64,000 bases of DNA, taken from IMG/VR virus record IMGVR_UViG_3300035698_026801; one strand, given 5' to 3'. This DNA comes from an uncultured virus (IMG/VR IMGVR_UViG_3300035698_026801). Taxonomy: Duplodnaviria > Heunggongvirae > Uroviricota > Caudoviricetes. Positions 1 to 64,000 of this stretch are shown here, in pieces. The notes beneath the pieces were generated by a model. It was not told where the DNA came from. It did no database searches and saw nothing but the letters and a program-made list of their open reading frames with translations. Both the position numbers and the translations under genes were made by a program. Positions within the stretch are counted from its first letter, which is position 1; every line of letters begins with the position of its first letter.

Positions 1-659
1 GCCGCACTTACACCCCATCCTTGTAAATACATTCCCTCAGAAGATCCGATAGCGGCTTGAAATAGTTTTAAATCTTCTCTAACATTAATACTTTCTTTTG
101 GGTCAGATCTTTGCATACAATGTTGAAACATGTCTAAAAGTTCTTCATCATTCGCAAAAGTTTCTAACCCGTCTTGAACTTGTGATTTCAAATATGGCTT
201 TTCCTTAGCCAACCACACATCAACATTCATTTCCGTTGGTGCATGAATCAAAGCGTTGGGAATTCCAGTATCTATAATTCTTTGGGGTATAATTACATTA
301 TGGGCATAAGAATCAGGAATTTCATGCATTACACCACCCCAAGCACATGCTTGAAGTTTTTCATCAGATCCGGCATAATCAAATAAACATTGTACAAAAC
401 CCCAATCGTGAGAAACCTTATATTTTGCTCCGCCGCTCTTAAAATAATAAATAACTGGAATATCTGTTGCAATCGAACATCCATCCATAACTTCAGGATA
501 CGCATTCATGATCTTTCCTTCAGGGGTATTCGCAATTGAAGGATAATCTCGAACCATATTATCTATTTCCGCATGAGAATAAGGTCCTGGAGCCCAACCT
601 TTTGGTATAAATAGTAGTAGTAATAACAATATACCAAATATTTTTATGTTAAATTTCAT
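1..659 (-). CDS. Secreted zinc-dependent phospholipase C / S1-P1 nuclease-like protein (3' end runs off the window)
   Basis: Manual translation: signal peptide MKFNIKIFGILLLLLLFIPKG, then WAPGPYSH, ATD, SHDW, MHEIPDSYAHN and IHAPTE, the W/H/D/H/HxxxD/H/HxxxE pattern of this fold. Confidence 0.5.
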   Translation of the reverse strand, partial: MKFNIKIFGILLLLLLFIPKGWAPGPYSHAEIDNMVRDYPSIANTPEGKIMNAYPEVMDGCSIATDIPVIYYFKSGGAKYKVSHDWGFVQCLFDYAGSDEKLQACAWGGVMHEIPDSYAHNVIIPQRIIDTGIPNALIHAPTEMNVDVWLAKEKPYLKSQVQDGLETFANDEELLDMFQHCMQRSDPKESINVREDLKLFQAAIGSSEGMYLQGWGVSA

Positions 660-661
660 TT

Positions 662-1108
662 TTATTTCACTTTCCTCCAAACAACATACGCTAAAATTGC
701 AAATACCAAAAATCCCGCAACAAATGCCGGAATCTTATCTTGCAAATTTCTCATAATTCCTTCCATTATTAATATTGTACCAGATCCCACACCGGTAATT
801 TGGAATGAAATATTGGTTATAAACAATCCTACCACAGACAGTAAAAGACCAGTTACTAAAAATATATAAAATACATTCTGATTATATTTGGTGCGCATTT
901 GTTCATAATCATCATAACAAGCTCTATCTTGTGCTAATTTAGGAGAATCTTTAACTGGTTCAAATTCATAATCATGAGGTTGACAATATTCATCATAAGT
1001 TGGAGATGAATAAAACGCATATGTACCGAGATTTACAACTCCAATTAGAACTAAAGCTAAGGCAATTCCCATGGTTACTCTTAATCCAGAGTTCGAATTA
1101 TTTGCCAT
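662..1108 (-). CDS. Multi-pass membrane protein
   Basis: About 4 hydrophobic segments; abuts neighbouring ORFs. Confidence 0.7.
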   Translation of the reverse strand: MANNSNSGLRVTMGIALALVLIGVVNLGTYAFYSSPTYDEYCQPHDYEFEPVKDSPKLAQDRACYDDYEQMRTKYNQNVFYIFLVTGLLLSVVGLFITNISFQITGVGSGTILIMEGIMRNLQDKIPAFVAGFLVFAILAYVVWRKVK

Positions 1109-2016
1109 TATCCCATATTACAACTTACATCGCCTTCTGCAATGTTAAAGTCGCCTCCAATCGTTTCACAGACTTGTTGTAATGAATCTATACTTCTCAT
1201 TTGTCCCATTATCCACATTCCAAAAACTCCAAGGTCGACACAACCAAGTTTATCTTCTGTGGAAGCATAACTTCCTCCTAATATTAATTCACACATTATA
1301 TTAAATTGTCCCATAGATCGTGGGAAATTTGTTTCAAAAAAGTCACCAAGGTCTTCAATTTCTCCGCCATCCCAAACCACAGTTTCGTCTTCTGGAATAC
1401 AATCGAAAACGCAGTTATAATAACAATTTGTTACACCATCTAAACAAACTTCGTCTATATCATGATCGCATTCATCTTCACAATCAAAATATTCCTGATC
1501 ACATTCATATTCACAGACCTCTTCATCATCATAGCACTCTTGATAACAATGTTCTGTATCAGGATCATAAGGAATCATTACCATTAAGGCCACGTCGCAA
1601 GCGTCTAAACAATCGTCGCTAACAGCATAACACCCCCACTGGCAATCTTGTATTTCTTCAGTATAAGGATAAACTTCGTCGCAAGTTACATAACAATCTT
1701 CAATTCCATCGTCACAGGTACCAAATGCAATATCGCAGCCATTTAAACAAGCACCTTCGTCTTCAATACATTCTTCATCCATAGGTTCTAAAGCAAGTCT
1801 TAATTCTTCTAAAACCTCGTCACGCAAATCCTCAGCAGCAAAACAACCTTCATCTTGCCTTAATTCTTCCGAGTTGTATTCAATATTTCCAAGTTGTTTT
1901 TGTAGTGAAAAAACAGAACTTGCATTAACATACCATATAATTCCAAATATTGATGGAATAATTAAAAGAAGCAAAATCCCAAATATAATTAATTTACGAG
2001 TTGAATTCTCTGCCAT
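1108..2016 (-). CDS. Membrane-anchored Cys/Asp/Glu-rich protein
   Basis: N-terminal TM; many CxxxC units; very acidic. Confidence 0.75.
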   Translation of the reverse strand: MAENSTRKLIIFGILLLLIIPSIFGIIWYVNASSVFSLQKQLGNIEYNSEELRQDEGCFAAEDLRDEVLEELRLALEPMDEECIEDEGACLNGCDIAFGTCDDGIEDCYVTCDEVYPYTEEIQDCQWGCYAVSDDCLDACDVALMVMIPYDPDTEHCYQECYDDEEVCEYECDQEYFDCEDECDHDIDEVCLDGVTNCYYNCVFDCIPEDETVVWDGGEIEDLGDFFETNFPRSMGQFNIMCELILGGSYASTEDKLGCVDLGVFGMWIMGQMRSIDSLQQVCETIGGDFNIAEGDVSCNMG

Positions 2017-2017
2017 T

Positions 2018-3004
2018 TTAAATCATCTCTGGATAACCGTCAATACATACATATCCTACAGGAACACATTGAAAAGTACTTCGTGTTACTATTTCGTATA
2101 TTGTACTTGGAGGACATTCACAATCGTTAGTATAAAAATATTCATAACAATATTGACCGCAGAAGAAATCTTGAGTACAACTGCATAAATGAGTTTGTCG
2201 TCCCCAATCCCAGAAATGATCGCATCCGCAACCTTCCTCTTCACAATATCCAAAATTAGAACAATATGTTCCTAAATCTCCTTCTTGATTAGTTAAGTCA
2301 AGGCCTTCACAAGCAACAGTAGCAACAGGATCTTCTCCATCATTAGACCAGCAACAGCAACCATCAGTATCTGTCCAATAATTATTTTGATCTCCGCCAA
2401 CTTCCCCTACTTTTGTATAACAAGCTCCCCAGGTTTGAACCGATTCATCAAACCAATCATAAGAAAATCCTAAACTATCACAAGTATCAGTACATTGTGT
2501 TACGATTGGAGGTATAGCTTCTACATGCGTTGGAATTGTTTTATCGCATGTACAACCAACAAATCCTTTAAAATTACTACATAACCAATCTCCTTTTAAA
2601 TAATCTTCACAAAATCTTTCAGATTCTAAATGTTCCGAGCAATCTACAGTGTTGTATCTACTATCAAACGCGCAACCAACTATGTCGCTTTGACCCCACC
2701 ACTCTCCGAAATGGTTTTCACATGCAAGTTCGGCTGCATTCATCTCAGAAGCTCCTACTGCCTCAGTAAACTCATCATTAAAATTATAATCAGCACAAGA
2801 AGAATACTTTGGTGCATCAGGAATATCTGGGTCTAAATTAATGAAACCGCCACCAACTACTGAAAAATTAGTTAAACTTGTAATTGTTGGAAAGTTAAAG
2901 GGTAATTTACCAAAACTAGAAAAGATTGTTAAAACTAGAAAAATAGCTATTAATAAGAAAATCATGGTTGAAATTGCCGAAATTGTTTTCATTATTTTAT
3001 TCAT
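2018..3004 (-). CDS. Membrane-anchored Cys-rich extracellular protein
   Basis: N-terminal TM; Cys-rich; C..GxW/Y....xGC motif also present in 1108..2016. Confidence 0.75.
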   Translation of the reverse strand: MNKIMKTISAISTMIFLLIAIFLVLTIFSSFGKLPFNFPTITSLTNFSVVGGGFINLDPDIPDAPKYSSCADYNFNDEFTEAVGASEMNAAELACENHFGEWWGQSDIVGCAFDSRYNTVDCSEHLESERFCEDYLKGDWLCSNFKGFVGCTCDKTIPTHVEAIPPIVTQCTDTCDSLGFSYDWFDESVQTWGACYTKVGEVGGDQNNYWTDTDGCCCWSNDGEDPVATVACEGLDLTNQEGDLGTYCSNFGYCEEEGCGCDHFWDWGRQTHLCSCTQDFFCGQYCYEYFYTNDCECPPSTIYEIVTRSTFQCVPVGYVCIDGYPEMI

Positions 3005-3029
3005 TTTTAACCTTTTTACTCTATTTTAT

Positions 3030-3440
3030 TTATAACGACCGCATACACATACAACCACAAGAGTCCTCATTACAGCTACAATCACATTCTACAAGACTAT
3101 TATACTCCATGAAAGTAATACTGCCGGAATTTTTAAAGACACAATTGCACTTTTTCCCATCATCCTCGCAAATCACATAATCATTACTCAATGCTTGACA
3201 TTTTTCTATCTCTGTTTGGGTTATTTCCTCACAAACTTTTTCAGAGGTTTGATATTTGCCTGTTGGACAGTCACAATAGTAAAAAACCCCACCAGTTGAA
3301 CTTGCACTTTTAATATATAATCCACCTGAAATCTCACAAGCTACTTTTTGATAAATTGGTTTGGCAAAAAGACCATAACTAAAAACACTAAAAATCAGTA
3401 ATAAAATAATTACACTTCCGAATAATACACTTTTCTTCAT
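3030..3440 (-). CDS. Small Cys-rich secreted or membrane protein
   Basis: N-terminal TM; Cys clusters. Confidence 0.7.
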   Translation of the reverse strand: MKKSVLFGSVIILLLIFSVFSYGLFAKPIYQKVACEISGGLYIKSASSTGGVFYYCDCPTGKYQTSEKVCEEITQTEIEKCQALSNDYVICEDDGKKCNCVFKNSGSITFMEYNSLVECDCSCNEDSCGCMCMRSL

Positions 3441-4180
3441 TTCATCCTCCTTTTAATAATTAAAACAATTCCTGAAAGTAAAATCAGAGCAGTAAATCCT
3501 GAAACAGCATAAAGCAAAGTATTGCTTTTATTTGCATTAAATTCTGTTTCACATTTTTCTAAAGTTTCAAATGTTCTAAGTCCCTCATACATATAAAGTT
3601 CGCAAAATTCTTTTTGACCACAAGAAGAAGAATCTTCGTCAAACCAATATAAATTATTACAAACAATCTCCGGTTTCTCAACAATATTAAACTGAATGTA
3701 AGAAACCCCATAAACGTGTTGAATAGCTTGATCAGAATAATCTACACAACAATCTCTGTCACCCACAGTTAAGACCCCAGAAGGAGCAACCATACTTTGC
3801 CAATCTGATCTTGTTGGCATTAAACAAACGGGTCCATTAGTTGTTTCTTCAATCTCAAATACACCGCGATAAATGGGTTTTACACCATCACATGGATCTC
3901 CGTGCATAGCATATAAATTTGTTTTTAAAAGAATCTCACAGGTAGACTTTTCATAATCAACATCTAACTCCTTATAAGGATTTTTATGAGTTTGTTGATT
4001 TAATGGCAAGTATTTTCCACCAAAATCAATACCCAATACGGGCGACGTAGATCTTCCAAAACTATCTACAAATGTATCCTCCATTCCTACAAAAACATTC
4101 ATATTGAAAAAGCCAAAAATCAAAGTAATAATAATGGCTACTGCGAGTATGCTACTCAAAACTAGGACCTTAGGCTTCAT
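3437..4180 (-). CDS. Surface protein with N- and C-terminal TM anchors
   Basis: Hydrophobic termini; basic tail KRRMK; ATGA overlaps with neighbours. Confidence 0.75.
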   Translation of the reverse strand: MKPKVLVLSSILAVAIIITLIFGFFNMNVFVGMEDTFVDSFGRSTSPVLGIDFGGKYLPLNQQTHKNPYKELDVDYEKSTCEILLKTNLYAMHGDPCDGVKPIYRGVFEIEETTNGPVCLMPTRSDWQSMVAPSGVLTVGDRDCCVDYSDQAIQHVYGVSYIQFNIVEKPEIVCNNLYWFDEDSSSCGQKEFCELYMYEGLRTFETLEKCETEFNANKSNTLLYAVSGFTALILLSGIVLIIKRRMK

Positions 4181-6348
4181 TTTTTAACCACCTTCTTGTA
4201 AATAAACGCTCCAATACCCGCAATTAATACGAGTGGCATTGCAAACCAGTACCATGGGGTGGACTCAACAATTGGATCATCAGGATTTACTATTGGATCT
4301 CTAATTGTTCCCGCACCATAAACACCAGTAGAAACGGAATTAGTTAAGGCACCAATATTATATCCGGTCAATTCAGCACTAACTAAATATCTGTGTGATT
4401 CTCCAAGATCAAAAGTATATGGAACTTCATAAGTACCAATATTTAACCAACGCATTTGATCTTTAGTTATTGAATCTTCAGTATTATCTGGTTTTAAAAC
4501 CGTCAATCTTAATTTTGCTGGGTCTATTTTTTCATTACCAATTCCAACAACTGTAACAATCAATTTAATTGGATCTCCAACTTTTGCAGAAGCTGGTGCA
4601 TCTAACGTCACATCTAATTGTTTCTTAACTAAATTAAAGTCGGTAAGAATAACCTCTTTTGAATCTAAATTAAAACGATCGTCGGGCGTTAATACTAATT
4701 TAAAAGAATAAACTCCATCAACAAGATTATTTTCTTCCACCGGAACAAGAATTTCCCATTTATTTCCCCCATATTTTGTAGGATCGGATTCAAAAATTAT
4801 TGGCTTGTAAGTTCCATAAAATCCCGTTTTAGCATATAATAATTTTCCAATTTCTCGACTATCAATCTGAGTCGTAATATCCAACGTTAATTGTAGATTT
4901 TCTTGGGCCACATATTGGGTTCTAGAGGAAGCGTAAAAATCAGCATCTAAAACGCCTTTAACAACAAATTCTTTTTTAATATCTGAAGTTTGATAAATTA
5001 CTCTAACAAAATACTTAGAAGGTTCTGTAATGGTTCCTACATTAAATCTCACAGTGTTAGAATCAATCCATGTGCCTTGAATAGACGTTTTAATTAAATC
5101 TTCATTAATATCCAATAATTCGGCTTCAACTGTTTTTCCTTGATCAATATTTTCTACATCTAAAGTTAATACAATTGAATCCCCAACTTTATACTCATTT
5201 TCTAAATTTGTAAACCACATTAGGGGTTCTCCTGGTGGACAAATTCCGCAATCAATCTCACAATTATCACAAATCTCAACTCTGCCATATTGATTTATAT
5301 CGCAATCCCCATCTCCACAAAATGGATCAGGTACAAATTCGCCCCAAACACAAGAATTAGTACATAAAATAGTTCCTGGATGACCTGCCATAGTTTCTCT
5401 TTTTTCGCTCATTTCTGAAGTAGGGTCACAATCTTCTCCTCCAGAATCATAATTATAATCATTACATTCGGTTTGTTTTGGAATACAAGTATTTGCTACA
5501 CATCCAAACTCACAATTTTCAGGATCTAACCATCTAGAACCATCGGAAGAACAAGTAATTAAAAAATCTCCTTCACATTTTTGAGAATCTTGTAAACAAT
5601 TTAAACAAATACCGTTTTTACATCCCTGAGAACAAGATTCTGTGCTTGCCCAATACAAACCATCATCTGAACAAGTTTGAGAAATCAATCCGTTGCATCT
5701 AACAGATTCAGGAACACAAACCTCTCCATACGCGTTATTTACAAAAATATACCCATAATAATAATAAGAATTACAAGAGTATTCATTGGAAAAATCAAAT
5801 TTAGGGCTTATAAGAACATATCTATGATCCGCATCATAATCTCTCACCACTTCAAAATTACTCCCAAATGCATCTGTAGCTCTAAACAACTTACAAGAAG
5901 TTACTGGCTTACTTTCATATTCTTCTGGACAACTAAACGATACAGAACAAGTTTTTGGTCTATCTTGATAATTTGTAAGATAACTGTTCTGAATTGGTGG
6001 TGTGGCAGTTATCACAAAATCATAACCTGTTTTTTTATATCCTATAATATATGCTTCAACTTCACGAGAATTACTATATGTAGAACAAATTTTTGGGGTT
6101 TCGCCTGCAAACAACATTTCTCGTTTATCTATTGTTACTCCTTGTTTTATAGTGAAAATACAATACTCCATGTCGTTTGGACATAAAAAATCACTACAAA
6201 TTATTTCATTAGAAACTTCTTGTTTTAACATAAAAGGTTCAACATCTCCGGGTTGAATAAAACTCATGATTGTATAAGATCCACCAATAGCGGCGGCTAT
6301 GAATGCTGCAATTAAAATTCCGATCGTTACTGGTGTAAATCCCTTCAT
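4177..6348 (-). CDS. Large Cys-rich surface protein with beta-rich (Ig-like) C-terminal region and TM anchor
   Basis: 723 aa; CGDGxC and CxxGC repeats; C-terminal TM plus KKVVKK. Confidence 0.8.
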   Translation of the reverse strand: MKGFTPVTIGILIAAFIAAAIGGSYTIMSFIQPGDVEPFMLKQEVSNEIICSDFLCPNDMEYCIFTIKQGVTIDKREMLFAGETPKICSTYSNSREVEAYIIGYKKTGYDFVITATPPIQNSYLTNYQDRPKTCSVSFSCPEEYESKPVTSCKLFRATDAFGSNFEVVRDYDADHRYVLISPKFDFSNEYSCNSYYYYGYIFVNNAYGEVCVPESVRCNGLISQTCSDDGLYWASTESCSQGCKNGICLNCLQDSQKCEGDFLITCSSDGSRWLDPENCEFGCVANTCIPKQTECNDYNYDSGGEDCDPTSEMSEKRETMAGHPGTILCTNSCVWGEFVPDPFCGDGDCDINQYGRVEICDNCEIDCGICPPGEPLMWFTNLENEYKVGDSIVLTLDVENIDQGKTVEAELLDINEDLIKTSIQGTWIDSNTVRFNVGTITEPSKYFVRVIYQTSDIKKEFVVKGVLDADFYASSRTQYVAQENLQLTLDITTQIDSREIGKLLYAKTGFYGTYKPIIFESDPTKYGGNKWEILVPVEENNLVDGVYSFKLVLTPDDRFNLDSKEVILTDFNLVKKQLDVTLDAPASAKVGDPIKLIVTVVGIGNEKIDPAKLRLTVLKPDNTEDSITKDQMRWLNIGTYEVPYTFDLGESHRYLVSAELTGYNIGALTNSVSTGVYGAGTIRDPIVNPDDPIVESTPWYWFAMPLVLIAGIGAFIYKKVVKK

Positions 6349-6446
6349 TTTTAACCTTTGTAAGTATGATTGCGGAGACGGCTTTCACCTATCCCCGCTT
6401 ATTAGTTGTCAGTCTAAAACCGACTCAACCGTTAAGCGGAGTCAGA

Positions 6447-6872
6447 TTAATCGAACAATTTCCATTTCTTGCCAAACCATTCAGTAAGTGACAATGCTAG
6501 ATAAATTTCAGCTAACATGAATAGCCATCCAGCTAATACAGATACTGCAGGTCCTGTTGGGAACGCCCATGAAAACACTAAGATTTCAGGTAGTAAATAA
6601 CCCAACATAGCAACAATCGCTAACAAAGTTGTAATTATTGGAATATCCATCAAAATTGACTCTGTGCCTCTATGTATTTTTAATGCAAAGGCAAAGAATA
6701 TTCCGGCCAAGAACAAACTAAGAGCAGCCATTATTGCAGGTGCCATCCCAAACGATGCAAACATGACGAAAAGCCAGTTAATCGAAAAGGCTAGCAACAA
6801 GAATGGAATTGCGGACAGTAAACCTAGTCCAAACAACTTTCCCCAGTTGAATTCCATTTTTGATTTTCCCAT
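6447..6872 (-). CDS. Multi-pass membrane protein
   Basis: About 4 TM segments. Confidence 0.7.
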   Translation of the reverse strand: MGKSKMEFNWGKLFGLGLLSAIPFLLLAFSINWLFVMFASFGMAPAIMAALSLFLAGIFFAFALKIHRGTESILMDIPIITTLLAIVAMLGYLLPEILVFSWAFPTGPAVSVLAGWLFMLAEIYLALSLTEWFGKKWKLFD

Positions 6873-6930
6873 TTTTATTCACTTTTTTAATCGTTTATTT
6901 GAACAAGTGTTCAAAATAATAATTTGATCT

Positions 6931-7335
6931 TCAATCCCAATATGGTCTTATTGAACTTAAATTTTTGGGTGGTGTTCGATCAGTCTTTTCCCATATAAAC
7001 CAAACTGGAATTTGTTTTCTATTTAATTCCATACTCGCATAGGCTCTGTTTCTACCTTCGTGGTCTTTGATTCTACCATATTTAAATTCAAAATATGGTG
7101 TTGGAACCAAGGGTTTTGAAGATTTCAATCCTGCGTATGCTTTTCTCACAGACTCTTCAGCGCGTGTAATTTTCATGTACTGCGCAATGCTCATAGATCT
7201 ATTCTCTAAGTCGGTTGATGTCATTCTCGCTAATTTAATAAACTGCATTGGAGACATCATAACCTTTCTTCGAGTGAAACCGAAACTTGAAGGATGATCT
7301 ACAATTGGTATATCTGTTTCTTGTTTAAATGTCAT
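6931..7335 (-). CDS. ParB/sulfiredoxin-like domain protein (tentative)
   Basis: DHEGRNRAYA resembles the DGHHR motif and is followed by IPVW. Confidence 0.4.
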   Translation of the reverse strand: MTFKQETDIPIVDHPSSFGFTRRKVMMSPMQFIKLARMTSTDLENRSMSIAQYMKITRAEESVRKAYAGLKSSKPLVPTPYFEFKYGRIKDHEGRNRAYASMELNRKQIPVWFIWEKTDRTPPKNLSSIRPYWD

Positions 7336-7346
7336 TTTTTTACCTC

Positions 7347-7619
7347 TTAATATTTATAAGTATATTTTTTCATATACTCTTTTGCGCCATTTACAGCTTC
7401 TTCTTTCGTTTTAAAAAGCATATAAGTTTGTCCTGGGTTAAGCAATACAGACACAACCCACGTAAATTTTCTATTTTTTACGGGATTATTTCGAATATCT
7501 TTAGAGTATTGTTTCGTTACCATTACTTCTTGATTTCCAAAATTAGAACTTCTAGTTCTATACTCCCATATGATCCATGTTTTATTATCTTGTATTTTAT
7601 TCCATTTGTCAAATATCAT
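7347..7619 (-). CDS. Divergent member of the WxK...FKTKxEA..YM microprotein family
   Basis: DKWNK near the N-terminus; FKTKEEAVNGAKEYMKK near the C-terminus. Confidence 0.55.
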   Translation of the reverse strand: MIFDKWNKIQDNKTWIIWEYRTRSSNFGNQEVMVTKQYSKDIRNNPVKNRKFTWVVSVLLNPGQTYMLFKTKEEAVNGAKEYMKKYTYKY

Positions 7620-7622
7620 ATT

Positions 7623-8192
7623 TTAAGCCTCCATAACCATATCTTGTAACATTACTGCTGCCGTCTGATCTCCATCTTCAGCACGGTTTTTTAACCCCTG
7701 TAAATAATCCATCATTTTTTCGTCGTACCCTCTTATTTCGTCTTCAAGTTTCCTTGTAGACCACATTTTTGGGTCATTTTGTTGAGTTTGTGTGTACTTT
7801 TTTACTATTTCTAAATTTTCGTAATATGTTAATTTCGAATCCAAAATTGATTCAAAATCCAATAAATCAGGTTCAATACCTCTTTGCATTACATACCTAA
7901 TTAATTGAGTTTTTTCAATATGTGTTAATCCCGAAATGTTTAATTTGCGGGCGTAGTCGCTTGCATTTTTTAATTGCGTTTTTGGTCTTTTTGTAGTTCT
8001 AAGATGAGTATGAACGAGGATTTTCTTTTTTTGTGCTTTCCGAATATGAGTTTTTACAATAGTTTGTTGCGAAACTTTTTTCGATAAAAAGCCTTGCCGT
8101 CTAAACCATTCAATCAACAATGAGTTCAAATCATCATTTAACATATAATATTGTTGATCCCCTTTCTGAAAGTATAATCTATCCTCGGTCAT
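7623..8192 (-). CDS. Hypothetical protein with internal VKxHxR module
   Basis: TIVKTHIRK...LVHTHLR. Confidence 0.65.
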   Translation of the reverse strand: MTEDRLYFQKGDQQYYMLNDDLNSLLIEWFRRQGFLSKKVSQQTIVKTHIRKAQKKKILVHTHLRTTKRPKTQLKNASDYARKLNISGLTHIEKTQLIRYVMQRGIEPDLLDFESILDSKLTYYENLEIVKKYTQTQQNDPKMWSTRKLEDEIRGYDEKMMDYLQGLKNRAEDGDQTAAVMLQDMVMEA

Positions 8193-8194
8193 TT

Positions 8195-8458
8195 CTATCT
8201 TCTCTTGTGTTTCTTATATTGTGGGCTTTTAACGTATTTTGGAGTCTTTTTCATTACTCTAACGTGCCCTTTTACTCTAATTGTTTTTCCATTAACTTTT
8301 CGTGTGTGAGCTTTTACTGTTGCTTTTGCTTTTCCAATACCCCTATACCTTCTTTCCCAAGGTTCTCTGATATCGAAAGGTGTGAAATCTCCTTCTCCAT
8401 GAGACCTTCTAATTTTTGGATCATCTCCAAAATCTCTTGCTCTTTTTGGTTTTGTCAT
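8195..8458 (-). CDS. Basic protein with VKAHTR...VKGHVR module
   Basis: Very K/R-rich; motif shared with the 16.6-21.2 kb family. Confidence 0.65.
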   Translation of the reverse strand: MTKPKRARDFGDDPKIRRSHGEGDFTPFDIREPWERRYRGIGKAKATVKAHTRKVNGKTIRVKGHVRVMKKTPKYVKSPQYKKHKRR

Positions 8459-8460
8459 AA

Positions 8461-8865
8461 TTAATTCACCTCCTCTTCATTTTCTTCACTAAATAAATAT
8501 TCAAACCAACGTTTATTTCTTGTTAAAGAACCATCGTCCTCTATTCTATATTGAAATGTTTTTTGCACATTCAATAGTCCAAACAGTTTTGCTTCTTTTC
8601 TGCCTTCAACCATTGCTTCGCCTTTTGAGGTTTCCATAAATCTAATTTGTGACATTTTAGCAATTTGATTCTGATGTTTTTCATTAATTTTCATCATCAA
8701 TTGAGCCATTTCATTAAATTTCTCTTCAGATTTTACAGAAATCTCATATTTTACAGCAGAATTTCCAATTTTAGATTCTCCGCCATATTGTTGATAAGCA
8801 AGAACTTGAAAGCTCATGCTAAAAATAAGCAAAAATGCTAAAGTTAAAGTCAGTGTTTTTTTCAT
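8461..8865 (-). CDS. Secreted protein, paralogue of 18122..18532
   Basis: Signal peptide; shared EAKLFG..QKTF.Y.I...G..TRN.R.F. Confidence 0.7.
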   Translation of the reverse strand: MKKTLTLTLAFLLIFSMSFQVLAYQQYGGESKIGNSAVKYEISVKSEEKFNEMAQLMMKINEKHQNQIAKMSQIRFMETSKGEAMVEGRKEAKLFGLLNVQKTFQYRIEDDGSLTRNKRWFEYLFSEENEEEVN

Positions 8866-9108
8866 TTTGTTTTACCTTTTAAACATTTTTAATACTAAAT
8901 ATATTACGAATGCAATGAACAAATAACTTAGAGCAATAATAATATCTCCAATATTCGCTCTGGCTGTAAAGTTATTAAAACTTACAAAAGCTCCAATTGC
9001 AAGTACTATTAAAGGTATTAACTTTTCATAATGTTCTTTTATAAATCCCATAAGTTTTACCTCCTAATTTTCAAATTAAGCCGAGATTTTTAGTTTCAAC
9101 TTATACCA

Positions 9109-9668
9109 TTATTTTTTTCTGAATGCGAAATATGCAAGTGTCCCTAATAATGCTGCTCCAAGTCCGGTCCACAATAACATATACGGAGAAAATCCATTTC
9201 TAAACCACACATTCTCAACATTATCTGATATTGAAGGAAGCAATAATCCAAATATTCCACCAATTAATGCAAACAGTCCAATTTTTAATCCTAGTTTCAT
9301 TTTTTACCCCCGAAAAATTTCTTTTTTAAACTAACATAAACGCCCATTCCACCGCCTGAGATAAGTAATAATACTACTATCAAACTAAATGCAACTCCCA
9401 AAAAAACAACTAAAGTTTTTGCGATCCAATACATTAAAATTCCAATACTAAATGAAATCAATGAAATTACAAGATAATTTGCCCATTCTGGTTTTGGTAT
9501 TAAATCAAACTTTTTTAATTGGATAAAAGATAATACTGCAAAAGCTAACCCAGCCATAATTGATAATGGTTCAATTAATTTTGTGAATATAATAATTCCA
9601 AAATAAATAAACCCGGTCAAACTAATTATTCCCAAAATAATTAACCAAATGTTTTTGTTAAATTTCAT
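9109..9668 (-). CDS. Two small membrane proteins (9297..9668 and 9109..9300)
   Basis: Hydrophobic ORFs with basic tails, overlapping by ATGA. Confidence 0.65.
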
Positions 9669-9672
9669 TTTA

Positions 9673-10920
9673 TCATCTCTTTTTAGGTACCAGCAATACT
9701 AAGGAAATTATAATAATGAAAACAAAGGTCATAACCCCCAATCCAATTAAAATCCAACCCCATATTGGGAAACCGTCTCCAGGACAATCTGAACCAACGC
9801 ATGGTAAATCACCAATGTCCACACATTCATAATCTGAATTTAAGATTGAACGTGGACCACATGAAGGAATGGATTTACAATCCGCTTTATGTACTTTCCC
9901 ATTTATGCACTCGTATTCACAAACTTCTCCAGACACATCACTTGACTGCCATCCAGGAGCTATACTACCACTTAATGCATTACATTCCGAATCTTCTATT
10001 TCAGTTATTTGAGTTCCATCATTAGAACACAATGGAGACGAAGGTAAACAAATAATATCTCTATCAGTTTTAGGAGATCGGCTATCTACATAATATTTCC
10101 CATCTTCTGCAATCTTCACATTATAATATACGCCTCCATTCGGAGAAACATACAAAACATAAATGTCAGGTCTATGATTTCCACTTGTATCAACTAAATT
10201 ATCATCTGCAACTATCGGCGCAGAAGCCTGAACGAACTGGAATTTTTGTCCAAAATGAACTCTTCCATCGATTATTGTTCCATCTTGAGTAGCTTTTTGT
10301 TCGTCCTCGGTAAAAAACGTTCGACCGGTAATTTTTCCAATTTGAGTTAATAAACATGTGCCTTGTGAAATAAGCCCAAATCCGGTTGCTGATTCATATT
10401 TTAAATCATACCTTTGATATTTTATTCTAACCTTCATTTCGTCACCCTCTAATTGAGGATTAACTGCTTCGAAAGCCGTAATTCTAACCTTAGAATTAAT
10501 AGGATAAGTTCCAACTTTTATCCAAGAATTCTGAGTATTATACTGATTTACAGTCCTAATCAATTTATAACCACTGCCCTGATCAACATAAATTTCTGAA
10601 TGTAACCAACGTGTATCTGTAGAAAATTCCAATTCAAAAGTTGGTGCATTTATTTTACTAGGAACTACTTGAAAAACCCATTCATGCATTAATTTATTAT
10701 CTTCATCCCTAATTGTATTTTCTAAAGCCATTCTATTTCCATCAGCACTTGGATAATAACTAACTGGGCCCGCTTCACACTCCGCACTTGCAAAAATTGG
10801 TTGTAACACCGGAGAATTAAATCCGGGTATTGAAAAAATAGTACTCTGAGTTGCAAATCCAACTCCGATTAATAAAATTGCTAAAACCGATAAAATTGGT
10901 ATCCATAATTTTAATTTCAT
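9673..10920 (-). CDS. Surface protein with signal peptide and C-terminal anchor
   Basis: N-terminal hydrophobic segment; Cys-rich C-terminal third; PIWGW-TM-KKR. Confidence 0.8.
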   Translation of the reverse strand: MKLKLWIPILSVLAILLIGVGFATQSTIFSIPGFNSPVLQPIFASAECEAGPVSYYPSADGNRMALENTIRDEDNKLMHEWVFQVVPSKINAPTFELEFSTDTRWLHSEIYVDQGSGYKLIRTVNQYNTQNSWIKVGTYPINSKVRITAFEAVNPQLEGDEMKVRIKYQRYDLKYESATGFGLISQGTCLLTQIGKITGRTFFTEDEQKATQDGTIIDGRVHFGQKFQFVQASAPIVADDNLVDTSGNHRPDIYVLYVSPNGGVYYNVKIAEDGKYYVDSRSPKTDRDIICLPSSPLCSNDGTQITEIEDSECNALSGSIAPGWQSSDVSGEVCEYECINGKVHKADCKSIPSCGPRSILNSDYECVDIGDLPCVGSDCPGDGFPIWGWILIGLGVMTFVFIIIISLVLLVPKKR

Positions 10921-12191
10921 TTAAACCTCCTAACCATTACAGCAACTAAAGTTCCGCCCATCATTAACAATACAGCTCCGCCAACAACAGCCCAAACCCA
11001 AATTGGTATTTCATCATCAGATCCGCCCAATAACGCACTTAATTTTACTTTACATTCTTTTTCATTGGCGTATGTATTAGCAACACTCATAACCTCTATG
11101 GACTTACAGTTATATGTTTCGCCAGTCTTTTGAATAATCCAGCGAGTATCTACATCGCCGCCTGGAGGAACTAAATCCGAACAAGTTTCATCATATTCTG
11201 TTATTTCTTCCGTGTTACTTTCTATAATGCAAGTATCTTCATTTATAAAATAATTAGTAACGCGTATTCTCATTAATGAGTCTGCGCCTTCAAAACATCC
11301 AATAGCTTGAATCGTAGAATCAGGAATAACTAAATTATCACAGGGATCTATAGGATTTACTGGTAAAATTTCCACGGGGGGTTCTATAACTTCTTTTTCT
11401 TCACAGTCTCCCTCAGAATAATCTAAAGTCCATTTAGCCAAGTGACACATAAAGTGTTCGCAACATAAATTGGATCCGTAACCCATGTCCGTACATTTTT
11501 CATATTTAGTATTTGGTTGACATTCCAAATCTTCTTTTTCTTTACAATAAAATGAGTTACCAGTTTGAGTACATACTTCGCCATAAGAACATCTTGAATT
11601 CATTGTAAATCCACTTCTATCTGTTTTACAAATCTGAACTTCATTATTATAACATCTTTTTTCTTGTGATTGACACGCTGTTCCAACTGGTGCCGTATCT
11701 TTTGTTCCAGAAATTAAGAAATATCCTTCGCCCATTTTTTCGTAGTCTTTTGTACAAGATAAATCATCTTTGTAATATCCTTTAAAACAAAATTCATAAC
11801 CTGAAGAATGTGTGTTTACAACTGCGCTATATGACTTAAAATTATTTGATCCTGAAGTAAATTTAAATGTTGCGCCAGTAATTGTTTTTAATCCAAAATC
11901 TTGCGGAGAAAAAGTGCCTAGACAAGAATACATTTTACTGCTCGTATACGTTCCCTCACCCATATAAACTCTACATTTAGAGCTGTCTTCTTGAATTTTA
12001 ACATAATATTTACTTACATCTTTTCCTGCTGAAACAATGCCCATTTGTGTTGGTATAAAAAATTCAACAACTTTTGAAAAAAAACTGGGGTTTGAATCTG
12101 ATACTAAAGGTGTTGGTGGCGCATCTAATGCCACTACAGGTAATGTTAACATCATTAAAATAAAAAATAAGCCAACATATTTTGTGAACAT
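10917..12191 (-). CDS. Cys-rich surface protein with C-terminal anchor
   Basis: Signal peptide; PIWVW-TM-RRFK. Confidence 0.8.
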   Translation of the reverse strand: MFTKYVGLFFILMMLTLPVVALDAPPTPLVSDSNPSFFSKVVEFFIPTQMGIVSAGKDVSKYYVKIQEDSSKCRVYMGEGTYTSSKMYSCLGTFSPQDFGLKTITGATFKFTSGSNNFKSYSAVVNTHSSGYEFCFKGYYKDDLSCTKDYEKMGEGYFLISGTKDTAPVGTACQSQEKRCYNNEVQICKTDRSGFTMNSRCSYGEVCTQTGNSFYCKEKEDLECQPNTKYEKCTDMGYGSNLCCEHFMCHLAKWTLDYSEGDCEEKEVIEPPVEILPVNPIDPCDNLVIPDSTIQAIGCFEGADSLMRIRVTNYFINEDTCIIESNTEEITEYDETCSDLVPPGGDVDTRWIIQKTGETYNCKSIEVMSVANTYANEKECKVKLSALLGGSDDEIPIWVWAVVGGAVLLMMGGTLVAVMVRRFK

Positions 12192-12704
12192 TTAATCGTT
12201 ACCCCCCTTACCAACTAAAGTGGCTAATACGATTGTTAATACGAATGAAATTCCTTCAATTATCATTTCAGAAAAACTCTCTACTGCATCTCCTATTAGT
12301 GGAATTAAAGAAATAGAATTCATAAATAAGTCTAAAATAGATAAACCTGCTATAATCAATAATAAAATAATTGCTGTTAGTGTTTTTCCCATTTTGATTC
12401 TCTACTTTTTACAGACACAGCCAATTTTTTCTGTAACACAATTAGGGCATATAAACCAAATATTACAATCACTAAATCCTGGATTAACATTCATACAAAC
12501 CGTACCATCAATATTACCTTCCGGCATATTATCTAAACTATTAGCAACATAATAATCTTGATCGGTGTTATAACAAAACTTTCCTTCATCATTTTCTATA
12601 ATTACTTCTTTTGTTACTGGGAAAAACATAGATCCTACAATACCTCCAATTATTAAAGCTACTATTGAAATAACAATCAATATGTATGCTTTATTTTTCC
12701 CCAT
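12192..12704 (-). CDS. Two small membrane proteins (12402..12704 and 12192..12392)
   Basis: TM segments; both start MGK. Confidence 0.6.
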
Positions 12705-12917
12705 TTTAACCTCTTGGATGTGCTCTCATATACTTTATTGCAAAATCATACGCCTCTTGTTTTGTTTGAAATTGCTTTATTCCTTGCTCCCCATCAATAG
12801 CAACAAAAGGAAATTTATCCTCATAAAATTTAATAATTAATATTCTCTTCTTTTTAGAAATATAACTACTAAAAATAAATGATTGATCGTGTCTGGTCCA
12901 TCCTTTAATTTTTCCCA

Positions 12918-13121
12918 TTATTTAGGCCTCCGCGCAACAAAATCCTTGTAATCGTAACTTTTCACAAATTTAGATTTACAAACTTTACAATATTTTGGAA
13001 ACTTTGTTTTGTAAGGATCATCATAATTTCTAGGCCAATACCATTTCTTACAGTTTGAACAGTAAAACTGCCATCCTGATTTCCTTTTGCCATTTAGCCA
13101 TCTTTTTATTGTGTGTGACAT
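12918..13121 (-). CDS. Small zinc-ribbon protein
   Basis: CSNC...WPR...PKYCKVC. Confidence 0.65.
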   Translation of the reverse strand: MSHTIKRWLNGKRKSGWQFYCSNCKKWYWPRNYDDPYKTKFPKYCKVCKSKFVKSYDYKDFVARRPK

Positions 13122-13126
13122 GATTT

Positions 13127-13468
13127 TTACCCTTTAATCATTTTTGCGACTCCATAAAAGGTCTGTTTTCGTACCTTTTTGCCTTCTGAAGTACCATAAG
13201 TATCAATAATTCTCTGATATTGCTTTGGAGCGGATTCTTGAAGATTTAATCGGAACGGTTCAGTTTCATATGTTCCAGTATAATAAATTATGTCTCCGTT
13301 GTTTCTCATCCACATTTGATCATATAACTGAACTCTTTTTGGTAACTTTTTATTAGATTTAATATCTTTGGATCTAACTTCTTCCCACTCATTAATTTCC
13401 ATTAAAGGAATTTGTGTTGCAATTTTCCCTGTTTTTATATGTCTAAATTGTTTGCTTGTTATTACCAT
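13127..13468 (-). CDS. Hypothetical protein, first gene after duplicated promoter copy
   Basis: ORF track; starts inside the 74-bp repeat. Confidence 0.6.
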   Translation of the reverse strand: MVITSKQFRHIKTGKIATQIPLMEINEWEEVRSKDIKSNKKLPKRVQLYDQMWMRNNGDIIYYTGTYETEPFRLNLQESAPKQYQRIIDTYGTSEGKKVRKQTFYGVAKMIKG

Positions 13469-13535
13469 TTTTAACCTTAAAGCTAAATCGCTTTAGATAT
13501 ATTTACTTTTCTTTATTTATATAGTTTTGCTTTTT
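13462..13535 (-). promoter_or_regulatory. Archaeal promoter plus leader, copy 2 (identical to 22734-22807)
   Basis: Minus strand: AAAAAGCAAAACTATATAAATAAAG...CTAAAGCGATTTAGCTTTAAGGTTAAAAATGGTAA; purine-rich BRE-like tract plus TATA box. Confidence 0.8.
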
Positions 13536-13574
13536 AAGAAGAAAATCGAAGGTTATTCATTTAAAATTAAAGAA

Positions 13575-13859
13575 CTATTGTGCTGTAAGTACTCCACACC
13601 CATAAAATGAGGTTGAATAAGGTACAATTCCTTCTCCGGTGTGACTACAATCACAACGCAGAATACTTAGTTGTCCAGTAAAGGTTTCTAATATTTCGCC
13701 CCCAGAAGCCGGACAATTAATTCTAAATGAGGATCTAGTTTGTTCTATCTTTTGCTCAGGAATAAATTGAGACTCTAAAAACAAAGTTAGAGCTATTACG
13801 CTAGCTGTAAGTAAAACTAATGCAAGTATCCATACCACTGCTTTTCTATTTTTACCCAT
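13575..13859 (-). CDS. Small membrane-anchored protein
   Basis: N-terminal TM; 4 Cys. Confidence 0.6.
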   Translation of the reverse strand: MGKNRKAVVWILALVLLTASVIALTLFLESQFIPEQKIEQTRSSFRINCPASGGEILETFTGQLSILRCDCSHTGEGIVPYSTSFYGCGVLTAQ

Positions 13860-13873
13860 TTTATTATCTCCAC

Positions 13874-14164
13874 TTAATATCCAGTATATTTTTTAGCTAA
13901 TCTAGTTAATAACTTCTCAGTTCTAACTTCGTCTTTTGTAAGATCTATCATATATTGCTCAACTTTTGATTTTGACTTGTCGTTAAATACAGTCAAATGT
14001 TTTGCTTTATTATCAAATTTAGTATAATAAACCGCAACACACTTCCACGTAGTACTTCCTGGCGTAATTCTTAATTCTACAAATATATTTTTGCCGTATC
14101 TGTCTATTATAGAAGTATCATAACTCATATCTCCATATGCGTCTTTAACAAATTTCCATTTCAT
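13874..14164 (-). CDS. Hypothetical protein
   Basis: ORF coupled to neighbours. Confidence 0.6.
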   Translation of the reverse strand: MKWKFVKDAYGDMSYDTSIIDRYGKNIFVELRITPGSTTWKCVAVYYTKFDNKAKHLTVFNDKSKSKVEQYMIDLTKDEVRTEKLLTRLAKKYTGY

Positions 14165-15324
14165 TTTTAACCTCTTGGGTATTTTCTCATATAATCTATT
14201 GCGTAAACAATCGCTTGTTGTTTTGTTTTAAAACTTTTGAAACTAATTAATTTAGCTTTTTCAACGCTATAAAGTCTAACAAGGTACTCATTTTTATTTT
14301 TAATCTCAACCGCCAATTCTAATTTAGGATTTCCATCAACATACTCTTTAGAATGATACATCGCAATAATATTTTCATCAACATCCTCATAGGGATCCTG
14401 TTCTACTTTTGTCCATCCTATCCTTCCTTGATTTGAATAATCTTGCTTACTTTGCATTTGTGATTTAACTCGCCTGTTGTGAGCCCTTACACGCTTTCCG
14501 TTTCTTATGTGTGATCTAACTATTGTTTTTGGAATTTTTAACCTCTTGGATTTTTTTTCATAAAATGTACTGCTTCTTTTCTTGCTTCATCTTTAGTTGT
14601 AAATGTAGCATCGTCAGCATGTGGCTCTAACCTCAAAATCATTGCTGGATAGCCTATTTGTTGAATAATTATATTCCACATCTGCACACCGCTTCCGTGT
14701 GTTTTTAACATGTAACTACTTATTTTATCCTTTTTAATATACAAAAGTGTAGAATTATTTTTCCAGTGATCTTCTCTAATCTTTTCCCAACCTGTAATTT
14801 TTGGCATTTTTAATATCCTCTTGGATGCGTTCTCATCCATTCCACAGCAATTTTCACAGCCTCTTCTTTTGTAATAAGTTTGCCTCTAGTTGGCCAAGGT
14901 ATAATTTCTTCATCTCCACCAAAAGTATCAAAAGTCCAAATTCTCCATTGTTCCCCATCATAAACTACATTGATAAAATTTGACGATATATTATTTGTCC
15001 ATTTTATTTCTTTAAATTCATGATTTAATCCTGAAGTATTTTTTGTCCATCCTTTGATTTTTCCCATTTTTTAACCTCTTGGGTGTGATCTCATATATTT
15101 TATCGCATAATCAAAAGCTTTTGTTTTTGTTGAATGCCAACTACTATGACCAACACCCTCTACAACATAACCAAATTTAGCTGCCGAAGTAAATGCATGA
15201 TCAATTCTTATAGATTTATACTGAAATATATTTCCCCTATAATCATACCCTTCGGATATTCTTATAAAATCATGTCTCCACTCATTATCTCTCACTTTTG
15301 TCCATCCTTTAATTTTGCCCATGT

Positions 15325-15564
15325 CTACAACACCCTATAAACAATTTTATTTATTTTACGATCACTATTTATCTTTTGTATTACTTTCCCAGTTTTTTTA
15401 TCTACAAGCGTATTTCCCTTTACTTGCAAAACAACATCAGCAAAATGTAATTTCACTCCTTGTAAATCTTGAAGTAATTTTTTTCCATATGGAGATACTC
15501 TTTTATTGCTAATCTTTCCGTCTTTTCCCATAAAATACTTTGTTTTATTAACCATTTTAATCAT
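15325..15564 (-). CDS. Basic hypothetical protein
   Basis: ORF track; K-rich. Confidence 0.5.
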   Translation of the reverse strand: MIKMVNKTKYFMGKDGKISNKRVSPYGKKLLQDLQGVKLHFADVVLQVKGNTLVDKKTGKVIQKINSDRKINKIVYRVL

Positions 15565-15874
15565 AACTCCTTAAATTCCCGAACTTTTTGGGTTTATAAA
15601 CTGTGATCCCGTGTAATTCGCGATCAACTTCAGCAATTCCAGATTTTAAAGATTTTAATTCAGCTAATGAGAAATATCCCCACTCGCCACCTTCCATTAA
15701 AGGAGATTTAACATATCCGAAAAATGAATCTCGACCATCAAACTCTGCAACGTACCACGTCCAACCACCTATAAAAAATTTCATATAGATTTTTTTGTCT
15801 TTCAAAGGAATTTCTTCAGTTGAATACGGTTTTGGTATCATTGCTAGTTGTTTTGTAGTTGGTTCGTTCCACAT
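15557..15874 (-). CDS. DUF2958-like protein
   Basis: KFF..GWTWYVAEFD....FFGYV....EWGYFSLAEL....EVDR pattern typical of DUF2958. Confidence 0.7.
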   Translation of the reverse strand: MWNEPTTKQLAMIPKPYSTEEIPLKDKKIYMKFFIGGWTWYVAEFDGRDSFFGYVKSPLMEGGEWGYFSLAELKSLKSGIAEVDRELHGITVYKPKKFGNLRSYD

Positions 15875-15876
15875 TT

Positions 15877-16260
15877 TTATCCCTCATAGCATTTCTTACA
15901 TACTCCTCTATTGCGCCCTACTGTTGCATATATCACTCTTTTTTTATTACAAACTTCGCATATTGATTTAGGTTTTGTTATTCTATTTCTACTATGACTC
16001 CGAACCACTTTGCCTTTTCGTCTGTGTGCTTTTACTATTGTTATTTCCTTAGACGCGCCACGATTCATTTTTTTTCGCCATCTTAGATCCTCTCTGAATT
16101 CAGCTATACTTAAATATCTTTTATTAGTCTGAGAAGTATCTCCATCTTTCCAAACTATAATGCCCTTTGACCCGATGGTCCCATATCCAGTATTTACTTT
16201 ACTCCTTCTTTCAATAGTATATCTTACTCCGTCAATTATCAATATTTTTTTATTTCCCAT
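15877..16260 (-). CDS. Basic protein with internal VKAHRR module and C-terminal zinc ribbon
   Basis: TIVKAHRRKGKVVRSHSR; CEVC...CKKC. Confidence 0.7.
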   Translation of the reverse strand: MGNKKILIIDGVRYTIERRSKVNTGYGTIGSKGIIVWKDGDTSQTNKRYLSIAEFREDLRWRKKMNRGASKEITIVKAHRRKGKVVRSHSRNRITKPKSICEVCNKKRVIYATVGRNRGVCKKCYEG

Positions 16261-16328
16261 TATAATTCCTCCAATATTACAGGATCAACGCCCTGTTTCC
16301 AATCTGAAAGTAGTTCTAGTGGTGTCAT
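16260..16328 (-). CDS. 22-aa micro-ORF MTPLELLSDWKQGVDPVILEEL
   Basis: Manual translation; TAATG-coupled to the next gene; three more intact copies. Confidence 0.6.
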   Translation of the reverse strand: MTPLELLSDWKQGVDPVILEEL

Positions 16329-17442
16329 TTTTAACCTCTTGGGTGCTTCTTCATAAAATCAATAGCGTGTTTTGTGGCCTGACTTCTATGCCTAAATCTA
16401 TTAGTTGTGCTAGTCACAGCAACCCAATATTCGTCTTTCTCATAATAATATACGTTCACATAATGTAAACCGGCAGGAGTCCTATGAGCCCATTTCTGTT
16501 CATAATATGTATCCCGTCGTTTAGACCATCCTTTAATTTTTCCCATTTTATAATTCCTCCAATATTACAGGATCAACGCCCTGTTTCCAGTCTGAAAGTA
16601 GTTATTGTTTGTTTTTGTTTTTTTTGGCATTATTGTCCTTTAATTTTTATTTCTTAGTTATTTTGGTTGTACGATCTGAAGTTCTTTCAATATTCTCAGC
16701 TAGTGTTTGTGCATTTGATTTTAATCCATAGGTTCGTTCAACTAGCCAATCCCCATGTTCGCTCTTACTCCATACAGTATAAAAATAGGTTTCATCATCA
16801 GGCTTTTGTTCACGAACATATCTGCCATGGGGTCTAACATATCGTCCATTCCTGTAATGTCCCTTAACTGTTGTTTTTGCCATTTTTATGTCCTTCTTAT
16901 AGGTATTTTACTTGAGATTGTCTAAGTCCCATTTTCGACCCTTTATTTTTTCCTTCTGTAATTGTGACATTATATATTGGAATACTATATGTAGTAGTAT
17001 CAATATCCGTTAAAACCCCATTTCCGAATGAAGTTTTAACTTTCTTTTTGCTTTTAGTTGTTCTACCGTGTGATTTAACAACTTTTCCTTTTCTTTTATG
17101 TGCATGTACTATTGTTTTTAGCATTTTATCCTCTATTGCCTTCGTTTATTCATTAAACAATTTTTATGTCCAAATAAATCATGACACTCATGTCTTGTCC
17201 AACTTAATTTGCCATCTGGGCCACTATATTGTTTTTCTTCTATCTGATGATATATGCTATCTGCATTTTTCTTGCATACTTCACAGTTACCATACCTACT
17301 GCTTCCATATCCCGTGGGTGTTAATTTATATCTATATTTACCGGTCTTCTTCCATTCCTCTGAAGTTTTAGTTCTTCGGATATGAGCTTTTACGATCTTA
17401 CCATTTCGTCTATGTGCTTTGACTGTTGTCTTTGTTGCCATC

Positions 17443-17628
17443 TTATTGTAACTCCGCGACATGTTTAATCACGTCGACGATAACTATGATTGCGAGTAGC
17501 ACAAAAGCGTGCCATAATGGAACGTGTAAATGAGTTCCGAGTAAGTGGAATACGCCGACTATTGCGCCGGTCGTTATAAACCAACCGAGCCAGTGTTTCC
17601 AGTCTGAAAGTAGTTCTAGTGGTGTCAT
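17443..17628 (-). CDS. Small two-TM membrane protein whose N-terminus matches the micro-ORF
   Basis: MTPLELLSDWKH followed by two hydrophobic segments. Confidence 0.65.
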   Translation of the reverse strand: MTPLELLSDWKHWLGWFITTGAIVGVFHLLGTHLHVPLWHAFVLLAIIVIVDVIKHVAELQ

Positions 17629-17844
17629 TTTATTTCACAGTAACTTGTTTTGTTTGTCCCGAATATTTAGCAATTATCCGGCCGTTTTTAGTTAATACTT
17701 TATCTTCGTTGGGATACCATTGTGCTGCCTCACTTCTAAATCGTGCTAAAGACACATCAGTATTTTTAACTCGTGAAACATGACGTTTGTGCGTGCCCAC
17801 AATTTTACCGTTTCTTCTATGTGCTTTTACTATTGTTGTTGCCA

Positions 17845-17910
17845 TTATAATTCCTCCAATACAGGATCAACGCCCTGTTTCCAGTCTACGAGTATTTCTA
17901 GTGGGTTCAT
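17845..17910 (-). CDS. 21-aa micro-ORF MNPLEILVDWKQGVDPVLEEL
   Basis: Manual translation; in-frame 3-nt deletion relative to the 16260 copy. Confidence 0.6.
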   Translation of the reverse strand: MNPLEILVDWKQGVDPVLEEL

Positions 17911-18121
17911 TTTTAGCCTCTTTAAATTTTATTTCATTGGTTTTATTTTCCAGCCGCCATGTGATGCCAATTCAACCGCATCTGCTTTAGGTAAATTATT
18001 CAAAGTTTTATTCAGTTCCTTATTAGTAGCGGTATACTTTGTTTTATTATCCACCTGCCTTTTATGAGGTTTAACATACCGACCATTCCTATAATGTCCT
18101 TTAACTGTTGTTGTTGCCATT

Positions 18122-18532
18122 TTAAATCTCCACCAATATTACAGGATCAACGCCGCTGAACATGAAATCAAAGAATCGGCGATTTCGTGTTACTGTGCCT
18201 TCGTCTGCGATTTTGTATTCAAAAGTTTTCTGTGTGTTAATGAAGCCAAATAATTTAGCTTCGGATTTGTCGCTTGCAATCATGTCTCCGTCGCGAAGTT
18301 GGAATTGCAATTGGGTCATCGTTTCTAGTCTAGTACGCGATTGTGTTTGGATCTTTAACATTCGTGCTTCCATAACTTGCGTTTCTGCGTTACTATTAGT
18401 TTTCAAAAGTGCGTTGTTAAATCCGCCTGAGTTTGAAGTTGTTTCTGAGGGGGCCGCGAATACATAGTAAGAAATAGAACTGAATAAGAATAGTGCTATA
18501 ATAAATAGTGTTAGTGTTTTTGTTTTGTTCAT
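18122..18532 (-). CDS. Secreted protein, paralogue of 8461..8865; C-terminus GVDPVILVEI matches the micro-ORF
   Basis: Signal peptide; shared motifs. Confidence 0.7.
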   Translation of the reverse strand: MNKTKTLTLFIIALFLFSSISYYVFAAPSETTSNSGGFNNALLKTNSNAETQVMEARMLKIQTQSRTRLETMTQLQFQLRDGDMIASDKSEAKLFGFINTQKTFEYKIADEGTVTRNRRFFDFMFSGVDPVILVEI

Positions 18533-18933
18533 TTTAACCTCTATTTGGTATTGCGCGTTCAGCTCCGACCCTTGTCTTGTAGTCTCTAGCAGGTCTCATT
18601 TGACCCCAACTATATCCATCCCACATAAAAACTGTATAAATTGGATCTCCGCCAGTATTCATTTTAACAACTTTGTACTTTGTACTTCTGTATGTTTTAA
18701 CAGAAGAATTACTGTTAGTTCTTACTTTTATCGGCTTAGAAGCTGTTCCTCCGTCAGTATGAAATAGTCCCCTTTCAATTCCGTCGGAACCTTTAGAAAT
18801 ATACCTTTGTTGTTTCATTTCATCATAAGTTTTTTGTGAGATATAAGTAAATTTAGTAGAATTAACGCGTCTAGTATGAGCCTTTACGACTTTGCCTTTT
18901 CGTCTATGTGCTTTTACGGTTGTTTTTGCCATT

Positions 18934-18999
18934 TTATATTACCTCCAATACAGGATCAACGCCCTGTTTCCAGTCTACGAGTATTTCTAGTGGATTCAT
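18934..18999 (-). CDS. 21-aa micro-ORF MNPLEILVDWKQGVDPVLEVI
   Basis: Manual translation. Confidence 0.6.
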   Translation of the reverse strand: MNPLEILVDWKQGVDPVLEVI

Positions 19000-19318
19000 T
19001 TTTAGCCTCTTGGGTGTGCTTTCATCCAACTTATTATTTCTTTTTTTGCTTCTTTTTTTGAATAACCTGCAAAATCCAAAAGCCCATAGTTTTCACCAAC
19101 AGCGAACCCATACCCATCTCCCTTTGGACCACCTACATCATAAACATCATATTTTTGAGTATATGAATTGTATCTATAACCAACTTTTCTATGTGTATGA
19201 GTATGTTGCCAGGTATTTTCACTAATTTTCTTCCAGCCATTAAAATTATTAACTTTCCTAGTATGAGCTTTAACGACCTTACCATTTCTTCTATGTGCTT
19301 TTACAGTTGTTGTTGCCA

Positions 19319-19384
19319 TTACAATTCCTCCAATACAGGATCAACGCCATGTTTCCAGTCTGATAGTATTTCTAGGGGGGTCAT
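19319..19384 (-). CDS. 21-aa micro-ORF MTPLEILSDWKHGVDPVLEEL
   Basis: Manual translation; synonymous differences from other copies. Confidence 0.6.
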   Translation of the reverse strand: MTPLEILSDWKHGVDPVLEEL

Positions 19385-19630
19385 TTTACCCATTTGGATG
19401 CGACCTCATGTACTTTATTGCAAAACTCGTGGCTTCTTTTTTAGTATTAAACTCTTTATCAAGTAAAGCAGTTGTATCTTTATCCATAAGTTCTACACCA
19501 ATAAAATTGCGTTCCCACGCTCCTGTTGATTTTGTAAGGGTATGCACAAAAATAATTCTTCCAGCATTACTAATCCATCTTGATCCGACTTTATTTTCTC
19601 TAGTTTTTGTCCATCCTTTAATTTTACCCA

Positions 19631-19897
19631 TTAGAACGTCACCCTTGTTTCTTTATCATAAACCAAACCTTTATTGCTCTTCATCAAATCAAATAACTTT
19701 CTATGAATAACCAAATGTTCTTTTGCGAAAACATTACCTTCACTTCCGACAACCCACTTACCCTTATTATCATAAACATTTAATGATTTAACACTAGGAT
19801 AACCCAAATCAGTAAATAGGACTGTGCGAGTTCTAACCTTATACCCCAAACTATTAATTTGACTTCTAAACACCTTCAACTCTTTTATTTTACCCAT
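19631..19897 (-). CDS. Hypothetical protein with only the MGKIK N-terminus
   Basis: Start overlaps the HPNG* end of the upstream gene. Confidence 0.65.
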   Translation of the reverse strand: MGKIKELKVFRSQINSLGYKVRTRTVLFTDLGYPSVKSLNVYDNKGKWVVGSEGNVFAKEHLVIHRKLFDLMKSNKGLVYDKETRVTF

Positions 19898-21166
19898 TTG
19901 GATGCGACCTCATATATTTTATTGCTTTTTGTTTTGCGCCAGATTTTGTTTTATCTCTTGCGATAACTGATGATAAATTATAAATTACAGCCCAGTCTTT
20001 ATTGTTAGGAGGTAAATCAAATTTTCCAACAGTTATTTGTAATCCCTCCTTATGTCTCCAAGTATAATCATCTATCCAAGATAATTTTGTCCATCCTTTA
20101 ATTTTACCCATTTGGATTCTCCCTCATATAATTCATAGCCCCAAAATTTGCGGAATGTTTATTAGAAACAATTCCTTCTTTTACGCCTTCTCTGGTTTCC
20201 ATTATCAATTTGTAGGGTGAATTTGAGCCGCCAGAAAACCCGTAAGGATAATATAAAACTCTTTGCTTTGTTTTAGTATTTTGCCATTCATGCAAATCAT
20301 TTAAATGCCCACTACTTATTTTTTCCCAGCCTTTGATTTTACCCATTTGGATGCGACCTCATATATTTCATAGCAAGTTTCATTACTTCTTCTTTTGTTT
20401 TATGACCAGTATCAATCATATATGGAGTTGGACTATTAGTTGTTGAATTAACAGACCAATTCCAAGCATTATATGGAACTTTTTGACCTAATGTATAAAG
20501 AAGCCCACTCCAGACATTCACTTTTGAAGTTTTACTTCTCCATTCAATGGACTTACTTCCATCTGAAAATGTTTCTGATGTGTTTTTCCATCCTTTAATT
20601 TTTCCCATTTTTTAACCTCTTGGGTGTTCACGCATCCACTCTGCAACGTATCTTTTAGCAATCTGTTGAGTTCTAAATCCTCTTGTAGGTCCGAATAAAT
20701 TTTTCGGTGTTTTTAAATTTTTCCTTAAAATGTATGCGACTCCACCTCCACCCTCAACCGAATCAACCCAAACAATATCTCCAGTAATATCATTTTCCCA
20801 AACCGAACCATAAATACCTAGTGAAGTATATCTTGATTCATATTTCAGGGCCTTTGTCCATCCTTTGATTTTTCCCATTTTTTAACCTCTGTTATGCTTC
20901 CATATGCTTATAATAACTTAATGCGTTTTGATAAACTTGATTCTCAGTCAATCCTTGGTATCTAATTTTATCGTCCATTCTCATTACATACACTGGATCC
21001 ACATCTCCAGATTTAATATTATATTTAACTTGAGCTTTTCTCCACGCACGATCTACTCTTGGATCATTAGGATCTCTAATTACCCCAGAAAACTTTATTT
21101 CTCTAGTATGTTCTTTTACAATCTTACCGTTTCTTCTATGTGCTTTAACTATAATTTTTCCCATTT

Positions 21167-21508
21167 TTAAAAATCTCCTCTACATTCAGGACATAAAAAT
21201 TCTTCATACTGTGAAGAATATTTAACACCATCTTTTCGTTCACCACAATTTTCACATTTACCTAGTTTTTCTTTAGCTTTTCTATGACTAGATTTCACAG
21301 CTATAAAATTGGTTGTTCCGTGTTTTTTGATATAAGCAAGTTGATTATCAGATAATTTAAAATTTCCTTGAATTCTACTAACGTGATGATCACCCAAATC
21401 AACACCATCTAACTCATTAAATACATTAAATACATCTTTTTTCACATATGTAAAAGAATAATTTGGATTTTGTTTCATGCGATCAGTATATCTTATGAAT
21501 TTAACCAT
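21167..21508 (-). CDS. Hypothetical protein with C-terminal zinc ribbon
   Basis: VKSSHRK, then CENC...CPEC. Confidence 0.6.
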   Translation of the reverse strand: MVKFIRYTDRMKQNPNYSFTYVKKDVFNVFNELDGVDLGDHHVSRIQGNFKLSDNQLAYIKKHGTTNFIAVKSSHRKAKEKLGKCENCGERKDGVKYSSQYEEFLCPECRGDF

Positions 21509-21963
21509 TTGGGTGCCGCCTCATGTATTTTATTGCGTGATCTTTTGCTTGTTTTTTAGTTTTAAAAGTTGAGTATTCCATTGTTACGCTATAAAATGTT
21601 CTCAAATATTCATATACGCTTCTATGTGTAATTTTAATTGTTACATCTCCATTTTCCCAAATATCTTCTATCCAACTAAAACTTTTTGGGTGTGGTTGGT
21701 GTGTTATTCTTGCTTTTTTCCAACCTTTTATTTTACCCATTTGGATGCGACCTCATGTACTTCATTGCATAAGCAAGAGCTATCTTTTTAGTATTGAATC
21801 GTAACGTATCTTTCTTAGTTCCTACAAGATATTCTTCTCTATCAGGAACAACTTGCACAGTTCCATTCTTTGCAAAATTAGTCGTATTAAACCATTGAAT
21901 ATTATTCAATGTTGAATACTTCCATTTCTTCCAACCTTTGATTTTTCCCATTTTTATTTCACC

Positions 21964-22332
21964 TTAATAGGCCCCTTTTATACGAGGAATATCTTCATAA
22001 TCTTCCCATTTTTCTTTCTTAACTGTAATTAATTCCCCTGTTCTTGCATAATGCTCTTTAAACTGGTTCCTTGCCTCATGGGCATTTTCTGCAACAATTA
22101 TTACGCCCACATTCGAATCATATTTCTTATTATAACTTTCACAAGCATAAATATATAATTTTGTTGTCTTTCGTGGATGATTTTGTAACCACTTTCGTGC
22201 TTGAGATTTATTCTCAAATGTTGGAGACGCACGAGTCATTGTGGTGCCATAATAATATTCATACGGTCCACCTTGAAAAGATAAGCTTCGTAAACTTCTT
22301 TTCATTTGTCTTATATCATTTTTTGTTGGCAT
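21964..22332 (-). CDS. Hypothetical protein
   Basis: ORF coupled within the array. Confidence 0.6.
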   Translation of the reverse strand: MPTKNDIRQMKRSLRSLSFQGGPYEYYYGTTMTRASPTFENKSQARKWLQNHPRKTTKLYIYACESYNKKYDSNVGVIIVAENAHEARNQFKEHYARTGELITVKKEKWEDYEDIPRIKGAY

Positions 22333-22584
22333 TTTTAACCTCTTGGGTGATCCCTCATAAATTCTCTAGCAACTCTTATTGCATCTTTTTTAGAACCATT
22401 ATAATAATTTGATTTTCTCCACTCATATTTAAAATCGCCAACTTCTTTACCGATATCTATAACCCAATTGCCACGGGACCAATTCTGAACACCTATTACT
22501 TTTTGTGAATTATCATAACCATACACAATTATGCCCTTGGCTTCGATTAATTTTGACCAATTTTTGATTTTTCCCATTTTTAAC

Positions 22585-22740
22585 CTATTTTACTTTTGCG
22601 CGATATATTTTATTTCTCAATTCTATAGACTCTGTATAACTTAAATGTGTAAAATTTTGTAATCTCGCACTACCTTGATTTTCGATAAGCAACCTTTCAA
22701 TCGCTTCGATTTCATTCATTTTAAAACTTACATTTACCAT
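22585..22740 (-). CDS. 51-aa ORF (MVNVSFKMNE...), first gene of the array transcript
   Basis: Manual translation; directly follows promoter copy 1. Confidence 0.5.
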   Translation of the reverse strand: MVNVSFKMNEIEAIERLLIENQGSARLQNFTHLSYTESIELRNKIYRAKVK

Positions 22741-22807
22741 TTTTAACCTTAAAGCTAAATCGCTTTAGATATATTTACTTTTCTTTATTTATATAGTTTT
22801 GCTTTTT
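22734..22807 (-). promoter_or_regulatory. Archaeal promoter plus leader, copy 1, at the strand switch
   Basis: 74-bp exact repeat of 13462-13535; TATATAAA. Confidence 0.8.
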
Positions 22808-22907
22808 TATCTGCTATGGGAACCTTTAAATGCCACCTCGCCCAATATATTACTAAGAAATCAGAAAACTGTTCGATTTTCATGAACAAAACAGAAGTGA
22901 TTCAAAA

Positions 22908-23213
22908 ATGACGGAAAAAAATAGTAAAAATCTAAAAGAGCGCGATAACATTGTTTATGTTGGTAAAAAAAGTTTGAACGATTACGTAACAGCCGTTATG
23001 ACCCAATTCGGTCACGGAGAAACAGAAGTTCTACTCAAAGCTCGCGGAATTAATATTGTAAAAGCGGTATCAGTATCCCAGGTATTACAAAATAATGTAG
23101 CTATGGGCGTAATTGAAAAGGACGCTAAAACTGGCACAGATATTCTTGAATCTGACACTGGTACGAAGCCATTACGTGTTTCTGTATTAACGATTTACCT
23201 GGAGCGAAAATGA
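22908..23213 (+). CDS. albA: Alba DNA/RNA-binding chromatin protein
   Basis: VYVGKK..NDYVTAV....EVLLKARG.NI.KAV...RVSVLTIYL is the Alba signature. Confidence 0.85.
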   Translation: MTEKNSKNLKERDNIVYVGKKSLNDYVTAVMTQFGHGETEVLLKARGINIVKAVSVSQVLQNNVAMGVIEKDAKTGTDILESDTGTKPLRVSVLTIYLERK

Positions 23214-23505
23214 TATTTGAAAGGGAAACTCTGCGGCGAAGTTTGGCTATTTCTAGGGCGCAAGTTCTAAAAGATGCGCATAAAAATAAAGAAGATTGGT
23301 GGGCGGTTTTAGAAGCTGAAGAAGGTGTTAGTCGGAAACAAGTTCTAAATCGAATGAAAGATACAGAGGCCGATGATCGAAGTCTTCAAGGGTTGAAAAT
23401 GCGGGTTGTTGAGTGAGTTTTTTACTGTGTTTTAGTGGTTACAACCTATAAAGTATATTCTATAAAGTACAAGAGTATATAAACCTTCTAAAACAATAAA
23501 AGAGT

Positions 23506-23715
23506 ATGACTTCTAACATAATTGAGAAGACGCGAAAAAACACTTATAATATTGGAGGTTCAACGGGTGTAATTATTCCTTCTGGTTGGCTTCAAGAAAT
23601 AAGTGTCAATGACGAGACCGAGATAACACTCGCTCTGATGGAAAGTCCTAAACACGGAAAGTATATAGCAATTTGGAATCAGGCAACACAAACAAAAAAT
23701 AAGGGAAAATTGTGA
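23506..23715 (+). CDS. AbrB/SpoVT-type DNA-binding protein
   Basis: RK..NIGGSTGVIIPSGWL. Confidence 0.65.
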   Translation: MTSNIIEKTRKNTYNIGGSTGVIIPSGWLQEISVNDETEITLALMESPKHGKYIAIWNQATQTKNKGKL

Positions 23716-23724
23716 GGTGATAAA

Positions 23725-23973
23725 ATGACCACAATATCTTTTGAAGAACATCAAGAGTTTGGTAGAATATGTAGAATTATGAACAACAGACTTGTTGATA
23801 TGGTGTGCGATCGAATAAGATTCCCAACGAAAAAGGCTATGCACAGTTCTCACGAATCTAAATCTCTTAAGTTATTAACAGAACTTAGAAGTCGTATGGA
23901 AGAAATAATGTTTAAAGACCACCTTGATTTATCTACAACAAAGATATATTATGGGGGTTTACCCGATGAATAA
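23725..23973 (+). CDS. Hypothetical protein
   Basis: GAGGTGA SD; overlaps the start of the primase gene. Confidence 0.6.
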   Translation: MTTISFEEHQEFGRICRIMNNRLVDMVCDRIRFPTKKAMHSSHESKSLKLLTELRSRMEEIMFKDHLDLSTTKIYYGGLPDE

Positions 23974-26900
23974 CGGTGGTTTGACGAAAACTAAGCCAGA
24001 AGAATTCTTAACCTGGTATGATTTACTAATGCGAAACGCACCTGAAGGATATACCCCGTGGTTATTTCCAGTTCAAGACAATAAGGCCCCAGATCCGTTA
24101 GCCATTATGAATCAAGCAAAAGATTTGTCTTCTTGTTGTAATGCCTCATGGATTAAAAAAGATAAGATTATCTGTGAAAAATGCGGAATAACAAAAGGAT
24201 CTTGGAAAGCATCACATGCAAGATTAACAAAAGAAGAAGCTTATGAAAGATTAAAAACAGGCAAAAATATTGGTATATCTAGCAGATCTTGGGATCCACT
24301 CGTAATTGTTGATGTGGACAATTTTAAATATGTTAATCAATTAAAACCGACACTTATTGTTAAATCTAGAAAAAGGGCCGGGAGGCACGCGTTTTACTGG
24401 GTGCATGAAGATGAAAAAATCCTGCCTTGTAATCTACCAACAGAAGACGGTGAAATAAGATCCGATGACCAGTACGTTGTTTGTGCCGGTTCTTATTGCC
24501 AAACTTCTGAAAGTGATATTACCTCAATGGTTGAAAAAAAAGAAATAACGAAAGAACAATCCGATGAATTTCTATTGGACCCAGATTTAGGTGTATATTC
24601 TGTATTAAATCCAATTGCACCTACAAAAATCTTGTTTAATGAGTTACCAAAGATTTTTATTGAGCAGTATGAATCGAACAAAATCGACCAAGAAACTGCA
24701 AAACAACAAAGTTTAAATAAAGTTATTAAAGAGTCAAACGGCGAAACTTCTGCATTATTTAATCTTAAAATAGAAGATGTTGTATCGTATGGTTATGATT
24801 CTAGAGACGCACACCCGCTTCATAATTCTGAAACAGGAGCAAACTTTTCAGTATCTAAAAATGGGGTGGCGCATTGTTGGAGACACTGTGTTTCATTAAA
24901 TGCTATACAATACCTTGTAGTTAAAAGCGGGTATATGAATTGTCAAGAAGCCGGAACGGGGCATACTGGTGGTGGTGCTGGCCCATCTAAAATTATTAAT
25001 GATGATGGATCCATATTCCACGCTTGGTTGGAAGCTAAAAAAGACGGGCTTATTTCTGAAGAGGACCATGTGCCAATAAGAGGTTTAGATTATATTGCAA
25101 ATAAAATTGGTATTTCTAAAAATGATAAAGAATTGTACTCTTCTGAAGATTATAATAAAATTTTAGATAACATCAGAAAAAAATATGGGATTAGTCCCGG
25201 AAGAACTAAAGCTAAACCCAAACCAAAAAAGAAACCAAGCACAGAAGATAATAAAGCTACCCGTTTGGCTGAATTTGCAATGGATCAAAGCTATTTATTT
25301 CATGATCAACACAATGCGCCTTTTGCGAAATTAGACTTTGAAGATCATTCTGAGGTTTGGCCATTAAAAAGTAAACATTTCAGAAGATGGTTGGCAAAAA
25401 TATTTTGGGAGTTAGAAAAGGACGCAATAAGCTCTACTACAATTGCTTCCACAATAAACCTTTTAGAGTCTCACGCCTGTTTTAAAGGTGAATTACATAA
25501 ACTTCACAATCGAGTAGCTTGGCACGAAGATTGTATTTGGTATGATTTAACTGATCCATTATGGCGCTGCGTTAAAATATGTAAAACTGGATGGGAAATT
25601 GTAGAGAAGCCCCCAATACTTTTTAGAAGATATCAACATCAAAAACCACAAGCCGAACCAACTAATGGTTCTGATTTAACTAACATGTGGCAGTATTTAA
25701 ATATTTATGATGAAGACATGAAAAAAATAATATTACCATATATTATAACCATGTTTGTTCCAGATATACCACACCCTATTTTAGTGTTATATGGATCACA
25801 AGGCAGTGCAAAAAGCACAGCATTTAAATTAATTAAATCTTTAGTGGATCCTAGCTCATTAGAAAACTTAACACTGCCTGAAAGTGATTCTGATTTAATT
25901 CAAAAACTTACACATCATTGGGTTCCTTTCTTTGATAATATTTCTTATATATCACCAGCAGGTAGCAATACTTTATGTAGGGCTGCCACGGGGGGTGGGT
26001 TTAGCAAACGTGAATTATACACAGATGATGAAGATGTAATATTTAATTTCAGGCGATGTGTGGGATTAAATGGGATCAACTGTGTGGCACAAAAACCAGA
26101 TTTACTTGATAGATCTATATTAGTAGAACTTGATAGAATCAAAAAAGAAAATAGACTAAGTGAAAAAGAAGTTGTTGATAACTTTGAAGCAGAAAAAGGA
26201 AGTTATCTAGGTAAAATATTCACTTTGTTGTCTAAAACTCTAAAAATAAAAGACGACATACACTTAAGTCTACTGCCAAGGATGGCTGATTTTGCAATCT
26301 GGGGGGAGGCTGTATCTGAGGTTATGGAACTAAAAAAAGGACTTTTCCTTTCAACCTATTTTAAAAATATTGGAAAGCAACACTCTGAAGCAATAGAAGG
26401 GACCGTATTTGGTCCGGCATTAATAGAATTTATGGAAAATAATCCCGATTGGATTGGTACGGCCAGTGAACTGCTTACAAAATTAACTGAAATTGCTGAA
26501 GAGTTAAAAATAAATACAGAAGTTAAGGGGTGGCCAAAAGCGCCAAATTCCTTGAAAAGAAAATTAAATGAATTAAAAACCAATTTGGAAGAAATTGGAA
26601 TTGAATATGGTGAAGATAGATCAGGGAAACAAAGAAGGATTATTTTGAAGAAAATTAAAATTAAAGATGCTGAAATTGGTGTAAAAAAAGAAGTTGACGA
26701 TGAAAATAATAGCCCTGAAAATGTGCCTGCGCTAAAAAAGTTTGATAATATTAATGAATTACAAAAATTCATTACCAACCCTCCAAAAAATGACGATGAA
26801 ATTATAGATTTTACGGTTGAAAAGTTTTTAAATTACATTTCGTCAAGTGTTAATGAACTTGGAGTAACGTCCCTTGAACTCACAAAAGAATTTGGGCCTA

Positions 26901-26980
26901 ATGCAGATCAGGCCATAAAAGATTTATTGGCTAGTGGTGACTTATATGCTCCTAAACCTGGTTATGTTAAAAAGCTGTAG
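23966..26980 (+). CDS. Replication protein: Prim-Pol-type primase/polymerase fused to a P-loop helicase-like ATPase
   Basis: IVDVD, GRHAFY and EIR...YVVCAGS (AEP/Prim-Pol motifs); HPLH...HCWRH putative zinc site; Walker A GSQGSAKST; FFDN; DLLDRS. Confidence 0.8.
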   Translation: MNNGGLTKTKPEEFLTWYDLLMRNAPEGYTPWLFPVQDNKAPDPLAIMNQAKDLSSCCNASWIKKDKIICEKCGITKGSWKASHARLTKEEAYERLKTGKNIGISSRSWDPLVIVDVDNFKYVNQLKPTLIVKSRKRAGRHAFYWVHEDEKILPCNLPTEDGEIRSDDQYVVCAGSYCQTSESDITSMVEKKEITKEQSDEFLLDPDLGVYSVLNPIAPTKILFNELPKIFIEQYESNKIDQETAKQQSLNKVIKESNGETSALFNLKIEDVVSYGYDSRDAHPLHNSETGANFSVSKNGVAHCWRHCVSLNAIQYLVVKSGYMNCQEAGTGHTGGGAGPSKIINDDGSIFHAWLEAKKDGLISEEDHVPIRGLDYIANKIGISKNDKELYSSEDYNKILDNIRKKYGISPGRTKAKPKPKKKPSTEDNKATRLAEFAMDQSYLFHDQHNAPFAKLDFEDHSEVWPLKSKHFRRWLAKIFWELEKDAISSTTIASTINLLESHACFKGELHKLHNRVAWHEDCIWYDLTDPLWRCVKICKTGWEIVEKPPILFRRYQHQKPQAEPTNGSDLTNMWQYLNIYDEDMKKIILPYIITMFVPDIPHPILVLYGSQGSAKSTAFKLIKSLVDPSSLENLTLPESDSDLIQKLTHHWVPFFDNISYISPAGSNTLCRAATGGGFSKRELYTDDEDVIFNFRRCVGLNGINCVAQKPDLLDRSILVELDRIKKENRLSEKEVVDNFEAEKGSYLGKIFTLLSKTLKIKDDIHLSLLPRMADFAIWGEAVSEVMELKKGLFLSTYFKNIGKQHSEAIEGTVFGPALIEFMENNPDWIGTASELLTKLTEIAEELKINTEVKGWPKAPNSLKRKLNELKTNLEEIGIEYGEDRSGKQRRIILKKIKIKDAEIGVKKEVDDENNSPENVPALKKFDNINELQKFITNPPKNDDEIIDFTVEKFLNYISSSVNELGVTSLELTKEFGPNADQAIKDLLASGDLYAPKPGYVKKL

Positions 26981-27009
26981 TTTTCTTTCTGAAAATTAAA
27001 AATATGGTC

Positions 27010-27332
27010 CAATGACGATACTTGCACCAAAAAATGACGGTATTTCAAATATATCGTCATTAGTGAGCTAAGCGTCAAATGACGATATGACGATTGTGAC
27101 GATGATTCTGGTGCCTTCTATCTTGGGGGTGGTACTCTGGTGTGTGTGTATACTCTACCCCTCTATATATATATTCTAATCTAAACTTTCAGAGATAAAC
27201 CGTCATTGTCGTCATTGGCTTAAAAACTTTTTTATTTGCCCCTCTTTTTAAGTTTAAAGGATTTTTAGGCTTCCGATAGGGTGACGATAATATCGTCATT
27301 AATTGCCGTTTTAGATTAATATATCGTCATTG
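27010..27332. repeat. Cluster of direct and inverted (A/G)TGACG(A/G) motifs; putative replication origin
   Basis: About 11 copies of TGACG/CGTCA in non-coding DNA right after the primase-helicase gene. Confidence 0.65.
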
Positions 27333-27460
27333 AAAACCCAAAATATAACCGAAAATCTTACTATGGTGAGGGTTTTAGTGATAAAAGTTTTACTATGTTG
27401 AGGTTTTTAGTAAAAAGAGAGATTATATTTATAAATGGACGACACCAATATTGAAGTAAT

Positions 27461-27658
27461 ATGACGGACGACACACAAAAAGAAAAGAAAAATACAAGGT
27501 GGGATATAAGGGCCACGACACACAAATCAGGGTGGATTAAGAAAACAGTTCTTGTAAAGTTGATAGCCATAAAAAAAGAACGCCGCCTGAGATCTAATAG
27601 CGCAACAATAGATTGGTTAATTAATTATTATAATAAAAATCATAAGGAGATGGAATGA
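27461..27658 (+). CDS. Small putative ribbon-helix-helix regulator
   Basis: Basic; SNSATIDWLI helix pattern; TTTATAAA upstream. Confidence 0.45.
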   Translation: MTDDTQKEKKNTRWDIRATTHKSGWIKKTVLVKLIAIKKERRLRSNSATIDWLINYYNKNHKEME

Positions 27659-28287
27659 AACTAGAAGAAATTAGCGAAGAAGAATTTAACGCGATCCGTA
27701 AAGCAAAAGCTAATTTTAACAGTGATAAATACCATCTGGAACACAAAGAAGAAATTAATCTTCGTAAAAGAATGGCGTACGCTGAAAATCCAGAAAAAAA
27801 TAGTGAAAGATGTAAAATATATCGCGAAAATCATAAGGAAGAAATCAGGGCACTTTCTAAAAGGTACTATAAAGAAAATTTAGAGAAAGCAAAAATGGCT
27901 CACAAAAAATGGAATTCTGAAAATAGAGATAAAATCAACACCCATATTAGCAAACGACATAAAACTGATCCAGTTTTTGCTATTAAAACAAGATTGCGAG
28001 CAAGACTTTCCGCCGCATTCTCACACTATATTAAAACAGGGAAAACTATGGAAGCGAAAATGATGGGTATAGATTATAATGCAATTATAGAGCATCTAAA
28101 ACCATTCCCAAAAAATTTAAGTGAATACCAAATTGATCATGTGAAACCCCTGGCGGCATTTTCTTTGTGTAATAAAGATGGATCCGAGAATCTAGAAGAA
28201 ATAAAAAAAGCATTCGCACCAGAAAACCATCAATGGCTTACAATTGAAGAAAATAAGATCAAGGGAGCTAAATGGGATTTGCCATAA
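27655..28287 (+). CDS. HNH-family endonuclease
   Basis: Basic repeats then YQIDHVKPL...NHQWLTIEENKIKG. Confidence 0.7.
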   Translation: MKLEEISEEEFNAIRKAKANFNSDKYHLEHKEEINLRKRMAYAENPEKNSERCKIYRENHKEEIRALSKRYYKENLEKAKMAHKKWNSENRDKINTHISKRHKTDPVFAIKTRLRARLSAAFSHYIKTGKTMEAKMMGIDYNAIIEHLKPFPKNLSEYQIDHVKPLAAFSLCNKDGSENLEEIKKAFAPENHQWLTIEENKIKGAKWDLP

Positions 28288-28448
28288 TTGTCATCAATAC
28301 CGTCATTTCTGGATAAGAAATATAAATAATTTAATTGGCATGTAATTTAGTTAGATAGTTAACTTGAATATAATTTAGTACAAATTCCCATACAAATATG
28401 TCTAAAATCACAGCCCCTCACGATCCCTCGTAAATATTCCACTTATCT

Positions 28449-28760
28449 ATACTTTTATATAGTAATTAGTACAAATTACTATACAAGATGATCATAAATC
28501 GAACGTTTAAATGCCCTAAATGCAAATTAGTACAAACTAGTGAGGAACTTAGATCCAAATTTGGCGCGCTTTTAGGCAAAAACGGAGTTGTAGATAAAGA
28601 TTTCTATATGTTGTTGATATCAGAATTACAGAAGTTTACACCCATTATCTCTTGTGAATGTTCCAAAAACCGTGAGAATATCTTAGAAGTTGTTGTCACT
28701 GTTACAAGATAATATCTGGTTAAACACATACTTTTATATAGTAATTCGTACTAATTAGTA
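28449..28760 (+). promoter_or_regulatory. Two near-identical promoters with overlapping palindromic operator (28449-28478 and 28728-28758)
   Basis: ATACTTTTATATAGTAATT(A/C)GTAC(A/T)AATT in front of 28488 and 28785. Confidence 0.65.
28488..28712 (+). CDS. Small zinc-binding protein
   Basis: CPKC...CEC. Confidence 0.55.
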   Translation: MIINRTFKCPKCKLVQTSEELRSKFGALLGKNGVVDKDFYMLLISELQKFTPIISCECSKNRENILEVVVTVTR

Positions 28761-28784
28761 TTAAAGCGAAACGGTGAAAAACAC

Positions 28785-28994
28785 ATGCAAAAAGACATAA
28801 CAAAAGCAAAGGTCGGAGATATCATTTCTGACGAATCAATGTTGGGCGAGATATTATCTCCACCAGTCAAACTTATAAGCGTTAAATATGTTACCACTAA
28901 AACTTACACTTTGCAAGGAAAGAATGGCGTTAAAATGGAAGTTTGTGGAGACATAGAAATTCCAGATCCTGAAGAGTCAGATCCTCAGGACTAA
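28785..28994 (+). CDS. Hypothetical protein
   Basis: GGTGA SD; own promoter. Confidence 0.55.
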   Translation: MQKDITKAKVGDIISDESMLGEILSPPVKLISVKYVTTKTYTLQGKNGVKMEVCGDIEIPDPEESDPQD

Positions 28995-29240
28995 AATATA
29001 AAGGCATCATAAAATGTTATATTTAAATTTAGATGACGGAGCGATTTCCGGTACAGCAACGGCAGCAGACATTGCCAAGTACGGATTAATTGAGGCATCT
29101 AAATTACACAAAAATCAGTGATAAACATGAACTTTAACATTCCAGAAGAACATCCGGAAGATTCGGATAAAGACGAAGAAGAAACTTCAGAAGAGGATTA
29201 ATATTCCTTTTCATTTTTTTTCTTTTTTTAGGTGAATAAC

Positions 29241-29462
29241 ATGGCAGAACAAGCAAATCCTTACACAGACGAACTTAAAAAGTATCTTAAAGCAGATGTA
29301 ACTGTGCATTATCACGAAGGTGGCGATGTGAAAATAATGGAAGGAAACTTGCGCGGAATTAATTTTTCTACATTATCATGCGTTTTGATGACTGAGAATG
29401 AGAAATTCGTTATCAAAAACATCTCCAAAATTTCTCGAATTAGAGATAAGGTGGGTAGATAA
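29241..29462 (+). CDS. Possible Sm/Lsm-fold protein
   Basis: Helix, then VTV...EGNLRGIN....CVL....VI.NI..I. Confidence 0.4.
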   Translation: MAEQANPYTDELKKYLKADVTVHYHEGGDVKIMEGNLRGINFSTLSCVLMTENEKFVIKNISKISRIRDKVGR

Positions 29463-29464
29463 TA

Positions 29465-29755
29465 ATGGATAACGGCTTATGCACACTTTGTGGTCGCAGG
29501 AAATATATTCGTAGTTGGAAACGTGACGGATTAATTTACTCCATTTGTGATCATTGTAATAAAACAATATTACTTTCTTTAAAATCAAATTCAACACATG
29601 GAAACGGTCAATTTCATAAGATCCTAAAAGAATGTGTTCGAAGAAACGTAGCAGAACTTTTGGAATCTCCAGATTCTATATTGAATAATCACATTAAATT
29701 GGAAGTTCATAAACAGATTAAACTAGAAAAAGAGGGGTTTGAGTACGCAGGATAA
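29465..29755 (+). CDS. Zinc-finger protein
   Basis: CTLC...CDHC. Confidence 0.55.
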   Translation: MDNGLCTLCGRRKYIRSWKRDGLIYSICDHCNKTILLSLKSNSTHGNGQFHKILKECVRRNVAELLESPDSILNNHIKLEVHKQIKLEKEGFEYAG

Positions 29756-30258
29756 TGTCAATAATAAATTTTGATATAGAAACCACCGGGCTTTCATTTG
29801 CACAGAACAGAATAATTACGATTGGTTATCAAATTGACAACGAGCCAATAAAAATCATCGAAATCCGCAACGCCGACGAAGAAATAGAAAAGCTGCGCGC
29901 ATTTATTCATGTCTGCGAAAACAAAACGCTCGTTGGCTACAATATAAAAACTTTCGATATTCCGTTTATTTGCACGAGAATTGCAAAAGAATATCCTTTA
30001 TTAGTTGGCAATTTTTTGCTCCAAGCGAAACGCGCCATAGATTTAATGAATATTTTTCAATTCATGACTTATGCCAAATTCCAAAAATGCACAGATCTGG
30101 CACATTATTACGGGTATCCCCATCATGATGACAACGGCGCGGAAATGCCAGAACATTTTGAAGCTGGAAATTGGGATTTAATTATTCAACACCAACGGCG
30201 CGATATTGAACGAAACAGATTGTTGTATGATATTTATAGGAAGATGAGGTTGGAATGA
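29755..30258 (+). CDS. DEDD / RNase H-like 3'-5' exonuclease
   Basis: FDIETTGL, GYNIKTFDIPF, IDL, HQRRD. Confidence 0.85.
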   Translation: MSIINFDIETTGLSFAQNRIITIGYQIDNEPIKIIEIRNADEEIEKLRAFIHVCENKTLVGYNIKTFDIPFICTRIAKEYPLLVGNFLLQAKRAIDLMNIFQFMTYAKFQKCTDLAHYYGYPHHDDNGAEMPEHFEAGNWDLIIQHQRRDIERNRLLYDIYRKMRLE

Positions 30259-30512
30259 CAGAATATTACAAATATAAAATATTTGACAACTTAATTTTAT
30301 TCAAAGAACATCAAGTTCTTAGTGTAAGACAGATTGCTGAACTAGTAGGCGTTTCAGAACCAACAGTTTCAGAACAAGTTATACTTTTATCTATTTGGGG
30401 TCTTTTGCATAGAAAAAGAAATGGTAAAAAAATAGATATTACTTTGACAGAAAAGGGATATAATTTTCTAAAAAAGTATGTACCATTTAAAAAAGTTTTG
30501 GACGGTTTATAA
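30255..30512 (+). CDS. Winged-helix transcription regulator
   Basis: SVRQIAELVGVSEPTVS...ITLTEKG. Confidence 0.8.
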   Translation: MTEYYKYKIFDNLILFKEHQVLSVRQIAELVGVSEPTVSEQVILLSIWGLLHRKRNGKKIDITLTEKGYNFLKKYVPFKKVLDGL

Positions 30513-30571
30513 TGAATAAAAAATCACAACAAAAAACCGCATTAAAAATAACAATTGAGGAGGCAAGTTGA

Positions 30572-31138
30572 ATGAACGAAAAAAAAATTGATAAAAGAAT
30601 TACTCACGTGTATGGTGTTCGGTTGAATTTTGAAGAATGGTGTGCCGTTTTAAGAGTTTGTGAAAAAGAGAATATAACTTCCTCTAAACTAATGAGAGAT
30701 GCTATTAGTTATTACTTAAAAAATAAAAAAGGAGAAGTAGTTGTTATTAAAACGAACCCTAATTTGAGGTATAAAGGTGTACGTAAACTAAATTATACTA
30801 GAAGAGAAATTTCATCTATAGAAGACTGGGAAGATTTAATCAAAGGACTTATAGCTGACTTTGTTATTCAATTTAGTTTAAAACAGGAATTTAGAAGTGA
30901 AGCAGCTAAAATATTGAGTTTATTGTCTAAAAATACCTCTAATCATGCAGTTGATTTTAGAAATAAAACAATTAGAATTATTGCCGCGTCTATTGTATAT
31001 CTCACATCAAAAAAGTTAGATATATATTTAAGGCAGGAAGATGTATGTGGTTATTTTTTAGCTACCACAGTAACCTTAAGACATTCAATTAAGAAACTAG
31101 TAGAAATAACTGAAAACGAAGTTAAGGAGGTTTATTGA
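30572..31138 (+). CDS. RHH-like N-terminus fused to a TFB/TFIIB cyclin-repeat-like C-terminus
   Basis: ITSSKLMRDAISYYL; IAASIVYL....RQEDVC....TTVTLRHSIKKL resembles the TFB C-terminal HTH. Confidence 0.55.
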   Translation: MNEKKIDKRITHVYGVRLNFEEWCAVLRVCEKENITSSKLMRDAISYYLKNKKGEVVVIKTNPNLRYKGVRKLNYTRREISSIEDWEDLIKGLIADFVIQFSLKQEFRSEAAKILSLLSKNTSNHAVDFRNKTIRIIAASIVYLTSKKLDIYLRQEDVCGYFLATTVTLRHSIKKLVEITENEVKEVY

Positions 31139-31586
31139 ATGAGCCAAGAAACGTGTTGGGAATGCGGAAAAGCGTACGCCAGAAATCAAATGTTTGATAT
31201 TCCCGTTTTCAAAAATGGATTTACTGTAAAATGGTGTTTGAATTGCGCAATGAAACAACTGGATTCAACTGAGTATCAGTTAGTTGATAAAGATTACAAA
31301 AAGCCTGCAATTCTTGATGTACATACAGAAGGCGTAAGAGATGAAAAATCAGAACAAATAGAGACATTTTTAAAAAAACATAAGTTTTATGAGATGAACA
31401 AAGATGTGTGGTGGTTAAAATGAAAATAGCCCAATACGACGTTAAACTAACGCGCCAATATTTACGACATTTAGGACTTTCACGCTATCAAGCGCGCAGA
31501 GTATATCAAAAGGTTCCGGAAAACTCGCAAGCCAGAAATTGTGTTTTGTGGCCCGAAATACGAAGTGTTTTGCAAGGGAGGCGAAA

Positions 31587-32411
31587 ATGAAATCAATTGA
31601 AGAATTCAGAAATAAAATAATCTGTGGTGATTGTCTGGAGGTTATGAAGGAGATTCCAGATAATAGTATTGATCTAGTTGTTACAAGTCCGCCGTATGAC
31701 AATTTACGAGAGTATGGTGGAATTAAATGGAACTTTGAGATTTTTACAAACATTGCAAATCAATTATTTCGAGTTTGTAAAACTGGAGGGGTTGTGGTTT
31801 GGGTTGTGGGTGATGCCACATTTAATGGAAGTGAAACTGGAACTTCATTTAAACAAGCATTATATTTCAAGGAGTGTGGTTTTAATTTGCATGATACTAT
31901 GATTTGGTATAAACATTCACCACCACTCACTCATAAAAGATACGAACAACATTTTGAATATATGTTTATTTTAGTTAAAAATAAAATTAAGATATTCAAT
32001 CCATTAAAAACTTTAAAATTATATCAAGATTCTAGAACAAATCATTTTATTAGGAGGGAGAAAGGAACCAAATCAGATTATGGGTTTTTTAAAAATTGTG
32101 ATGATAAAATAAAAGGAAATGTATGGGATATTCCAACAGGAGGAGGACATTGTACTAAAGATAAAATGGCATATAATCATCCTGCAATATTTCCTGAAAA
32201 GCTTGCAGAACAACATATTAAATCTTGGTCCAACGAACATAGTTTGATTTTAGATCCGTTTATGGGAAGCGGAACAACAATAAAGATGACAAAATTATTA
32301 AATCGTGATTTTATAGGCATTGATATTTCTGAAGAATATTGTAATATTGCTAGAACTCGGTTAAAGAAACAATCCGAAAGATTGGATAAATTTACTTTAG
32401 GTGGTAAGTAG
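31587..32411 (+). CDS. DNA N4-cytosine/N6-adenine methyltransferase (beta class)
   Basis: TSPPY, HPAIFP, LDPFMGSGTT. Confidence 0.92.
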   Translation: MKSIEEFRNKIICGDCLEVMKEIPDNSIDLVVTSPPYDNLREYGGIKWNFEIFTNIANQLFRVCKTGGVVVWVVGDATFNGSETGTSFKQALYFKECGFNLHDTMIWYKHSPPLTHKRYEQHFEYMFILVKNKIKIFNPLKTLKLYQDSRTNHFIRREKGTKSDYGFFKNCDDKIKGNVWDIPTGGGHCTKDKMAYNHPAIFPEKLAEQHIKSWSNEHSLILDPFMGSGTTIKMTKLLNRDFIGIDISEEYCNIARTRLKKQSERLDKFTLGGK

Positions 32412-32626
32412 TGGTATTTTGTGTTTTGCAAGGGAGGCGAAGATGAAACTAATACAAATAATTGCATGGGTGGGCATATTGCTATCTTTATCAGGTTTTA
32501 TAATATCCTACTTTTTAGATCAAACAAACGGTATTTTATTTTATGGGCTATTTTCAGTTTTAATTGTTCTTTGTGCTATGGGTGATAATTAGTGGTATTT
32601 TGTATTTTGCAAGGGGGGAAAAGTAG

Positions 32627-33271
32627 ATGACAATTAAAATACTAAATCTATATGCTGGAATAGGCGGTAATAGAAAACTGTGGGACGGCGACATAGACGT
32701 TACGGCTATAGAACTTAATCCAGAAATAGCTAAGATTTATCAAGATTTCTTTCCACAAGATAATATTGTTGTATGTGATGCTCATCAATATTTATTGGAT
32801 CATTTTAACGAATTTGATTTTATTTGGAGTAGTCCCCCTTGCACCAGTCATACTTCATTTGCAAAGCTCTGTGCGCTTTCACAAGATATAAAAACAGGTA
32901 ATCATATTAGAAAACCAAAATATCCAGACTTAAAATTATATGAAGAAATTATTTTACTATCACATTTGTTTGAAGGTAAATTTTGTGTAGAAAATGTAGT
33001 TGGATATTATACTCCCCTCATAAAACCACAAAAGTTACAAAGACATTATTTTTGGACTAATTTTATTATACCCGTTAAAAAATTTAAATGTGATAATATA
33101 AAGTGGGGTAGAGTTTCTGAATGGGAAAAGAAATTAGGATTTAGTCTAGATGATAAAATTATTAATTCCAGAAAAGATCAAATATTACGAAATTGTGTAG
33201 ATCCAAAACTTGGGCTTCATGTTTTTAATTATGCTTTTAAAGAAAAGCAACTTACTTTGGGTGATCTTTAA
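32627..33271 (+). CDS. Short C5-type DNA cytosine methyltransferase
   Basis: LYAGIGG, SSPPC, VENV, RH, RNCV. Confidence 0.8.
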   Translation: MTIKILNLYAGIGGNRKLWDGDIDVTAIELNPEIAKIYQDFFPQDNIVVCDAHQYLLDHFNEFDFIWSSPPCTSHTSFAKLCALSQDIKTGNHIRKPKYPDLKLYEEIILLSHLFEGKFCVENVVGYYTPLIKPQKLQRHYFWTNFIIPVKKFKCDNIKWGRVSEWEKKLGFSLDDKIINSRKDQILRNCVDPKLGLHVFNYAFKEKQLTLGDL

Positions 33272-33794
33272 TGGTATTTGGTGTTTTGCAAGGGAGGAAA
33301 GTTAAATGACAAACTTAAAACAAGTTAAAGCACTTTTAGAAGGTGACGAAGCATCAGCCAAAGTTTTAGAAAACGAAGGCTATGTTTTCTTCGGGCACCG
33401 CCTGAATGACCGGATTTATGAAAACGAGCATAATAAAATCGTCGTTTATCGAGACCATGTTTCAATGGTTTACGACGAACCATGGAAGAATGCCAATGTG
33501 CGATTGGATGGTAAAAAATGAATGAAAATCAAGTTATAACTATTTTAATAGTGGCCTTAGTATTATCAACTTTGGGTTATGTTATTATTAATTTTGATCC
33601 GTATAGTCCTATGCCCTTACCAAATAGAAGTATTGTTTTTCAACAGTGTAAAGATGCACTTGTCGAATCTAGTTTAGAGGTAGATCAAAAGCTTGAAGTT
33701 TATCATTCTTTTTTACAAAAGGTGTATTATCCTGATGATAAAGTGCGGTATTTTGAACAAGTAGAGTCTGGTAAAATTAAGGAGGGAGATTAAT

Positions 33795-34241
33795 ATGCTC
33801 TGCATAGCTGCAATGGTAATTTTCGCAATAATGGGAATCTTTTCTGCAAAATATCGAACCCTATCCAAAGAAGCTTTCTCTTGCGCATTCAGAATGGTAA
33901 CTGGGCGAGCTTGCATAACAAATTTTGATCAACGAATGCGCGTTAAAATTGCAGGACCAATAATTTCAAAAAATAAAATAATCGGTCGTTTTATTTACAA
34001 ATATTTCAAAACTTTATCAGTAATTTTTGTATTATTATTTTTTGCCAGCGCAGCATACACGGGCCTGGCAATTTACAACTTAACAGTACACGGCGAATGT
34101 GATCCAAGCGACCCAGACAGCTCTTGTGTGTTTGCACCCGAAAAACCAGTATGCGGAATGGACGATATTCCAGAGGATGTGAGTTGTGAAGATCCTGAGT
34201 GTGAGGTTCATAATTTTAAAATACTTAATGGGGGTTTATGA
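33795..34241 (+). CDS. Membrane protein with Cys-rich tail
   Basis: TM segments; GGAGG SD. Confidence 0.6.
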   Translation: MLCIAAMVIFAIMGIFSAKYRTLSKEAFSCAFRMVTGRACITNFDQRMRVKIAGPIISKNKIIGRFIYKYFKTLSVIFVLLFFASAAYTGLAIYNLTVHGECDPSDPDSSCVFAPEKPVCGMDDIPEDVSCEDPECEVHNFKILNGGL

Positions 34242-34541
34242 TGACAAGAATAAATGACATATTTATAAGAAAGTTTGGTGAAGCAGAACGTTCTTTGACT
34301 TGTAGACAGAATTTTGTTAAGGGAAGTCTTAATAAATGGAGAGCTAGAAAAGCAAAAGATCGGTTATCTATTTTATTTGATATAGAACTTCCAATTACAA
34401 TAAAAGAGCTTTATGGCGTTTCAATGATAATAGAACCAGACGAAAAGGTAGTACAACAATTCTATTTGAATTTTACATGGAAACAATTAGAAGAATTAAA
34501 AGATTTGATTGAATATAAGTTAAAAAATACAAATCGAAAAA

Positions 34542-36452
34542 TTGGTGATCGAAATTGAAAAAAAACAAGAAATCAAATTTATCGACCTCTTCGGCGGAGT
34601 CGGAGGATTTCGACTTGGGCTTGAAAGGGCAGATTCAAGTAGTAGGGAACCTATATCCGAGCAAACACGAAGCGGGGAACATATACAATCCACAGGGGAT
34701 AAGTCCAACACTAAAATGCAACGGACCGAGACCGAATTCAAAGAATCAGGCACCAAAGATAAATTTAAATGTGTCTTCTACTCCGACATCGACAAATACG
34801 CAGTTCAAACCTACAATAAAAACTTTGGAGAAAATCATAAGCCAGAAGACATTAGGAATATTACAGCCGAACAAATTCCAAAACACGACCTTATCTGTGG
34901 AGGTTTTCCTTGCCAAAGTTTCTCGATTGCTGGAAAACGAAAGGGGTTTGAAGATACTAGAGGGACTTTATTTTTCGAAATTTGTAGAATTTTAAAACAA
35001 CATAAAACACCTTTTGTTCTTTTAGAAAATGTGAAAGGATTGTTAAGTCATGATGAAGGTAAAACTTTTGAAGTTATTATAGAGTCTTTAAATAGCTTGG
35101 GGTATATAGTAGATTATAGAGTATTAAATTCCAAGAACTTTGGAGTGCCACAAAATAGAGAGAGAGTGTTTATATGGGGAATAAATCTACCAAAATTAAT
35201 CGAACAAATAAAAGATGGTCAGAAAGAGAAAGAGCCTTTATTACTTCAAACTATAGAAAGTTGGGTGTTGCAGAGATTGCAAGACAACTTGGAAGAACTG
35301 AAAAAGCTACACGAACCAAAATCGAAAGAATTGGCATTAAATTGGATAATTTACAAAGAATTGGAAAGTATTGGACTTTTGAAGAAATCAAAAAACTTAA
35401 AAGAATTAGCAAAGAAAAAACTATTAAAGAGTTGGCAAGTGAATTTGACCGATCTTGGTCCTCAGTTTATAACAAAATCAAAGAACAACAATTTGAATGG
35501 AAAAGAAAAGTTACTAGAGAGCCAAGAACTACTTCAGATGGATATCTCCAATATAGACATGGAAAAAATAGAAACAAATTTGTTCATAGAGTCTTTATGG
35601 AAGATTATCTTGGACGAAAACTTTCAAAAGAAGAACGAATTCATCACATCAATTTTAAAAAAGATGACAACCGAATTGAAAACTTATTCCTATGTGAGTC
35701 TAGGTCACATCATTCTTTTGTTCATGGTTCTGGAGAGAAAATATTTCGAGAACTTTTCAGAAAGAGTTTTATCATTTTTGATAGAAATGGAGGAGAATAT
35801 ATATGGAAAGGTTGAACGGTCAGAAGAAAAAGCTACACTTAATGCGGTCATCAGTTCTGTGGTTTCTGGAACCAAAAGTGCAAACGAAATTATTGGACAT
35901 CTTGGAGGTGAACCCAGACAAAAAGTATTTCCTATCCGAGAAAGCAGTAAATCAATTAATAAGACACGAGAGTTTCCACAGCAAATTGCATCAACTCTCA
36001 CCACCGCAGACGCAAAAATCGGAAGAGGAATAAATATGATTCAACAATTGAATAACACAACAGAATTGGGGGGTTTCGAATCAACTAAACGAATCTATGG
36101 GGTAGAAGGTGTAGGACCAAGTTTAACTCATAAGTGTTGTGATTTGAAGGTTGCACCATTTATTGAAAATAAGAAAGTAACAGAAAGAAGTGGTGAATGG
36201 GGTTCTGGATACGCTGATTCGGCCTTTACTTTAAACTCTAGTTGTGGTCAAGATCAATGTGTTAATTCCATTCGAAGATTAACCCCTATAGAGTGCGAAA
36301 GATTACAAGGATTCCCAGATAATTGGACTGATACTTGTTCAGATAACCAACGATACAGACAAATGGGAAATGCTGTGACTGTGAATGTTATTCAGGTTAT
36401 TGCGGAGAGAATATTAGAATGTTTAGAGGTTAAAAATGACACAAAAAACTAA
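34542..36452 (+). CDS. C5 DNA cytosine methyltransferase with two apparent insertions; start uncertain
   Basis: LFGGVGG, GGFPCQSFS, LENV, PQNRERVF, RRLTPIECERLQGFPD, YRQMGNAV. Confidence 0.88.
   Translation: MVIEIEKKQEIKFIDLFGGVGGFRLGLERADSSSREPISEQTRSGEHIQSTGDKSNTKMQRTETEFKESGTKDKFKCVFYSDIDKYAVQTYNKNFGENHKPEDIRNITAEQIPKHDLICGGFPCQSFSIAGKRKGFEDTRGTLFFEICRILKQHKTPFVLLENVKGLLSHDEGKTFEVIIESLNSLGYIVDYRVLNSKNFGVPQNRERVFIWGINLPKLIEQIKDGQKEKEPLLLQTIESWVLQRLQDNLEELKKLHEPKSKELALNWIIYKELESIGLLKKSKNLKELAKKKLLKSWQVNLTDLGPQFITKSKNNNLNGKEKLLESQELLQMDISNIDMEKIETNLFIESLWKIILDENFQKKNEFITSILKKMTTELKTYSYVSLGHIILLFMVLERKYFENFSERVLSFLIEMEENIYGKVERSEEKATLNAVISSVVSGTKSANEIIGHLGGEPRQKVFPIRESSKSINKTREFPQQIASTLTTADAKIGRGINMIQQLNNTTELGGFESTKRIYGVEGVGPSLTHKCCDLKVAPFIENKKVTERSGEWGSGYADSAFTLNSSCGQDQCVNSIRRLTPIECERLQGFPDNWTDTCSDNQRYRQMGNAVTVNVIQVIAERILECLEVKNDTKN
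34555..34995 (+). CDS. Overlapping +1-frame polypeptide with a TRD-like module
   Basis: GGTGAT SD 5 nt before TTG; QVVGNL...GNIYNPQGISPTL resembles RIYGVEGVGPSL in the main frame. Confidence 0.55.
   Translation: MKKNKKSNLSTSSAESEDFDLGLKGQIQVVGNLYPSKHEAGNIYNPQGISPTLKCNGPRPNSKNQAPKINLNVSSTPTSTNTQFKPTIKTLEKIISQKTLGILQPNKFQNTTLSVEVFLAKVSRLLENERGLKILEGLYFSKFVEF
35174..35815 (+). CDS. HNH endonuclease with N-terminal Myb/HTH-like repeats, nested in the methyltransferase (+2 frame)
   Basis: WSERE and WTFEE repeats; FVHRVFME..LGRKL...E.IHHIN..KDDNRIENL....H. Confidence 0.8.
   Translation: MGNKSTKINRTNKRWSERERAFITSNYRKLGVAEIARQLGRTEKATRTKIERIGIKLDNLQRIGKYWTFEEIKKLKRISKEKTIKELASEFDRSWSSVYNKIKEQQFEWKRKVTREPRTTSDGYLQYRHGKNRNKFVHRVFMEDYLGRKLSKEERIHHINFKKDDNRIENLFLCESRSHHSFVHGSGEKIFRELFRKSFIIFDRNGGEYIWKG
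35803..36033 (+). CDS. Overlapping +1-frame peptide with a C5-MTase-associated LxDILE..KYFLSEK motif
   Basis: GGAGGAG SD; LLDILEVNPDKKYFLSEKAV. Confidence 0.45.
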   Translation: MERLNGQKKKLHLMRSSVLWFLEPKVQTKLLDILEVNPDKKYFLSEKAVNQLIRHESFHSKLHQLSPPQTQKSEEE

Positions 36453-36976
36453 AAAAAGTGGTTGGAAAGAAAATTGGCGGGAGATATTGCTCGAAAGAAG
36501 AATTTGAAAGATTAAAAGATGCATCAGAACTACCTGGAGAAAGTTGGAAGTTACTTGTTGAAGACTCATTTAAAGTTTATTGTGTACGAGATAAAACTGT
36601 AAATTTAAAAAGAAACGGATCAGATTTATTGTTATTTGAAGACGATGCTAGCCTATCTAAGACGAGAGAAGACGCACAAAGTTTTATAGATTGTATATGT
36701 TGTAAGGATGAAGACTTTGAAGTTGTTAAATGTGAAATGGTTGTTTTGTTAAATGGAGGTTAAAAATGGGACCAATAGATCATCAAAAAAACGAAGATTA
36801 CAAGGACTGGAAATGTAAGTGCGGCACACAACTTAAATTGTGTAATGGATATGTTTATTGTCCGACTTGTTTAGATGAGAGATTGGAGCCTCATACCCCG
36901 AAAGATTACGCAAAGCGCATTGGGTTGAATTAAAATGCCAACATCTGACGATAAAAATACTTAGTGGAGAAATAAA

Positions 36977-37516
36977 ATGAAAAATATGAGGGAAGAATTA
37001 TCAGAAGACGATAAAAAAAAGTTTAAATTAGATTGTAAAGCCCTAAAAGAGTTGTATTTGAAAGATCATTCTCCGAGATTGCTTGCATATAGAAATGAGT
37101 TGTTATGTAATCCAGATATAAGTAATTCAAAAGACGAATTTGTTTTACATCTTACGTTAGACAATGAAATCTCACCAAAAATGAAAGTTAAGTTAAGTGA
37201 TGAGTTTAAGGGATATTCGTATAAACCCAGTAACGCATCTATTCTGGTCGCAATGAATTTAGATAAGGCAAAATTTCTTTATGATAGTTTAAAATGGTTT
37301 TTTGATAAGGATATTGAAAAGAAAAAAGCAATGTATGAATATTTACAAGGAAAAAAAACAATTATGCAAATTTCACGCGAAATGGATATTAGTGATTCTA
37401 TTCTTCGAAAATGGAGGGAAGAGGAAGGATTTATTTTCGTACCTTGGCCTCATATATCTCATAATGGAGTTTGGATAAAACCGGGTATGATTAAAGACAA
37501 TAAAAATGAAGGCTAA
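36977..37516 (+). CDS. Protein with C-terminal HTH
   Basis: TIMQISREMDISDSILRKW. Confidence 0.6.
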   Translation: MKNMREELSEDDKKKFKLDCKALKELYLKDHSPRLLAYRNELLCNPDISNSKDEFVLHLTLDNEISPKMKVKLSDEFKGYSYKPSNASILVAMNLDKAKFLYDSLKWFFDKDIEKKKAMYEYLQGKKTIMQISREMDISDSILRKWREEEGFIFVPWPHISHNGVWIKPGMIKDNKNEG

Positions 37517-37759
37517 AAATGATAAGAAATTGTAGTTTATGATGCGAGGCATAGGTGAATTAAGTGACATTGAAAATGAAAAACAAATACGCTAAATGCA
37601 CCGAATGTGGTAAGACCCTTAAACCAGAGAATAAACCACACATTAAATTCAATTTCATGGGCAGAAAAGGACGTGTTTGTAGTACTTGCTGGTCAAAGGA
37701 AGTGGGGGCGAATAATTTGCAAGCATTTAAAAAGGATCTATTAATTGGATGTGATAAAT

Positions 37760-37933
37760 ATGGCAGAAAAAAAACAATTTAAACGAAAGGTACAATGGGA
37801 CGGAGGATCATGTTTTATTAGACTTCCTTGCAAGATTTGCGCTAAACACTCAATCTATAGAGGACGATCAGTTTGTATTTTTACAAGTATAAAGAATCCA
37901 AATAATATTATTATGAGGGTTGTTGATGATTAA
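37760..37933 (+). CDS. AbrB-like small regulator
   Basis: RKVQWDGGSCFIRLP. Confidence 0.55.
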   Translation: MAEKKQFKRKVQWDGGSCFIRLPCKICAKHSIYRGRSVCIFTSIKNPNNIIMRVVDD

Positions 37934-38093
37934 AATGGCTACAGAAGAGTATATTAAATCTATTGAATCAAAAATCAAAATTATGCAAGAAAAATATGAT
38001 GGTGCACTTGAAGAGAGATTGAAAGTGGATCAAAGCCGAAATGATTGTCTGATAGCAGACTCTTTGAAGTCTCAGAAAGACGGAGGAATCAAA

Positions 38094-38564
38094 ATGGCAG
38101 AAGAACTATATAGTGGAGAAAATCAAACAAATGCAAAACCAGTACAACAAAAAATACCAATTTCGTGGAATGAGGAATCCGAAAAATTAACTGAAGGATT
38201 CTTTAAGCCTCTTGAAGGGAAGAATACCGTGAAATTTTTATCTAACGGGTATAAAGAGATTAGAGATTTCCCTAAAAAGAACGCAGATGGCACAGTAACC
38301 ATAGAAAGCAATAATCAAGGTATTTGGGAAGTTGAAGTTCTTGGTAAAAAGCACACATGGGCTACAACGGTTGGAGGAACAAAAGCTTGTTTGTGGGGCC
38401 AGATTGCAGAATTTGCAAAGCAAAATGGCGGCAATTTAATTGGAAAAACAATTACATTGCTTAGAAAAGGCACAGGCACTTCAACGAATTACACAATTTT
38501 AGAGGTTTATGAAGATAAACCAGAAGTAGAACCTGCAGTTGGAAATCCAGAAAGCGCAATTTAA
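38094..38564 (+). CDS. Putative OB-fold single-stranded DNA-binding protein
   Basis: FFKPLEGKNTVKFL...GKTITLLRKGTGTSTNYTI; acidic tail; GGAGG SD. Confidence 0.45.
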   Translation: MAEELYSGENQTNAKPVQQKIPISWNEESEKLTEGFFKPLEGKNTVKFLSNGYKEIRDFPKKNADGTVTIESNNQGIWEVEVLGKKHTWATTVGGTKACLWGQIAEFAKQNGGNLIGKTITLLRKGTGTSTNYTILEVYEDKPEVEPAVGNPESAI

Positions 38565-38817
38565 AATTAAGGACGTTGGTCGGCCGTTACGTTTTCGGTC
38601 GGCTAGACGTTATTTTATGGTGGTTACAAATGACAAAAAAGATAAGATATTGTGATGCTTGTGAAGGTTCCAACAAACAAGTAAAAGCTGTTTGGTTTGA
38701 CGAAGAAGATATTGAAATTGGGCATGCTTTATGTGACGCATGTTATAAAAATGAATTAAAATGGTTAAAATCACATATACGAATTGAACAATAAATCAAC
38801 TTAGAGATGATTTAAAA

Positions 38818-39174
38818 ATGAAACAAAGAATTAGATGTCCATGCTGTGACAGCATATTTGAAGTTAAAATTAAGAATATTGTATATTTTTTGGATAAAGA
38901 AATCATTTTGGATAAAAATACAAGAAAGCATAGAGAGAAAAAAAGTGAAGAAATTCAAGAAATATATAATAAAACAGATTTAAGGGATCGCGTAATTATA
39001 AAATGCTTATTGCGTTCTAAATGTCCTTTATCAGTAAATGACATAGCAAAACGCACAACACAAAGTTGGAACACAGTTAAAAAACATTGTTTAAAACTTG
39101 AAGAAATAGGATATCTTAAAACTAAAATAATAAGAAAAGCAGTTTTATGGATTCCAAATTTGGAGGATGATTAA
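38818..39174 (+). CDS. Zinc ribbon plus winged-helix regulator
   Basis: CPCC; SVNDIAKRTTQSWNTVKKHCLKLEEIG. Confidence 0.7.
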   Translation: MKQRIRCPCCDSIFEVKIKNIVYFLDKEIILDKNTRKHREKKSEEIQEIYNKTDLRDRVIIKCLLRSKCPLSVNDIAKRTTQSWNTVKKHCLKLEEIGYLKTKIIRKAVLWIPNLEDD

Positions 39175-39347
39175 GAATGAGTGATGGTTGTGATTTGAAA
39201 ATGACAGAAAAAGAAATTATAGAAAAAATTAAAGATTGGTTAGTTGAACGAACTCTTGAAGCAACTAATAATAATGAATCGAAGTTTGCAGTAATCCGTA
39301 ATGGAACTTTACAGGCTTTTAAAAGAGAGTTTATGAAAGAAGAGTAA

Positions 39348-39441
39348 ACCAGCCGAAACAGTATAATGCTTTCAGGCAGACAAGCAAGGGCTGTGCTAAA
39401 TGTCCTAAGCAAGTGTAAGTCCTGAACCTGCGGCACTTGGT
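39348..39441 (+). ncRNA. BHB-flanked intron-like RNA element 1
   Basis: ACCA-GCCG-AAA-CAG ... CTG-CGGC-ACT-TGGT; inner TTCAGG/CCTGAA stem. Confidence 0.65.
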
Positions 39442-39448
39442 AAGTATT

Positions 39449-39736
39449 ATGGAAACAAACAAAATAATTCACGGCGAATGCCTAGAAGTTCTTAAAACGA
39501 TTCCTGACAATACCTTTGATTCAGTTGTCACAGACCCACCTTATGGCTTATCTGCTGCAAAGAATAGTGGCAAAACTTCAAAAGGTGGATTTATGGGTAG
39601 CTCAGGAACGACAGCGATTGCGTGTCATAAAGAAGGATTTGATTATATTGGAATCGAGCGCGAAGAAGAATACGTTAAGATTGCAAAGGCGCGAATCGCG
39701 GCACAACCTCAACGTTTGGATAAATTTATTAAGTGA
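39449..39736 (+). pseudogene. Internally deleted beta-class N6/N4 DNA methyltransferase
   Basis: TDPPY joined almost directly to FMGSSGTT; central region missing; frame intact. Confidence 0.7.
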
Positions 39737-39841
39737 AGTTAAAAATAAACTTATTTATATTCCGCATACCAATTAAGTTACAAGGAATTCAGAACGCAGG
39801 GGCAATACAATAAGAGCAAGTTACATTGCTCTGGAGTAAAA

Positions 39842-40069
39842 ATGCAAGCAAAAGAACATATAATTACAGGAATAGTCGCTGCTTTAATAGCCACAATTTT
39901 TAACAACCTTCTAGGTGGTTCGTTAATTAATTTCTCATTTTCGACCATTTACGTATTAGTCACTACGGTTGTTATTGGTGTTGGTGTTGGTTTTGCAGTA
40001 CTCTATTTCGTTAATTTACGGAATGAGGAAAAAAATCAGAAAAGTTCAGCTAAACCTAGTAAAAGGTAA
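39842..40069 (+). CDS. Small two-TM membrane protein
   Basis: Hydrophobic; TTTATATT upstream. Confidence 0.6.
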   Translation: MQAKEHIITGIVAALIATIFNNLLGGSLINFSFSTIYVLVTTVVIGVGVGFAVLYFVNLRNEEKNQKSSAKPSKR

Positions 40070-40076
40070 AAAAATA

Positions 40077-41762
40077 ATGAAGAAGTTAAGTTGGATCATG
40101 TTAGTTTGTATGTTTTTAATTCCTTTAGTTTCGGCAATCCCAGACTATAATATTGTTTACGATTTTGATAATTTACCTATTAGTTCTAATCAAAATGTAT
40201 CGTTGGGTTACTTTACAGTGGCAGCATTGAATGAGTCTGTTTCAAATTTGAATATATTTTATTCCGATATTCCATTTAAACTCATTTTTTCTCCACAAAC
40301 CATCACTACATTAACCACAGATCTTGTTCGTGTTAATATTTCCGCAGAAACAACTTCTGCGACAACTGCCGGAAATTATTCGGGAAAGTTGTTTATTTCC
40401 TCAGATTCTGTAGCACAAAAGCAAGTTAATTTGAATATTGAAGTTCTAAAAGATGATTCATTTGTGGTAACTCATTCAGCGTTCATTACCACGTTAGATT
40501 CTGGATTATCTGGAATTTTTGGGAATATTACTATCAAAAACGACGGGAACATAAACCAACTTTTCACGATTTCCGTTGAAGGTACGATTTCTGAGTTAAT
40601 TACAACGGTTGACCAACTTTTAGTTTATAAGGGAACTTCAGATACTTTTTCAATATCATATTTAATTCCAAAAGATCAGGACTTATCAGAATATACTGGT
40701 CAAATAATAATTAATTCTGATCAAAATGAAACCAATCAAACAATTAATACCTCCATCACAATTAGAGATATCATCCCTCCAGAACTTATTTCTGCGAATT
40801 TTTCAGATGTTATGGCAACACAAATTAATGTTTTACAAGTGGAAACTATAGACAATGTTGCAGTTAAAAATGTTACGGCTGAAATTTATTACTTTGTAGA
40901 AGATGGAAATGATACTGCGCGTCATAATTTAAACAATATCACATTTACTAAGGTTTTAGATCGTAATCGATGGGATTATGATTTTGAAGATACAGAAGAT
41001 CTAATGTCATATTATATTGATGTTTATGTGCGCGATGAAGCCAATAATTTAAATATGACCACAAGGCAATTTAAGGTTATTGAATTGGAATCTTTGACTC
41101 ATGACACAGTTATTAAATTCCCTGCAGTAAAATATGGTGATTTTTCACATGTTATTGCGTTTAACATAGCTTATGAAACCTCAGTAAAGGTCTCAATTGA
41201 TTCTATGGAATATAATTACACGTGGGAGTTTGCTATTGAACGCCCAGATGGGAAGAAGAGGTATTTTGAAGACGCAGATGAATTTAAAACGTTTTCAGAT
41301 GTTGGAAATTACACATTAATGGTTAAAGGCGAGAAAGAAGGCGAATTTTATGGATCAATTAAGTTCGAATTAATTGATACACACAAATCTGTTGAGTTAT
41401 TAGAATTTTCTGGGAAGTTTATGAATTGTACGATTCCAAAAGAATTTAAAGATCTGGATTTTTATGGAGGTTCTATTGAGTTAGAGTTGCAAGACCGCGC
41501 AACTTGTGGAAATAATTCTTTTTATAGGTATATTATTGAGTATCCGATTGATAGCTATGTTGAAGGCGAACATAAATATATTGTCTCTTATAAGGGAGAA
41601 CTTGAAAAAGAGCAAAGTCATAGAGAAACCCTTGATCGCAAAGATTCTTCAATCGCAGGTAGAACTGTAGCATTGGTTTTAATGAGTTTGATGTTTATTA
41701 TATTTATTTTGTGGGTTGTTTATGCTATGATGATAAAACCGTACACATATTGGAGGCGTTAA
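40077..41762 (+). CDS. Surface glycoprotein-like protein with Ig-like domains and C-terminal TM
   Basis: Signal peptide; many NxS/T; C-terminal TM. Confidence 0.8.
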   Translation: MKKLSWIMLVCMFLIPLVSAIPDYNIVYDFDNLPISSNQNVSLGYFTVAALNESVSNLNIFYSDIPFKLIFSPQTITTLTTDLVRVNISAETTSATTAGNYSGKLFISSDSVAQKQVNLNIEVLKDDSFVVTHSAFITTLDSGLSGIFGNITIKNDGNINQLFTISVEGTISELITTVDQLLVYKGTSDTFSISYLIPKDQDLSEYTGQIIINSDQNETNQTINTSITIRDIIPPELISANFSDVMATQINVLQVETIDNVAVKNVTAEIYYFVEDGNDTARHNLNNITFTKVLDRNRWDYDFEDTEDLMSYYIDVYVRDEANNLNMTTRQFKVIELESLTHDTVIKFPAVKYGDFSHVIAFNIAYETSVKVSIDSMEYNYTWEFAIERPDGKKRYFEDADEFKTFSDVGNYTLMVKGEKEGEFYGSIKFELIDTHKSVELLEFSGKFMNCTIPKEFKDLDFYGGSIELELQDRATCGNNSFYRYIIEYPIDSYVEGEHKYIVSYKGELEKEQSHRETLDRKDSSIAGRTVALVLMSLMFIIFILWVVYAMMIKPYTYWRR

Positions 41763-41763
41763 A

Positions 41764-42198
41764 ATGCTTAAAGTTCCATTTTATATAAATTTAGCAACAG
41801 GAGAGGTTGGCAGTTATTTAGGAGATAGACCTAGTGATACGGCCAAAGAAATAATTCCAAGATATCGACCTATAAATAAGGTAAGAGGTTATTGGGATTC
41901 CAAAGATCCTATTCCGGATTATGCTAAACACATAATTCAGCCAACTAATTTAACATTGCCTGGAGTTCAGAAAAGTTATGTTGTAATTACAGAAGATTCC
42001 AACGGACAACATCCTTGGTTAGATAAGGTTTTGGCCCTAGACAAAAAAAGTATAGCGAAACTTAAAAAAGAAAATGATAAGTTAGAGCGAGATAACGAGA
42101 AGCTTAGAATGAAGATTAAAGAGTTAGAATCTCAAGAGAGTAAAAAAAGAACATCATTAACACCTTATGGTGGAATACCACCATTGGAGAGGTATTAA
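41764..42198 (+). CDS. Hypothetical protein with C-terminal coiled coil
   Basis: LKKENDKLERDNEKLRMKIKEL. Confidence 0.65.
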   Translation: MLKVPFYINLATGEVGSYLGDRPSDTAKEIIPRYRPINKVRGYWDSKDPIPDYAKHIIQPTNLTLPGVQKSYVVITEDSNGQHPWLDKVLALDKKSIAKLKKENDKLERDNEKLRMKIKELESQESKKRTSLTPYGGIPPLERY

Positions 42199-42199
42199 A

Positions 42200-43273
42200 A
42201 TGCCAATAGAAGATGATAGACAAGAATATACCGTGGCAGATCTTAAATCTGTAATAGAAAGATTAGATAACGAAATAATTACGCATGAAAATTATAGTTC
42301 ATCTTATGATTTTGTTATGGGTCGTAATTCTTTAGCAGAAAGCACCGCAGGACAAAAAACTGAACAAGCAAATGATTTAATTCGTGCAGTTGATGTAATG
42401 GATTCCGAAGAAGATCTTCAGTCACTTAAAGAAACAAGTCCAAGATTAAGAGACTTGGATGCAAAGAAAAATCAATTAATTAAGGTATTGCGTGAACTTT
42501 GTGTGGATCGAGTATTACAAACACAAATGTTAATTACTCAAGCGCACAAGCATAAAAAGGTTTTAGATGGAATCAGAGCTCAAAACATAAGTGCAGAATT
42601 GTTTAAGAATTTTAAAGTTTTTATGTCAGAACAGTATACATCGATTGATACCAGAAACAAAGAAATTTTAGAGTTCTTTAAAGAAATGATGAATGGTAAA
42701 ATGCGCTTTTTAGAGGAAAGAGATCAGAAAACATTTACATTAATGACCGAAGCCTTGTTAGCATTATCTAAATCCTTAAATAAAATTTCACCGGGAAGTG
42801 AAAAACAATTAGAGAGTAAAGTTAAAGAACTTATGAATCCAAATACATTAGATACTTCGTTGCATCAAAAACCCGTTATTCCAGAACCAACAATTAATTC
42901 AAATGAGTCAGTACCACAAAGTAATGTAAATGATTCAGTACCAACAAGTAATTCAAATGATGTAACACCACCATCACCCAATTTAAAGGGTTCTGATAAC
43001 GAAACACAGAAAAGTAGTAGTCCCGCACCAATAACTAATTCAAATGATCTATTACCAGTAATTAAACCAAATTTATCTGAACAGATTCCACAAAATTCAA
43101 CAGATAGTTTAAATTTAACTGAGAATCAAGCCAATGCTTTAAAGTTGATAGATTCTGGAATGGAAACTAAGGCAGAACTTGGAAAAGAATTAGAATTAAA
43201 TAAAGTAACTATTGGAGCGATTGTTTCACAGTTAAAATCTAAAGGATTGGTTGATGGTGATTGGGGCAAATGA
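42200..43273 (+). CDS. Coiled-coil protein with low-complexity linker and C-terminal wHTH
   Basis: LTENQANAL....TKAELGKELELNKVTIGAIVSQLKSKGLV. Confidence 0.7.
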   Translation: MPIEDDRQEYTVADLKSVIERLDNEIITHENYSSSYDFVMGRNSLAESTAGQKTEQANDLIRAVDVMDSEEDLQSLKETSPRLRDLDAKKNQLIKVLRELCVDRVLQTQMLITQAHKHKKVLDGIRAQNISAELFKNFKVFMSEQYTSIDTRNKEILEFFKEMMNGKMRFLEERDQKTFTLMTEALLALSKSLNKISPGSEKQLESKVKELMNPNTLDTSLHQKPVIPEPTINSNESVPQSNVNDSVPTSNSNDVTPPSPNLKGSDNETQKSSSPAPITNSNDLLPVIKPNLSEQIPQNSTDSLNLTENQANALKLIDSGMETKAELGKELELNKVTIGAIVSQLKSKGLVDGDWGK

Positions 43274-44092
43274 AAAGCTCCGCCATAATTATTAAAGGCG
43301 AGTTACAGACCGAAGTTTGTGGATCTATACCCAGTAAAGGCGATCCAAAGATAGTGTATAATGATAATTTGAGTTTTTTACCTTTTAATCCGTTTTATGT
43401 GAGCGAATCTGAAGTAAAGATTCATTTAAAACGAAGTTTTGGAAAAGGATGGTATCAAATAGTAGTATATGATGGTGCATTAGGTCCTAGGAGACCTTTT
43501 GGCACAAAAGGGATAAAGGTGGTTTAAGGTGGCCGAAATTGTAATTGCATTATATGTAACATTAATCCTTATTGGTATTTGGAATATTTTTGGAATATTT
43601 GTTGGAACTATTATTGGAAAAATTGCAGTTAGTGAAGAACGTGGCGGAGTATCCCTTTATTATATTATTGGAACGGCGGGGGTATTTCAATTAATTGGGC
43701 TTTTATTATTCCCATTTTTATTCGGCATAATTGATAAGGTGATTTGAAAATGAAAACGACAAAAATTATAACATATATAATTATTATTTTGTTTTTAGGT
43801 ATTTTAATGTATTTATTTAGGGGTATTTGGTGATTTAAAAATGATAGCATTAGAAACTTTAAAAAAGTTGTTTAACACGGATAAAACTGGAAATACTTAT
43901 TGTTTTTCATTAATATGTTGGACTAACGGACGTTGGAGTATTGTTGTTACTGATGATTGGTATAAATGGACGGATAACGCCACACCAAGATTGGATTATA
44001 CGTATTCCACACCATCAAAAGCTGTTAATGCTTTTTTAGCACATATAAAAAAGCATAACATAAATTTGAAAAGTCTACAAGAAAAAGATTAA

Positions 44093-44131
44093 ACCAGCCG
44101 AAACCAGTTAAGCTTTTCAATAAAAGCTTAA
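44093..44131 (+). repeat. BHB left half-site followed by AAGCTTTT/AAAAGCTT hairpin
   Basis: ACCAGCCGAAACCAG then TAAGCTTTTCAATAAAAGCTTA. Confidence 0.7.
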
Positions 44132-44210
44132 GCAAAACAACTATAGATAGGACTGATAGGATGGATAGGTTTATATATTTTGCAAACAAAGAATAATTAG
44201 GTGAAATAAA

Positions 44211-44558
44211 ATGAATGAATTAAATCAAGTAATGAATGAAGTTTTAACTGAATCTTTCAAAGAGGGAGATGAAAGAGAGAAATTTCATAGGAGAATAACA
44301 AAAGAAGCAGAAGAAGACAAACGGGATTTTTGGTTGGTTAAAAATGGATATGGTCAAATCCAACTATTGCCAGAAGGACATCAGATTATAACACATTTAT
44401 ATTCTAGGAACATAGAGGAATACAAGAGAAAAGGGTATATAAAAGTAGTTCCAAGAAAGTATGTCAAACTTTTGCTTGAAGACAAAAGAGCAGAAAGAAA
44501 TGCAGAGATAAAATATAGAAAAACCGTAAAAGAAGTTTTTCAGAGGATAAAGAAATGA
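44211..44558 (+). CDS. Hypothetical protein
   Basis: AGGTGA SD; TTTATATA upstream. Confidence 0.6.
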   Translation: MNELNQVMNEVLTESFKEGDEREKFHRRITKEAEEDKRDFWLVKNGYGQIQLLPEGHQIITHLYSRNIEEYKRKGYIKVVPRKYVKLLLEDKRAERNAEIKYRKTVKEVFQRIKK

Positions 44559-44668
44559 AGAAAGTTAAAATAGAACTTAGAGAGGATATTGTAATTAAAC
44601 TTCACAATATGAAAGAATTCAAAGAAACATATTCAGATGTTCTGGATCGTGTATTAAAAGGGAAATAA
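44555..44668 (+). CDS. 37-aa RHH/antitoxin-like peptide
   Basis: Manual translation MKKVKIELREDIVIKLHNMKEFKETYSDVLDRVLKGK. Confidence 0.5.
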   Translation: MKKVKIELREDIVIKLHNMKEFKETYSDVLDRVLKGK

Positions 44669-44887
44669 GGCGGCACTTGGTGATTTGAAAATGATAGATT
44701 ATACAAAAGAATTTGGTAAAAAATATAAAATTATTGAAGATGCAATTAAAGAAGCAAAAGTAGAGGAACGAGAGAAGGTTTTAATTAATGTAATGAATGA
44801 GTGTATGCGTAGTGAAAGTGAAACTAATTGTGCGATTTATAGTTGGGCTTGGGAACAAATTAAAGAAATAAAGGTGGTGATTTGAAA

Positions 44888-45523
44888 ATGAATACAGTAG
44901 AATTATTTTCAGGAACTAAAAGTTTTAGCAAAGTCGCTAAAGATTTAGGACATAAAACTTTTACAGTAGATAACAATAAAGATTTAAATCCAGATTTAGT
45001 TCTAGATTTATTATTATTAAGGTATTATTGTCCAGAACATATAGATATTTTATGGACTTCTCCTCCTTGTACTGCATTTAGTGTGGCTGCAATAGGTAAA
45101 AATTGGGATAAAAATACTAGAAAACCAAAGAGTGAAAACGCTTTACTCGGATTAAAACTAATTAATAATACAATTCAAATGATTTCAAAAGAAAATCCAA
45201 CATATTGGTTTATTGAAAATCCAAGAGGCATGCTTAGAAAAGTAATAGATCCTATATTTTTGAAATATGGAATCAAAAATTATAAACGATTTACAATAAC
45301 CTATTGTCAATATGGAGATACTCGAATGAAGCCAACAGACATTTGGACAAATTTTATAGAATGGAATTCAAGACCAATGTGTAAAAATGGAGATTCATGT
45401 CATATTTCTGCTCCAAGAGGATCTCCAACTGGAACTCAGGGGCTTAAAAATGCTAAAGAGCGAGGCGTTATTCCTCCAGCAGTATTCAAAGAAATATTCA
45501 AACAAATAAAACAAAGTGATTAA
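44888..45523 (+). CDS. Short C5-type DNA methyltransferase-like protein
   Basis: ELFSGTKS, TSPPC, IENP, YCQYG...KPTDIW. Confidence 0.8.
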   Translation: MNTVELFSGTKSFSKVAKDLGHKTFTVDNNKDLNPDLVLDLLLLRYYCPEHIDILWTSPPCTAFSVAAIGKNWDKNTRKPKSENALLGLKLINNTIQMISKENPTYWFIENPRGMLRKVIDPIFLKYGIKNYKRFTITYCQYGDTRMKPTDIWTNFIEWNSRPMCKNGDSCHISAPRGSPTGTQGLKNAKERGVIPPAVFKEIFKQIKQSD

Positions 45524-45719
45524 ATGAAGATTGCGGTCAATTGGTGATTTGAAAATGACAGATACGGATGATTTTAAAAATGAATTGATTGAATTAATGA
45601 AAAAGCATAATGTATCATTAGATAGAAACGAACAGTATGATGGAAATGAAGAATTTAGTGGATATTGTTACGATTTTATTGGTCCACATACAAGATTTAA
45701 TATAGAAAATATACTTTAA

Positions 45720-45810
45720 ACCAGCCGAAACCAGTATAAATAATGTGTATGGTAGTGCTACATAATGAAATATCCTGATGTTAGTAGATCAGGTACTGGC
45801 GGCACTTGGT
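45720..45810 (+). ncRNA. BHB-flanked intron-like RNA element 2
   Basis: ACCA-GCCG-AAA-CCAGTA ... TACTGG-CGGC-ACT-TGGT; inner CCTGAT/ATCAGG hairpin. Confidence 0.7.
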
Positions 45811-46247
45811 TAAGCCTTTTAATAAAGGCTTATGCGAAACTAAAAAGGTGATTTGAAAATGAGTATTATAATATGTCCACATTGTGGTAGAGGTAATGGA
45901 ATTACCAATTACTATGGTAAATGCTGTAAATATTGTGGTGGTCTAATTACTTCAGAATCAAAATCACAATTTATAAAGTAAACCAGCCGAAACTAAGCTT
46001 TTTAATAAAAGCTTAAGCAAAAGGAGGTGATAAATATGAGTCAAGATAAAGACCAAATTATTAAGTTATTAAAGCATTGGAATACCGAGAAGAATAAAGA
46101 AGAGATTTTTAGTGCTGTTAAAGAAGAATTATTCGATAGTGAAAATTGTGGAAGAGAATTTTTTGAAATAGAGAAGGATACAATTATTGAAACATTCCAT
46201 GCCACATTAAACGCAATCATCGAAGAAATAGAAAACCATTATAAATA

Positions 46248-46333
46248 ACCAGCCGAAACCAGTATAAATAATGTGTGGCACCCACAGTGCCCTATTTAGC
46301 CTCCACGTCTTCGTGGAGCTGGCGGCACTTGGT
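46248..46333 (+). ncRNA. BHB-flanked intron-like RNA element 3
   Basis: ACCA-GCCG-AAA-CCAG ... CTGG-CGGC-ACT-TGGT; inner GGCAC/GTGCC and CTCCACG/CGTGGAG hairpins. Confidence 0.7.
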
Positions 46334-46800
46334 GATTTGAAAATGAAATTTAATAAAAAAGATTTGGTTTTAATTAATCATACAAGAAAAGGTAAGTTTT
46401 ACGCTTTTGTAGAAAGAGATTTTGATACGATTGAAGAATGGTATCCAATAATTTTAGCTAGTAAAGAAGTTATAGGTATGAATACTGATTGGATAAGAGG
46501 AGAGAGTATTTCTTGTCGGGGATCTCTTTGTAAAATAGAAAAGGTGATTTGAAAATGACAAAAGTAAAAACAGAATTTAGAGAAATAAAAAGAAAAGGAG
46601 AATCTTATGACAAGTGTTTTTATAGATGGTATAAATACGCTTTAGAACTTGAGAATCTATGTATTAAATTAGCTTTTAAATTAGAGGATTCTGTTCAAAG
46701 AGTAACTATGAAACATAAACAAATGTGGATTGAAGCATTAACAGAATCAGAAGGAAATATAGATGAAGCAGAGAAGATTTATAATAAAAAACAAAAGTAA

Positions 46801-46908
46801 ACCAGCCGAAACCAGCAATGATGTGTCAAATTAAACGGAAGTAACATCCTAGGAAAAACACTTTAGTTAAATACTAGGTATTCAACGCCAACGTTGGCGG
46901 CACTTGGT
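46801..46908 (+). ncRNA. BHB-flanked intron-like RNA element 4
   Basis: ACCA-GCCG-AAA-CCAGC ... GTTGG-CGGC-ACT-TGGT (one G-U pair); inner CCTAG/CTAGG. Confidence 0.7.
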
Positions 46909-47048
46909 GATTTGAAAATGAAATTAAAAATTAAGATAGAAGGACAATCTAGAAAACAGGAGCTAGAACAGGGCGCGAAAGTATTGAAAGGCGTGTCTGA
47001 AACGTTAGATCTTATTGAAGAAATGTTGGAAGAAAAAAACAGAAGTAA

Positions 47049-47136
47049 ACCAGCCGAAACCAGACGTGGTATACGAGGATGTTTATTTGATCCGCTCGTT
47101 GAAAAATACGCAGTCCAGATCTGGCGGTTATATGGT
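47049..47136 (+). ncRNA. Relaxed BHB-like element 5 (4-nt 3' bulge)
   Basis: ACCA-GCCG-AAA-CCAGA ... TCTGG-CGGT-TATA-TGGT. Confidence 0.55.
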
Positions 47137-47146
47137 GATTTGAAAA

Positions 47147-47779
47147 ATGAAAAAATCTAGAAAATACATTTTAATTATTTTGATCATACTAGTTTTTGCA
47201 ATTGTTTTGGCATTATGGACTAAAGTTATTCCACCAATTGTGTTAGGAATTGTATTAGGTTATGCGCTTGTTATTGGTAGCATTGTGTTGATTATGAAGT
47301 TTTTGGGCGGTGGACACAAAGATAAAGATAAAGGAAAACGTTGGTCTGATGATTATGAACGAATAAATGAACTTTTATTACGTAAAAGAGGAATGATTGA
47401 ATTATCTATTGGGAGTGGAGACGGCGCACAATTTGGCAAAAGGAATTTTCCAGATCCTCTAACTAAGGAATCTAGAGATTTTCTTGTAGTTGTAGCAAAT
47501 AAAAAGTTAGATGGTGGGCGCGCAAGAGCAATTTATAATATAAAAACAGATGATATTGCAGATTTTAATGATTCTGTGGCATTATTTCGGGCGATTGAGG
47601 CAACAGGGAATTTATTTTATGGATTTAAACCAGATGAAGTTTCTTATGGTCTAGGGGTTACTGCTGAAGATGAACAAAGATATCGGTTAGATCGGGTTTA
47701 TGAAAGACTTGGACCAATTCCAATGATTGATACACCTCCACCAAAGAAGGAGGAAGAAAAGGATGACCCAGACAAGTAA
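47147..47779 (+). CDS. Membrane protein, probable partner of the ATPase
   Basis: Two N-terminal TMs; overlaps the ATPase gene. Confidence 0.7.
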   Translation: MKKSRKYILIILIILVFAIVLALWTKVIPPIVLGIVLGYALVIGSIVLIMKFLGGGHKDKDKGKRWSDDYERINELLLRKRGMIELSIGSGDGAQFGKRNFPDPLTKESRDFLVVVANKKLDGGRARAIYNIKTDDIADFNDSVALFRAIEATGNLFYGFKPDEVSYGLGVTAEDEQRYRLDRVYERLGPIPMIDTPPPKKEEEKDDPDK

Positions 47780-49019
47780 TGGTCGTTCTTACAATTATGG
47801 GTATACTGGTTTAAAAATTAGTCCATACGCATCTATGCGTGGATTATTCTATGAACCCCAAGTTCCAGAAATAGTTTATACTTTGGATCGTATTTTTATT
47901 GGTTGGGATAGATTAACGGATAAAGAAGTGTATATTAAGAATGATAAAGCCCTGAGAATCTTTATTTCTGCTCGAACTGGAGATGGTAAAACGTATTTAA
48001 TGAATGCCATACGTAGCCAAGTTCACGTAGCCGGAGCTTATTGTATATCACCAACAGACGTAAAACCTGATACTTATGCAAACAATAAGCCGATTCAGAA
48101 GTTTTTAGAGAGACTTAGAGAGGGTGAAAAACCACGTGCTGTTCCAACTATCACATATTTGCCGGTTTTTTTAATGAAGGAGTATAAAACAGGTATTCCA
48201 GAGTTTAATCACATTTTTCAATTCTCATATAAAGATGTTTCTGAGCGTGCTTTAGCACAGTTATTAGGCATTGGAGACAAAGGAACAACACAAAAAAATA
48301 TTGTAAGTATGTTACATAATAAAATGAGGAGCGGACAAATTTCCGATTTTAACGATATTTATGATTTTATAAATGAGTTAGAATTACATCCACAAACTAA
48401 AAAATCAATAAATCTAGCAATTGGTAAATTACAAGAAAATCGTGTATTAGGTCATAGATATTATGAGGATGTTATTTTTGCATTAAAAGAAGGGTTTGCA
48501 ATTTCTTTAAATTTATTGTATCATAAGAAATTTGTGGGTAATGGATTTCCAGAATCTTATGTAAATATATTTTGTAGTAAAATTACCGACGCGCTAAATT
48601 CTGGAGAATTAGACAAACGTAATTCAACATTTTTTTTCATTGATGAAGCACACGATTTTTGCCCCGCAGATGTTAATTTATCTAGTAAAGATAAAATTTT
48701 AGAATTAATTAATATGTATCGTGATCGTGGAGTCCGTCTCGTAATGGCTTCTCAATATCCTCAACAAATTCCAAATAAAGGTCCAGATGATATTTTGGGG
48801 CAAATGTCTCATTTCTTTATTTCTAAAACGGCCACTCCTGAAAATAGGAAGTATTTATTAACACAGGCTGATTTATATCGGTTTGGTGATATGCAACGGA
48901 ATAAATGGCCGAAGATTTTTGCCAAAATGAAAAAATATGATTGGTTATTGATAGATGTTAGAGAGAAATCTTATAAAATTGTGAGGCTTGCATCTCCGTT
49001 ATGTGCTCATAAAACCTAA
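47763..49019 (+). CDS. HerA/FtsK-superfamily P-loop ATPase (candidate genome-packaging or translocation motor)
   Basis: Walker A SARTGDGKT; Walker B FFIDEAH; R finger YRDRGV; ASQ. Confidence 0.8.
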   Translation: MTQTSNGRSYNYGYTGLKISPYASMRGLFYEPQVPEIVYTLDRIFIGWDRLTDKEVYIKNDKALRIFISARTGDGKTYLMNAIRSQVHVAGAYCISPTDVKPDTYANNKPIQKFLERLREGEKPRAVPTITYLPVFLMKEYKTGIPEFNHIFQFSYKDVSERALAQLLGIGDKGTTQKNIVSMLHNKMRSGQISDFNDIYDFINELELHPQTKKSINLAIGKLQENRVLGHRYYEDVIFALKEGFAISLNLLYHKKFVGNGFPESYVNIFCSKITDALNSGELDKRNSTFFFIDEAHDFCPADVNLSSKDKILELINMYRDRGVRLVMASQYPQQIPNKGPDDILGQMSHFFISKTATPENRKYLLTQADLYRFGDMQRNKWPKIFAKMKKYDWLLIDVREKSYKIVRLASPLCAHKT

Positions 49020-49051
49020 AATTAACAGTATAAACTCCGAGTACTCGGAGT

Positions 49052-49642
49052 CTAATTACTCCAATTTGGTTCTGTAAAACTTGAATTACTAACGATATGG
49101 GTAATATTGTCTTTTGGAATTTTTGCAGCCCAACCCTTAATCTTATCAGTTAACCACGTAAAATATACGCTTATGTGCATAATGAAAAAGACATATCCTT
49201 CAAATGGAACCACGGCTTTATGATGAACAACTCCTACATAGGCCAATTCCATTAATGCCAACATCATTAAAGACATAATAATCCATGGAACTCCGCTTGT
49301 TGGATCAGATTTAAAGCTTCGTAAAATTCTAGCTAAGATACGTACTAAAAAGAAGAATAAAATAAAACTACCAACAGCATCCCATAAATAAACACTTTTC
49401 ATAACTCCTGTTGCAGTCATGGCTGCAATTGTGTTTTGTTTTGCTAAATAACCCCCGCTAAAGATTTTCTCTCCAATATAATAGAATACATTAACCCAAT
49501 TTCCATTTTGAACCGCAGAAATTAATTCGATTGTGAACCTAGCTAAGAAGGTTATAACCACAATCCCTATTGGAGACCATCTCCATAATTTAAATACAAG
49601 CTTAATTACATTCCATATTCCTGTTAAAATTGCTGCTACCAT
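49052..49642 (-). CDS. Multi-pass membrane protein
   Basis: Several TM segments; the only well-supported minus-strand gene in the right arm. Confidence 0.7.
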   Translation of the reverse strand: MVAAILTGIWNVIKLVFKLWRWSPIGIVVITFLARFTIELISAVQNGNWVNVFYYIGEKIFSGGYLAKQNTIAAMTATGVMKSVYLWDAVGSFILFFFLVRILARILRSFKSDPTSGVPWIIMSLMMLALMELAYVGVVHHKAVVPFEGYVFFIMHISVYFTWLTDKIKGWAAKIPKDNITHIVSNSSFTEPNWSN

Positions 49643-49769
49643 TTTCTTAGTTTAGTACTTAAGTAATATTATTTGGCATTTTATATAAAATTAACTAAAA
49701 TATGATTTAAAAGCACAAATAAACAATTAACTATTTATATAAAGCACAATAAATACTTATGTAAGATAT

Positions 49770-50100
49770 CGAGGAGTTATTCATTTTTCTGATGATACTT
49801 CTTAAGTGGCGTGGATTTTTTTGATTCGGATTTTTGCTTTCGCCAAAAGCTCGAACTTGTTCCTAAGGTTCGGTTAAAAAAACTATAGGAGGCCTAAAAG
49901 AGCCTGTCTTTTGTCTCTCGCGCCTAGGAGACTAAAAATAGGGATTGATCAAAAGGAGGAGTGAGAGTCATTGACCCATCGTACGTGCCACAGTATGTGG
50001 GATAAACGCGGTGCAAGTGCTATCTTCGGATAAGCTTGTTTGACGGGGGAGTTCACGTTCGCCTCTGAGATGTTGATCTTAAATAGTTCGTGTTAAAAGA
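49770..50100 (+). ncRNA. Putative structured ncRNA or long 5' leader
   Basis: GC-richer non-coding tract after TTTATATAAA (49733); hairpins GTCTC/GAGAC, CCACA/TGTGG, TATC-TTCG-GATA, GATCAA/TTGATC. Confidence 0.45.
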
Positions 50101-50105
50101 TCGAA

Positions 50106-51464
50106 ATGAAATTTAAACAGACAATGGCCTTAGTAGTTATCGCATCATTGATAGTTATGGTGGGCATGTTTGCTGTAGTCAAAATGAGCACGACTTCTAC
50201 CGAAAAAATCATTGAAAAGACTTCAGAAGCAGATGCATTATCGAATTTTGCTCGTTACAGAATAAAATTCAACTTTAATGCTATAGACCCTGCTGCTCAG
50301 GACGATGTAGATGATTTAAACTTTGAGATTTACGATTGGGATATGCTAGATACAGAAACCCAAGAAGATTTGTTGGATAAAAACTACCTTTCATGTGAAG
50401 GCGCAGTTCCAGCAACCTTTGATGGATCTAATACTCTAGTAGTTATCGATGAAGAAAATCTTTGTAGTTTGAATCTTTACAAAAGCTGGAGAGACTGGAC
50501 TGCTGGTGATTGGGAAGCAAAATTAAATGTTTACCTTGATCTAGTTAAGGACGACGTTGGAGAAGAAGGCGCAGACGATACACCTACTGGTGGCGTTTAT
50601 GCTGACTTATATTCTGGCAGAGTTTACTTAGTCACAGTTGGAGAATCTGCAGCTACTGACCAAGAAGATATCATTCCAACAGCATTCTTAATGACTGCTA
50701 CTGGAGAGACTTCTTACGACGTTGAAAAGATAGAAGACGGAACGATCTATGCGGAATTCAGATACGCGTATTACGCTGAAGCTGGAACACATAGCAAATT
50801 ATCAATTAGTGGAGAGTGTGAAGACGATCAGGAACACTCTGGAATCAATATAGATTCTAGTTTGGACGGAGCTATTCATACTGGATTAACTACAGGCACT
50901 ACAATCGATTTAGATTGTGTTGTTGAAGTAGAAGTTAATGCAAAAGGATATGCATTACCACTAGTTAATTCGCTTGCTCAATCGAACACAGAAAAACCAT
51001 ATTTAGCTGTAGAACCATTTGGTGAAAATGGAACAACTGGAACTTGGTTAGAGTACGGTTCAACTGGGATAAGTGGCGATGTGCCTTATAGCGCAGCAAA
51101 CGGTGCTGATGCTCAAATTTTGTGGGCAGGTATGACAGTTTGTGACAAAACAGTTACAACTTCCTCTACTTCAGACGCTGTTGATACAGATTATGCGTAT
51201 GAGCCAAGCTGTTTCATCAAATCATCCGAAAAATACGGAGGTTCTTCTGAACATCCATCTATTTATGGATTGATTGGAAAGGATGCAGTATTGTCGATTC
51301 CAATAAGTGTGGATCAAGTAATGGTTGACTACGATTTAGCCTCAGCTGCAGACGACGAAATTGTTTCAGGTGCCGGTGGCGGAACTGCTGAAAATCTATT
51401 AGATATCAGCTTACACGCTATGGAAGCCTCAACAGATTTAGTTGCTCAACAGTTGACAGGTTAA
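50106..51464 (+). CDS. Acidic membrane-anchored protein, candidate major structural or coat protein
   Basis: N-terminal TM; D/E-rich; more C-ending codons than neighbours (by eye); own promoter and terminator. Confidence 0.6.
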   Translation: MKFKQTMALVVIASLIVMVGMFAVVKMSTTSTEKIIEKTSEADALSNFARYRIKFNFNAIDPAAQDDVDDLNFEIYDWDMLDTETQEDLLDKNYLSCEGAVPATFDGSNTLVVIDEENLCSLNLYKSWRDWTAGDWEAKLNVYLDLVKDDVGEEGADDTPTGGVYADLYSGRVYLVTVGESAATDQEDIIPTAFLMTATGETSYDVEKIEDGTIYAEFRYAYYAEAGTHSKLSISGECEDDQEHSGINIDSSLDGAIHTGLTTGTTIDLDCVVEVEVNAKGYALPLVNSLAQSNTEKPYLAVEPFGENGTTGTWLEYGSTGISGDVPYSAANGADAQILWAGMTVCDKTVTTSSTSDAVDTDYAYEPSCFIKSSEKYGGSSEHPSIYGLIGKDAVLSIPISVDQVMVDYDLASAADDEIVSGAGGGTAENLLDISLHAMEASTDLVAQQLTG

Positions 51465-51489
51465 TCACAGCAAACTAACGATCAAGCTT

Positions 51490-51532
51490 TTTGGCGTGCG
51501 TAAGATACATGCCAAAGTATTTTATTTTTTTA
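51490..51532 (+). terminator. Hairpin plus T-tract
   Basis: TTTGGCGTG...CATGCCAAA followed by TATTTTATTTTTT. Confidence 0.6.
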
Positions 51533-51562
51533 ATTTCATTAAAAACTGAGGGAGAGTAATAC

Positions 51563-52447
51563 ATGGCAGAATTAGAAGGAGATTTCTTACAAGATACTAA
51601 AAGTACCGGACAATATTTCTGGGCATTACAAATAGTTCTTTTTGTTCCCGCCATTATTTTTCTAGCGTTATGGGGTCATGCAAAAGATAATATTACGGCG
51701 GTTATTGTTGGTTTAATTTTTTCTACATTTTTCATATTAACTTGGGCTTTTGATACTTGGAGAAGAATGTATCCAGCGAATTCAACATTTTCACAAAATG
51801 CTGCATCGTGGATTTTAGGTTCTGGTTTGGCTTTGTTATTTGGCGCATTGGCATCTTTAAAAGGTAGTTTATTTACTATTTTTTCGTTTGTAACGGTTCA
51901 AAAACAATACTTTTTAAAATCTTTATCAGCCAATTTACCTATTTTTTGGGATAGATATATTACAGCCGAAGCTGCATCTAGAGGAGAAGAAGCATTTTTT
52001 ATGGTTTTTTTACCTTGGATGATTTTCCCAATGTTGAATCAATTAGGTAAAAAATATCCAATATTTAATAATCCATGGATTAAAGTGGGTATTGTTGGTG
52101 CAATTGTGGCCCCAATGTTTGCTTTTTTCCATATTGGAAATTGGGGACTACTTGTTTTCATGTTAAGTGCAATAACTTTCAGGTTATTCCAACTGGCAAT
52201 TGTTTATGGAGATCAATTTGCGAATGTTATTCCGGCAATTTCAATTGTGCCTGCATTTGCTTTCGGATATCACTGGGGAAACAATGTAGCCGCAATGGGT
52301 GGATTGTGGAAGTATTTGGTAATTATGGCTACTGGCGCAGAAACCATAGGAGAACAATTCTTTGGTTGGTTGGTTATTTTTGTGCTGATAATTTTAGCTT
52401 TAACTACGATTAATTGGATTTATACTGAAATTAAGAAGAAATTTTAG
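51563..52447 (+). CDS. Intramembrane glutamic/metalloprotease-like protein (CPBP/Abi/PrsW superfamily)
   Basis: Multi-TM; GEEAFF, FAFFH, YHWGNN. Confidence 0.65.
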   Translation: MAELEGDFLQDTKSTGQYFWALQIVLFVPAIIFLALWGHAKDNITAVIVGLIFSTFFILTWAFDTWRRMYPANSTFSQNAASWILGSGLALLFGALASLKGSLFTIFSFVTVQKQYFLKSLSANLPIFWDRYITAEAASRGEEAFFMVFLPWMIFPMLNQLGKKYPIFNNPWIKVGIVGAIVAPMFAFFHIGNWGLLVFMLSAITFRLFQLAIVYGDQFANVIPAISIVPAFAFGYHWGNNVAAMGGLWKYLVIMATGAETIGEQFFGWLVIFVLIILALTTINWIYTEIKKKF

Positions 52448-52482
52448 TAAGATATATAAAGCAGTAAGATAATAATATTAAT

Positions 52483-52626
52483 ATGTGTTCGCAAATAAGT
52501 GAAGATAAAGATAGCTTTGAACAAAATTTGCAAACATGTAAACTTTGCGGGTATGAATGGGTATCAAGAATTATAAACCCAAAACAATGCCCCAAATGTA
52601 AAAGATATGATTGGAATGAAAAATAA
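52483..52626 (+). CDS. 47-aa zinc-ribbon protein
   Basis: Manual translation: CKLCGYEWVSR...PKQCPKCKRYDW. Confidence 0.6.
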   Translation: MCSQISEDKDSFEQNLQTCKLCGYEWVSRIINPKQCPKCKRYDWNEK

Positions 52627-53119
52627 AACTAAACTATTAATTCCCTTATTGCTTTTAGCAATAATTCCGTTCGCGGCAGCACAAATCGTTTTTGAGGTTC
52701 AAGGTAATCTCGGCGAAGTGAACGTGCCTAGTGCGGTTTTCGTTGGGGAAACAGTTACATTAACAGATTCGATAACGACAGCGTTAGACTGTATAAGTGA
52801 GCCAGATCATGTTGTAGAATTATATACAATGTGTGCCATTAAAGATCCGAATGGAGTAACCAAATGGAGTGCAGGTCCAACATTAAATTGTGCAAGTCAA
52901 ACTTATGAATGTACTCATGAACAAACTTTTGATATTCCAGAAGATTGGAAGTTTGGGTTGTCTTGGGCACAAGTTGATAAAACATGGGACGGTACAGATT
53001 GGATTACTACATCTACATTAGATGTTAAAAATTCATATACAATCAAGGCTGCCGGAGCACCAGCAACAGGACCAACAGAATTAGCTTCGTTGTTTAATTT
53101 GTTTATGTTGTTTTTGTAG
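52616..53119 (+). CDS. Secreted beta-rich protein; TM anchor appears to continue in the -1 frame
   Basis: Signal peptide; see frameshift finding. Confidence 0.7.
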   Translation: MKNKTKLLIPLLLLAIIPFAAAQIVFEVQGNLGEVNVPSAVFVGETVTLTDSITTALDCISEPDHVVELYTMCAIKDPNGVTKWSAGPTLNCASQTYECTHEQTFDIPEDWKFGLSWAQVDKTWDGTDWITTSTLDVKNSYTIKAAGAPATGPTELASLFNLFMLFL

Positions 53120-53253
53120 TATTACTGGTAGGTTGTAGCGGATTTTCGGCTTACAAAGTTATCAGTAGAAAACGAAAACAAAGACAAGAACAGAAGAAGT
53201 AAAACTCTTCTGAATTTATTTATATTATAAAAACAAAATAAGGATAGTGAAAA

Positions 53254-55080
53254 ATGAAATTTAATAAAAACTGGCTTTTATTTGGAATTCCTTTAGTTTT
53301 TATAGTTAGTGCAGTTTTTGTAGTTACAGTTTATGTTCAAGACGGAACTAAATTAATTGATATTACATCTAATTCAAATGTGGAATCTTTTACAGAGAGT
53401 GCTTTTAATGATTCTACAACTGAAGAAAATATCACATTTACGGGAACTCAAAGTTATTTGAGATATATTGAATTGCCAAAAAATAGTGTGATTATGACAT
53501 CTGAAATAAATTTTACGGGGTATGCTACAGGGACAAACGGTGCAGTTTTAGAAAATTTAAGTTTCCCTCATTTTTCAGCAAATTATGGTGGGGGCATTTT
53601 TGAAAAAGACGGTTATGTTTATATTTGTGATTATGATGTTATTAGAAAATATTACATTAATATGACTTCTGTATCAAATGTTTCTTTAAGTAGTAAGTCT
53701 ATTGTGTATGGGTGTACTGGTGATGATTCATATATTTATGGTGGAGAAATTACTAGTGAATATCTAAGAAAATGGGATTATAATGGAAATTATATAGGGC
53801 CTATTGCTGATAATTGTTTAGACTCTATTGGTCTAGCTTATTTATCTGGTGTAGCATACGATTCTGATGAAGAAGCATATTGGCTTTTATGTTATAGTGG
53901 TGGTTCAACATTAGAAGTAGCAAAATTTAATAGTAGTTTAGAATATAATGGTACCAATTTTGTAATTAGTAATAGTACATTTCAGAACATATATTGGGGT
54001 GGTTATCAAGATTTAGAAGTTGTTGGAGATGAACTTTGGGTAACAGATTATGATGGTGATACAGAAGTTTCTGGTGGTAGTGAAATTGAAAGATTTTCGA
54101 AAACAGGAACACATTTAGGCAGTTTTGTAATTGTTGATTATGGTTATAGAATTTTAGGAATAGCTCAATATGGTTCTTCAATATTAACAGGTTTCAATAA
54201 TGTAAATACTTCAATACAGTATGATGTTGAAATCTCTACTTCAGACCCAAAAATAGACATTTTAAATTCTGGGGTATCAAACGAATGGTCTTATGAGGGA
54301 TCATTTTCTTCAGAAGAAACAGGAGACTTGAATATAACTGGAATAAATACTTGGCTCTCTGGCTGTTCTGCAGATTCTAATGGTCTTTGTGACATAACTT
54401 TGAATATCACTTCAACTGATGGAAAATTAGAGCTTTCAACTATTAATTTCATTTATGATTACAATTTATCTTCATTATTTTCAGTTTCAGAATATCAGTG
54501 GAATAACACTTTTGATTTAAGTGTTGGTGAGAGTGTAAACAAAACTAAAAATATCAATAACACTGCAGAACTTGTTAGTGTAAATACTTCAATTATTGGG
54601 TATTATGTTGATGGAACATTTTGTGCTATTGATGGCGTTTCAAAAACAGTTACAGGATCTCCGTCTTATTGTGAGTATTCACACGCAATAAATTTAAGTG
54701 AAAGTTATCCTGATATTATTTTATTTGATAGTGATTTTGGAACTGGAACACCCATAACAAGAACAAACGGCACAGAGTATGAATCTTCAAGTGTTTGGAC
54801 ACAAAATGTTACAATTACTTGGTATGATGCAGAAGGAGGCGCAGCCTCAGCAGCAACATTCACTAATTCTTCAACAAATGTAGTATGCACCAATCAAACA
54901 GTTAAAAAAGATGAAAAATTATATGTTTGGGATGGCGCTAGATCAGAAATAACTCCAACAGCTTCAGCAACATGGGAACGAAAAACAGTAAATGGTCATT
55001 ATTATTGGGTTATAAAAGATGATTATTGTTATTCCGATGGAATATTAGATTATAAGGTCATTGTTGAATCAAATATTTAA
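53254..55080 (+). CDS. Surface glycoprotein-like protein with a probable beta-propeller region
   Basis: N-terminal TM; G...D..YIY, GVAYDS and LEVVGDELWV repeats; many NxS/T. Confidence 0.75.
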   Translation: MKFNKNWLLFGIPLVFIVSAVFVVTVYVQDGTKLIDITSNSNVESFTESAFNDSTTEENITFTGTQSYLRYIELPKNSVIMTSEINFTGYATGTNGAVLENLSFPHFSANYGGGIFEKDGYVYICDYDVIRKYYINMTSVSNVSLSSKSIVYGCTGDDSYIYGGEITSEYLRKWDYNGNYIGPIADNCLDSIGLAYLSGVAYDSDEEAYWLLCYSGGSTLEVAKFNSSLEYNGTNFVISNSTFQNIYWGGYQDLEVVGDELWVTDYDGDTEVSGGSEIERFSKTGTHLGSFVIVDYGYRILGIAQYGSSILTGFNNVNTSIQYDVEISTSDPKIDILNSGVSNEWSYEGSFSSEETGDLNITGINTWLSGCSADSNGLCDITLNITSTDGKLELSTINFIYDYNLSSLFSVSEYQWNNTFDLSVGESVNKTKNINNTAELVSVNTSIIGYYVDGTFCAIDGVSKTVTGSPSYCEYSHAINLSESYPDIILFDSDFGTGTPITRTNGTEYESSSVWTQNVTITWYDAEGGAASAATFTNSSTNVVCTNQTVKKDEKLYVWDGARSEITPTASATWERKTVNGHYYWVIKDDYCYSDGILDYKVIVESNI

Positions 55081-55102
55081 AACATTATTGAGCTGAGGGA
55101 GA

Positions 55103-58100
55103 ATGAAAGTAAGATTATTATTATTTTTAGTAGGTATGATATTAGTTTCAACATTTGGTTCTGCACTTATTTTTGAAGCAGAGGGCTCTGTAAACACCAT
55201 ACCCACAGTTTCTACAGTAGTTTTATCCCCTACGATTTTATACGCCGACACGAATTTAATTTGTAATACAACAATTACAGATCCAGAAGATTCTACTTTT
55301 ACGGCATATTTTACTTGGTACAAAAATGATGCGAATATACTTTCTGGTTCAACTGGCAGCGTTGCAAATAACACAAATACAGAAATAGCGACTTTATTAA
55401 GTGGCAATTTTTCTAAGGGCGATGTTTTAAAATGTGAGATTGAAGCGTATGATACAAAAGATAATTCCACGGCGGTTAATTCATCCATAAAAACAATTAC
55501 GAATTCGATTCCAACTCTAGGTAATCCTACTTTAAATGATTATTCACCTTATACTTCAGATATATTAACTTGTACTCCTACAGGGTATTCTGATGCTGAT
55601 TCAGATGGTGCCACGTATTATTACAAATGGTATGATGATGGCGCTATTGTTGCAGATCAAGTTTCTTCCACACTAGATTTGGGCGTTGCAAATTTAGATA
55701 AAATAAACGAAATTAAGTGTTCTACAGTTGCTTCAGATGGTACTAGTAATGCAACTGCATGGACTAATTCCAGTGTCGCAACTATTCAAAATTCTATCCC
55801 TACTATTGGAACACCAATTTTAAATGATCTTTCGCCTTATACTTCAGATACTTTAACTTGTACTCCTCAAGATTATTCAGATTTAGATGGAGATGGGGCC
55901 ACTTCTTATTATAAATGGTATGATTCTGATGTAATAGTTGCTGGTCAAACTACGAGTACATTAGATTTAAGTGTGGCAGGATTGAATAAAGATGATACAA
56001 TTATTTGCTCTGTGATTGCAGATGATGGAACCTCAAATGCCACAGCATGGAAGAATACATCAACAGCTACTATTTTAAATTCTATCCCAACAATTGGAAC
56101 TCCAACATTAAGTACTTTAATTCCAAATACAGATAGTGTTTTAACGTGTACACCACACGATTATGCTGATTTAGATGGAGATGGTGCTACTCAGTATTAT
56201 AAATGGTATAATACAGGAGTTATAGTTGCAAGTCAAACAACTAACACTCTAGATTTAAGTGTTTCTGGATTGGACAAAGGGGATACAATTATTTGTTCTA
56301 ATATTGCAGACGATGGAACTTCAAATGCAACAGCATGGATAAACTCATCAGAAGCAACTATTGATAATTCTTATCCAATAATTTCAAATGTAAAATTAAT
56401 AATAACAGAATTTGGTGGAACTCAAGAAATTACATTAAATATAACCGCATCGGATCCAGACGGTATTGCGGATTTGGCTTACGGTAATTTTTCTACGGTT
56501 TATGGAGTTTTTTCAGCAGGAGTTTCTGAATTAGATATCCCAAATGGTTTAGTTCAAGTACAAACAATTTGGATTAATGATTCATCTAATGGGCAAGATT
56601 CATTTTTATTAAATTTTACGCTTTTAGAAGGAGCATTAACCAGTAATTCTTCTTACTCTCATACGTTAGCCTTACAAGGTATTGAACTTAATTCAACTTT
56701 GTATAATAACGGTTCAAGTTCTATTTCATATGACATAACAGCATACACTCCTCCCTCAGGAGTATTAGATGGCGGTGGTACGTTCACAGGGACTGCCACC
56801 GCATTATCTACGAATTATTTGTATAGTAATTGGCATGGAGATTTTATCACTTTAGAAGATACAGCTCTTGAAGGTCAAACGGAAAATGCCACAAAATTAC
56901 ACACAGAATCTACACAATATCTTTTGAATACCACACATTTAAATGCTACCAACTCTCAGGCGTTTACATTTGTTGGTGTTGATATTTCTGCTGAATGTAC
57001 CGAGACCATTTCTGCGGATGTAGGCGCTGGAGCCACTAAAATTACAACCACATGTGACACAACAGAGTACACGGTGGATACAATTGACACATATACCTCG
57101 GCTGAGTTGTTAGATTCCGCCACAGAGTCAACATTAGACACACAGTATATTTACAAGTATAGATGGATCAACAACACGGGAAGTATTGGTTTTACTAATG
57201 TGTCTATGGCAACTGCAACTATTTCAGGAACTTGTTTAAACTGTGAGGTACGTTACAATTCTTTAACTGATGGGCAAAATTCTCAACAATTTTATAACGC
57301 ATCTTCTACTTGGATTCCATATACAGAAGGGACTTGGAAGCAAGATACAACAGAAATAACAGAAGCCAATGGTATTTCATATAATACAAAGAATTTGAGT
57401 GCTTATAATAACCACTCTAGTATTGATTTTACAGGCGTTGTTTTAAATTTAGCAAATAAAACTAGTTGGACGTGTGATCCAGTCATTACAGGTACTATTA
57501 CGTCTACTGGTTGGTTAAATATTACTCAAAGCAATAATTGTTCAAAATCCAATGCTTTGACATTTGCTGAGACTTATCATGAATTACTCGATTCAGAAGG
57601 TATTATGAATGAATCAAATAGTTTGAATATTACTGTGACAATAAATAATACCGATGATGTAGCTTACACAAATGTTAAAGCGAATTTTACAACAACGTAT
57701 CCAAATAATGATATTGTAAGGTATACAAATACTTCTCAGAATATCTACTCCAATTTGAACATATTGGCAAGCACCGAAACAAATCACTCATATACTGCAA
57801 CTGGGATCGTAATAGATCAACTATCCGCTAATGACCTTGGAGGGTGTGCTACAGGCTATGTTAATTACGGCGCTTATTGTCGAAAGGTAGTTGATACTTC
57901 TACTGGTGGAAAATTCTATTATTATGAATATTATTTTAACGTAACGCATAACGTGACAAATAGTGTGGATTTAATTCATGAAATTGCTAAAACTAGTTTA
58001 ACAGATTGGTCTGGAAGAAGCGGCGAAACCTATAATGTAAATGGAAGTGCGATTGATATGTCCATTTCTGAAGATTTAGTTTCAGTTAATCTTACTATTG

Positions 58101-58891
58101 GAGATTCTCATTCAACATCTTCTTCATCTGAAGGAATTTGGTATTTATATTTAAATTATTTTAAATCAGGAACATCTCCTGGAGGTGGAGGAGGAAGTGG
58201 TAGCAGTACACCAACGGCACCAATAAATCTGACAACACTTGGAGAGCCAGTAAAAGTCTTTGAGTTAGAAACAGATTCGGCATTAAATTTATCAGGATAT
58301 CCTGGACAAACGATTGATTATAAACAATTTGTTATTAAAAATTTATTAAGTGAAGAAATAAATGTTTCTTTAGTGCTTTTAGAAGGCCCCGCATGTGCTT
58401 GGATCACATTTACAATGGAAGAAGAAGGATTAAAATCACTTGATGGATATATTATTTCTGCGCCAGGAGGAACAACTAGATCTGGCGTTTTATATGTAAC
58501 TGAAAAAATAGAAATTCCAAAGAATGTTACGATTAAAGATACAAAAGGCTGTAGATTTTTAGTTTCTGCAGCTAACGGATATTCGGAAGAATTTGAATAC
58601 CAAATTACAATTAAGGAAGGATTAGGTAGCGATATTCAAGCCAGTTTTACATCATTTTTTATGAGAACTATAGATTTTGGTGATGGATTGTGCATCGGAT
58701 CTTGGGGCGCAATGTTTGGTGAAGAAGAAGAATGTACTTTCAGATTATTTGAAGGTGTCAGATTTAAAGTTTGGCACATTTTCGCAAGTGGTTTGGGACT
58801 AATTTTCACCATAGTGTTATTTTGGTGGTTGATTAGATATGTTAAAGATAAAAAATCAGGGATTCCAGGTTGGATTAGTGGTTTGAAATAG
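55103..58891 (+). CDS. Large surface glycoprotein-like protein with tandem Ig-like repeats and C-terminal TM
   Basis: Three ~97-aa repeats NSIPTIGTP...LTCTP..Y.D.DGDGAT.YYKWY (~55500-56370); SPGGGGGS linker. Confidence 0.85.
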   Translation: MKVRLLLFLVGMILVSTFGSALIFEAEGSVNTIPTVSTVVLSPTILYADTNLICNTTITDPEDSTFTAYFTWYKNDANILSGSTGSVANNTNTEIATLLSGNFSKGDVLKCEIEAYDTKDNSTAVNSSIKTITNSIPTLGNPTLNDYSPYTSDILTCTPTGYSDADSDGATYYYKWYDDGAIVADQVSSTLDLGVANLDKINEIKCSTVASDGTSNATAWTNSSVATIQNSIPTIGTPILNDLSPYTSDTLTCTPQDYSDLDGDGATSYYKWYDSDVIVAGQTTSTLDLSVAGLNKDDTIICSVIADDGTSNATAWKNTSTATILNSIPTIGTPTLSTLIPNTDSVLTCTPHDYADLDGDGATQYYKWYNTGVIVASQTTNTLDLSVSGLDKGDTIICSNIADDGTSNATAWINSSEATIDNSYPIISNVKLIITEFGGTQEITLNITASDPDGIADLAYGNFSTVYGVFSAGVSELDIPNGLVQVQTIWINDSSNGQDSFLLNFTLLEGALTSNSSYSHTLALQGIELNSTLYNNGSSSISYDITAYTPPSGVLDGGGTFTGTATALSTNYLYSNWHGDFITLEDTALEGQTENATKLHTESTQYLLNTTHLNATNSQAFTFVGVDISAECTETISADVGAGATKITTTCDTTEYTVDTIDTYTSAELLDSATESTLDTQYIYKYRWINNTGSIGFTNVSMATATISGTCLNCEVRYNSLTDGQNSQQFYNASSTWIPYTEGTWKQDTTEITEANGISYNTKNLSAYNNHSSIDFTGVVLNLANKTSWTCDPVITGTITSTGWLNITQSNNCSKSNALTFAETYHELLDSEGIMNESNSLNITVTINNTDDVAYTNVKANFTTTYPNNDIVRYTNTSQNIYSNLNILASTETNHSYTATGIVIDQLSANDLGGCATGYVNYGAYCRKVVDTSTGGKFYYYEYYFNVTHNVTNSVDLIHEIAKTSLTDWSGRSGETYNVNGSAIDMSISEDLVSVNLTIGDSHSTSSSSEGIWYLYLNYFKSGTSPGGGGGSGSSTPTAPINLTTLGEPVKVFELETDSALNLSGYPGQTIDYKQFVIKNLLSEEINVSLVLLEGPACAWITFTMEEEGLKSLDGYIISAPGGTTRSGVLYVTEKIEIPKNVTIKDTKGCRFLVSAANGYSEEFEYQITIKEGLGSDIQASFTSFFMRTIDFGDGLCIGSWGAMFGEEEECTFRLFEGVRFKVWHIFASGLGLIFTIVLFWWLIRYVKDKKSGIPGWISGLK

Positions 58892-58901
58892 AGGTAATTT
58901 T

Positions 58902-61900
58902 ATGGACTTTTTAAATATTGTTACAACACACAAAGGTAGAATTGTTAAGCTTAGTGTTGGTTTTATTTTTATCGTTGTAGCATTTTCAACTGTGTTTTTG
59001 TCAACAATTACTAGTTCTGCTAATGCAGATGAGCAAGAAGTACAAAGTATGATGATCAATAATGAGGTGTATCACGTCGAAGCATTTCAATCAGATAAAA
59101 TCAATGTTAGTATCAATCAATCTCACATATTATTTCAAACGAAGGAATTTAATCATACAATAGAGTTTATCGATTTTTATGTTCCATCAGAGCTTCAAAC
59201 ATATTTAGCTTATGTGACTCCTTGTGATCCAAATAATATGATTTGTCAGGGTGATTATTTTGATCCAATCTATGATCAAAATAGTTTGTTTCATATTTTG
59301 AATGATGGTTGGAACATGACTGAAGATCGACTTTACACAAAAACAGATTATTTGTTTAATTCTACGGAAGCTTCTTCAACAGATGTTTCGTCTGCTACAG
59401 AGTATTGTTATTATATTGCAGGCGGCGATTGCATTTCTACATATTATCCAGTCGGAAGTCTCATCAAATATAACGATCGATACTATCTAAATATTGTTGG
59501 AACTTATAATACATATTATCCTGATCAAACAACAACAGTTTGGAATGAAATTCAAGCTGAAGCGTCTTCAGGTATACCGGTTGGTTTTGGTAATACAAGG
59601 GTCAATCAACTTTTAACAATAGACTATTCTTCGAATAATATTGGATTGAAAGATATTTTGGACTCGGGTATTGTAATAGATGCAAGCAGACGAATTGATG
59701 TTTCTTTAGATGTACACACAAATCATTTAATTTTAAATTGGACTTTCATTTACAATGAAGAAATAACAGGAAGTTATCAAGATATTTATTCGGTGCCGAT
59801 AGAAAAAGTAACATTTAATGCGAGTGTCGATCAAAAAGGTAGAAATCTTTATCAAAATATTACATATGATAATTTGTATGATGCTGCAAAAAGTGAAGTG
59901 TTGCATATTTTATATGAGAAAGATTTAACTTTTAATACTGTGAATTTTAATGGTCTCGTTCAAACAAATTGTAGTGTTGATTATAATAGCTATACGAAAC
60001 CGCATTTAATGACGGCCGGAATAAATTCTAATTATATTTTAGATGATTTAACAAATTATAATGAACTATGTTACAATGTTACGTTTCCCGAAGACATGAT
60101 TAATGTGATTGAAATGCAATTCATTACTCCAGAATTATCCGATGGACCAATTTTAACTATCGTTCCGTATCATATAAATTCTTATATCATAGGATCAGGT
60201 GGTTCGTTGACAGTATCATCTTCTGTTGAATTATGTGGAAATAATGATACATATTCTACAGTGCACGTTACTTCTGGTGGAATATTAAGTATTTGTGAAT
60301 ATAATGGCACCGCTGGTACAGGATATTTAAATTTGACGCTAGGTCTTACGGGTAATTTTACAGTTGATGTAGGGGGTCTTGTCGATGCCACTGAGAAAGG
60401 ATATTATTTAATAGCTTCTAAGTACTCACGAAAAGATGGCTTGGGTCCTGGCGGTGGATTAATGAGTGAAAGTGCGAGTCATGGTGCTGGCGGTGGCGGA
60501 GGACATGGTGGTGCTGGTGGTAAAGGTGGCGGCGGGAGTGGGTATCCTACAGCTGGTGGAGATGGAGGCCCGACATATGGTTCTTTATCTAATATTTCTA
60601 CAATTGGGAATGTAACTGTTGCAGGAGATATGAATATTGGTTCAGAAGGTGGTAGTGATAGTGGCCCAGATAGAAAGGCTGGTGAAGGCGGAGGCTTGAT
60701 ATATATTAATGCGCGTAATGGTATAATTAATATACAAGGTAATATGAGTGCGAATGGTGGAACTGGTCATTATGGGGGAACTGGTTATGGTGGTCAAGGC
60801 GGTGGTTCTGGTGGTGAAATAATTCTCGTTGGTCGTATTATGAATATATCTACCGGAACTTTTGAATCGTTTGGGGGTTATGGTGGCAATGGTTACCAGA
60901 CTTCTGAGGGGGATGGTGGTGGAGGTGGAGGTGGAAAAATAAGATTTTTTTATATTACTATGATAAATGCTAGTACAAGTCTTAATATTTCTGGTGGTGG
61001 AACTCGTGGTTTGTGGGATGCACAACCAGGAGAAAATGGGGTTATTTATTATGAACAAAGTAAGACTCTATTTTCAGGACCAGAAATTTTTTCAGTTCAA
61101 ATTGAACCGACAATAGCCGTAAGTACTAATAATCTATTAGCAAATGTTACATGTACTAGTTATAATGGAGATAATATGTCTGTATATTATATGTGGTATA
61201 ATAATAAAGCTGTAAATAAAACGGGTATATACAATGAATTAGTAAACGGAAGTAATACACAAATTGCAACTTTATTAAGTGGAAACACGTCTGTAAGTGA
61301 AGAATGGAAAATCGGAGTAATTTGTTCAGATGGAACTATAAATTCTTCCCAAACTAATTCATCAATGGTTAAAATTATAGCATATCCTAAAATTGAAAAT
61401 ATAGCTTTTAATACTACAATATTAGATGTAAATGAGTCTGTTTTAATAAATATTACCGTAACAGATAAAGACGGAAATGGTACAGTAGAAATTGTAAATG
61501 CAACTTTTAAATATCCAAATTCTACACTGCTAAATGAAAGTTTTGTACAGTATGTAATTTTACAAGACAATATTAATTCCGAAGATTTTGAAAATGGTAT
61601 GATTTCTTTTATCGGAGAAACATTTCCAGGGGTGATTTTAAGCACAGATGGACTACAAACTCTAGGTAGTTCCAGAGGTTATTATTGTAATAATTATATG
61701 GTTGGAACAGAAATAAAAGCAACAGAAACAGGAAAAATTAATGCAACTTATGCTTATCTTGTAGCTTCTGCTGAAAATACTTGTAAAATGGCAATATACG
61801 ATTTGTCTAAAAATCTTTTAGGATCTAGTGACGCAACTACAATAAATATAGCTAGCAAATTTTTCGAATTTTCATTTTCAACACCGGTTTCGGTAGTTTC

Positions 61901-63038
61901 AGATACTAGCTATGATGTAGATGTGTGGTGTGATGGATCTACAGCTCAAGATTATACTCGATATAATGCTGTAACAGGAAATTGGAATTCTAAATCTGCA
62001 ACGTATGGAACCTGGCCAAATCCTGGGGGTTATACAGAGTCAACAAATAGAAAACATTCTATGTATTTTACAGTAATCTCAGATAGAGTGGTAGATATTG
62101 AAAAAAATAAAACATATACAACTTATGATAATATTAACGATTCTGTTACAAAAGATTTAACAAATATTAGCGTAACCATAGATATAGATGTTTACGATAA
62201 TTCTGTCTCTTCTGGTATTGCTAATAATGCAGCAGATTTAGAATTAAATTTATACGATGGCTCTGATTGGATTAATTTGGGCGAATTTGATGTTTCAGGA
62301 ACTGGGAATATTTCATTTTCAACACAAAATGCAGCACTATTAACTGCATGGGACACAATAGCGAATAGAGATTTAAGAATAAGAGGCGTGTGGTTTGATT
62401 CTAATTCAACAGATTATGATGAAATAAATTATTCAGGTGTGTGGGTTGAAATTGAACATGAAGAGATAACAGCAATTTGGCAACATACTTGGACAGATAC
62501 AGTAAATTCTGGTGTTTATAATATTACTGATGTTTATGCGCAGGATAATGATGGTGGATTAAATCATACCACATTTTCAGGAAAGATTTTCACTGTTTCG
62601 GGCGGAGAAACAACAACATATTTCAATCTAACTCTTCCAGATGCTTCAGAAACAGAATATGGAAATTCAACACCAACTTCAGAATCAAATGGATCTCAAG
62701 ATACAAAATATGTTAACTGGTCTGTTCAAGCCACAAGTGAAACTCAAAACGAATCATGGGGGTTTTTCCGCTTTGAATGCACTGGAAGCGCCAATTGTCA
62801 ATGGGATATGTTATTAAATTCGTCGTTGCCAGCATCTATGAATATTTATTGTTCTAAAGATAATAGCCCATTTACTAATTTATATAATATAAATTCTACA
62901 AATAACGCCACAATTAATACCTCAATACCTAGTGGAGGCGGAATAGAAGAACTATGGTGCTGGACAAATTACACAAATGCGGTTGTAGCGGATACTGTAC
63001 GATTGAAAATTACTCATTATAGTTCGGAAGGAACGTAA
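58902..63038 (+). CDS. Large surface or adhesin-like protein with a glycine-rich domain
   Basis: N-terminal TM; GGGGGHGG.GG and GGGSGG.I repeats; Ig-like modules; NxS/T sequons. Confidence 0.85.
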   Translation: MDFLNIVTTHKGRIVKLSVGFIFIVVAFSTVFLSTITSSANADEQEVQSMMINNEVYHVEAFQSDKINVSINQSHILFQTKEFNHTIEFIDFYVPSELQTYLAYVTPCDPNNMICQGDYFDPIYDQNSLFHILNDGWNMTEDRLYTKTDYLFNSTEASSTDVSSATEYCYYIAGGDCISTYYPVGSLIKYNDRYYLNIVGTYNTYYPDQTTTVWNEIQAEASSGIPVGFGNTRVNQLLTIDYSSNNIGLKDILDSGIVIDASRRIDVSLDVHTNHLILNWTFIYNEEITGSYQDIYSVPIEKVTFNASVDQKGRNLYQNITYDNLYDAAKSEVLHILYEKDLTFNTVNFNGLVQTNCSVDYNSYTKPHLMTAGINSNYILDDLTNYNELCYNVTFPEDMINVIEMQFITPELSDGPILTIVPYHINSYIIGSGGSLTVSSSVELCGNNDTYSTVHVTSGGILSICEYNGTAGTGYLNLTLGLTGNFTVDVGGLVDATEKGYYLIASKYSRKDGLGPGGGLMSESASHGAGGGGGHGGAGGKGGGGSGYPTAGGDGGPTYGSLSNISTIGNVTVAGDMNIGSEGGSDSGPDRKAGEGGGLIYINARNGIINIQGNMSANGGTGHYGGTGYGGQGGGSGGEIILVGRIMNISTGTFESFGGYGGNGYQTSEGDGGGGGGGKIRFFYITMINASTSLNISGGGTRGLWDAQPGENGVIYYEQSKTLFSGPEIFSVQIEPTIAVSTNNLLANVTCTSYNGDNMSVYYMWYNNKAVNKTGIYNELVNGSNTQIATLLSGNTSVSEEWKIGVICSDGTINSSQTNSSMVKIIAYPKIENIAFNTTILDVNESVLINITVTDKDGNGTVEIVNATFKYPNSTLLNESFVQYVILQDNINSEDFENGMISFIGETFPGVILSTDGLQTLGSSRGYYCNNYMVGTEIKATETGKINATYAYLVASAENTCKMAIYDLSKNLLGSSDATTINIASKFFEFSFSTPVSVVSDTSYDVDVWCDGSTAQDYTRYNAVTGNWNSKSATYGTWPNPGGYTESTNRKHSMYFTVISDRVVDIEKNKTYTTYDNINDSVTKDLTNISVTIDIDVYDNSVSSGIANNAADLELNLYDGSDWINLGEFDVSGTGNISFSTQNAALLTAWDTIANRDLRIRGVWFDSNSTDYDEINYSGVWVEIEHEEITAIWQHTWTDTVNSGVYNITDVYAQDNDGGLNHTTFSGKIFTVSGGETTTYFNLTLPDASETEYGNSTPTSESNGSQDTKYVNWSVQATSETQNESWGFFRFECTGSANCQWDMLLNSSLPASMNIYCSKDNSPFTNLYNINSTNNATINTSIPSGGGIEELWCWTNYTNAVVADTVRLKITHYSSEGT

Positions 63039-63085
63039 CTTATATATATGATTCAAAACAAAATAAGAGTAAGTAAGGTGACTTA

Positions 63086-63631
63086 ATGGAGCCAAACACA
63101 GAAAAACAATCTAAACTAGCAAAAACTGCTTCTAAAAAGCAAGGTAAGAAAAAGTCTGTTGGAAAGATAGTTTTTGTAAGTATTATGGTTCTTTTAATCG
63201 CTGGCGCAACTGGAATGTATTTCTTTCAAGATGAGATTTTTGGAACGGAAGCAGCTACAGAAGTTAAGGTTAATCAAAAAGACACCCCCAAAATTGAATA
63301 TTCAGGTCAAGTCTTATATGACAATCACATTGATACTGAAGACCATTTTGCAGTTTCTTTGAATCTTGCTTCAAGAAGTAGAATTCAAATGATTATGAAT
63401 ATGGAAGAACCAGTATTATTCTTTGTTTATGATCAATTAAAATATGAGGCGTATCTTGATGAAGATTTTTATAATCCAAAAGCAACTTCAGGATGGAGCA
63501 CATATATAAATACATATAACCAAATATTTGATATAAACGAGGGTGAAGGGGGAACTTATTGGATTATAATTGAACCTCAAAATACCAAAATAAAAGGAGA
63601 CATCAAATTAATAAAATACGCAGACTTATGA
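63086..63631 (+). CDS. Membrane-anchored beta-sandwich protein
   Basis: Basic N-terminus, TM, G.YWIII motif. Confidence 0.7.
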   Translation: MEPNTEKQSKLAKTASKKQGKKKSVGKIVFVSIMVLLIAGATGMYFFQDEIFGTEAATEVKVNQKDTPKIEYSGQVLYDNHIDTEDHFAVSLNLASRSRIQMIMNMEEPVLFFVYDQLKYEAYLDEDFYNPKATSGWSTYINTYNQIFDINEGEGGTYWIIIEPQNTKIKGDIKLIKYADL

Positions 63632-63643
63632 GGTTAAAAAAAA

Positions 63644-64000
63644 ATGAAACTAAAAATACCCTTAGCACTTTTCTTAAGTGCAGTATTGTTTGTGGGCGCC
63701 GGAGGTTTTGTAAGTGCAGCAACAGAAACAGTTACTGTTGATCTTTTATTCAACGTTGCTGCAAATGATGCATTTACCGTTACGCTATATCTAGAAAGCG
63801 CAGATAATTCTCCTGGTGCTACGTCTAAAAACATTGAATTTAATAGTACAACAGGGACTGATTTATGGATGAGTCCTTCTGTTGAGGGTGGAACAGGAAC
63901 ACAAGAAAGTTCACATCCGATTATTGAAATCGATAATACAGGCAACACAAATTTACAGATAAATATCAGTATAGACTCTTCTGTTGGTGCATGTTTGGGA
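63644..64000 (+). CDS. Secreted protein (partial; runs off the window)
   Basis: Manual translation MKLKIPLALFLSAVLFVGAGGFVSAATETVTV...; GAGGT SD. Confidence 0.7.
   Translation, partial: MKLKIPLALFLSAVLFVGAGGFVSAATETVTVDLLFNVAANDAFTVTLYLESADNSPGATSKNIEFNSTTGTDLWMSPSVEGGTGTQESSHPIIEIDNTGNTNLQINISIDSSVGACLG

Follow-up and report, generated by a model that had tools for sequence, protein, structure and literature searches.

What are the short elements that recur between the genes of a virus-like DNA, enclosing unrelated sequence within one and the same pair of arms, and would they act as DNA or as RNA? We asked this of a 64,000-nucleotide stretch from an uncultured virus (the window), in which an earlier note had picked out five intergenic elements as candidate substrates of an archaeal RNA-splicing enzyme.

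The cassette family and its gene context

The left arm, ACCAGCCGAAAC, is present in seven exact copies, all on the + strand (39348, 44093, 45720, 45982, 46248, 46801 and 47049), and at two or fewer mismatches it is matched 13 times, where shuffles average 2.07 and 0 of 100 reached 13. The right arm, GGCGGCACTTGGT, has four exact copies (44669, 45798, 46321 and 46896), with one more at a single mismatch (39429) and a degenerate form, CGGT-TATA-TGGT, in the element at 47049. The five elements originally described were borne out at every coordinate, arm sequences included, and the cassette family is wider than these five. Further sites are two left arms that each have a hairpin, at 44093 and (solo) at 45982, and a right arm, also an orphan, at 44669, bringing the total to five full copies and three orphan arms inside 8 kb, with a gene-element-gene array spanning 45.5-47.2 kb. 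The features are as follows.

39348..39441, + strand: 94-nt full cassette with a payload of 70 nt between the left arm and right arm TGCGGCACTTGGT; its inner helix has 3 bp, one fewer than in the others; 61.3 bits
44093..44104, + strand: left arm; gene 43841-44092 ends in a stop codon immediately before it; then a hairpin, without a nearby right arm
44108..44131, + strand: palindromic T-rich hairpin, copy 1 of 3, TTAAGCTTTT-CAAT-AAAAGCTTAA, read directly
44669..44681, + strand: orphan right arm GGCGGCACTTGGT, right after the stop of ORF 44555-44668; continues into GGTGATTTGAAAATG of gene 44691
45720..45810, + strand: full cassette, 91 nt; best-folding copy, inner helix of 6-7 bp; 92.2 bits; followed by a hairpin and no ribosome-binding site
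45811..45835, + strand: palindromic T-rich hairpin, copy 2 of 3, abutting the right arm of 45720; read directly
45982..45993, + strand: solo left arm, right after the stop of gene 45853-45981
45994..46018, + strand: palindromic T-rich hairpin, copy 3 of 3, abutting the solo left arm 45982; read directly
46248..46333, + strand: 86-nt full cassette, which shares its opening A with the end of the upstream TAA; right arm enters the ribosome-binding site of gene 46343; 70.8 bits
46801..46908, + strand: full cassette, 108 nt; G-U pair in the inner helix; right arm enters the ribosome-binding site of gene 46918; 66.7 bits
47049..47136, + strand: degenerate 88-nt cassette; G-U in the central helix and a 4-nt 3' bulge (TATA); inside reading frame 46894-47160; right arm enters the ribosome-binding site of gene 47147; 52.2 bits

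The arms are letter-perfect between copies while the payloads, earlier said to differ, are unrelated apart from the first 18 payload nucleotides, which 45720 and 46248 have in common. Another small mobile element, from a metagenome (L082-L084), has the same arms around a different payload, with a compensated inner helix, and nothing else in common with the window except a 54-residue stretch; from its sequence, L082 is an independent copy of the cassette.

The placement of the arms relative to genes is regular. Of the seven left arms, six touch or overlap a stop codon that is in frame, the cassette starting 0-4 nt 3' of it. The earlier note had four elements starting at the upstream stop; at 47049 the TAA is in another frame, and ORF 46894-47160 passes through the element. 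Three elements had also been said to end in GGTGA, in agreement with the three right arms (of five) that enter GGTGATTTGAAAATG and share 3 nt with the next gene's GGTGA. This context is also the start context of many element-free genes (families D14, D16 and D17), and no GGTGA site follows 39348 or 45720, the latter being followed by a hairpin. The T-rich hairpins at 44108, 45811 and 45994 may end transcripts inside the array. Given the orphan arms and the possibility that transcripts end beside arms, a single RNA may not always hold both an arm and its partner, and a single polycistronic mRNA across the array is an assumption.

Fold, register and covariation

The cassettes have a helix-bulge-helix-bulge-helix shape, as given by their sequence and folding. 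In the minimum-free-energy folds of all five listed elements, an outer helix of 4 bp, a central helix of 4 bp (GCCG:CGGC) and an inner helix are formed, and each strand has a bulge on the 3' side of its central-helix segment. Within the arms (left ACCA-GCCG-AAA, right CGGC-ACU-UGGU, then a copy-specific inner helix), the order is outer 4 bp, 3-nt bulge on the 3' strand, central 4 bp, 3-nt bulge on the 5' strand and inner 3-7 bp. Bulges placed in this way, each to the 3' side on its own strand, have the handedness that we deduce for the position-37/38 tRNA intron. Two 3-nt bulges on opposite strands around exactly 4 bp are found in four of the five window copies and in L082, so the bulge-helix-bulge (BHB) geometry proposed in the earlier note is strict in these, while 47049 has a 4-nt 3' bulge and a central-helix G-U. 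The strict BHB also has flanking helices h and h'; here these are the outer helix, with 4 bp in every copy, and the inner one, with 3-7 bp. Arms 44093 and 44669, which lie 589 nt apart with two ORFs between, could form the outer and central helices and only two inner pairs, a relaxed form. The register agrees with the published motif, a 4-nt helix between two 3-nt bulges in PMC7714728, and likewise with the definition in PMC6379350.

The shape on its own is common in this DNA, a loose scan finding 171 sites on one strand and 143 on the other, compared with 133-153 in five + strand shuffles. The stability of the fold also depends on copy and context: with 60-nt flanks, the probability of the central helix ranges from 0.09 to 0.99 across copies, and in a 1.6-kb context it is kept by 45720 only (0.83), the others being at 0.00. 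The statement that payloads fold into hairpins is upheld for some copies and not for others, with z-scores, for whole elements, of -0.25, -3.03, -3.05, -0.48 and -1.52.

Comparison of the copies suggests that the inner stem covaries, as had been claimed, with covariation confined to that helix and the arms invariant. Changes there include A-U to G-C and G-C to G-U or A-U, together with a fifth position that has four pair types, and 39348 is short of one complete base pair, the left C and the right G both being gone. When the alignment was fitted to the model, 90.9% of 77 cells were paired, compared with 20.8-55.9% when partners were slid. Three pairs, all in the inner helix, are changed on both sides among the six distinct full copies, a number that keeps the statistics thin: the covariation score, 0.179 against 0.118 +/- 0.028, was matched by 10 of 500 shuffles with only these 6 sequences. 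The outer helix is invariant and the central helix varies in the degenerate copy alone, leaving 8 of 13 pairs without covariation. Five G-U or U-G pairs within helices on the + strand would be A-C mismatches on the - strand and therefore favor the + strand; all seven left arms are on the coding strand.

Host and candidate excision by EndA

The best reading of the cassettes, to which we give somewhat less than an even chance, is that they are substrates of the host tRNA-splicing endonuclease EndA, giving circles of 71-93 nt. EndA recognizes shape rather than sequence and cuts after the second bulge nucleotide. Blind to sequence, it would recognize the cassette shape and cut both bulges, after which the host ligase RtcB would join the flanks to give ...UAA-ACCAGCCGAA|UUGGUGA... 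and would also circularize the excised 71-93-nt piece. Before cutting, the outer helix would hold the GGU of the downstream GGUGA at three of the five sites; after cutting, only a weak 4-bp hairpin would be left. Eight sequencing runs contain the region, all on record as DNA.

Such a mechanism calls for an archaeal host, and the gene content of the window suggests that the carrier is likely an archaeal virus or other mobile element with such a host. Two genes bear on this.

22908..23210, + strand: Alba-domain gene (PF01918 at 49.2 bits, cut-off 25, E 4.5e-13)
39969..41759, + strand: 597-aa protein, its sole homologue (67% identity) named from a Candidatus Heimdallarchaeota MAG

The Alba gene, whose nearest Atlas clusters are 92-100% Archaea, is the main evidence, indirect like the rest, for an archaeal host. 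A HerA/DUF87 ATPase has structural neighbor rows that are mostly archaeal in 9 of 10, while by features its nearest Atlas clusters are bacterial. The window DNA has 33% GC. Because an archaeal host is plausible, the presence of EndA in the host of the carrier element is plausible as well.

Excision from messenger RNA has precedent. EndA excises a BHB intron within the 5' UTR of HVO_1309 mRNA in Haloferax volcanii, and likewise one in crenarchaeal cbf5 mRNA; the HVO_1309 piece, 46 nt, was recovered as a circle, and an effect on expression of the downstream gene is discussed in the same paper (PMC7714728). These introns resemble the cassettes in being strict BHBs in messenger RNA, outside tRNA and rRNA, and differ in being single, cellular, experimentally shown sites, whereas here we have a multicopy, virus-like family, predicted from DNA sequence, which lies between cistrons and has identical arms around unrelated payloads. 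Archaeal position 37/38 pre-tRNA introns and pre-rRNA processing stems have the same 4-bp helix and two 3-nt bulges, each 3' on its own strand, and the predicted joined ends would leave a 4-bp stem and 7-nt loop like an anticodon arm. However, this loop, GCCGAAU, is without U33, a tRNA feature, and the flanks are protein-coding genes; ARAGORN found no tRNA or tmRNA gene in the whole window, and Rfam gave no match there at the gathering threshold. A functional analogy is offered by phage T7, in which hairpins processed by RNase III lie between genes and, like the cassettes, are conserved, bulged structures between viral cistrons that recruit a host RNA-processing nuclease, although the host is bacterial, enzyme and shape are others and nothing is excised or circularized.

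Introns such as that of tRNA-Trp can carry C/D box sRNAs, in which box C (RUGAUGA) lies toward the 5' end and box D (CUGA) toward the 3' end. A payload of this kind was rejected here, as a C-like box was seen in two of six payloads and CUGA in two of six, never both in one. Our search of the literature on archaeal viruses found no paper describing such cassettes.

That the arms match letter for letter although their payloads are unrelated speaks for gene conversion or for a reader that is sequence-specific; EndA needs neither. The identity of the arms stays unexplained by the EndA reading, shape being all that EndA requires. Identical arms are likely sites of homologous recombination between copies, and for the orphan arms (44093, 44669 and 45982) the best interpretation is that deletions left them behind.

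Competing explanations

Could the arms instead be boundaries of DNA cassettes, across which small genes are gained, lost or swapped between co-infecting elements? We consider this rather unlikely. The exchange could proceed by homologous recombination, as with phage linker or PeSL-type sequences, or by a site-specific recombinase acting on a folded single strand, as with integron attC, which the earlier note had named as its alternative. The perfect arms with their unrelated payloads, the gene-element-gene array, the likeness of the orphan arms to recombination scars and the same arms in the otherwise unrelated L082 all fit such modules, as does one run X3 contig that joins 46319 to 46895 over 31 shared letters, losing two genes and one payload; but exactly 31 letters is the word size of Logan assembly, so this joint may be an artifact. 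No integrase, recombinase or transposase domain passed at E <= 0.001-0.01 in the 114 ORFs of the window, itself only part of the genome, a weak HTH_Tnp_1 match below the cut-off being the only transposase-like hint, and homologous recombination needs no pairing of left and right arms, which leaves the compensated inner helix unaccounted for. An attC site has single extrahelical bases on one strand, a folded bottom strand and R/L core boxes. It resembles the cassettes in being an inverted repeat, imperfect, whose ends are conserved and whose center varies, placed right after the stop of a promoterless cassette, with bulged bases that define the active strand. The cassettes, unlike attC, have no integrase in the window and no GTTRRRY/RYYYAAC cores were seen in them; their bulges are of 3 nt and on opposite strands, and the five wobble pairs fit the top strand only. 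The attC alternative is weakened by these differences and by the lack of a recombinase family among the ORFs scanned. A MITE-type transposon, whose copies would have internal sequence in common and terminal inverted repeats with a target-site duplication, was also rejected, given payloads with only those 18 nt shared by two copies and arms without a flanking direct repeat.

At the level of RNA, the long-range helix between post-stop nucleotides and the next ribosome-binding site might stay uncut and couple or gate translation, its BHB likeness being incidental, which we regard as unlikely. A terminating ribosome would melt ACCAGCCG and free the downstream GGUGA or, alternatively, the helix would protect the message. 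The six left arms at in-frame stops and the three right arms overlapping GGTGA fit such coupling, but the two elements with no GGTGA after them (one with a hairpin there) and the many genes that use GGTGATTTGAAAATG without an element speak against it, and the retention of a variable payload of 60-85 nt and the exact 3-4-3 bulge register are left unexplained; as EndA reads shape, it would moreover cut such a fold in an archaeal cell anyway. A transcriptional role is quite improbable in our estimation: here the left arm (CCGAAAC) and the A/T-rich payload start (TATAAATA, two copies) would serve as a BRE/TATA promoter of archaeal type, with the hairpins as terminators, so that every small gene would have its own promoter and structured leader. 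CCGAAA resembles archaeal BRE consensus sequences, CCAGTATAAATAATGTGT is common to 45720 and 46248, CAGTATAAT occurs in 39348, and TTTATATA lies 41 nt upstream of ATG 44211, within 44093-44681. Yet a transcript begun downstream of the left arm could not make the compensated left-right pairing, no TATA-like box directly follows the arm in 46801, 47049 or L082, and A/T-rich words are common at this GC content. A sigma-70 scan (34 found, 39.1 expected) is uninformative, the scan not being for archaeal promoters.

Should the EndA reading be true, the cassettes could control when the following gene is translated, since the outer helix would hold GGU before cutting and a weak hairpin would be left after it, or they could release stable small circular RNAs, or both.

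Structure and covariation of the cassette family

The five elements that an earlier note had put forward as sources of spliced, circular viral RNAs have at each coordinate the sequence it claimed, as direct reading shows, while a solo left arm at 45982 and a left arm at 44093 had been overlooked. Each cassette, named here by its start, consists of a left arm, a payload and a right arm. The 12-nt left arm, ACCAGCCGAAAC, occurs in seven exact copies, all on the + strand; with up to two mismatches allowed the count is 13, where shuffles average 2.07 and 0 of 100 shuffles reach 13. The right arm is GGCGGCACTTGGT.

Arms and cassettes located by the window search
39348, + strand: exact left arm of cassette 39348-39441
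39429: right arm of that cassette, with one mismatch
44093, + strand: exact left arm
44669: exact right arm
45720, + strand: exact left arm of cassette 45720-45810
45798: exact right arm
45982, + strand: exact left arm, solo
46248, + strand: exact left arm of cassette 46248-46333
46321: exact right arm
46801, + strand: exact left arm of cassette 46801-46908
46896: exact right arm
47049, + strand: exact left arm of cassette 47049-47136, whose right end reads CGGT-TATA-TGGT in place of the standard right arm

The right arm nearest to 44093, at 44669, is 589 nt downstream, with two ORFs (44211-44558 and 44555-44668), a hairpin and an A/T-rich box in the interval. There are three copies of a T-rich palindromic hairpin, TAAGCYTTTT...AAAARGCTTA; two directly follow left arms (44093 and 45982), and the third comes directly after the right arm of 45720.

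Folded alone, each of the five elements has the same closing structure as its minimum-free-energy fold: from the outside in, an outer helix of 4 bp (ACCA:UGGU), a 3'-strand bulge, a 4-bp central helix (GCCG:CGGC), a 5'-strand AAA bulge and a copy-specific inner helix. In the register table, the helix that separates two 3-nt bulges on opposite strands is exactly 4 bp long in four of the five copies in the window and in a metagenome copy; 47049 has a 4-nt bulge and a G-U pair in the central helix. On its own strand, each bulge sits 3' of the central helix, which would be the handedness expected from a tRNA intron at 37/38. The register matches the published definition of the motif called bulge-helix-bulge (BHB), the substrate shape of the archaeal tRNA-splicing endonuclease EndA, as set out in two papers (PMC7714728, PMC6379350). 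Predicted pair probabilities vary strongly with the surrounding sequence: with 60-nt flanks, those for the central helix range from 0.09 to 0.99, and only 45720 retains this helix in a 1.6-kb context. Thermodynamic support in long contexts is unstable.

BHB shape alone was rejected as evidence, because a loose scan for the geometry is not enriched over shuffles (171 sites on one strand and 143 on the other, compared with 133-153 in five + strand shuffles). A family with constant register but changing interior is not chance. The inner helices in the window are CAG/CUG, CCAGUA/UACUGG, CCAG(U)/(G)CUGG, CCAGC/GUUGG and CCAGA/UCUGG, with one whole base pair gone from that of 39348, and the metagenome copy has CCGAU/GUCGG. 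When the six copies are aligned to the fitted model, 90.9% of 77 cells pair, compared with 20.8-55.9% when partners are slid; both-sided changes occur at three pairs, and the covariation score was reached by 10 of 500 shuffles. These figures are conservative, as the alignment puts 39348 and 47049 in the wrong register. Most pairs are uninformative on covariation, since the outer helix is invariant and the central helix varies in the degenerate copy 47049 only. Five G-U or U-G pairs within helices on the + strand would be mismatches if the other strand folded, favoring sense RNA, or the top DNA strand, as the folding molecule. A covariance model built from the six copies, run over the window plus L082, the metagenome contig with the sixth copy, recovers just those six, and its next-best match there scores 14.4 bits (E 0.053).

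Genomic setting, relatives and host

The window has 33% GC, uses the standard code and is densely packed with small genes, almost none in recognizable protein families; Rfam and ARAGORN gave no matches on it. Six of the seven left arms begin at, or share bases with, the upstream gene's in-frame stop. For 47049 an ORF (46894-47160) runs through the element and the TAA lies out of frame, and in L082 the arm starts 4 nt past the stop of a 28-codon ORF. Three right arms continue into GGTGATTTGAAAATG, a start context that many element-free genes share, and the element proper is thus the stretch inserted before a standard ribosome-binding site. A bacterial promoter and terminator scan was uninformative.

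Elsewhere, the window carries five DNA methyltransferase genes or fragments of the N6/N4 and C5 types (31539-32408, 32627-33268, 34542-36449, 39437-39733 and 44882-45520), three of them short; one, of 99 aa, matches the Pfam N6_N4_Mtase profile at the profile's C-terminal end only. Four genes of the methyltransferase region (31539, 32395, 32576 and 33255) are preceded by a second repeated leader (…TGGTATTTTGTGTTTTGCAAGGGAGG…ATG) that has no relation to the BHB cassettes. On the - strand of 12700-22600 lie two sets of small paralogous genes, neither with a Pfam family: about 18 ORFs of 70-100 aa that start MGKIKGW and end ...YMR(S/A/E)HP(R/N)G, and at least eight beginning MA(K/T)TTVKAHRRNGK(V/I)VK. 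This block is flanked by an exact 74-nt direct repeat (13462-13535 and 22734-22807) that includes a TTTATATA-like box. A 1262-aa ORF (55103-58891) contains three tandem 288-nt repeats at 55564-56399, with 68-77% identity to the reference copy.

The searches turned up relatives only in three metagenome contigs, L082-L084, which carry one identical cassette; it has the arms and ribosome-binding site of the window, but its payload differs and its inner helix is compensated. Beyond the cassette, L082 and the window have a single 54-residue stretch in common, and the cassette is therefore present in two different mobile elements. L082 has the look of a small virus or plasmid in its own right, from the same community; it encodes a P-loop ATPase (GQTGTGKS; 1340-2020, - strand) and several membrane proteins. 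In IMG/VR, a left-arm 15-mer matched 79 loci once each, none with the right arm, and both arms jointly gave 0 matches. The right arm with its ribosome-binding site gave 29 loci, all unrelated and mostly in coding contexts, one of them with a GCCGAAA heptamer ~780 nt upstream on a contig of 55% GC. IMG/VR protein scans found no relatives of a 597-aa protein or of a two-sequence alignment of a 71-aa protein. Two matches in genome contigs were bacterial (60-64% GC) and treated as chance, phage records yielded only ~70-nt methyltransferase matches in three Bacillus phage records, and the plasmid collection gave no match.

The host of the window element is likely an archaeon. An Alba domain is encoded by the gene at 22908-23210 (E 4.5e-13, passing the Pfam cut-off), whose nearest Atlas clusters are 92-100% archaeal. 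For a HerA/DUF87 ATPase (47727-49016), structural neighbors are mostly archaeal in 9 of 10 rows, several of them from DPANN phyla, feature-based neighbors are bacterial, and a word-indexed search gave no homologues. The 597-aa protein (39969-41759), which adjoins 39348, has a sole homologue among 5.8 billion clusters, a COG1470-family protein 67% identical to it; the NCBI name is that of a Candidatus Heimdallarchaeota MAG, and, with a short binned contig of 5.8 kb, this is a lead to the host, not proof. Eight runs labelled salt lake metagenome, all of them DNA, partly cover the region, and contigs compared from four of these runs are at least 99% identical to it.

Candidate splicing and alternative readings

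EndA recognizes shape without regard to sequence and cuts after the second bulge nucleotide. It is quite possible, if short of probable, that the cassettes are EndA substrates, cut and then ligated into small circles by the host RNA ligase RtcB. With both arms on one archaeal transcript and the fold formed, cutting and ligation would be expected, and the outcome would be a shorter intergenic region and a small circle. The cut rule predicts pieces of 79, 76, 71, 93 and ~72 nt excised from the window cassettes and one of 92 nt from that of L082, and flanks in which ACCAGCCGAA is joined to UUGGU. In support of recognition by shape, PMC7714728 describes in vitro cleavage of a BHB in an mRNA 5' UTR and in vivo recovery of the resulting circle. 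Recognition by EndA leaves the letter-perfect arms, the orphan arms and the payload content unexplained; the first of these points to gene conversion or to a further reader that is sequence-specific. C/D boxes are absent from the payloads, whose complementarity to the window or L082 is unconvincing (best non-self matches 13-17 nt, E 0.05-46).

DNA recombination modules, which we consider unlikely, would suit the letter-perfect arms, the presence of orphan arms and the cassette's spread to L082. Also in their favor is a 509-nt contig from X3, a DNA sequencing run with the window region, that joins 46319 to 46895 and so links two right arms, skipping the genes at 46343-46800 and the payload of 46801. 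The joint is exactly 31 common letters and may reflect a genuine deletion variant or else an artefact of assembly at word size 31. No recombinase was found within the window. An uncut regulatory structure, also rather unlikely, in which termination of a gene is coupled to initiation of the one that follows would fit left arms that abut stop codons, but two copies are without a downstream ribosome-binding site and the exact 3-4-3 register is not accounted for. Promoter or terminator modules, which cannot account for the compensated pairing of left and right arms, are improbable. The readings are compatible with each other, and arm recombination may well be a by-product.

A bolder version of EndA/RtcB processing, which we regard as a long shot, is alternative splicing of the viral operon, with payload circles as stable small RNAs aimed at the host. 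It is conceivable because any left arm can pair with any downstream right arm. Short pairings would excise 71-93-nt noncoding circles, and long ones, such as 44093 with 44681 (589 nt, two ORFs) or 45982 with 46333, would release whole cistrons as circular RNAs with their own ribosome-binding sites, which could be translated. Arms on separate transcripts might also be joined in trans, as the parts of split tRNAs are.

Significance of the cassettes

The structural side of the cassette family is well supported, and its function is a prediction. Only two archaeal mRNA BHB introns are reported in the retrieved text of PMC7714728, cbf5 and the HVO_1309 5' UTR, both single cellular sites; no further mRNA case appears in the literature screened, whose titles and opening abstract lines describe no BHB introns or EndA processing in archaeal virus messages. 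If the splicing reading is true, this would be the first virus or plasmid with a whole BHB family between its genes, a mobile element appropriating the host tRNA-splicing machinery for message processing and circular RNA production. It would offer a compact natural system for protein-dependent archaeal mRNA splicing, a model for circular RNA function and for how BHB introns originate and spread, and portable cassettes for producing circular RNA. Should the host be an Asgard archaeon, as one homologue hints, the cassettes would also be relevant to how RNA is processed in the prokaryotes most closely related to eukaryotes.

Follow-up and report, generated by a model that had tools for sequence, protein, structure and literature searches.

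Why should solitary halves of a BHB element stand at the borders of protein-coding genes in a viral genome? The window, a 64,000-nucleotide stretch, comes from a salt lake virus that carries BHB-like repeats between small genes and is probably archaeal, the signs being an Alba-domain ORF and the BHB elements themselves. A first-pass annotation had placed left halves at 44093 and 45982 and right halves at 44669 and 45533, none with a local partner, and had suggested either that long-range pairing between halves excises whole genes or allows alternative splicing, or that the halves are scars of gene-cassette shuffling. All four positions are correct. We tentatively favor, at a probability of about 0.45, the view that each orphan is a solo arm of a repeated linker element found between genes, stranded when cassettes were inserted, deleted or recombined at conserved linkers. 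This cassette-scar reading fits more of the observations than long-range pairing does, and the four halves without partners resemble remnants of cassette reshuffling more than functional splice sites acting over a distance.

The complete elements to which the arms belong are a real structured family. Five left/right pairs of 86-108 nt each, scoring 68-94 bits with a covariance model of the complete element, lie on the + strand at 39348..39441 (78.2 bits), 45720..45810 (88.7 bits), 46248..46333 (88.7 bits), 46801..46908 (94 bits) and 47049..47136 (68.3 bits, with a variant right arm of CGGT and a 4-nt bulge). Their layout is TAA-ACCA-GCCG-AAA, one strand of an inner helix, a variable interior of 60-85 nt, the other strand, and CGGC-ACT-TGGT running into GGTGATTTGAAAATG, and they fold into a canonical 4-bp helix with two 3-nt bulges and a covarying inner helix. 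The BHB is seen in the MFE structure of all six complete elements, that is, the five in the window and one from the relative L171. The model has 13 pairs, with 98.7% of their cells paired, and changes on both sides occur at three of them, every one in the inner helix. The outer helix, the central helix and both bulges are invariant across the six, the bulges being 3 nt in five and the sixth having the 4-nt bulge; what varies is the inner helix, of 3-7 bp, and the interior. Cognate local pairs are worth -14.0 to -18.7 kcal/mol, with the exception of 39348 (-9.8 kcal/mol), whose inner helix is the 3-bp CAG/CTG. A generic scan for 4-3-4-3 geometry gave 170 matches on the + strand, and 20 shuffles gave 224-304 for both strands together; the geometry alone is therefore not significant in this AT-rich DNA, and among the matches listed the GC-rich arm family alone stood out. 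Rfam gave no match at gathering score in the whole window and none at E<=5 in 39000-47500, and ARAGORN found no tRNA. A complete element supplies the stop codon of the upstream gene and the ribosome-binding site and ATG of the downstream gene; by our inference it would be excised as an intron by the tRNA-splicing endonuclease and ligase of the host. No "already spliced", intron-less junction is present in the window with up to three mismatches. The 47049 element, as assembled, falls within the reading frame of ORF 46918-47160.

The arms are far too frequent to be chance matches: the left arm CCAGCCGAAAC has seven exact copies over the 64 kb, where 100 shuffles average 0.01, and the right arm GCGGCACTTGGT has five, where shuffles give 0.00, all of them, without exception, on the + strand between 39.3 and 47.1 kb. 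The three non-degenerate orphan arms are letter-perfect, over 16/16, 12/12 and 13/13 bases. The left arm ACCAGCCGAAACCAGT (ACCA-GCCG-AAA-CCAGT) at 44093..44108 (+) abuts the TAA of ORF 43841-44092. In the left arm ACCAGCCGAAAC at 45982..45993 (+), one inner-helix base is left, and the remainder of the inner-helix part is replaced by the third copy of a hairpin module (45994-46022). The right arm GGCGGCACTTGGT (GG-CGGC-ACT-TGGT) at 44669..44681 (+) is continuous with the ribosome-binding linker GGTGATTTGAAAATG at 44679-44693, which serves ORF 44691-44885. The degenerate right arm GCGGTCAATTGGTG at 45533..45546 (+) begins 9 nt past the TAA of a methylase-like ORF, 44888-45523, and shares a T insertion after CGG with the degenerate right arm at 47124 (repeat family D3). 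None of the four has a local partner, as had been annotated: they score just 9.0-14.1 bits (E 0.31-8.4) with the complete-element model, and their local folds lack a BHB.

The bracket formed by 44093 and 44669 does enclose the two ORFs ascribed to it. Abutting the left arm is the first of three copies of the palindromic hairpin module, TAAGCTTTTCAATAAAAGCTTA followed by AGCAAAA, at 44109..44137 (+). The non-coding gap between this hairpin and the ATG at 44211 holds a TTTATATA box at 44170..44177 (+), 34 nt upstream of the ATG; there are nine exact + strand copies of this box in 64 kb, and the one at 44170 is possibly an archaeal promoter. The first enclosed ORF (44211..44558, +) encodes 115 aa, and the second (44555..44668, +) encodes 37 aa, its start overlapping the stop of the first and its TAA abutting the right arm. 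Pfam has no family for either. The 115-aa protein is a member of a real small family (10 homologues, best E 2e-19) and is not a recognisable homing endonuclease. Its AlphaFold model from a 9-row alignment has a pLDDT of 84 (the single-sequence model is poor, with a pLDDT of 55) and matched no fold in PDB or BFVD at E<=0.001, and a protein atlas returned for this protein only scores of 0.77 with TM<0.5. Neither enclosed ORF is recognisable as the homing endonuclease expected of a mobile, ORF-bearing BHB intron. An exact cluster look-up found the small proteins of the window on just one or two short contigs.

How, then, could arms have come to stand alone? The 29-nt hairpin module, whose three copies are 83-97% identical and include a compensatory C-G/T-A change (family D10), is joined to the arms in three ways: it follows base 16 of one left arm, base 12 of another, or a right arm, the last where copy 2 (45811-45839) follows the complete element at 45720. 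A 30-nt stretch, made up of the left arm together with 14 nt of the coding sequence upstream of it, is duplicated at 46786 and 47034 with 97% identity (D1), and the elements at 45720 and 46248 are identical over their first 30 nt and diverge thereafter (D9). The breakpoints at which arms end differ, and degenerate arms are present. From these juxtapositions, which can be read off directly, we infer a direction and a mechanism of rearrangement: hairpin-led gene cassettes would have been inserted beside arms, adjoining parts of elements would have been lost, and identical arms and linkers would have recombined. The left arms at 44093 and 45982 would then merely end the upstream gene ahead of a hairpin and, at 44093, also a promoter, while the right arm at 44669 would persist as a piece of the ribosome-binding leader of ORF 44691. 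The arms at 44093 and 44669 may occasionally pair and be cut, but they would not be maintained for that. The scar half of the first-pass proposal thus fits the module juxtapositions, breakpoints and degenerate arms; no relative with a different cassette order was found, so shuffling is deduced from within one genome. No variant without 44109-44668 appeared in four DNA-contig runs. One contig of run X3 joins 46319 to 46895 over two right arms and omits 575 bp. That joint is a single contig of depth 2.5 with a 31-nt overlap, presumably the assembler word size, and may for that reason be an assembly artefact. Other contig joints were set aside; they are located in the methylase gene, which is common to many organisms. 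Could the orphan arrangement itself be an artefact produced by repeats? Arms and linkers repeat exactly over as much as 31 nt, and the X3 contig takes another path over two right arms. Separate low-depth contigs, however, run through the orphan sites without a single difference: record 21 of X3 covers 43978-44397, record 6 of X1 covers 44536-45578 and record 16 of X2 covers 45917-46331. These runs may include the source sample and hence are perhaps not independent; we regard such an artefact as barely credible.

A different explanation makes 44093 and 44669 the two borders of a functional BHB intron, 574 nt long, that encloses two genes. The endonuclease would cut after 44102 and 44676, past the second base of each bulge, leaving the same mature junction as in the short elements, and the hairpin, the promoter region and the two ORFs would be freed as a circular RNA or skipped by regulated choice. 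Both arms are letter-exact, their order is correct, and no further arm separates them. When they are compared with the strict archaeal hBHBh' motif, as defined in excerpts of PMC4090602 and PMC3239211, the central 4-bp helix forms between GCCG (44097-44100) and CGGC (44671-44674), with bulges of AAA (44101-44103) and ACT (44675-44677), each 3' of its own central-helix strand. The closing helices are an outer ACCA/TGGT of 4 bp and an inner CC/GG of only 2 bp, and the whole is worth -9.9 kcal/mol, about as much as the weakest local element, 39348. Excerpts on Thermoproteales 16S rRNA introns (PMC4496867) and on Haloferax circular pre-rRNAs (PMC7714728) provide precedents. In a trimmed 603-nt RNA (44088-44690) both the MFE and the centroid structure contain the BHB, but its pairing probability of 0.91 with 5-nt flanks drops to 0.04 when the flanks are 100 nt and to 0.00 when they are 300 nt. 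The long-range pairing that had been proposed is consequently possible in its geometry, and its core does form, but it is not robust once flanks are added. The short inner helix, the palindromic hairpin within the bracket, a TTTATATA box that lies there too and hints at frequent transcription of the right arm without its left partner, and a cargo with neither Pfam family nor fold match also count against an intron of this kind, which we consider rather unlikely.

The same arms might serve a combinatorial splicing set, in which any left arm pairs with any right arm in either order and the orphans are extra donors or acceptors; the outcome would be exon skipping (e.g. 45982 with 46323) and, where a right arm lies upstream of a left one, circular gene-bearing exons. 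Outer and central helices and bulges that are the same in 6/6 complete elements, next to an inner helix specific to each, would suit such a set, non-cognate cross pairings are as stable as cognate ones (-12 to -19.8 kcal/mol), and by symmetry the right-then-left order satisfies BHB geometry too. In context, however, cognate local pairs dominate (central-helix P 0.24-0.99 for the local elements in RNA context, 47049 not included), and 45982/46323 has a P of 0.00, and at most 0.08, in RNA context. The latter pair departs from 3-4-3 geometry, its best duplex having a 6-nt 5' bulge and shifted inner pairs; the 45982 arm is without its inner-helix part and in the MFE structure pairs instead with the downstream ribosome-binding region, and neither orphan pair keeps the inner helix. 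Recent spread or recombination would explain invariant arms equally well. A fully combinatorial set seems very unlikely. Taken more generally, the idea that arms are kept identical as interchangeable parts, so that host tRNA-splicing machinery processes polycistronic messages combinatorially, with the two-gene circular RNA of 574 nt (44103-44676) or other cassettes skipped or circularised, is unlikely; if true, it would mean that an archaeal virus has circular mRNAs and alternatively spliced messages. Two points weigh against scars: functionless letter-perfect arms should have decayed, unless they are recent, and invariant arms with a variable inner helix and interior would be expected of interchangeable arms that must pair. 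Or do the arms act as DNA, as the ends of a small mobile element or as recombinase sites whose BHB shape has no RNA role? Ends that are conserved around a variable interior, that occur solo, and that recur in an otherwise unrelated contig family (L171/L176/L178) are what such signals would look like. Yet the exact 4-bp helix with two 3-nt bulges, 3' of each central strand, is present in 5/6 elements, the compensatory changes in the inner helix suggest that pairing is under selection, something an inverted repeat bound by a protein would not need, and every copy is on the coding strand, with a stop codon on one side and a ribosome-binding site on the other. Of the 62 ORFs scanned, none gave an above-threshold match to an integrase or transposase family, and an integron-type cassette array is not indicated: these ORFs include no integrase family, and the arm ends, by our understanding of the attC end consensus, do not fit it. 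Purely DNA-level signals are in our view decidedly unlikely.

Where else does the element occur? A gapped two-arm pattern hit nine stretches in metagenome_contigs, of which the only relatives are L171, L176 and L178, a 4.9-kb contig family that is otherwise unrelated to the window and has the same arms once; this fits a transferable module. L172, L174, L175 and L177 were rejected as high-GC chance matches, and L170 and L173 were dropped at 19-22 bits. The same pattern gave 0 stretches in IMG/VR and 11 in genome_contigs, bacterial records throughout. Scans of IMG/VR with 15-mers of the arms gave 87 and 82 stretches, all apparently chance, with the linker in 0/169 of these loci and both arms in 1/169 (54% GC), and the 18 stretches there that a 17-mer of the linker hit were all unrelated. 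Locus searches with the 115-aa protein and two homologues returned nothing, or L208, a spurious antisense match rejected as a relative locus. In a phage collection the only match was 70 nt of methylase to Bacillus phages, and the ATPase at 47727-49019 had no match there or in a 5.8-billion-protein search. A separate observation from the 62-ORF family scan is a weak HTH_Tnp_1 match at 36977-37516.

Repeated intergenic regulatory cassettes lie between the small early genes of T4-type phages, where they are crossover points for cassette gain and loss; these are promoter and stem-loop modules of bacterial viruses, without BHB geometry. The likeness to our locus lies in short conserved intergenic modules, and the difference in a BHB geometry found only here. 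Solo arms may show element turnover, by cassette insertion and recombination at conserved linkers, and even if they are only scars they would show where crossovers occur in a modular region of early genes. Processing stems of rRNA are long helices, unlike the arms here, which are held by merely 8-10 bp. The pairing of two distant arms into a BHB is otherwise reminiscent of archaeal rRNA operons, where, in the excerpt of PMC7714728, arms 1.7-3 kb apart give circular pre-16S and pre-23S rRNA. Thermoproteales 16S rRNA introns, as described in part of PMC4496867, are likewise BHB-bounded, hundreds of nucleotides long and equipped with protein genes, and partial or remnant forms also occur; their cargo is a LAGLIDADG homing endonuclease and their host gene is rRNA, whereas here a 115-aa protein and a 37-aa ORF lie between protein genes behind a 2-bp inner helix. 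Split and permuted tRNA genes also have genome-separated BHB halves joined by pairing, but the halves have an extra complementary leader and a tRNA product (PMC3239211 and PMC3218864, both in excerpt); the solo arms here are without extra complementarity. Only two BHB introns in archaeal mRNAs are reported in the excerpt of PMC7714728, those of cbf5 and of the HVO_1309 leader, and our literature search found no paper on a viral BHB intron. A viral array of identical-armed BHB elements, with solo arms that bracket genes, offers a concrete way to test if archaeal viruses edit their messages through host tRNA splicing. The cbf5 intron of Crenarchaeota (PMC2738675, cited in PMC7714728, both in excerpt) is likewise a BHB intron in the transcript of a protein gene, but it is inside the coding sequence, single copy and in a cellular gene. 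The Haloferax volcanii HVO_1309 mRNA has a 46-nt intron in its 5' UTR, which is cleaved in vitro and has been detected in circular form; like the elements here, it is a short non-coding BHB-bounded segment, there in an mRNA leader (PMC7714728, in excerpt). Unlike that single cellular intron, the viral copies are many, intergenic and identical-armed, and accompanied by solo arms; the BHB energies of -9.6 to -14.9 kcal/mol in the excerpted HVO_1309 study (PMC7714728), obtained by a different method, lie within the span of values computed here.

What might explain solitary halves of a splice motif among the protein-coding genes of this virus? The left arm of its bulge-helix-bulge (BHB) element, CCAGCCGAAAC, occurs in seven exact copies in the window against 0.01 expected, and the right arm, GCGGCACTTGGT, in five against 0.00, all on the plus strand. 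Complete local pairs of left and right arm lie, also on the plus strand, at 39348-39441, 45720-45810, 46248-46333, 46801-46908 and, with a variant right arm, 47049-47136. Left arms at 44093 and 45982 and right arms at 44669 and, degenerate, at 45533 have no local partner; all four were confirmed where the first-pass annotation had placed them. The most likely reading, to which we give a probability of roughly 45%, is that these orphans are solo arms that arose as cassettes were inserted, lost or recombined at a conserved linker element, and are not maintained as splice sites.

The complete elements have the layout TAA-ACCA-GCCG-AAA-(inner helix) ... (inner helix)-CGGC-ACT-TGGT, in which ACCA pairs with TGGT as the outer helix and GCCG with CGGC as the central helix, and a 3-nt bulge follows each central-helix strand on its 3' side, placing the two bulges on opposite strands. 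As modeled, this geometry is the strict 3-4-3 motif that passages of PMC4090602 and PMC3239211 describe as the target cut by archaeal splicing endonucleases, making the elements candidate introns by fold. The BHB was present in the minimum free energy (MFE) structure of 6/6 complete elements examined (five from the window and one from the related contig L171), with whole-fold z-scores of -0.25 to -3.05, unremarkable for some. Paired cells made up 98.7% in the element alignment, compared with 19-47% in slid controls; three inner-helix pairs are changed on both sides across elements (CCAGT/ACTGG, CCAGA/TCTGG and CCGA/TCGG), and the outer helix, central helix and bulges show zero variation. A covariance model scored complete copies at 68-95 bits and everything else in the window at 14.2 bits or less.

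Every element starts at or within the TAA that terminates the upstream gene. The right arm leads directly into the linker in three of the five window elements (46248, 46801 and 47049) and in the L171 copy, a hairpin module intervenes at 45720, and the linker is absent at 39348. Allowing up to 2 mismatches, the linker, GGTGATTTGAAAATG, matches at 12 places, eight of them exactly, against 0.52 expected. It contains a ribosome-binding site, a TGA and an ATG (window 43738-46920), the TGA serving as the stop of several upstream genes (...VI*), with or without a preceding right arm; a 27-aa hydrophobic mini-ORF sits between two linker copies at 43750-43833. Element interiors share an A/T-rich start resembling AATGAT or AATAATGTGT (at 45736-45748, 46264-46276 and 46819-46828, and in L171), followed by two unrelated stem-loops; the interiors could be small excised RNAs and had no match in Rfam.

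The first-pass annotation had proposed that 44093 and 44669 could pair at long range, and this claim survives in part. The full BHB core is present, RNA trimmed to 44088-44690 adopts it in both the MFE and centroid structures, and the two-strand pairing energy is -9.9 kcal/mol (weakest local element -9.8, others -14.0 to -18.7). However, the inner helix is limited to CC/GG, because the TAA of the enclosed 37-aa ORF (44555-44668) abuts GGCGGC, and the pairing probability, 0.91 with 5 nt of flank, drops to 0.04 and 0.00 when the flanks are 100 and 300 nt long; the central helices of local elements retain 0.24-0.99 in RNA context. Inside the bracket are one of three window copies of a perfect 22-nt palindrome (0.07 expected) and, in the non-coding gap 34 nt 5' of ATG 44211, a TTTATATA box at 44170; if this box is a promoter, many transcripts would carry right arm 44669 without left arm 44093. 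The enclosed 115-aa ORF (44211-44558) is a real gene, since 10 homologues of its product turned up among 1.84 billion representatives (best E 2e-19). That protein has no Pfam family, its confident predicted model (pLDDT 84) had no PDB or BFVD match at E<=0.001, and it is not recognizable as a homing endonuclease.

A working 574-nt intron or circle carrying two genes seems to us unlikely, and wider combinatorial use of interchangeable arms highly improbable; both gain some support from arms that are letter-perfect and from shared helices that do not vary. ORF-bearing BHB introns have been described from rRNA genes (PMC4496867); PMC7714728 includes long-range BHBs from rRNA operons and, in mRNA, introns of cbf5 and the HVO_1309 leader. 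Full-text literature searches for BHB elements in viral messages found no paper. A purely DNA-level role, a little less probable than the two-gene intron, fits the conserved ends but fits poorly with the compensatory inner-helix changes and strict geometry.

Taken together, the signs of DNA-level modularity make the gene units look like leader, gene(s), TAA and left arm, with an interior and a right arm connecting some of them and a hairpin module connecting others; the solo arms would be leftovers of such joins. The 29-nt module follows left-arm base 16 at 44109, left-arm base 12 at 45994 and a right arm at 45811; its copies share 83-97% identity and show a compensatory stem change. Orphan 45982 keeps 12 bases before module copy 3. 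The right arm at 45533 is degraded and carries, after CGG, an inserted T that also occurs in variant arm 47124; no left arm closer to 45533 than 44093 was found. As a BHB pair, 45982/46323 was rejected (P<=0.08; best duplex with a 6-nt bulge). The palindrome TAAGCYTTTNAATAAARGCTTA (44109-44130, 45811-45832 and 45994-46015) has an AT-rich, TATA-box-like center and could be a promoter, terminator or operator; the 37-aa ORF is one gene it might serve.

A left arm has been duplicated together with the 14 nt of coding sequence upstream of it (46786 and 47034; 97% identity over 30 nt), and elements 45720 and 46248 are identical over their first 30 nt and divergent thereafter. One 509-nt DNA contig from metagenome run X3 (depth 2.5) joins 46319 to 46895, lacking 575 bp (two genes and one element), through 31 nt common to two right arms and linkers. 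This overlap equals the assembler's word size; the joint reflects a true deletion variant or else an artefact of assembly at that word size, and weighs little. A related element that has the same arms and linker but differs in its interior and inner helix is present as a single copy in each of three metagenome contigs from three samples (L171, L176 and L178; in L171 at 4489-4593, minus strand, inner helix CCGA/TCGG). Beyond the ~66-nt right-arm/linker stretch, these contigs share with the window only one 54-aa tblastx match (33315-33476).

The window has a G+C content of 30-38%, is present in coded salt-lake metagenome runs, and switches gene strand at ~22 kb, from minus to plus. The majority of its 62 ORFs scanned against Pfam had no family; matches included an Alba-domain protein (22908-23213, E 4.5e-13), a HerA/FtsK-type ATPase (47727-49019; in PHROGs, a packaging ATPase or terminase family, 1.2e-11), several DNA methylases and one RNase-H-like exonuclease. 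We infer that it belongs to an archaeal virus or virus-like element.

As assembled, ORF 46918-47160 runs through the entire 47049 element; one additional A in the A7 run immediately 5' of the element (region 47033-47048) would stop it at the element TAA as ...KKQK*, identical to the ending of the ORF preceding the 46801 element. Possible causes of the read-through are a homopolymer error, slippage and a frameshift that happened recently. Directly 3' of the 39348 element, a 95-aa ORF (39449-39733) with DPPY and GSSGTT motifs ~20 residues apart looks like an N6/N4 DNA methylase with its middle deleted.
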